Of a stretch of DNA of 21,807 nt, positions 1-21,807 are shown one piece after another. The stretch lies in the NCBI GenBank assembly GCA_048882385.1, contig JBHLRQ010000050.1:1-21807 (forward strand), given 5' to 3'. Under the pieces are notes generated by a model. It was not told where the DNA came from. It worked only from the letters and a program-made list of their open reading frames with translations, and made no database searches. Position 1 is the first letter of the stretch. Every line of letters begins with the position of its first letter. The position numbers and the translations under genes were made by a program. The DNA is from Candidatus Thorarchaeota archaeon (GTDB lineage: Archaea; Asgardarchaeota; Thorarchaeia; Thorarchaeales; Thorarchaeaceae).

Positions 1-1013
1 CCATTGAATGGGCTATTGTCTGAAGATAAATACTGGAATCCTCCACCAGACACTCCAAGATTTCCGCAGATGGCAAGAAGGCTATGAACTGCTCTAGCTG
101 CCCATGTTCCGTTTGTGTAATGATTCATCCCGGCTGGTGCTGTTGCTATCAAAGCGGGTCCATGAGTTGCGAAAACTCTAGCCAGCTCACGAATCATACT
201 CTCCTTGACCCATGTTATCTCACTAACTCGCTTTGTGTCATACTCAGAAACTCGGGCTTTGTACTCTTCAAAACCATGAACATGGTTTGCAACAAACTCG
301 TGGTCGTATAGATTTCTTTGAATTATTTCATTGGCCATCCCTAATGCCAATGCTCCATCAGTTCCAGGTCTTATTGTTGTATAGAGATCAGCGACCTTTG
401 CGTAGGGAGTCTTTCTTGGGTCGATGACAATTAGTTTTGCTCCATTATCAATCGCTTCTTGAATGACTCTCTTGGAATGGATACTAGACTCAAACTTGTT
501 GGTTCCCCAAATAACAATACACTTTGAGTTCGACCAGTCTTTAAGCTCGTGAGGCGGGAAGGGACCAACATTAAACCGAGCTCCTTCGTATGCGCCTTCA
601 AAGCAAATCTCAACAATACCCGGTATCATTCTGCAACCAAATGAGTTCGAAAACCTTGCTGCATACCTGGGTGCCATTCCATCGTTACCTGAACCTGAGT
701 AAATTCCGACACTCTGAGGTCCATAGATGTCCCTCGCCACTCTCATGTGATTCGCAATCTCATCGAATGCCTCATCCCAGGAAATCCTCTTGAAAGAACC
801 ATCTGTCTGTTTTCTCTGAGGGTAAAGTAATCGGTCATCATAGTACATCCTCAGGACATGAGCGTATCCTTTCGGACAACACCTTCCCAAGGTGTAAGGA
901 TGATCAGGGTCTCCTTCTAGCCTGATAATCCTGCCATCCTCAACATGGACTATGTAAGCACAGATGTCAGGACAATTCAACGCGCAGGCTGAACGAAGCT
1001 TCTCAATAACCAT
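1..1013 (-). CDS. Molybdopterin (Mo/W-bis-PGD, DMSO reductase superfamily) oxidoreductase catalytic subunit, 3' end beyond the left window edge
   Basis: Translated by hand; not in the ORF track because there is no stop in the window. The frame is open from ATG 1013 (alternative in-frame ATG at 1025) to base 1. Sequence reads MVIEKLRSACALNCPDICAYIVHVEDGRIIRLEGDPDHPYTLGRCCPKG (N-terminal 4Fe-4S motif), DRLLYPQRK..FKRISWDEAFDEIA, IVEICFEG (probable Cys metal ligand), IVIWGTN, GAKLIVIDPRKT..ADLYTTIRPGTDGALALGMANEII. These are hallmark MopB-superfamily motifs. Confidence 0.93.
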   Translation of the reverse strand, partial: MVIEKLRSACALNCPDICAYIVHVEDGRIIRLEGDPDHPYTLGRCCPKGYAHVLRMYYDDRLLYPQRKQTDGSFKRISWDEAFDEIANHMRVARDIYGPQSVGIYSGSGNDGMAPRYAARFSNSFGCRMIPGIVEICFEGAYEGARFNVGPFPPHELKDWSNSKCIVIWGTNKFESSIHSKRVIQEAIDNGAKLIVIDPRKTPYAKVADLYTTIRPGTDGALALGMANEIIQRNLYDHEFVANHVHGFEEYKARVSEYDTKRVSEITWVKESMIRELARVFATHGPALIATAPAGMNHYTNGTWAARAVHSLLAICGNLGVSGGGFQYLSSDNSPFN

Positions 1014-1077
1014 TGAAAGACTCATCCTGTTAGCATGAGATTAACGTTTCTGATTGGAATTTCGAAACACTTATTAC

Positions 1078-1116
1078 TATTCTACTAGTATAATGAATAT
1101 ATTCTACTGATATAAT
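1078..1116. promoter_or_regulatory. Tandem pseudo-palindromic operator candidates in the divergent oxidoreductase/padR promoter region
   Basis: TATTCTACTAGTATAAT (1078-1094) and TATTCTACTGATATAAT (1100-1116) match at 15/17 positions and start 22 bp apart. The first copy contains the near-perfect inverted repeat ATTCTAC-TA-GTATAAT. A BRE/TATA-like element (cgaaacacTTATTA, ~1063-1076) lies just upstream. Confidence 0.55.
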
Positions 1117-1133
1117 ATTTTGAAGTGGATGCA

Positions 1134-1787
1134 ATGTCTCAGACTGATGAGTTCCTACCTTCAACGTATCTGACAGTCTTGACAATTATTGGAGGCGGAG
1201 CTGAATATGGATATGAAGTCAACAACATCATTGAACGGTTCGGATATCGCGAATGGGTTGACCTTCGGTTCTCTTCGGTATACAAAGCATTGTCTGAATT
1301 GGAGAAACGAGGTCTAGTTGAGGGAAAGAAGAGGGATGACAAGCTAAAGACATCTAAAAAGACATACAAGTTGACTCGAAAAGGAAGAATTCTCCTTCGC
1401 AAACAGATCCGGATGTGTCTTAGTGAGCCTCCAAGACCAAAGACTCTGTTTGATCTAGGTGTAGCTGCAATGAGTCTGCTTTCAAAGGAGGAGATACTTG
1501 AGTCCCTCCAGATGTATAAAACGAATCTAGAGAATAGTCTTGAGTTTCTAGAATCAAATGTTCATAACTTTGACAACTTGCAACGATTGAGAAGAGTTGC
1601 TCCTGAAAGCTTGGTTGGACGGATCACAGTTGATGAATATGATAATATGGAAAACATAGGTGCTGTTAGAGCTCTATTTGACCGACCTGCCTCATCAGTT
1701 CGCTGTCAAATTTCATGGCTTGAATCATTCATTAAGCAAATCGAGAGTGAAGAAGGATTCACATTCAAAGATACCAGTACGAGGTGA
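1134..1787 (+). CDS. PadR-family winged-helix transcriptional regulator with extended C-terminal helical domain
   Basis: YGYEVNNII..EWVDLRFSSVYKALSELEKRGLV...KKTYKLTRKGR is the PadR wHTH signature, followed by a helical C-terminal region (FDLGVAAMSLL..EEILESL). Start is ATG 1134 or GTG 1125. Confidence 0.9.
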   Translation: MSQTDEFLPSTYLTVLTIIGGGAEYGYEVNNIIERFGYREWVDLRFSSVYKALSELEKRGLVEGKKRDDKLKTSKKTYKLTRKGRILLRKQIRMCLSEPPRPKTLFDLGVAAMSLLSKEEILESLQMYKTNLENSLEFLESNVHNFDNLQRLRRVAPESLVGRITVDEYDNMENIGAVRALFDRPASSVRCQISWLESFIKQIESEEGFTFKDTSTR

Positions 1788-1792
1788 AAAAA

Positions 1793-2956
1793 ATGAGTGA
1801 GAGAATAGTTTTAGACTTTGAGCATCTCTCTGGAGGAAAGAACTGTATGACAAGTTCGCTCTGGAAATTGCTTCACCATTTGGGTCACAATATCTCTGAA
1901 GAGATGCTTGTTGGAATTGGCTCCGGACTTGGTTTTATCTACTGGAAAATGAAACAGATGCCAACTCCATTTGTTGGTGGTATGAATGGCGGACGATTCC
2001 CGACAATCCTCGGACTAGCTGTTGATAGACTCGGAGGAGAGTGGAAAGTCCTCAAGTCCTCGTCGATAAAGAATGCACATAAGCACCTGCGAGCTACTCT
2101 TGAAATGGACCAACCTGCACTGGTTTGCGCTGATTTAGGATTTCTCGACTATCTATCATTAGGTGGAGATGACCATTTTGGGATGCATACAATCTTGGTA
2201 TATGGCATAGATGAAACCAAAGATGAAGCACAAATATCAGACCGTTTTGCTACTCCGATTATAATTCCACTACCCCGTTTAAAGAAGGCTCGTGCATCCG
2301 ATTATCATCCGTTCCCTGCAAAGAACAAGCTGATGCAGGTATTCATGCCTGAAGAAACCATTCCCTTGAATGAGATCATACCACTCGCTATTCGTGAAAA
2401 TGCGGATTTCATGCTCAATCCCCCTATTTCAAACATGGGTGCTCAGGGAATAAAACGATGGAAGAAGGAATTATCAAGGTATCCGAAAATTCTCCCAGAT
2501 AACAAAACGATAATGCAGGCACTAATCGAACATTTTGTTTACATCGAAGTTGGTGGGAGTGGAGGGTCTCTCTTTCGTAGGATGTATTCGCAATTTCTCA
2601 AAGAAGCATCAAAGGTCATGAACGATTTGGAGCTTCAGAGGATTTCTTTGATTTACGATGATATCTGTGATGACTGGTCTGAACTCGCAATTCGATTGAC
2701 ACCCGATGAGATGCCAAGCTTGGTTAGAATTAGGGAGATCTATGTGAAGAATAACCATGATATGGAACAGAAAGGTGTGAAAGTTCTTGATGATGTAAAG
2801 GAGAGATTGGCTGACATACCTTCACTTATGGAAACTGCGACAATAGAGGTTGGAAAGTTCGACACCATCATTTCTGGAACAGAGGATCTCCTAGATGAGC
2901 TGCATCAAAAGGAGACTGAAGCAGCAGAACGACTGGCCGCTTGGGCAAAAATATAG
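1793..2956 (+). CDS. BtrH N-terminal domain / DUF4872-type protein (papain-like Cys-His fold; putative peptidase or acyltransferase)
   Basis: HLSGGKNCMTSSLWKLL..ISEEMLVGIGSGLGFIY, PALVCADLGFLDY, HFGMHTILVYGID and EVGGSGGSLFRRMYSQFL match the BtrH_N + DUF4872 pattern as I recall it. SD GAGGTGA (1781-1787) overlaps the padR stop, which favours ATG 1793 over GTG 1784 and suggests translational coupling. Confidence 0.82.
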   Translation: MSERIVLDFEHLSGGKNCMTSSLWKLLHHLGHNISEEMLVGIGSGLGFIYWKMKQMPTPFVGGMNGGRFPTILGLAVDRLGGEWKVLKSSSIKNAHKHLRATLEMDQPALVCADLGFLDYLSLGGDDHFGMHTILVYGIDETKDEAQISDRFATPIIIPLPRLKKARASDYHPFPAKNKLMQVFMPEETIPLNEIIPLAIRENADFMLNPPISNMGAQGIKRWKKELSRYPKILPDNKTIMQALIEHFVYIEVGGSGGSLFRRMYSQFLKEASKVMNDLELQRISLIYDDICDDWSELAIRLTPDEMPSLVRIREIYVKNNHDMEQKGVKVLDDVKERLADIPSLMETATIEVGKFDTIISGTEDLLDELHQKETEAAERLAAWAKI

Positions 2957-3022
2957 TACAATGCATTTTCACCTATGGAAAGGCTAATCATCTAGCTCTG
3001 TGAATCACGAATCGGTGATAGC

Positions 3023-3607
3023 TTGTCAAAAAGGATCTACACCAGAGCTGGTGATAAAGGAGAGACAGGACTTCTCTCTGGGGAGCGAATCGGTAAGGAT
3101 GATCCACGGGTCGAAGCATATGGAACTGTGGATGAACTTGGTACAACACTTGGTGTTGCAAAGGTTCATGCTTCAGATAGAATAGCGAATTACATTCATG
3201 AAATTCAACAGAAACTTTTCTTGATAAACTCCGAGCTAGCCATAAATCATGATAATCTGGTTGTGGATGATCCTCTAATACACTTACAAAAGGTGACAGC
3301 AGATGATGTTGAATTCCTTGAGAAGCTTGCAGATGAGCTATCTGAAGAGCTACCTCTCCTCACAAACTTTGTCATACCAGGTGGCACTAAAGCTGCAGCT
3401 TTTCTTCATGTAAGCAGGACAGTCTGTCGTCGAGCTGAAAGACGAATAATCCAATATGCGCGAAATAATCCTGTCAACGAGGAGCTCATTAGGTACATCA
3501 ATAGGCTCTCTGATCTGCTTTTCGTGATGTCAAGATATGAGAACCTAGAAGAGGGTGATGGTGACCAGATTATCTCTCGTGATGGGACACATAGGATGAC
3601 GAAGTAA
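3023..3607 (+). CDS. pduO: PduO-type ATP:cob(I)alamin adenosyltransferase
   Basis: IYTRAGDKGETGL..RIGKDDPRVEAYGTVDEL, FVIPGG...AAFLHVSRTVCRRAERR and YINRLSDLLFVMSR are canonical PduO/MMAB motifs. TTG start is preceded by SD GGTGAT (3014-3019). Confidence 0.95.
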   Translation: MSKRIYTRAGDKGETGLLSGERIGKDDPRVEAYGTVDELGTTLGVAKVHASDRIANYIHEIQQKLFLINSELAINHDNLVVDDPLIHLQKVTADDVEFLEKLADELSEELPLLTNFVIPGGTKAAAFLHVSRTVCRRAERRIIQYARNNPVNEELIRYINRLSDLLFVMSRYENLEEGDGDQIISRDGTHRMTK

Positions 3608-3745
3608 AAGGTAACAATTAGTGACCCTGACACGTGGCTACGCTATATATAGAGAAAACGAAGAGCCTATCTTACTAAGTCACACAATATTATGGTCACT
3701 GAACTGGTCAGATTGTATCAGAAATAGCATATCCTGTGACCAGCG

Positions 3746-3752
3746 TATATAA
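3746..3752 (+). promoter_or_regulatory. TATA box candidate for the GNAT gene (leaderless or short-leader transcript)
   Basis: TATATAA ends ~25 nt upstream of ATG 3777, which is typical archaeal spacing. Confidence 0.4.
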
Positions 3753-3776
3753 CGATAATCACAAGATAAAGGATTG

Positions 3777-6700
3777 ATGAATATGACAGAAGATTTCGCC
3801 ATTGAACTTCGTGATTACGATGAATCGATGGCAGAAGATATAGCAGCGATGTGGAATACCTGGGATGAATTATGGCCTGGTGGATTCACACAAGGTGTAC
3901 CTTACACAGCAGAACGGGTTCACAAGCAGTTTGGTAAATCAAATGCACTTGCTATTTTGATCGCAATTGATAGTGAGAACAAGAAACCAGTAGGCTCTTG
4001 TACCCTCTTCGAACATTGGCGAGATACAGAAGCAGCATATGTTGGTACATTGGGTGTGTCACCCGAAGTACTTGGTAAGAAGGTTGGAAAACGTCTACTA
4101 CTTGAATCGATAAAGAGGGCATCTGAGAAAGGATACACTCGTGTCGATTTGAACACCTGGCCTGGTAACATGAAGGCTGTTCCTCTGTATAAGAAGATCG
4201 GGATGATGTGGAATCCTGAGATGGGTGGAGTGCACATGGAGGACTACATCCCCGGTATCCTCAAACACCCCCTAAGCCACCCCTTCTTTGAAGCACTCGA
4301 GGGAAACCATGATTGGTATGATGTTCATGTACGTGAACCTATTCAGGCTCCTGACGAATACAAGCTCGATAGCTTAGCAATATATCCCTATGAGTTTCGG
4401 AGTGGAGAGAATAGTCTTGCAGTTACTGTTGACAGGTATGGACGTGGTATCTCAGCTATTGATAGGACAATCGATTCTTCAAGACTTAAGTTCTACGCTC
4501 GTGTTAATTCTCACCAAGTACTCTGTGGCATACCATATACCTATACATTAGAGGTAGTAAATGAAACTGGAGAGAGTCTTGAATTCTCCGCTCAATTGGA
4601 AGCGTTTGAAGGAATGGTGTTTGATGAAAAATCATCTCTGTTAAAAACTATTGAAGCTGGAGAAAGTATTGAATGGTCTGTGCCATTTCATCTCGAATCC
4701 TCAGCATCCATCTTCAGAAATGAGATTAAAGCACCAACGATTGTCACACACATTGAGGTTGAAGGAGCAGCTTCTGAGCTAGTCACGGGACTCAAGGTGC
4801 AGCCAGCTGCTGAAATTCGGACACGATGGGGATTAGCTCGAATAAAGGCTGGTGGACAAACCCAGATACCTCTGACTGTGGTAAGCAATATTGATACTAA
4901 GGCAACCACTCATGTAAATCTTGACACCAAGAAATCCTCCATAAAAGTAGTGTGTGAAAACAGTGAGATTAAGCTACCAAAAGATGGATTCGGTGGAACT
5001 GTACTTACGGTCACAGCAGATCCAGAGTTGGAAGAGGGAGTTCATGACATCTGGATCAGTTTGGAGATTGAAACAGACAAAGGATTGAGAGTGACTACAC
5101 GTCAGTTCAGAGTTCCAGTCTTCTGCTTGGGAGAGAGTGGAGTAGTGGTTGGTCACGACGATAGACAAAGACGACTTCTGATCACCTCACCTGTCTACAC
5201 AGCATCATTTGCTGAGGAGGGAGCTATTCTTCGCATTGGTAATCACTATTCCGCAGGTGAAACCCAGATGATGGTTCGCTCTGCTATTGGTCCTCCTTTT
5301 GGCATCAATCCCTTCCGATTTGCAGAACGAACACCATCTGTAGAGAAACTGGATAAAGAAACCGTTGTTTCCATGTCAGCAAAGCATCCTAATCGTCCTC
5401 TGGACATCCAGGAACGCACAAGGTTTGAACATGGAACTGGAACAATCCTGCACGAAGTATGGGTGACAAACACAAATTCAGAGAGTGAAACATTCCAACT
5501 CCGATTAATTGGAAGAGGTGGTGACATTTCGTTTGCTATGGGCAAGATGTACATACCTCTTTCATCCGGAGTTCTGGAAGCAAAATTAGGAAACTTCTAT
5601 TCAGTATACCCAGCAATTCCTGGAGAGCCATCTACCTTTGCAGAAGGATGGATCGCAAGTGAACAAGGGGGAATAGTCACAGGTCAGCTCTGGGACCACT
5701 CAAAGGTGGAAGAGGTCCGTTTGGGTCTCGGGCAAATGGGTATGATTAGCTATCCTCAGGTCACTCTAGAAGCGGGTGAATCACGACGAATATCTCAACT
5801 TTGGTACATTTACGGAGCTCAAAACTGGCAACAGGTTCAGATGGCTTGGCGCTCAAGAATTGAAGGATACTTCCAGAGCGAGGTCGAAGCAACCAATTTT
5901 GAAACTCCCAAAGGATTGGTCAACATAGAAGCTGAGCCAATAATTCTTCCCCACATCAGCGATGTTGATGTAAAGGTGAATCTGATTAAGTCTACAGTTA
6001 TTCCATTGGAAGGGAAACTTGAATTCTTGCCACCAAAGACTTGGCGTGCTTCTCTAAGTCCAGAAAGCGTTGAAGAAAATACTCCTGTGTCTTCGAAAGC
6101 CTCAATTGATGTTAAGTTGGTGCAGGATACATCCCTTCGCTTGGGATTAAAGCCTGGATCAAAGCATCCTGACGCCTTTTCGATACAGAGAGGGATGCTC
6201 GAACTGAAGACAATCTGGAATGTCAAAAAGCCTGTGACTATGATGCAGTTGGGATCTTCAAAAGGGAGTGTGGATATTGCAGAGGAGATTGATCAAGACA
6301 TGAAAGTCTTCCGTGTTGACAACGGACTGATTAATTATACAGTATCAGCAGACTATGGTGGCTGTCTAATCTCCCTGAAGAACAAGAAGGGAGTTGAGTA
6401 TATGACAAGTTCATTTCCAACAGCTGCACCAAAACCAGGAGGATTTTTCGACAATTACTTTGGTGGATTCCAGCCAACTGTCTTTGATGAAGAAATGGGA
6501 GAGGACTTTTCGAAGGCTAAAACGAACAAGGAGAAGATGACTGGAAAGACTGTTGAAATTGGCATCTGGAAAGGTATTGAAGTAGCTTGGGTTGGAAAGC
6601 TTCAGAAATTATCTAGAGGAGTAGACTTCAAGCTCCGATACCTGACTGCACCTGAAAGCCCACTCGTTCTCATCCAATGGACAATCTGGAATAAGACCAG

Positions 6701-7094
6701 TAGTCCGATGAGGTTTTGGCCGACATTTCTTGTAGATCCTGACATGTCGAATCAGCTGACAGATGGAATTTTACAAACCGTTTGGGATGGAGAAGTACAG
6801 GAGGTACGAACGGGAATGGTTCCAGTTGCAGTGACTCCTTCGAAAAGCATTATTTGGTTGAAGCCAAAAGAGAAGCAGAAGACCACTTCCGGATTCAGCT
6901 TCATGTTGGCTGGAACTGACTCGCGCTTTCTCGCTGTGAACTTCGGTGGGTCCATAATTTTAGGGGCAATCAATGGATTAACCTGGCTTATGCCTGGTGA
7001 GAAGAAAATAATCACAGCTTCACTCCTGGTTGACCCGGAAAGCTTCGAAGATCTAGAGATTCTTCAAGAAATTCTTGATAGGTTAGGTGGATAG
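3777..7094 (+). CDS. Large (~1,105 aa) GNAT N-acetyltransferase fusion protein with beta-rich C-terminal domains
   Basis: The N-terminal ~160 aa are GNAT: AYVGTLGVSPEVLGKKVGKRLLLESI (acetyl-CoA motif A), then RVDLNTWPGNMKAVPLYKKIG (motif B). The rest is beta-strand rich with no signal peptide or TM. Start is ATG 3777 or 3783 (TTG 3774 in the track). Confidence 0.85.
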   Translation: MNMTEDFAIELRDYDESMAEDIAAMWNTWDELWPGGFTQGVPYTAERVHKQFGKSNALAILIAIDSENKKPVGSCTLFEHWRDTEAAYVGTLGVSPEVLGKKVGKRLLLESIKRASEKGYTRVDLNTWPGNMKAVPLYKKIGMMWNPEMGGVHMEDYIPGILKHPLSHPFFEALEGNHDWYDVHVREPIQAPDEYKLDSLAIYPYEFRSGENSLAVTVDRYGRGISAIDRTIDSSRLKFYARVNSHQVLCGIPYTYTLEVVNETGESLEFSAQLEAFEGMVFDEKSSLLKTIEAGESIEWSVPFHLESSASIFRNEIKAPTIVTHIEVEGAASELVTGLKVQPAAEIRTRWGLARIKAGGQTQIPLTVVSNIDTKATTHVNLDTKKSSIKVVCENSEIKLPKDGFGGTVLTVTADPELEEGVHDIWISLEIETDKGLRVTTRQFRVPVFCLGESGVVVGHDDRQRRLLITSPVYTASFAEEGAILRIGNHYSAGETQMMVRSAIGPPFGINPFRFAERTPSVEKLDKETVVSMSAKHPNRPLDIQERTRFEHGTGTILHEVWVTNTNSESETFQLRLIGRGGDISFAMGKMYIPLSSGVLEAKLGNFYSVYPAIPGEPSTFAEGWIASEQGGIVTGQLWDHSKVEEVRLGLGQMGMISYPQVTLEAGESRRISQLWYIYGAQNWQQVQMAWRSRIEGYFQSEVEATNFETPKGLVNIEAEPIILPHISDVDVKVNLIKSTVIPLEGKLEFLPPKTWRASLSPESVEENTPVSSKASIDVKLVQDTSLRLGLKPGSKHPDAFSIQRGMLELKTIWNVKKPVTMMQLGSSKGSVDIAEEIDQDMKVFRVDNGLINYTVSADYGGCLISLKNKKGVEYMTSSFPTAAPKPGGFFDNYFGGFQPTVFDEEMGEDFSKAKTNKEKMTGKTVEIGIWKGIEVAWVGKLQKLSRGVDFKLRYLTAPESPLVLIQWTIWNKTSSPMRFWPTFLVDPDMSNQLTDGILQTVWDGEVQEVRTGMVPVAVTPSKSIIWLKPKEKQKTTSGFSFMLAGTDSRFLAVNFGGSIILGAINGLTWLMPGEKKIITASLLVDPESFEDLEILQEILDRLGG

Positions 7095-7123
7095 AGGAAT
7101 ATCCTATATCCACTATCATTTTT
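7087..7123. terminator. Hairpin plus T-tract between convergent genes, possible terminator
   Basis: GTGGATA-G-AGGA-(ATA)-TCCT-A-TATCCAC (7087-7113) gives an 11-bp stem with one mismatch, overlapping the GNAT stop codon. It is followed by TTTTT at 7119-7123. Confidence 0.45.
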
Positions 7124-7124
7124 C

Positions 7125-7376
7125 CTAATCAATTAGATAAACGATGTCCTTCTCCCTGACTCTATCTGGGACCTTAATGGCTATCTCTTGACCTTCGGAA
7201 CCCGAATCGATATCAACTCTATCGATTTGCATAGATTTAACTTCCATTTCAAAATTAGTTGTAGCCCCTTCAATCTTGATTTTATCTCCAACATTCAAGA
7301 TATCCTCAAGCATAATTGCTGCAACACCTATCTTGTGGAAGTATCTAGTGATAATACCGACTCTCTTATCTCCCAT
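7125..7376 (-). CDS. Small (83 aa) translation-elongation-factor-like beta-barrel protein (EF-Tu domain II-like / U32 C-terminal-like)
   Basis: MGDKRVGIITRYFHKIGVAAIMLEDILNVGDKIKIEGATTNFEMEVKSMQID....GQEIAIKVPDRVREKDIVY fits this known small family. ATG 7376 has an AGGTG SD upstream, so the Cys-rich extension to 7415 in the track is probably not real. Confidence 0.85.
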   Translation of the reverse strand: MGDKRVGIITRYFHKIGVAAIMLEDILNVGDKIKIEGATTNFEMEVKSMQIDRVDIDSGSEGQEIAIKVPDRVREKDIVYLID

Positions 7377-7654
7377 GCAAAAGCACCTACAACAAACGAG
7401 TAAACAATCTTTCAAAAAAGTCCTTCGTCTCTATCATAAACTTACAATTCTGCTAATTTGAATCGTATGTAGACCTCCATGTACTCACATTGTAAATATC
7501 AGGTTTCTCCATCCAAAGAACTGTTACTCGAAGATTATCAACAATCTTTCAATCATATCTTCAGACTTCTATTTGCTACTATTATTGGGAACCAACAGAA
7601 ATCTTTTGACTAGAGATACAAAGATCAACCTTCTGTTGTGCTTCCCATCTTCAA

Positions 7655-10600
7655 TTAGGTGTCCTCTCTCTTTTTGAATCTCAGATATCTCTTTGAATGT
7701 GGACTGGCAGCAATGATGAGTTGGAAACAACCTAATCCAACAAGAAGCCACAATTCGAGAGGTGAATGTACGGCTTCTGTCTGGAAGAGAGGTGCAGGAG
7801 GAGGCACAGGTGGAGCTGTAACTTCATGCGCCACGATATACACCATATCGTTTCCATAACATAGCACATCGCGACTGGATGTGCTGTAGAAATGCCCAAC
7901 ACATGGATCAAAATTGCTAGAGAGATCCTCCTTCCAATAGTGCCAAAGAAGCCGGGCAGTAGATCCATCAACTACATTGATGTATTCTTTATTGGTTAGT
8001 ACTAAATCAGACCATCCATCTGCATTCATGTCTTCAATGATGATTCGTGTGTCTTTTCCACCCATTACTAAGGGTGCGTTGTATCTCCAAACCTCAGTTC
8101 CAGAAAAGCTATAGGCAATTGCACCTTCTCTTTCAAGATTGACCACAACTTCATCCACACTGTCATTGTTGTATAGGTCTCCTGCGAAGAACTCTCTGAC
8201 CATACCAGTGGCGAAGTTGAGTGTAATGCTGCCACCCCCAATAAACTCAAACATATGGATGTCAGAACCAGAGTCCATCACTGCGAGGTCTGCAGATCCG
8301 TCTCCATTGAAATCACCTGCTGCAAGACCATAGGTTGATGTGGGTGTCACGGTTGTGAAGAGAGCACCATTTCCGCCATTATATATTCGAGCACTGAATA
8401 TCGAAGCACCCATGGCTATGTCTGCTGTTGTGCCTCCTCTGAAGTTACCGACAGCCATCCGATATGAAGTTGCAGTGGATGTAAAGCCATCTGCTTTTGT
8501 ATCGTAGAGTGCATTACCCACACCATCATACCATTCTATGTATACTTCACTGCCTCCTGACCACTGTCGAATCAAGACTGCAATTTCTTCGTAATCATAA
8601 CCTGCTGCATCACTGAAATCTGCGACTCTAACACCTCTAATTTCATGCGTGTCAAGTGCGCTTATGTGAAGTAGAGCCTGACCATCGACTCCATCAATCA
8701 CATAGAGGTCTCGTAAGCCAGTCCACACGGCCAAATCCTTTGTATTCCAGTCGTTAATGTACCCGATTTGGACATCAGATATCTTGGAATCAAATGTTAT
8801 ATTCCATTCCACCTGCATTGTCAAGCCATCAACGAGTGCAAGACTATACTTTCCATCAGTGTTCCGACCTGCGACAACAATCTCGTCAAGAGAGGTTCCA
8901 AAGATGTCATCCACCCAAACACCATAGACACTATTGACTTCCAATTCCCAATAGACCTCATGATTTTCATATGATGGAGGTACAACAAGTTCCGTTGGTT
9001 CAACACCTGAGACTGTGATGAGTTGCTCATTCTGCATATCCCAGACAACTAGCGTGTCAATCTCTGATCCACTTACGTTTGCTGCAATGACTTCACCAAG
9101 ATCGCCACCTGTGAAATTGAACCATAATGGTATACCATTCTTCCCATCTATGGCAGCTACGATACCCACATCATTGAGGTATACAGATGCCGCAATAAAG
9201 ATGTCAAGTCCTCCTGTCCCTCCTGCATTTCCAAAGTCTACATCCCAAATCATATGATTCACACCAGTGAGATTGTAATGCCACTGAATGTTTGTAGATG
9301 CCATCTCCTCTAGGTATAAGCCCTGGTCTAGAGTCGCACTAAGAATCTCTAAGGAGCTATCTCCATCAAAGTCATAGACATAGAATTCGTGAGTCAATCC
9401 AATGTTTATTGTCGAATTGTAATCGATAGAACTAGTCAATACATCAAGAATGTGTACTTGTCCGAAAGTGACAGAGCTTTGTACCCAAGAATATGCATAG
9501 ATAAGGTCCTCAAACCCATCATGGTTGAAGTCATAGGGGACTAATCCTGCATATGGAGTTGCAGTACTATCCGGACTCTTGTAGTAGATGGATCCATTCA
9601 ATGGATTCATGACGATGAGCGTTTCGTTGTAAGTCACGTATGCTAGTTGTTGTTCTGGGGCATTTGTGAAATTCCCGATTAGCATGGAGAAGATGTACGT
9701 TCCACCAGTCGAGTAACTACTCAGAAGACCGCCAGTGTAGTTGAGAACATGAATATACCCGCTGTCATCAGTGAAGACAATTTCATCATTGATATCGCCA
9801 GTAAGGTCACCCGTTATTACAGAAACCAATGGATTAACTGCATCTATGTAGCTCCAAACTAGGTCTCCTGTGGTGATATCAAAGACATACAGATTCGAGT
9901 CTTTAGATGTACAAATTATCTCAGAAATACCATTCAAATCAAGGTCGCTGAGGATAACATTAGAGAATCCGTCTGTTGCATCATCCGCATTAATCCAGAT
10001 TTGACTTCCATATTCGTCAATTGCTTCGATTATGCCCAAATCATAGGACGCTAGGATAATCTCCTCTCTCTCATCCTGATCCAAATCGTATGCTTGAAGC
10101 AGATCGGGATATAAAAGACCATCAATCAATGGGTTCTGGTCACCACTTGTTGGATAGGACCATAGCTGCTCTGAATACCAAAGACTGATTGGTCCCTCAG
10201 AGGGATCGATATACTCGAAGATATATACATCACCTCGCTTGGATGAAACTCCTATATCTTCCCAGCCATTGCCGTTGGTATCATAGACACTCACACCTGT
10301 GATTGGATTGTCAAATGAGTTAGAAAGCCAAGCCTCCTCATAGCTCATGAATCCTGTTCCGTTGGTAGAATGCTTCATCTCATACACAGCGAATTGGTCT
10401 TCAAAACCAACGACAACTTCCCTTCGTCCATCTGAATCAGTATCTCCTACATCGAGGTCAATAACATCTCGCAGGTGGTTCATTGTCCAGTCAGATTGAG
10501 GATTGATACCATACACAATATCATGAATGCAATACCAAAAACCCTTGTCAGAGATCACTCCAGGTGGAATATAGATCTTGTAGTTGAAGGTGGCTGAATA

Positions 10601-13600
10601 CATGAATCCTGACTCATCAGTTCCGATTACAGTAGGTGAGAAGATGGATAGCTGATAAATGGGGAATGGTGATCCCTCGATATAGTAATAGACATATCCA
10701 CCTGGCATTTCAGTTCTCGAGATATATCTTGGAATAGTGTTGAGTGTTTCTTGAGCGCTCCATTCTCTTCCTCTTGTTATACTTGAAACCATACCAATCC
10801 TGTCTTCTAACTCAACCCCAATTGTTTCATAGGTCACCACAATTGCGACTTCTTCTGATTCTAACTCGTCTATTGAGACAAACATTTCATCATCATAGGA
10901 AGTGGTTGCTTGATGTGGATTTGCTCCTGTGAAGTTAAAATCATGAATGCTCGTGACGACCCAAACATCGTGGTCAGCTTTTCCTGAACGTGTATAGACT
11001 GCTGACATAGCGATGGAGAAATTACCATCATTGAGTTTCACCACGTCAACATCATGAGTCTGGAAGTATGTCATATCATTGAAATTGGGATGATTATTGG
11101 TCCAAGCACCTGATAGATCATTTGCAATAAAAGCTGCTCCAACTCGGCCATAGACGGATCCAAAGAAAATATTGTAAGCATCATACATGAAGACAATACC
11201 AACATGGCTTGAATTGTATTCAAAGAGGCTCGGATAATATCGGTCGTAGAAGGTTGTCCCAATAGGTTGAATTCCATAGGTGTCCGGCCAGAGAATTGGT
11301 CCATGCCAGACACCAGCTGATACATCACCCCAGCACAGAGCAATGTAATGCTGACCCCCTGAATCCCAAACTTCCCAAGAGGCGTAGATATCACCAGTGG
11401 ATGGAATTAGAACGCTGGGCCGCGTTTCTGCCACAATAGTACTCAAATTGGTTGTATAAGCAAGACCAACTTGGTCCATCCACTTAACGCCCCAGGTCCA
11501 ATCATCAGCAGTTTCATTATACCATTGGAACCAAATCTCCTGACCGTTCTCATATAGCATCAGAATGCCTTCCGCCATAGCTCCATATACTCCATGTGCC
11601 ATATCCTTGATCGAACGTTCAGTAGTTATAGCATTCGGGAAGTCACCAGTATCGTATGCTGTGGATCGTAGTGGAACAATAGGGTAGTTGGGTGATGCAG
11701 TGACATATTCCACTTTCTGATACTGTGAGTCGCTGCCTGGTATCCACTCCCATAAGTCAAAGCCATTAGTGTGACCGATGACAATCTCCTGAGATCCATC
11801 CATGTCTTGATCATCAAGCGCCAAAGCACTGACTGGATTCCAATATGTTACCTCACTAGGAGCTTCCCAGACCTTGTAGAACGTGCCACCTTGACACTCA
11901 TAGATTTGTACAAAACCATTCTGACGAATCAATCGAGTATCTTCTACGCCACCAATTAGCACTTCTTTGTAACCATCTTGATCAGTATCACAGAGGGTCA
12001 TTGCATTGATGTAGTAGTATCTGAACTCTGAGAACTCAGGATTACCAACAAGATAGTATCTTCCCTCCAATGATGGAGATGTTACAAAGAACTCCTTGTC
12101 CTCAAAGCCATCAAAATCACCGACAGGGATGTTGTAGATGAAGAGATACGGTCCTGCTGCGACTGCAAGTTCGAGTTCTCCATTGTAGTCAAGATCATCA
12201 CCTGCAGCCATCGCAGTAATCTCTGTTACTAGATTGACGAATGCATACCTGTCGGCCCAGACTGAATCCCTCAGGTCGATTGAATACTGATAGGTAAGTA
12301 GGTCTCCTCCGTATAGACCAGCATCCTCAAAGATGTAGATCTGAAGATCTGATGCAACGACAAGCTCCTTTAATCCATCCCGATCAAGGTCGACATCAGC
12401 GACGAGATGCTTTGCATGATCCCAGATTCTTCTATTGAAGTCTCCAGAAATACCCTCTAGATCCTCGTAGAGGTATGGAGAAACATCTGTCACCGTTGTG
12501 TGATTGAGATCGAATGAACGGAACATACGTTTGTAATTGTTCATTGTTAGATGCTCAAACACGTATACATTATTGTCATAGTCACCCACAATTAGTTCTC
12601 CCTTCCCATCACCATCTATGTCTCCGGTATCAATAGAAAGAGTCCATTCCTCAAGATCATCATCATTGCTCCATGATTCATGAACATGGAATCCAATGTT
12701 ATTGTAGAGTTCCCATCCGTCTGCGGCACTACTCATTAGACTGAAGTCTAATTGAGCTACTCTTGGATAACTTGCAACAATGTAACTCTCAGTCGTATCG
12801 AACTCTGGAGCTGCCCAACCCATTCTCTGATTCCATTCTCGATATCCAGCTATTGTCCAATTGAAATCCATATCCCATCCCCAGTACTCGTACCATCTCT
12901 CAAGTGTATAGCCGCTCAGATACCCTCCGAGCTTTGGTACAATTCGAATGTCGGTGAAGTTTTGGTACTTCATATTGGTTTCAGGAAGTGGATTAGACAT
13001 TATCTTCTTGTCTTCAACCCAGACTGGATCCTCAGCAGTTCCTTCATTGATCCAGCAAGTCGCACCCATCTTGTTTGCATAGCTTAGTATTATGTCAAGA
13101 TCTCCATCTGAGTCAATATCCACCAACTCAGGTTGGCCCCATATTTTACTGGTTTCCTTTGCATTAATCTCATTGAAGTAACCTCGGACATAGGTGAAGT
13201 TCAAAGCCCCACTTTCATACCACATGTTTCGTGCCATGTGGACATATCCATTTGACACAACAAAATCGAGATCTCCATCACCGTCGAAGTCAGCAAAGTC
13301 CAGTTTAGGTTCAACCTTTGCCAGGTTGATGAGTTCTGTAAGCTCACCAGTGGTATCTATTTCAACCAGGTTTATCCTGTGATTGAATGGCTGTGTATCT
13401 GAATCTCTATAGTAGAAAACAACTGTGGCTCTTGAAGGTGCATCTTCTTCTACAGTAAGTGGAATGCTCTCAATTGGGATTGAAGGGTTGAAGAGACCCA
13501 ATGCAATGAAGGGCCAGACACTATACTCGTTGACAACATCATAACCATCCACGAAGAGGGGTGCTTCAACAGAAACATTCAGCCAACCTTCTATTGGTAT

Positions 13601-16600
13601 TTCGACATTGATATTATTGAAGTAGGCTTGAGTGGTCAAATCAAGTTCTGGCGGACTGGCGATAGGTACAACATCAGGAACTGAGAAAGCTCGTATCTGC
13701 CCCTCATTCGTCCCCATCAAGTAGTTGAACGTAGAGCTCCCAAATAACCATGGGTTCAGGGTAGCATAACTCCATGAGTTATAGGTCGTTGCTACATCTG
13801 GAGTCCAAGGCATTCCATACTGCCAGTTCCATGTTGGCACATCTGGTTCATTTCCAACATAGACCATGTCCCAGATGTTAGCTCCAAATGTGTAGAATGA
13901 ATCATCTCCAGAGTCGTATATCACATCATATTCGGATGTTGTGGAATTATACATTATAGCATTGATTTCTCCAGTCACGCTTCCTACGATGATCTTGATT
14001 GGTTCATCTAAACCCTGAAGATAACTCATACCATCCAATCTTAAAGGTCCAATAGTTATGCTCAATGCATCAGTTAATGTGTTGTAAACTTGTTCGAGTT
14101 CAATTCCATTGACCTGGTAGAATCCTGAGTTATTCACCATTATTTTGGCATATCGGAACCAATCCCATCTCCTCTGAGAGAGAGAGGTGTCAACATCAAC
14201 ACCCACTACATCAACTCCAGGATTAAATCTGTCAGATGGAATGAGCTCCCAGTCTGTGCCATCTTGGGATATGTAAAACCAGAAGTCAGAACTAAGGTGA
14301 CTCAAATCGGTACCCGCCTTGAAATAGATGGAAAGATCGTCGTTACTATTGGCTCCACCAGTTCCTTCTTCATCAAGACCAAAGTCTAGGATAGCTGTGG
14401 CATTATCAACACCAACAAGAAATGCATTGAAATTGGAGAAATTCCCATCGAGAACGCCTCCATGATGGACTGGTCCTGCCATCCCGGAGTTGAACGGGTA
14501 CACGGAAGCATCTGGTTCAAAAATGGAGAGGCCTTCATTCCATACATACTGTATTGGTTCATTCTCTATGATTGTGATATTGACGGGGTCGTGGTAGGTT
14601 ACATTATGAGCATATATCACCCTGTCTACGTAATTATCGAGACCCCAGAATCCAAAGGTTTCCCATGGCTTGAATTCCCGATACACTTTTTGATAGTCAT
14701 AGGTCTTTGTCCCTGCGTTCCACTCTAGTGTGAAGACTCCTTGCCCTTGAGCCACCAATACTATTTCATCACCTGGTGTGTTGTCAAGCTCACCGACAGC
14801 CATTGATTGAATTGGAGTCCATGTGTAGTTCTCAGATGTCCAGTTGAGATAGTAGTGGTTATCATAGATCAATGGGAATGGCTGACCGTTTATCATGATG
14901 GATAAACCATCATTCTCGAAGACATATACGGTTCCATCTCTTGAACCACAAATGATCTCTGGAAGACCATTGTAGTTTGTGTCACCAGTTTCCAGGCTGT
15001 AGATCTTTTCTCCCACGTCGAGGGTTGCCACTTCGTCATAGGTGATCCAATGCTCCTCTACGAATGGATATCCTGAGTGCTTGTCATACTCGAAGAGGTG
15101 TAGCTTTCCATCCCATCCACCAGCTATGATGTCTGGCCGATAGTCTCGATCTACATCATCAACCTTCAATGAGAATACTCTGAACATGTCTGGTGAAGTC
15201 CATACGTGATCAAATTGATTCTCCATGTTTGCATATGGGTCATAGAGATGACGCTGCTCAAACACGTAAACGAAACCATCAGAACATCCAGCAACGATCT
15301 CGATGAGGTTGTTGAGGTCTGTGTCTCCAAAATCGAGTGCCATAACATCACTTTGGAACACACTATCTCCTGTGTCCCAGACCTTGTCCCATAGTTTTGT
15401 TTGGGTGTTCAGTCTAAACACATGAATCTGATTGTCATACAAGTAACCTCCACCAAGTGCAAGAAAGCCCGTATCCTCGTCATATGCAATGGCATGTATT
15501 GCAGCCTTTGAACGCCATGGTTCGTAATTCATTGCATAATCGTTTGCTCTATCACCGAGGACCTGACCAATGTCCTGATCTGATGGCATATTATGAACTG
15601 TAGGGTTGAACATCTCAGCAATTTTGCTCTGGAGATCAGGCGAGAGATCCTCCCAACCTGCAGGGTACTGGTCAAAGGCAGAGTCCTCATCTGTTCCATT
15701 CATGGGTGCACTTGGTACATATCCGAATGAGCCAACCAACAGCATTCCCAAGAATGTCAGCCCAATGAACATCACAGCAAGACTACTTCCACCCTTTTTG
15801 CTCTTCTTCTTCTTGGAAGTCTTATCCTTCGGTTCCTTCTTAGTTGAGCTACTCTTCTTCTTAGTACTCTCCTTAGTTTCTTCTTCGGGAATGTCCTCGG
15901 TAAGTGCGGCTAGTTCAGGAGGTTTCTCTCCAGGTTCCTCACCACGCCGCTTCTTTCTATACTTCAGAATCATCGGCACTCCGTAGAGCAGGAACAATAT
16001 TGCAAATACTCCGACCCCCATTCCAATAGCCAGATAGACAAGCGGACTAATTGGCTCAGGATAGGTTGGAGTTGCGCCTACGGTGAAGGTTCTAATAGCC
16101 ATATATTCTTCATCAAAATAGTCTACAGCGAATACTTGGAGTTCATAGGTGCCAACATTCCAATACATGTCTGTATAAGTCCAAGTCATTGTTGCTGGAT
16201 TGTAGCTCATCGTAAAGTTATCGCTCCAACCAGAACTCGTGTTATACCTGAACTCCATGCTCACGAATGGCGTGAAATTAAGCACATTTACATCAACAGT
16301 CTGAGCATTGGTGACAAGTGCCTGAGGCATTAGAATATCCATTGATGCCTCGCTACGCGAGATGGTTATGGCTTGCTCATAATCTGTTTCACTAGTGAAT
16401 GCCAATGGATCAGTTCCAATCGCAATCTCCAGACCATCCGGATAGCCGTCCCCATCTGAATCCACTGATGCAGGATCAGTACCATAGACATAATATTCGG
16501 TACCATCAGAAACACCATCGCCATCTGAGTCCTGATCGAATATCCCTCCACCCAACCTGTAGAGTTTCAATTCAAACTCGATACCATCTGGAAGACCGTC

Positions 16601-19600
16601 AAAGTCCGTATCAAATTCCAACGTGTCTGGAATGCTATCTCCATCTGAGTCATCATTCAATGGGTCCGTATGGTAGAAATTAACTTCTGCTCCATCAGGT
16701 AACCAGTCGTCATCACAATCTGGATCTGTGGCTAACGTTGTGTAAATAGCCTGTGAAGGCACATATCGTAATATTGGGGACTCGTCAGCTATAATAAATG
16801 GCGTTGACTCTGCAAGTGCGTACATCTCTGCAGGTTCCATTCCTAGCGACCAGTTACTTGGTGGCCACGGACCATATGGCCAAACCTCAACTAAGGTCTC
16901 TTCGAAATCATAGAGTTCATCGCCGTCTGTGTCATTGTACAATGCTGAAGTGTTGTATACCCAGGTTTCCCACCAATCCGTGATTGTATCATTATCAGTG
17001 TCATTGTTTGCAGGATTTGTATTGAATATCATCACTTCTTGGTAGTCAATTAGAAGGTCATCATCAGAATCTCGATCAACCGGTGATGTATTGTACCTGA
17101 AGACAAGCGTCATTGCTCTGTATGGATAAATCAGTCCTGATACATTCTCAATTGCCATCTCAGCTCCATCAGGAATGAAATCATGATCAGTATCTTTGTT
17201 TGTGGGATCGAGTGGAATGGGATCAAGCCAAGGCACTATCCCAGACGCGAGATATAGCTCCATAGCATCAGAGAGCCCATCCTCATCTGTGTCTGATTCA
17301 GTGACGTTTGTGTATACCCACTCTTGATACAGGAATCCCGATTCATTCATTTTGTATATGTAGAATCCATTAACCTCTTGATAGTCATTCAGTGGGAATG
17401 TCATCTCACCAAGCTCGTTTGGCTCAGTTATTGAATCACCATCTGTATCCCACGATAGTGGGTCACAGTCGTAGAGTTCGATTTCCTCACCATCAGACAG
17501 TAGATCATCGTCCGTGTCATAATCAAACGGATCAGTGTAATAGACGAAGATTTCTTCGTAGTCTGTGAGTCCATCATTATCCGAATCCTCGTCCATAGGA
17601 TCTGAACCATAGACCAACACCTCATCCCCGTCGTATATCATATCCGCATCGCTATCATCGGTCATGGGATTAGTGTGCCAGAAGTAGACCTCTTCTCCGT
17701 CACCTAGACCGTCGAAATCAGAGTCCCAGACATTTGGATTGGTGAAGAAGGTGTAAAACTCATCACCGTCAGAAATCATATCACCATCAGTGTCTTGCTC
17801 CCGTGGATCAGAGCCGAGAAGAATCTCTTGGAGGTCAAATAACCCGTCATCATCAGTGTCAGGGTCATTTGGATTGGTATGGTTGCTATACGGGTTCAAT
17901 ACACCTTCCAAGCCATCTAGAATTCCATCATCGTCAGAATCACCATCAGTGGGATCAGTAGGCGGAGTTTGAGCAAGCTCATACCCATCACTGTTGAGCC
18001 ACATTCCTGGCTGAGGTGTACGGTCAGTGACGCCTGTATCTCCATCTGTGTCCGGGTTACACGGATTCGTAAACACATGTTTGTTCTCAGGTTCGCCTTC
18101 TTCATCATAGACTATGATTGTGAACCCAGCAACCTCTGCACCATCATTCATGTCCTTAAGGAACAGGTATGCCTGAGAATCAACAACACCATTGTAAAGC
18201 TGCAATGCAGAGTCATCATCTGTATCAGCATCTAATGGATGAGTGAAGCCACCGTTGAAGATGAGCGGGTCCGGGTCCATTGCCCATCCAGTTTCAGTGC
18301 TGGTATCTTCAGTGTCGTTATAGAGTGAAGGGTCTCCGTAGTAAGCACCCATAGGACCTTCATCCCCATCTAGAAGCCCATCACCGTCCGTGTCAGGATT
18401 TAGAGGATCAGTGCGGTCATTGTATGACTCGCCTCCGATGATGATTTCTGTGACAGTTGGAGTCACATTTGAGATGTCGAGTTTGGTGTAGATTTCATAT
18501 GCATCAGTGAGACCATCGCCATCACTATCCTGTTCGAGTGGATTGGTCCCATAGACCTCCACTTCCTTGTAATCATCAACATCATCCCAGTCAGTGTCTT
18601 CGCGCATTGGATTGGTTCCTAGGTCCCACTCCCGACCATCAAGTAGACCATCTCCATCGCTATCAGGATTGGAAGGGTCCGTCTTCATGGTTTGGAACTC
18701 GAGTTTGTCGTTTGCTCCATCGTCGTCTGTATCAGCCTTGTTCTTATCCAATCCCGGCGTCGCGTCCTCAAACGGGTCTCCGAGACCATCCCCATCCGTG
18801 TCGAATCCTACACCCGACTCATTGTATTCTGCTTCACCCTTATTTGGTGAAAGGTCCCAAGGGCCACCAGGTTCCCAAGTGAATTTGGCTGAATCGCTGA
18901 ACATCAAGAATCGGAACTTCACCTTGATTGTGAATATCAGCCGTAACGTTATCTTCATTGGCGCTGGGTCCGCAAAGTCTTGGAAGAACGTCAGTATGAT
19001 TTCCAGCGTCCCATCTATGGTTATGGCCACGATAATGAGCTCTATGGGTATATGCACTGCTACACCGAATATGATGGTGAGCGTCATACTAGATACTTCT
19101 GGTGCCACTGCAGTGGCTGCTTTCTTGACTATGTCAATTGCTATCTCAAAGTACACTTCGACAGTAATCATATCTAGACCTAGGAATTCTGCCACCGCAT
19201 TCAGTGCGCCGCCACCCACTCCAGCGGTCAGGAAATCAAGAAGCGTGAACACTTTTCCGATGTGGATCTTAATGTGAAGGCTCCACTCCACAATCTTGAA
19301 GAAATTGTCCCACTCGAACATTCCACCTCTGAAGGTGAAAAGATTCACTACGAATCTGGCTGAACCTTCGAAGGATAGTTTGAGACCGAGGGAAGTGAGC
19401 ATTGTCTTCATGAGGGCGTTCTTCTCAGTGTCGAAACCTCCGATGCCTAGCTCAGCATAGAACTGTGGGGATATCTCGAAAAAGCTCAGGATAGTCTTGA
19501 AGAAGTCTCCAATGTTCTCAGTGGAGAATACTTCGCGAGCATCGAAAATCATACTCACAATCATGTCGAATATGGGGTTCAGATCAATCGCGAAATTGGC

Positions 19601-21807
19601 TTTGATGCCAAGTGCATACTCCAAGTCAAAAAGGGACCAGTCACCAAGACCAATTGGGAACTTGCCTGAGAATCCTAATAGGTCATCAAGACCTGCAAAT
19701 AATCCTTCAATAGTATCCTCAATGTCATCAAGGACTGGATTAATCAGACCACTCAGCCAATCGAACACCTTCCCAAGGAGCCATTTCACACCATTGGTGA
19801 AAATGTCCTTGATATCCATGAAGAACTCGAGTGTGTCTTCTAGCATGGATTCATCGAAACCTACTCCTAGAAGTCCTTCCGCATACCCAAGTATCTCATT
19901 GATGACCTCCGTGGAGGTTGGCATGTCTTCTTTACTGATGCCAAATGCATCAGGGAAGAAGGACTGCAAAAGTTTCAGGAAAGCATCGATTGGGACATCA
20001 TCAAATGCTGGTAACGAGCCTACAAGTGAACCAGCAGCCATTAGAACCGATTGCATTATACCTTGGAATGATTGACCTTTAATGCCCTGAATCATTGTGA
20101 TGATGCCGCCAACTATCTGTCCAGCAGTATCCAAAACGCTTTCAGAGCCCGGCAGGCCGCTAATGACATCTTCAACATCCAGATACGATAAGACATTCTT
20201 TATCATGGTCGGAGCATCACTAAGTTCAGCAACGAAATTGCTGACAGTCTTACTGACCATGTTCTTCAGAGCTTCACTATCGGATACTAGAGCAATGAGA
20301 CCCATGATTGGCTTTACTGCACTATTAAGCGCCTCAATTACCTGAGCTGCATCACCTCCTCCTATGACTTCATTAATTAAATCTGCAGCAATTTCGAATA
20401 AGTCAGGTAGTTGATTCTTGTCAAAGGCTTCATTGAAGAAACCGGTAAGCATGGTCATGGTGTCTCGAATAACATCTTTGATCGCTTGTGTAGCACCACT
20501 TGTTTCTGAATCGAGGATACTAGAGATTTGTGACTTGAAACCGTTGACATCACTAAAAGCTCCTTCTTGGAACGATTTGATGACTGCCATCATCTGTTTT
20601 GCAAGGTCTTCGGCACCACCTGGGATGTTCGATGGTCCAACAATCTCCTCCAGCATCTCGACCCCGAACTCCAGGAAAGATGTTGTGTCAAAATCATCGA
20701 GTAGGTCGAAGGCAGACATACCCATCTTCACGATAGACATAACCTTGTCAACAGCATCACTCAATCCCGACACTGAGAGGATTGATCCCAGAAGGTCAGT
20801 GCCTATTGTTTGTATAAACTTCACGAAGTCCTTGCCTGAGAGGAAGTCAATTGTGGCTTCCACGAAACTGATGATTCGCGGAAGTAGAGTTGAGACCTGA
20901 CCAGAGGTCATTCCAAGTGTTGCAGCAAGAGTCTTGTTCAGAAATGCCTGTAGAGTGTTCTTTGTGAAGAAACTGAATATTGTATCAAATACACCTTTAC
21001 CTTCAGAAACAACATTACTAATGACGTCCCAGAGACCATCCTCGGTACCAAGAATCTGGCCAATGAAGTCTTTAACCATCTGAGGAACAGAATCAGGTAA
21101 GAGCGCCGTAATGAGCTCTCCAACTATTTCCAATATACTAGTAATATCACCTCTGAAGTTGAAGAGAGCTTTCAATATAATGTTCAAGTAGTCCTTGAAC
21201 TCTGCCATGAATGGAAACTCATTCGCTATAGCTTGTACAATTGATTTTAGTGGAGAATCAAGATCGAAGTCTTTCACAATTCCTATAATTGGTTCAAGAA
21301 CTTCGAACAAACCCTTGATGGTTTCTATGAGGTCTGTGGGTATAGATATTACAGTTGAACCGGAGTCTCCCAAGACACTCAAAAGAACATCAATTATCTC
21401 ACCAATAGGTCCTCTGAGAGCAGAGAGTAGAGGAATCTCACCAAGAATATAGTCACTAGATGATAATTCTGAAGCAGAACTGATTTTTATTGCAGGTGAG
21501 AAGTCTTCAGGTAGATTCTCCTCCTCAACATCGACCAGCTTTCCTTCTTCACTCATCTGATAGAATGCAGGCTCTATGGTGGGAGCATGCTCTGCCCACA
21601 TGGCATCAGTTCTCTTTTGCAGATCCTCCTCATCAATCTCACCTACAGCATCGACCGGTTCAATGCTTCTCTCAAAGAAAGTTTGGAAGTTATCGCCATA
21701 AATTTTCAATGCGATGGTTCTCAAATCACCAGCAGCGTTTTCGTAGTCACTTCTAACATCCGCTCTTGTTGAAATTGCCTCATGAATTGTCCACATATCA
21801 AAGAATG
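7655..21807 (-). CDS. Giant (>4,716 aa) multi-pass cell-surface protein with TSP3-like and FG-GAP/VCBS-like repeats; 5' end probably beyond the right window edge
   Basis: One uninterrupted 14.1-kb frame. Upstream of ATG 21796 the frame stays open to the edge (..TTC TTT GAT ATG) and the visible N-terminus has no signal peptide, so the gene is probably truncated by the window. Repeat motifs and three hydrophobic helices are visible in the translation. Confidence 0.93.
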   Translation of the reverse strand, partial: FFDMWTIHEAISTRADVRSDYENAAGDLRTIALKIYGDNFQTFFERSIEPVDAVGEIDEEDLQKRTDAMWAEHAPTIEPAFYQMSEEGKLVDVEEENLPEDFSPAIKISSASELSSSDYILGEIPLLSALRGPIGEIIDVLLSVLGDSGSTVISIPTDLIETIKGLFEVLEPIIGIVKDFDLDSPLKSIVQAIANEFPFMAEFKDYLNIILKALFNFRGDITSILEIVGELITALLPDSVPQMVKDFIGQILGTEDGLWDVISNVVSEGKGVFDTIFSFFTKNTLQAFLNKTLAATLGMTSGQVSTLLPRIISFVEATIDFLSGKDFVKFIQTIGTDLLGSILSVSGLSDAVDKVMSIVKMGMSAFDLLDDFDTTSFLEFGVEMLEEIVGPSNIPGGAEDLAKQMMAVIKSFQEGAFSDVNGFKSQISSILDSETSGATQAIKDVIRDTMTMLTGFFNEAFDKNQLPDLFEIAADLINEVIGGGDAAQVIEALNSAVKPIMGLIALVSDSEALKNMVSKTVSNFVAELSDAPTMIKNVLSYLDVEDVISGLPGSESVLDTAGQIVGGIITMIQGIKGQSFQGIMQSVLMAAGSLVGSLPAFDDVPIDAFLKLLQSFFPDAFGISKEDMPTSTEVINEILGYAEGLLGVGFDESMLEDTLEFFMDIKDIFTNGVKWLLGKVFDWLSGLINPVLDDIEDTIEGLFAGLDDLLGFSGKFPIGLGDWSLFDLEYALGIKANFAIDLNPIFDMIVSMIFDAREVFSTENIGDFFKTILSFFEISPQFYAELGIGGFDTEKNALMKTMLTSLGLKLSFEGSARFVVNLFTFRGGMFEWDNFFKIVEWSLHIKIHIGKVFTLLDFLTAGVGGGALNAVAEFLGLDMITVEVYFEIAIDIVKKAATAVAPEVSSMTLTIIFGVAVHIPIELIIVAITIDGTLEIILTFFQDFADPAPMKITLRLIFTIKVKFRFLMFSDSAKFTWEPGGPWDLSPNKGEAEYNESGVGFDTDGDGLGDPFEDATPGLDKNKADTDDDGANDKLEFQTMKTDPSNPDSDGDGLLDGREWDLGTNPMREDTDWDDVDDYKEVEVYGTNPLEQDSDGDGLTDAYEIYTKLDISNVTPTVTEIIIGGESYNDRTDPLNPDTDGDGLLDGDEGPMGAYYGDPSLYNDTEDTSTETGWAMDPDPLIFNGGFTHPLDADTDDDSALQLYNGVVDSQAYLFLKDMNDGAEVAGFTIIVYDEEGEPENKHVFTNPCNPDTDGDTGVTDRTPQPGMWLNSDGYELAQTPPTDPTDGDSDDDGILDGLEGVLNPYSNHTNPNDPDTDDDGLFDLQEILLGSDPREQDTDGDMISDGDEFYTFFTNPNVWDSDFDGLGDGEEVYFWHTNPMTDDSDADMIYDGDEVLVYGSDPMDEDSDNDGLTDYEEIFVYYTDPFDYDTDDDLLSDGEEIELYDCDPLSWDTDGDSITEPNELGEMTFPLNDYQEVNGFYIYKMNESGFLYQEWVYTNVTESDTDEDGLSDAMELYLASGIVPWLDPIPLDPTNKDTDHDFIPDGAEMAIENVSGLIYPYRAMTLVFRYNTSPVDRDSDDDLLIDYQEVMIFNTNPANNDTDNDTITDWWETWVYNTSALYNDTDGDELYDFEETLVEVWPYGPWPPSNWSLGMEPAEMYALAESTPFIIADESPILRYVPSQAIYTTLATDPDCDDDWLPDGAEVNFYHTDPLNDDSDGDSIPDTLEFDTDFDGLPDGIEFELKLYRLGGGIFDQDSDGDGVSDGTEYYVYGTDPASVDSDGDGYPDGLEIAIGTDPLAFTSETDYEQAITISRSEASMDILMPQALVTNAQTVDVNVLNFTPFVSMEFRYNTSSGWSDNFTMSYNPATMTWTYTDMYWNVGTYELQVFAVDYFDEEYMAIRTFTVGATPTYPEPISPLVYLAIGMGVGVFAILFLLYGVPMILKYRKKRRGEEPGEKPPELAALTEDIPEEETKESTKKKSSSTKKEPKDKTSKKKKSKKGGSSLAVMFIGLTFLGMLLVGSFGYVPSAPMNGTDEDSAFDQYPAGWEDLSPDLQSKIAEMFNPTVHNMPSDQDIGQVLGDRANDYAMNYEPWRSKAAIHAIAYDEDTGFLALGGGYLYDNQIHVFRLNTQTKLWDKVWDTGDSVFQSDVMALDFGDTDLNNLIEIVAGCSDGFVYVFEQRHLYDPYANMENQFDHVWTSPDMFRVFSLKVDDVDRDYRPDIIAGGWDGKLHLFEYDKHSGYPFVEEHWITYDEVATLDVGEKIYSLETGDTNYNGLPEIICGSRDGTVYVFENDGLSIMINGQPFPLIYDNHYYLNWTSENYTWTPIQSMAVGELDNTPGDEIVLVAQGQGVFTLEWNAGTKTYDYQKVYREFKPWETFGFWGLDNYVDRVIYAHNVTYHDPVNITIIENEPIQYVWNEGLSIFEPDASVYPFNSGMAGPVHHGGVLDGNFSNFNAFLVGVDNATAILDFGLDEEGTGGANSNDDLSIYFKAGTDLSHLSSDFWFYISQDGTDWELIPSDRFNPGVDVVGVDVDTSLSQRRWDWFRYAKIMVNNSGFYQVNGIELEQVYNTLTDALSITIGPLRLDGMSYLQGLDEPIKIIVGSVTGEINAIMYNSTTSEYDVIYDSGDDSFYTFGANIWDMVYVGNEPDVPTWNWQYGMPWTPDVATTYNSWSYATLNPWLFGSSTFNYLMGTNEGQIRAFSVPDVVPIASPPELDLTTQAYFNNINVEIPIEGWLNVSVEAPLFVDGYDVVNEYSVWPFIALGLFNPSIPIESIPLTVEEDAPSRATVVFYYRDSDTQPFNHRINLVEIDTTGELTELINLAKVEPKLDFADFDGDGDLDFVVSNGYVHMARNMWYESGALNFTYVRGYFNEINAKETSKIWGQPELVDIDSDGDLDIILSYANKMGATCWINEGTAEDPVWVEDKKIMSNPLPETNMKYQNFTDIRIVPKLGGYLSGYTLERWYEYWGWDMDFNWTIAGYREWNQRMGWAAPEFDTTESYIVASYPRVAQLDFSLMSSAADGWELYNNIGFHVHESWSNDDDLEEWTLSIDTGDIDGDGKGELIVGDYDNNVYVFEHLTMNNYKRMFRSFDLNHTTVTDVSPYLYEDLEGISGDFNRRIWDHAKHLVADVDLDRDGLKELVVASDLQIYIFEDAGLYGGDLLTYQYSIDLRDSVWADRYAFVNLVTEITAMAAGDDLDYNGELELAVAAGPYLFIYNIPVGDFDGFEDKEFFVTSPSLEGRYYLVGNPEFSEFRYYYINAMTLCDTDQDGYKEVLIGGVEDTRLIRQNGFVQIYECQGGTFYKVWEAPSEVTYWNPVSALALDDQDMDGSQEIVIGHTNGFDLWEWIPGSDSQYQKVEYVTASPNYPIVPLRSTAYDTGDFPNAITTERSIKDMAHGVYGAMAEGILMLYENGQEIWFQWYNETADDWTWGVKWMDQVGLAYTTNLSTIVAETRPSVLIPSTGDIYASWEVWDSGGQHYIALCWGDVSAGVWHGPILWPDTYGIQPIGTTFYDRYYPSLFEYNSSHVGIVFMYDAYNIFFGSVYGRVGAAFIANDLSGAWTNNHPNFNDMTYFQTHDVDVVKLNDGNFSIAMSAVYTRSGKADHDVWVVTSIHDFNFTGANPHQATTSYDDEMFVSIDELESEEVAIVVTYETIGVELEDRIGMVSSITRGREWSAQETLNTIPRYISRTEMPGGYVYYYIEGSPFPIYQLSIFSPTVIGTDESGFMYSATFNYKIYIPPGVISDKGFWYCIHDIVYGINPQSDWTMNHLRDVIDLDVGDTDSDGRREVVVGFEDQFAVYEMKHSTNGTGFMSYEEAWLSNSFDNPITGVSVYDTNGNGWEDIGVSSKRGDVYIFEYIDPSEGPISLWYSEQLWSYPTSGDQNPLIDGLLYPDLLQAYDLDQDEREEIILASYDLGIIEAIDEYGSQIWINADDATDGFSNVILSDLDLNGISEIICTSKDSNLYVFDITTGDLVWSYIDAVNPLVSVITGDLTGDINDEIVFTDDSGYIHVLNYTGGLLSSYSTGGTYIFSMLIGNFTNAPEQQLAYVTYNETLIVMNPLNGSIYYKSPDSTATPYAGLVPYDFNHDGFEDLIYAYSWVQSSVTFGQVHILDVLTSSIDYNSTINIGLTHEFYVYDFDGDSSLEILSATLDQGLYLEEMASTNIQWHYNLTGVNHMIWDVDFGNAGGTGGLDIFIAASVYLNDVGIVAAIDGKNGIPLWFNFTGGDLGEVIAANVSGSEIDTLVVWDMQNEQLITVSGVEPTELVVPPSYENHEVYWELEVNSVYGVWVDDIFGTSLDEIVVAGRNTDGKYSLALVDGLTMQVEWNITFDSKISDVQIGYINDWNTKDLAVWTGLRDLYVIDGVDGQALLHISALDTHEIRGVRVADFSDAAGYDYEEIAVLIRQWSGGSEVYIEWYDGVGNALYDTKADGFTSTATSYRMAVGNFRGGTTADIAMGASIFSARIYNGGNGALFTTVTPTSTYGLAAGDFNGDGSADLAVMDSGSDIHMFEFIGGGSITLNFATGMVREFFAGDLYNNDSVDEVVVNLEREGAIAYSFSGTEVWRYNAPLVMGGKDTRIIIEDMNADGWSDLVLTNKEYINVVDGSTARLLWHYWKEDLSSNFDPCVGHFYSTSSRDVLCYGNDMVYIVAHEVTAPPVPPPAPLFQTEAVHSPLELWLLVGLGCFQLIIAASPHSKRYLRFKKREDT
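7658..7815 (-). other. C-terminal Pro-rich stalk, membrane anchor and basic tail of the giant protein
   Basis: APPVPPPAP, then LELWLLVGLGCFQLIIAAS, then PHSKRYLRFKKREDT-stop. Confidence 0.7.
7830..15510 (-). repeat. FG-GAP/VCBS-like (integrin-alpha-type) Ca-binding beta-propeller repeats in the giant protein
   Basis: About 29 copies by hand count of (G/A)D-h-(D/N)-x-DG-x-x-(D/E)-h-h-h, e.g. FADFDGDGDLDFVVS, TGDIDGDGKGELIVG, VGDTDSDGRREVVVG, PYDFNHDGFEDLIYA, AGDFNGDGSADLAVM, IEDMNADGWSDLVLT. C-terminal copies carry PQQ-like 'D..TG.L.W' blade ends. Boundaries are approximate. Confidence 0.85.
15719..16042 (-). other. Internal transmembrane hairpin of the giant protein (TM1, 61-aa charged loop, TM2)
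   Basis: LVYLAIGMGVGVFAILFLLYGVPMIL (16042-15965), then KYRKKRR...TKKKSSSTKKEPKDKTSKKKKSKKGGSS, then LAVMFIGLTFLGMLLVGSFGY (15781-15719). Confidence 0.85.
16400..18802 (-). repeat. Thrombospondin type-3-like (prokaryotic TSP3) Ca-binding repeats in the giant protein
   Basis: About 26 copies by hand count of D(T/S)DxDGxxDxxE....(G)T(D/N)P, e.g. DSDGDGLLDGREWDLGTNP, DSDNDGLTDYEEIFVYYTDP, DSDGDGYPDGLEIAIGTDP. The copies are diverged at the DNA level. Confidence 0.88.

What the first reader, a model, noticed from the sequence alone, without database searches (positions are those of the whole stretch)
7655..21807. Giant >4,700-aa membrane protein with two separate huge ectodomains: candidate undescribed adhesion/cell-contact apparatus
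Seen: one ORF combining an amphipathic helical region, a hydrophobic beta region, ~26 TSP3-like repeats, an Ig-like domain, TM1, a cytoplasmic loop, TM2, ~2,600 aa of FG-GAP-like propellers, and TM3 with a basic tail. Known: both repeat types bind Ca2+. In animals, FG-GAP propellers form the integrin-alpha head and TSP3 repeats belong to matrix thrombospondins. Both also occur in prokaryotic surface proteins, which typically have a single anchor. Inference: a stalk-like arm plus a multi-propeller loop tethered at both ends, connected through the cytoplasm. It could act in adhesion, partner contact or substrate capture. This would be especially notable if the host is an Asgard archaeon.
Basis: partly seen in the sequence, partly recalled or inferred. 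Interest (0 to 1): 0.85.

Follow-up and report, generated by a model that had tools for sequence, protein, structure and literature searches.

The report
Fused giant Asgard surface protein pair
This is a real gene for a protein of about 4,890 residues in a Thorarchaeota (Asgard) archaeon, made by fusing two neighbouring giant cell-surface protein genes that stay separate but adjacent in most other Asgard archaea, which makes the pair a good candidate for the unidentified structures on Asgard cell surfaces.

Summary
One open frame on the minus strand (7655-21805) runs off the contig. It continues in contig C158 of the same genome, to a Shine-Dalgarno site, a start codon and a signal peptide, giving about 4,890 aa.

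Hydropathy finds the signal peptide, TM1, a 69-aa K/R-rich loop, TM2 and a C-terminal TM3 with a basic tail. All lie at conserved positions in relatives of only 57% identity.

The main correction is that this is a gene fusion. In 10 of 10 unfused relatives' loci inspected, gene A is directly followed by gene B:
- **Gene A** (about 2,100-2,200 aa): signal peptide, a new head domain of about 1,100 aa, TSP3 repeats, one TM, a K-rich tail.
- **Gene B** (about 2,600-3,200 aa): signal peptide, FG-GAP propellers, one TM.

A's conserved "KKGG" end encodes B's ribosome-binding site, and TM2 is B's former signal peptide. Fusion arose at least three times.

The pair occurs across Asgard lineages, including cultured Lokiarchaeum ossiferum, but patchily, and is annotated only as hypothetical or by generic repeat names. 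The head has no Pfam or significant PDB relative: an all-alpha region followed by an amphipathic sheet of long strands resembling outer-membrane barrels.

A Ca2+-dependent adhesion or contact role is inferred, not shown.

The parts
7655..21807 (-). Window part of the giant fused gene (4,716 codons plus stop at 7655-7657). The first 174 codons, including the start and signal peptide, lie on contig C158 of the same genome.
   Evidence: full-length 95%-identical homolog P0003
21254..21805 (-). End of the N-terminal mixed alpha/beta region of the head (P0001 residues 1-184); no known family.
   Evidence: AF2 secondary structure; 0 significant Pfam families
19694..21253 (-). All-alpha region of the head (P0001 185-704), about 25 helices ending in one helix of about 50 residues.
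   Evidence: AF2 model: mean pLDDT 77.8 overall, mostly 80-93 in this part; no Pfam hit
18866..19693 (-). Amphipathic beta region of the head (P0001 705-980): about 10 strands of 8-19 residues with one strongly hydrophobic face, and short hydrophobic helices in between. It resembles outer-membrane beta-barrels only loosely.
   Evidence: AF2 of this domain alone: pLDDT 83.7, pTM 0.69; strand faces KD +1.6..+3.8 against -2.2..0 in 9 of 10 strands; Foldseek best hit FepA at E 4e-4, autotransporter barrels with TM 0.25-0.38
16427..18802 (-). Array of TSP3-type Ca2+-binding repeats (21 strict, about 25 loose), 25.8% D+E, almost no Cys; the presumed stalk.
16058..16375 (-).
   Evidence: 0 Pfam families for window:16031-16408; not folded here
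15986..16042 (-). TM1, the C-terminal membrane anchor of ancestral protein A.
   Evidence: KD 2.59; same position as the single C-terminal TM of unfused A proteins
15782..15985 (-). Cytoplasmic K/R-rich loop: the former tail of A, the degenerate Shine-Dalgarno site of B (AAAAAGGGTGGA) and a relic TAG now out of frame.
   Evidence: contigs of two runs cross it without gaps
15725..15781 (-). TM2, the hydrophobic core of the former signal peptide of B, followed by the conserved G-x-F-x-x-[IV]-P motif.
   Evidence: junction comparison with 10 unfused loci; KD 2.27
14306..15724 (-). First propeller region of the B part, the most conserved stretch: 74 invariant columns of 473 across 46 sequences.
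7760..14305 (-). Rest of ectodomain 2: FG-GAP/VCBS-type and PQQ/carrageenase-like propeller regions with unassigned inserts.
   Evidence: no PDB sequence relatives for three segments
7703..7759 (-). TM3, the C-terminal anchor of the B part.
   Evidence: present in unfused B proteins
7658..7702 (-). Short basic cytoplasmic tail (SPHSKRYLRFKKREDT).
   Evidence: no archaeosortase-type sorting signal in NCBIfam at E<=1

Best explanation
The ORF encodes a genuine envelope protein of about 4,890 aa in a Thorarchaeota archaeon. It arose by in-frame fusion of two adjacent genes that form a conserved pair in many Asgard lineages.

Protein A carries a signal peptide, a new head of about 1,100 aa (an all-alpha region plus an amphipathic sheet of long strands), about 21-25 Ca2+-binding TSP3 repeats, one TM and a lysine-rich tail. 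Protein B carries a signal peptide, about 2,650 aa of FG-GAP/VCBS-type beta-propellers with inserts, one TM and a basic tail.

Shown:
- the gene structure and hydropathy topology
- the A-B synteny
- the fusion mechanism: loss of A's stop, which sat within B's ribosome-binding and start region, with B's signal peptide becoming TM2
- at least three independent fusions

Inferred:
- A and B work together as a 1:1 complex on the outer face of the single membrane.
- The TSP3 array acts as a Ca2+-stiffened stalk that holds the hydrophobic head away from the cell, while the B propellers form a membrane-near binding platform.
- The complex mediates adhesion or contact with partner cells, matrix or particles, as one of the 'complex surface proteins' seen on S-layer-less Asgard cells.
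- The fusion may simply enforce co-expression. If signal peptidase still cuts after TM2, the ORF would behave as a polyprotein.
For: Reality of the gene:
- ORF and contig join.
- Fused full-length homologs in other assemblies: P0003, P0004, P0005 and G364, G347, G348, G360, G361.
- Contigs from two runs of different studies bridge the junction with 0 gaps, and no indels are listed. One of the two runs may be the window's own source.

Topology: four hydrophobic segments at conserved positions. The loop has 21 K+R, and the stretch after TM2 is acidic.

Gene pair:
- 15 regions were fetched. 10 are unfused with B directly after A (one B cut by the contig end), 4 are fused, and 1 is cut by a contig end.
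- In 9 of those 10, A ends in a basic run followed by GG plus one or two residues; in most the codons of that end spell GGAGG, and B's ATG or GTG lies within 16 bases after A's stop or overlaps it.
- In a sample of 400 genomes of the phylum, 96 match the A head and 81 match B's first propeller at E<=1e-20. By my comparison of the two lists, 76 of the 81 have both.
- Smaller paralogous A'-B' pairs are also adjacent, in 2 of 2 loci inspected.

Recurrent fusion: on a 39-row tree of the head domain (7 fused, 25 unfused, 7 unknown), the fused state needs 3 changes. The two fused Thorarchaeota clades are separated by branches with 98-100% support. Their junction DNA differs, with a relic TAG in one and TAA in the other. 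P0015, 34% identical, is collinear over 4,453 alignment columns.

Extracellular, Ca2+-binding character: signal peptides, TSP3 and FG-GAP hits, 25.8% D+E in the TSP3 region, and 48 N-x-S/T sequons in the ectodomains against 0 in the loop.

Context from passages read in two papers: L. ossiferum has no ordered S-layer but 'complex surface proteins protruding from a single membrane' (PMC9834061). No S-layer protein was detected in P. syntrophicum (PMC11284389). L. ossiferum carries the pair: NEF87_004126 is B, with a 2,113-codon open frame encoding A directly upstream.
Against: - No direct evidence of function, of A-B binding, of expression or of localisation was obtained.
- Topology rests on a simple hydropathy scan and conservation, not on a trained predictor.
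- The pair is patchy: 25 of 90 high-quality genomes of the phylum sample match A, 10 of 27 in the window's own genus, and 0 of 135 in coded family f22. It is accessory, which fits a niche-specific adhesin but argues against a general Asgard envelope role.
- The cytoplasmic tails carry no recognisable domain, so nothing links the protein to the cytoskeleton.
- Propeller hits such as lambda-carrageenase-like and PQQ/BamB-like would equally suit substrate binding.
- I could not see model coordinates, so it is unknown whether the hydrophobic face of the head's sheet points inward, giving a soluble core, or outward.
- Several unfused states on the tree were taken from open-frame length, not from inspecting the stop codon.
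Confidence: 0.6

Rival explanations
1. Envelope scaffold: A and B are structural components of the Asgard cell coat, a substitute for an S-layer that shapes or protects the membrane and its protrusions, rather than adhesins.
For: Asgard cells lack an ordered S-layer and carry many surface densities (PMC9834061 passages; PMC11284389 passages). Both proteins are very large and membrane-anchored.
Against: Distribution is patchy: 25 of 90 high-quality genomes, 10 of 27 in the same genus, and one coded family at 0 of 135. A core coat protein should be near-universal. No lattice-forming domain was recognised.
Confidence: 0.15
2. Substrate capture: the complex binds or processes polymers or lipids for nutrition. 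B's propellers and inserts bind glycans, and A's hydrophobic head binds lipids or hydrophobic substrates.
For: Pfam Beta-prop_CGLA (lambda-carrageenase propeller) scores 51.7 bits on one segment, and PQQ_2 also hits. The four best whole-head Foldseek hits are all large lipid-transfer proteins: MTP, lipovitellin, vitellogenin and ApoB100. The head's sheet has one strongly hydrophobic face.
Against: No catalytic family passes a cut-off. The lipid-transfer hits are weak (E 2e-3 to 4e-2, TM 0.06-0.10). No hydrolase or transporter genes are conserved beside the pair in the loci read.
Confidence: 0.15
3. The cytoplasmic loop is functional: the two ectodomains are coupled through the cytoplasm into one signalling or mechanical device.
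For: The loop is kept with a similar length and charge in three fused lineages: 57-77 aa, 19-23 K+R.
Against: It equals A's ordinary tail plus relic intergenic sequence. In lokiarchaeal A proteins the tail is only ...KKKKGGA. No domain or motif was found in it.
Confidence: 0.05
4. Artefact: the giant frame results from a chimeric assembly or a sequencing error that removed a stop codon.
For: The gene is split over two contigs of a 256-contig metagenome-assembled genome with 4.94% estimated contamination. One run's contigs break near the junction, where a strain variant exists.
Against: Contigs from two runs of different studies bridge the junction with 0 gaps. The same fusion occurs in G364, G347, G360, G361 and P0003, and independently in G348, P0005 and P0015. 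The strain variant read by eye is also in frame.
Confidence: 0.02

Closest known systems
Giant Ca2+-dependent bacterial surface adhesins (RTX-type adhesins such as LapA and MpIBP; recalled, not searched here)
   Same: Design logic of protein A: a membrane or cell anchor, a long acidic Ca2+-binding repeat extender, and a distal head. Very large, extracellular and Cys-poor.
   Different: The repeats are TSP3-type, not RTX or BIg. The anchor is a C-terminal TM helix after Sec-type export. The head is a new domain. It works with, or here is fused to, a second giant propeller protein.
Integrin alpha subunit and bacterial integrin-type FG-GAP propellers (PMC3192720, listing and start of abstract only)
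   Same: FG-GAP Ca2+-binding propeller blades, type-I anchoring with a short basic tail, and a paired second type-I subunit encoded alongside.
   Different: Several propeller regions instead of one seven-bladed head. No thigh/calf domains, no GFFKR motif, and no beta-subunit-like VWA/betaI domain in A. No cytoskeletal adaptor motifs.
Thrombospondin/COMP type 3 repeats and bacterial TSP3 proteins (Myxococcus CglD NF033765, MtsD NF047639)
   Same: DxDxDGxxDxxE Ca2+-binding repeats in a long array. CglD and MtsD are annotated as gliding-motility and cell-cohesion proteins (names from NCBIfam).
   Different: Only the repeat region matches: 119.8 bits against a cut-off of 400, and 30.2 against 800. 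No TSP C-terminal domain and no VWA domain.
Outer-membrane beta-barrels (FepA, autotransporter beta-domains Hbp/EspP/BrkA, BamA)
   Same: The head's beta region is predicted as long antiparallel amphipathic strands. These are its best Foldseek matches.
   Different: TM-scores are only 0.13-0.38 and identity 7-12%. No Pfam family matches. The host has a single membrane. Fold resemblance only.
Large lipid transfer proteins (MTP, lipovitellin, vitellogenin, ApoB100)
   Same: A helical domain followed by large amphipathic sheets. These are the four best whole-head Foldseek hits.
   Different: E 2e-3 to 4e-2 and TM 0.06-0.10, with no sequence or Pfam support. A lead only.

Membership tests
Integrin alpha | FG-GAP repeats forming a beta-propeller | tested here: met
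   PF13517 at 45.6 bits (cut-off 26.9) on the whole protein. FG-GAP or FG-GAP_3 at E<=1e-3 in 6 of 6 segments of ectodomain 2. The number of blades per propeller was not determined.
Integrin alpha | Thigh/calf Ig-like leg domains and a GFFKR-type membrane-proximal motif | tested here: not met
   No integrin leg family appears among the Pfam hits. The tail reads SPHSKRYLRFKKREDT; the GFFKR motif is recalled, not taken from a call.
Integrin alpha/beta heterodimer | Partner subunit with a betaI/VWA domain | tested here: not met
   The A part has no VWA or integrin-beta hit.
Thrombospondin / COMP | Type 3 Ca2+-binding repeats | tested here: met
   PF18884 TSP3_bac at 33.9 bits (cut-off 25); 21 strict motifs.
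Thrombospondin / COMP | C-terminal lectin-like TSP_C domain, EGF repeats, coiled-coil oligomerisation | tested here: not met
   No such Pfam hits.
CglD gliding-motility lipoprotein (NF033765) | Full-length match above NCBIfam's cut-off | tested here: not met
   119.8 bits against 400; best stretch covers profile positions 102-249 of 1,124.
MtsD cell-cohesion protein (NF047639) | Full-length match above NCBIfam's cut-off | tested here: not met
   30.2 bits against 800.
Outer-membrane beta-barrel / autotransporter beta-domain | Closed transmembrane barrel of the same fold (TM-score at least 0.5) with a lipid-facing hydrophobic exterior | tested here: inconclusive
   Best TM-scores 0.33-0.38 and E 4e-4 to 2e-2.
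Large lipid transfer proteins | Vitellogenin_N-type domains and a lipid cavity | tested here: not met
   No Pfam hit. Foldseek E 2e-3 or weaker, TM 0.06-0.10.
Archaeosortase/exosortase substrates (PGF-CTERM and the like) | C-terminal signature motif recognised by NCBIfam/TIGRFAM models | tested here: not met
   No such model at E<=1. TM3 looks like a plain anchor.
BBSome BBS2/BBS7 propellers | Full-length propeller match in a cytoplasmic coat-like context | tested here: not met
   PF23743 at 36.6 bits, but only profile positions 184-254 of 299. On the whole protein no stretch passed on its own, and the longest single-stretch match in a segment is 183-254 of 299. PF14783 reaches 37.5 bits on one segment over about 28 residues. 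The region lies outside the membrane by topology. This is generic FG-GAP likeness.
New Asgard 'A-head' family (defined here) | Homology over the head of about 1,000 aa, followed by TSP3 repeats and a TM, and adjacency to a B-type propeller gene | tested here: met
   70 representatives at E<=1e-3 among 1.84 billion proteins. Every hit that carries a taxon name is Asgard; I counted 20 of the 54. Adjacency in 10 of 10 unfused loci.

The most novel reading that the evidence does not exclude
The head of about 1,100 aa at the tip of the Ca2+ stalk is a lipid-engaging device. It would be either an outer-membrane-type amphipathic barrel that inserts into the membrane of a partner cell, or a lipid-binding cavity of the large-lipid-transfer-protein type. 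On this reading, Asgard archaea use the A-B complex to make physical, possibly lipid-exchanging, contact with syntrophic partners. That would be a conserved molecular handle on the cell-cell contacts invoked in models of eukaryogenesis, testable in cultured Lokiarchaeum ossiferum.
Probability: 0.1. Interest if true: 0.9.

Novelty: new variant of a known kind. Interest (0 to 1): 0.62.

Why it matters
Cultured Asgard archaea lack an ordered S-layer and carry unidentified 'complex surface proteins', and their cell-cell contacts are central to ideas about the origin of eukaryotes (PMC9834061, passages read).

This work defines a conserved pair of giant surface proteins that is so far known only from Asgard archaea. 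It gives three independent natural fusions as Rosetta-stone evidence that the two proteins act together. It identifies a large new head domain without known relatives. It also shows that the pair exists in the cultured Lokiarchaeum ossiferum (B is NEF87_004126, with the A gene directly upstream).

That turns an anonymous 'hypothetical protein' into a concrete target for antibodies, cryo-tomography and binding assays.

The fusion junction is also a clean example of how a signal peptide becomes an internal transmembrane helix, and of a conserved peptide end (KKGG) that is dictated by the next gene's ribosome-binding site.

Tried and rejected
- **Chimeric assembly or sequencing error:** rejected.
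- **A-B binding test:** Complex prediction with B's first propeller against A's last TSP3 repeats plus the membrane-proximal module gave 'no answer' (score 0.02). It is not evidence either way, and only one of many possible domain pairs was tried.
- **RNA evidence:** no RNA holder was listed among the 21 runs listed.
- **Organism by rRNA:** no SSU rRNA was found in the genome. The organism was named from relatives' annotations instead.
- **The search for related loci** on genome contigs with alignment A1 failed because no stretch was conserved enough. I used the genome search instead.
- **ESM Atlas:** no usable hit for the head.
- **PDB by sequence:** nothing below E 0.1 for three B segments.
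- **BFVD fold search:** only a TSP3-repeat match.
- **Sorting signals:** no archaeosortase-type signal.
- **'Ig-like' domain:** no Pfam support. It was not folded.
- **Motif searches:** my regex for FG-GAP Ca2+ loops found 0, so the regex was too strict. Only one Asp-box-like motif turned up, so my idea of a BNR-type propeller in the middle of B is unsupported. My impression of a discoidin/CBM-like insert was not tested.
- **Literature:** seven searches found no paper describing the pair. Liu et al. 2021 is cited by PMC9258230 for 'integrin repeat-containing' Asgard signature proteins. The journal version is not held. The preprint's main text has 0 occurrences of integrin, FG-GAP or thrombospondin. 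Its supplementary tables, and those of PMC9834061, were not available and may list protein B.
Full report
**1. What is in the window**

The window is one whole contig (G000:C50) of a 3.70-Mb, 256-contig genome estimated 95.3% complete with 4.94% contamination. A single open frame runs on the minus strand from 21805 down to a stop at 7655-7657, 4,716 codons, and is open at its 5' end. The last 77 bases of the window are identical to the end of contig C158 of the same genome.

Joined there in a script, the frame continues for 180 codons to a stop. It begins after GGAGGAG with ATG-CAT-ATG and the peptide MNRRLMRVQLVSAVFITIILVGFIPQAVWA/GEF, a typical Sec-type signal peptide. The complete protein is then 4,890 aa. 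A 95%-identical protein of 4,887 aa from a 48-kb contig (P0003) and two relatives of 4,832 and 4,826 aa (57% identical in the head query; 45% over the whole length for the P0004 lineage) start the same way. The join is therefore sound.

**2. Topology and domains**

A Kyte-Doolittle scan, in full-length numbering, finds:
- signal peptide 10-28
- TM1 2096-2114
- TM2 2183-2201
- TM3 4857-4875

There is also a hydrophobic patch at 1073-1115 that contains charged residues. The same four segments are found at matching positions in P0003, P0004 and P0005, although the TM sequences themselves have diverged.

The loop between TM1 and TM2 has 21 K+R and 12 D+E in 69 residues. The stretch after TM2 is acidic, and the tail after TM3 is basic. 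This fits the positive-inside rule for out-TM1-in-TM2-out-TM3-in. No trained predictor was available.

Pfam finds TSP3_bac and FG-GAP-type families. It finds FG-GAP or FG-GAP_3 at E<=1e-3 in 6 of 6 segments of ectodomain 2, above the curated cut-off in 5 of 6. Motif counts are 21 strict DxDxDxxxDxxE and 25 looser motifs in residues 1160-2020. NCBIfam gives only partial, sub-threshold matches of the TSP3 region to CglD and MtsD, and no sorting-signal model.

**3. Who has it**

Searching with the first 980 residues:
- Among length-matched proteins, the query found four: the window's own product and three giants.
- Among shorter proteins it found 54.
- In a library of 1.84 billion representatives it found 70 at E<=1e-3, of which 50 at E<=1e-30.

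Every hit that carries a name is 'hypothetical protein'. By my count, 20 of the 54 also carry a taxon, and all 20 are Asgard: Thorarchaeota 13, Promethearchaeota 3, Lokiarchaeota 2, Heimdallarchaeota 1, Hodarchaeales 1. The 97%-identical hit is labelled Candidatus Thorarchaeota (lineage).

In 400 genomes sampled from the phylum, 96 match, including 49 of 85 in the window's family. Several other coded families match, but one is at 0 of 135. Only 25 of 90 high-quality genomes and 10 of 27 of the same genus match. The gene is widespread but accessory.

**4. The key result: a fusion of two genes**

Most full-length relatives of the head are only about 2,050-2,330 aa. They end in one TM helix and a basic tail.

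I fetched 15 regions and read their frames:
- In 10, a gene A of 2,074-2,219 codons is followed at once by a gene B of 2,630-3,175 codons. One B is cut by the contig end.
- 4 regions are fused through the junction.
- 1 ends inside the loop.

BLAST shows A collinear with residues ~1-2,145 of the giant. B begins its match at residue ~2,183-2,260 and runs collinearly to ~4,686-4,888 in the six complete closer B genes; the three most distant B genes match in several pieces.

At the junction, A ends in a basic run followed by GG plus one or two residues (...KKGG[A/D/E/V/K]...KEGGI...KRGGAS) in 9 of the 10. In most, the codons of that end spell AAGGGAGG or AAAGGAGG, a Shine-Dalgarno site for B. B's ATG or GTG lies within 16 bases after A's stop, or overlaps it. 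B then starts with a basic n-region and a hydrophobic core, which in the Thorarchaeota-family loci (L033, L035-L038) ends in G-x-F-x-x-[IV]-P.

In the window the corresponding DNA reads AAAAAGGGTGGAAGTAGTCTTGCTGTGATG, giving KKGGSSLAVM. The former TAG is still visible but out of frame, and the n-region is gone. B's hydrophobic core has become TM2.

The second fused clade has different DNA there (AAGGGAGGAAGTTCTAAGGGCAAGATG, with a relic TAA out of frame).

On a tree of the head domain (39 rows: 7 fused, 25 unfused, 7 cut by contig ends), the fused state needs three changes:
- the window's clade, whose sister G372 is unfused at 83% identity
- the G348/P0005 clade, nested among unfused genes behind branches of 98-100% support
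- the distant P0015, which aligns collinearly over 4,453 alignment columns

For about half of the unfused rows the state was taken from the open-frame length, not from reading the stop codon.

**5. Not an artefact**

Contigs of runs from two different studies bridge the junction with no gaps: X2 record 12 (12671-18430) and X6 record 29 (14840-16705). X2 may be the window's own source. No insertions or deletions are listed, and contigs of three runs run on beyond the window's right end. One run breaks at the loop, where a strain variant exists. Read by eye, that variant is also in frame.

**6. A and B travel together**

B's first propeller region matches 81 of the 400 genomes at E<=1e-20. By my comparison of the two genome lists, 76 of these also match A. 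Most hits lie on the same contig a few kb downstream of A.

B homologs are named 'hypothetical', 'FG-GAP repeat' or 'PQQ-binding-like'. One is NEF87_004126 of Candidatus Lokiarchaeum ossiferum. Its contig length equals that of G138:C1, where a 2,113-codon open frame encoding A lies directly upstream.

B's first 473 residues are its most conserved part, with 74 invariant columns across 46 sequences.

Smaller paralogous pairs, A' of about 1,585 aa and B' of about 1,950 aa, are also adjacent in the two loci I read. One genome has a four-gene cluster in the order A1-B1-B2-A2.

**7. The head**

AlphaFold2 on residues 1-1160 of the window's protein, with 51 aligned sequences, gave pLDDT 77.8 and pTM 0.65. 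The model shows a mixed start, an all-alpha region (185-704), then about ten long strands (710-977) before the TSP3 repeats. Foldseek against the PDB gave no hit at E<=1e-3. The four best hits were all large lipid-transfer proteins, with very low TM-scores, followed by Tc-toxin chains, an alginate lyase and, further down, outer-membrane barrels.

The beta region alone gave pLDDT 83.7 and pTM 0.69. It best matches FepA (E 4e-4) and autotransporter beta-domains, with TM 0.25-0.38. This is a resemblance of architecture, not membership of a family.

Nine of its ten strands alternate a strongly hydrophobic face (mean KD +1.6 to +3.8) with a polar or charged face (-2.2 to 0). The short helices between them are hydrophobic. 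Without coordinates I cannot say which way the hydrophobic face points.

**8. How it probably works**

Shown: export signals, membrane anchors, Ca2+-binding repeat types, the A-B operon, and recurrent fusion.

Inferred:
- A and B form a 1:1 complex on the outside of the single membrane.
- The acidic, Cys-poor TSP3 array (25.8% D+E) acts as a Ca2+-stiffened stalk carrying the hydrophobic head.
- B forms a multi-propeller platform.
- The likeliest role is adhesion or contact. The patchy distribution fits an accessory adhesin better than a core coat.
- The fusion probably fixes stoichiometry. The loop is a relic, not a device.
- If signal peptidase still cuts after TM2, the ORF acts as a polyprotein.

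The rivals (coat scaffold, substrate or lipid capture, signalling loop, artefact) are weighed in their own sections.

**9. Literature**

- Passages of PMC9834061 describe unidentified complex surface proteins and no ordered S-layer in L. ossiferum.
- Passages of PMC11284389 report no S-layer protein in the P. syntrophicum proteome.
- PMC9258230 cites Liu et al. 2021 for integrin-repeat signature proteins in Asgard. The journal version of Liu et al. is not held. The preprint's main text does not mention integrin, FG-GAP or thrombospondin, and supplements were closed, so protein B may already be listed there as a repeat protein.
- The giant-gene preprint notes only that Asgard has the most archaeal proteins above 10,000 aa.
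- Seven searches found no description of the A-B pair or its fusion.

**10. Verdict**

The protein is a new, Asgard-specific variant of giant Ca2+-dependent surface proteins, with a new head domain and a clear evolutionary origin by gene fusion. Its function is inferred only.

Noticed in passing
window 21731-21807 and contig C158 of G000: The window's right end overlaps the end of C158 by 77 identical bases. C158 carries the gene's start, signal peptide and Shine-Dalgarno site. Upstream of these it has four unrelated-looking open frames of 307, 364, 397 and 507 aa, which I did not annotate.
   Followed up: partly
window 3774-7094 (+): A 1,106-aa protein convergent with the giant gene has an N-terminal GNAT acetyltransferase domain (52.2 bits). 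The remaining ~950 residues are unassigned, apart from a weak FixG_C Ig-like hit.
   Followed up: no
window 1125-2956 (+): A PadR-family regulator gene overlaps by 4 bases the start of a BtrH_N/DUF4872 protein gene, which looks like a small operon. A cobalamin adenosyltransferase gene follows at 3023-3607, and a truncated molybdopterin oxidoreductase gene lies at 3-1025 (-).
   Followed up: no
L048 (G329:C19) and L050 (G336:C4): A smaller paralogous module is present. A' (1,582-1,589 aa) has a signal peptide, the beta part of the head, TSP3 repeats, a TM and a K-rich tail. B' (1,941-1,959 aa) has a signal peptide but no C-terminal TM. A third gene of 607-625 aa follows, with a signal peptide and a C-terminal anchor. 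Matches on shared contigs suggest similar pairs in G318, G325, G327 and G328; those were not fetched.
   Followed up: partly
L041 and L049 (G067:C1, about 1,641,000-1,680,200): Four giant genes lie in a row in the order A1-B1-B2-A2, so the second pair is in B-then-A order.
   Followed up: partly
C158 start of the gene; L039 (L. ossiferum A); P0003-P0005: A's signal peptide ends in a conserved ...[FSW][IV]PQ[AV]...A motif just before the likely cleavage site, from Thorarchaeota to Lokiarchaeum. In Thorarchaeota-family loci, B's signal peptide ends in G-x-F-x-x-[IV]-P. This may be an Asgard-typical signal-peptide feature.
   Followed up: no
G384:C3:166027-168983: In this relative the head of A is read in two different open frames (690 and 1,542 aa). 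This suggests a frameshift, a sequencing error or a pseudogene.
   Followed up: no
window about 15,733-15,841: In run X4 the contigs break at the lysine-rich loop, with loose ends that differ from the window. This is a co-existing strain variant of the loop and, read by eye, it is still in frame.
   Followed up: partly
window 11606-15724 (ectodomain 2): Pfam reports partial hits to eukaryotic BBS7 propeller, BBS2_Mid and ITFG2 families, and a PDB sequence search gave chance-level hits to kaptin. All are FG-GAP-like propellers, so this is probably generic likeness. It may still interest those tracing the origin of such eukaryotic propellers.
   Followed up: no
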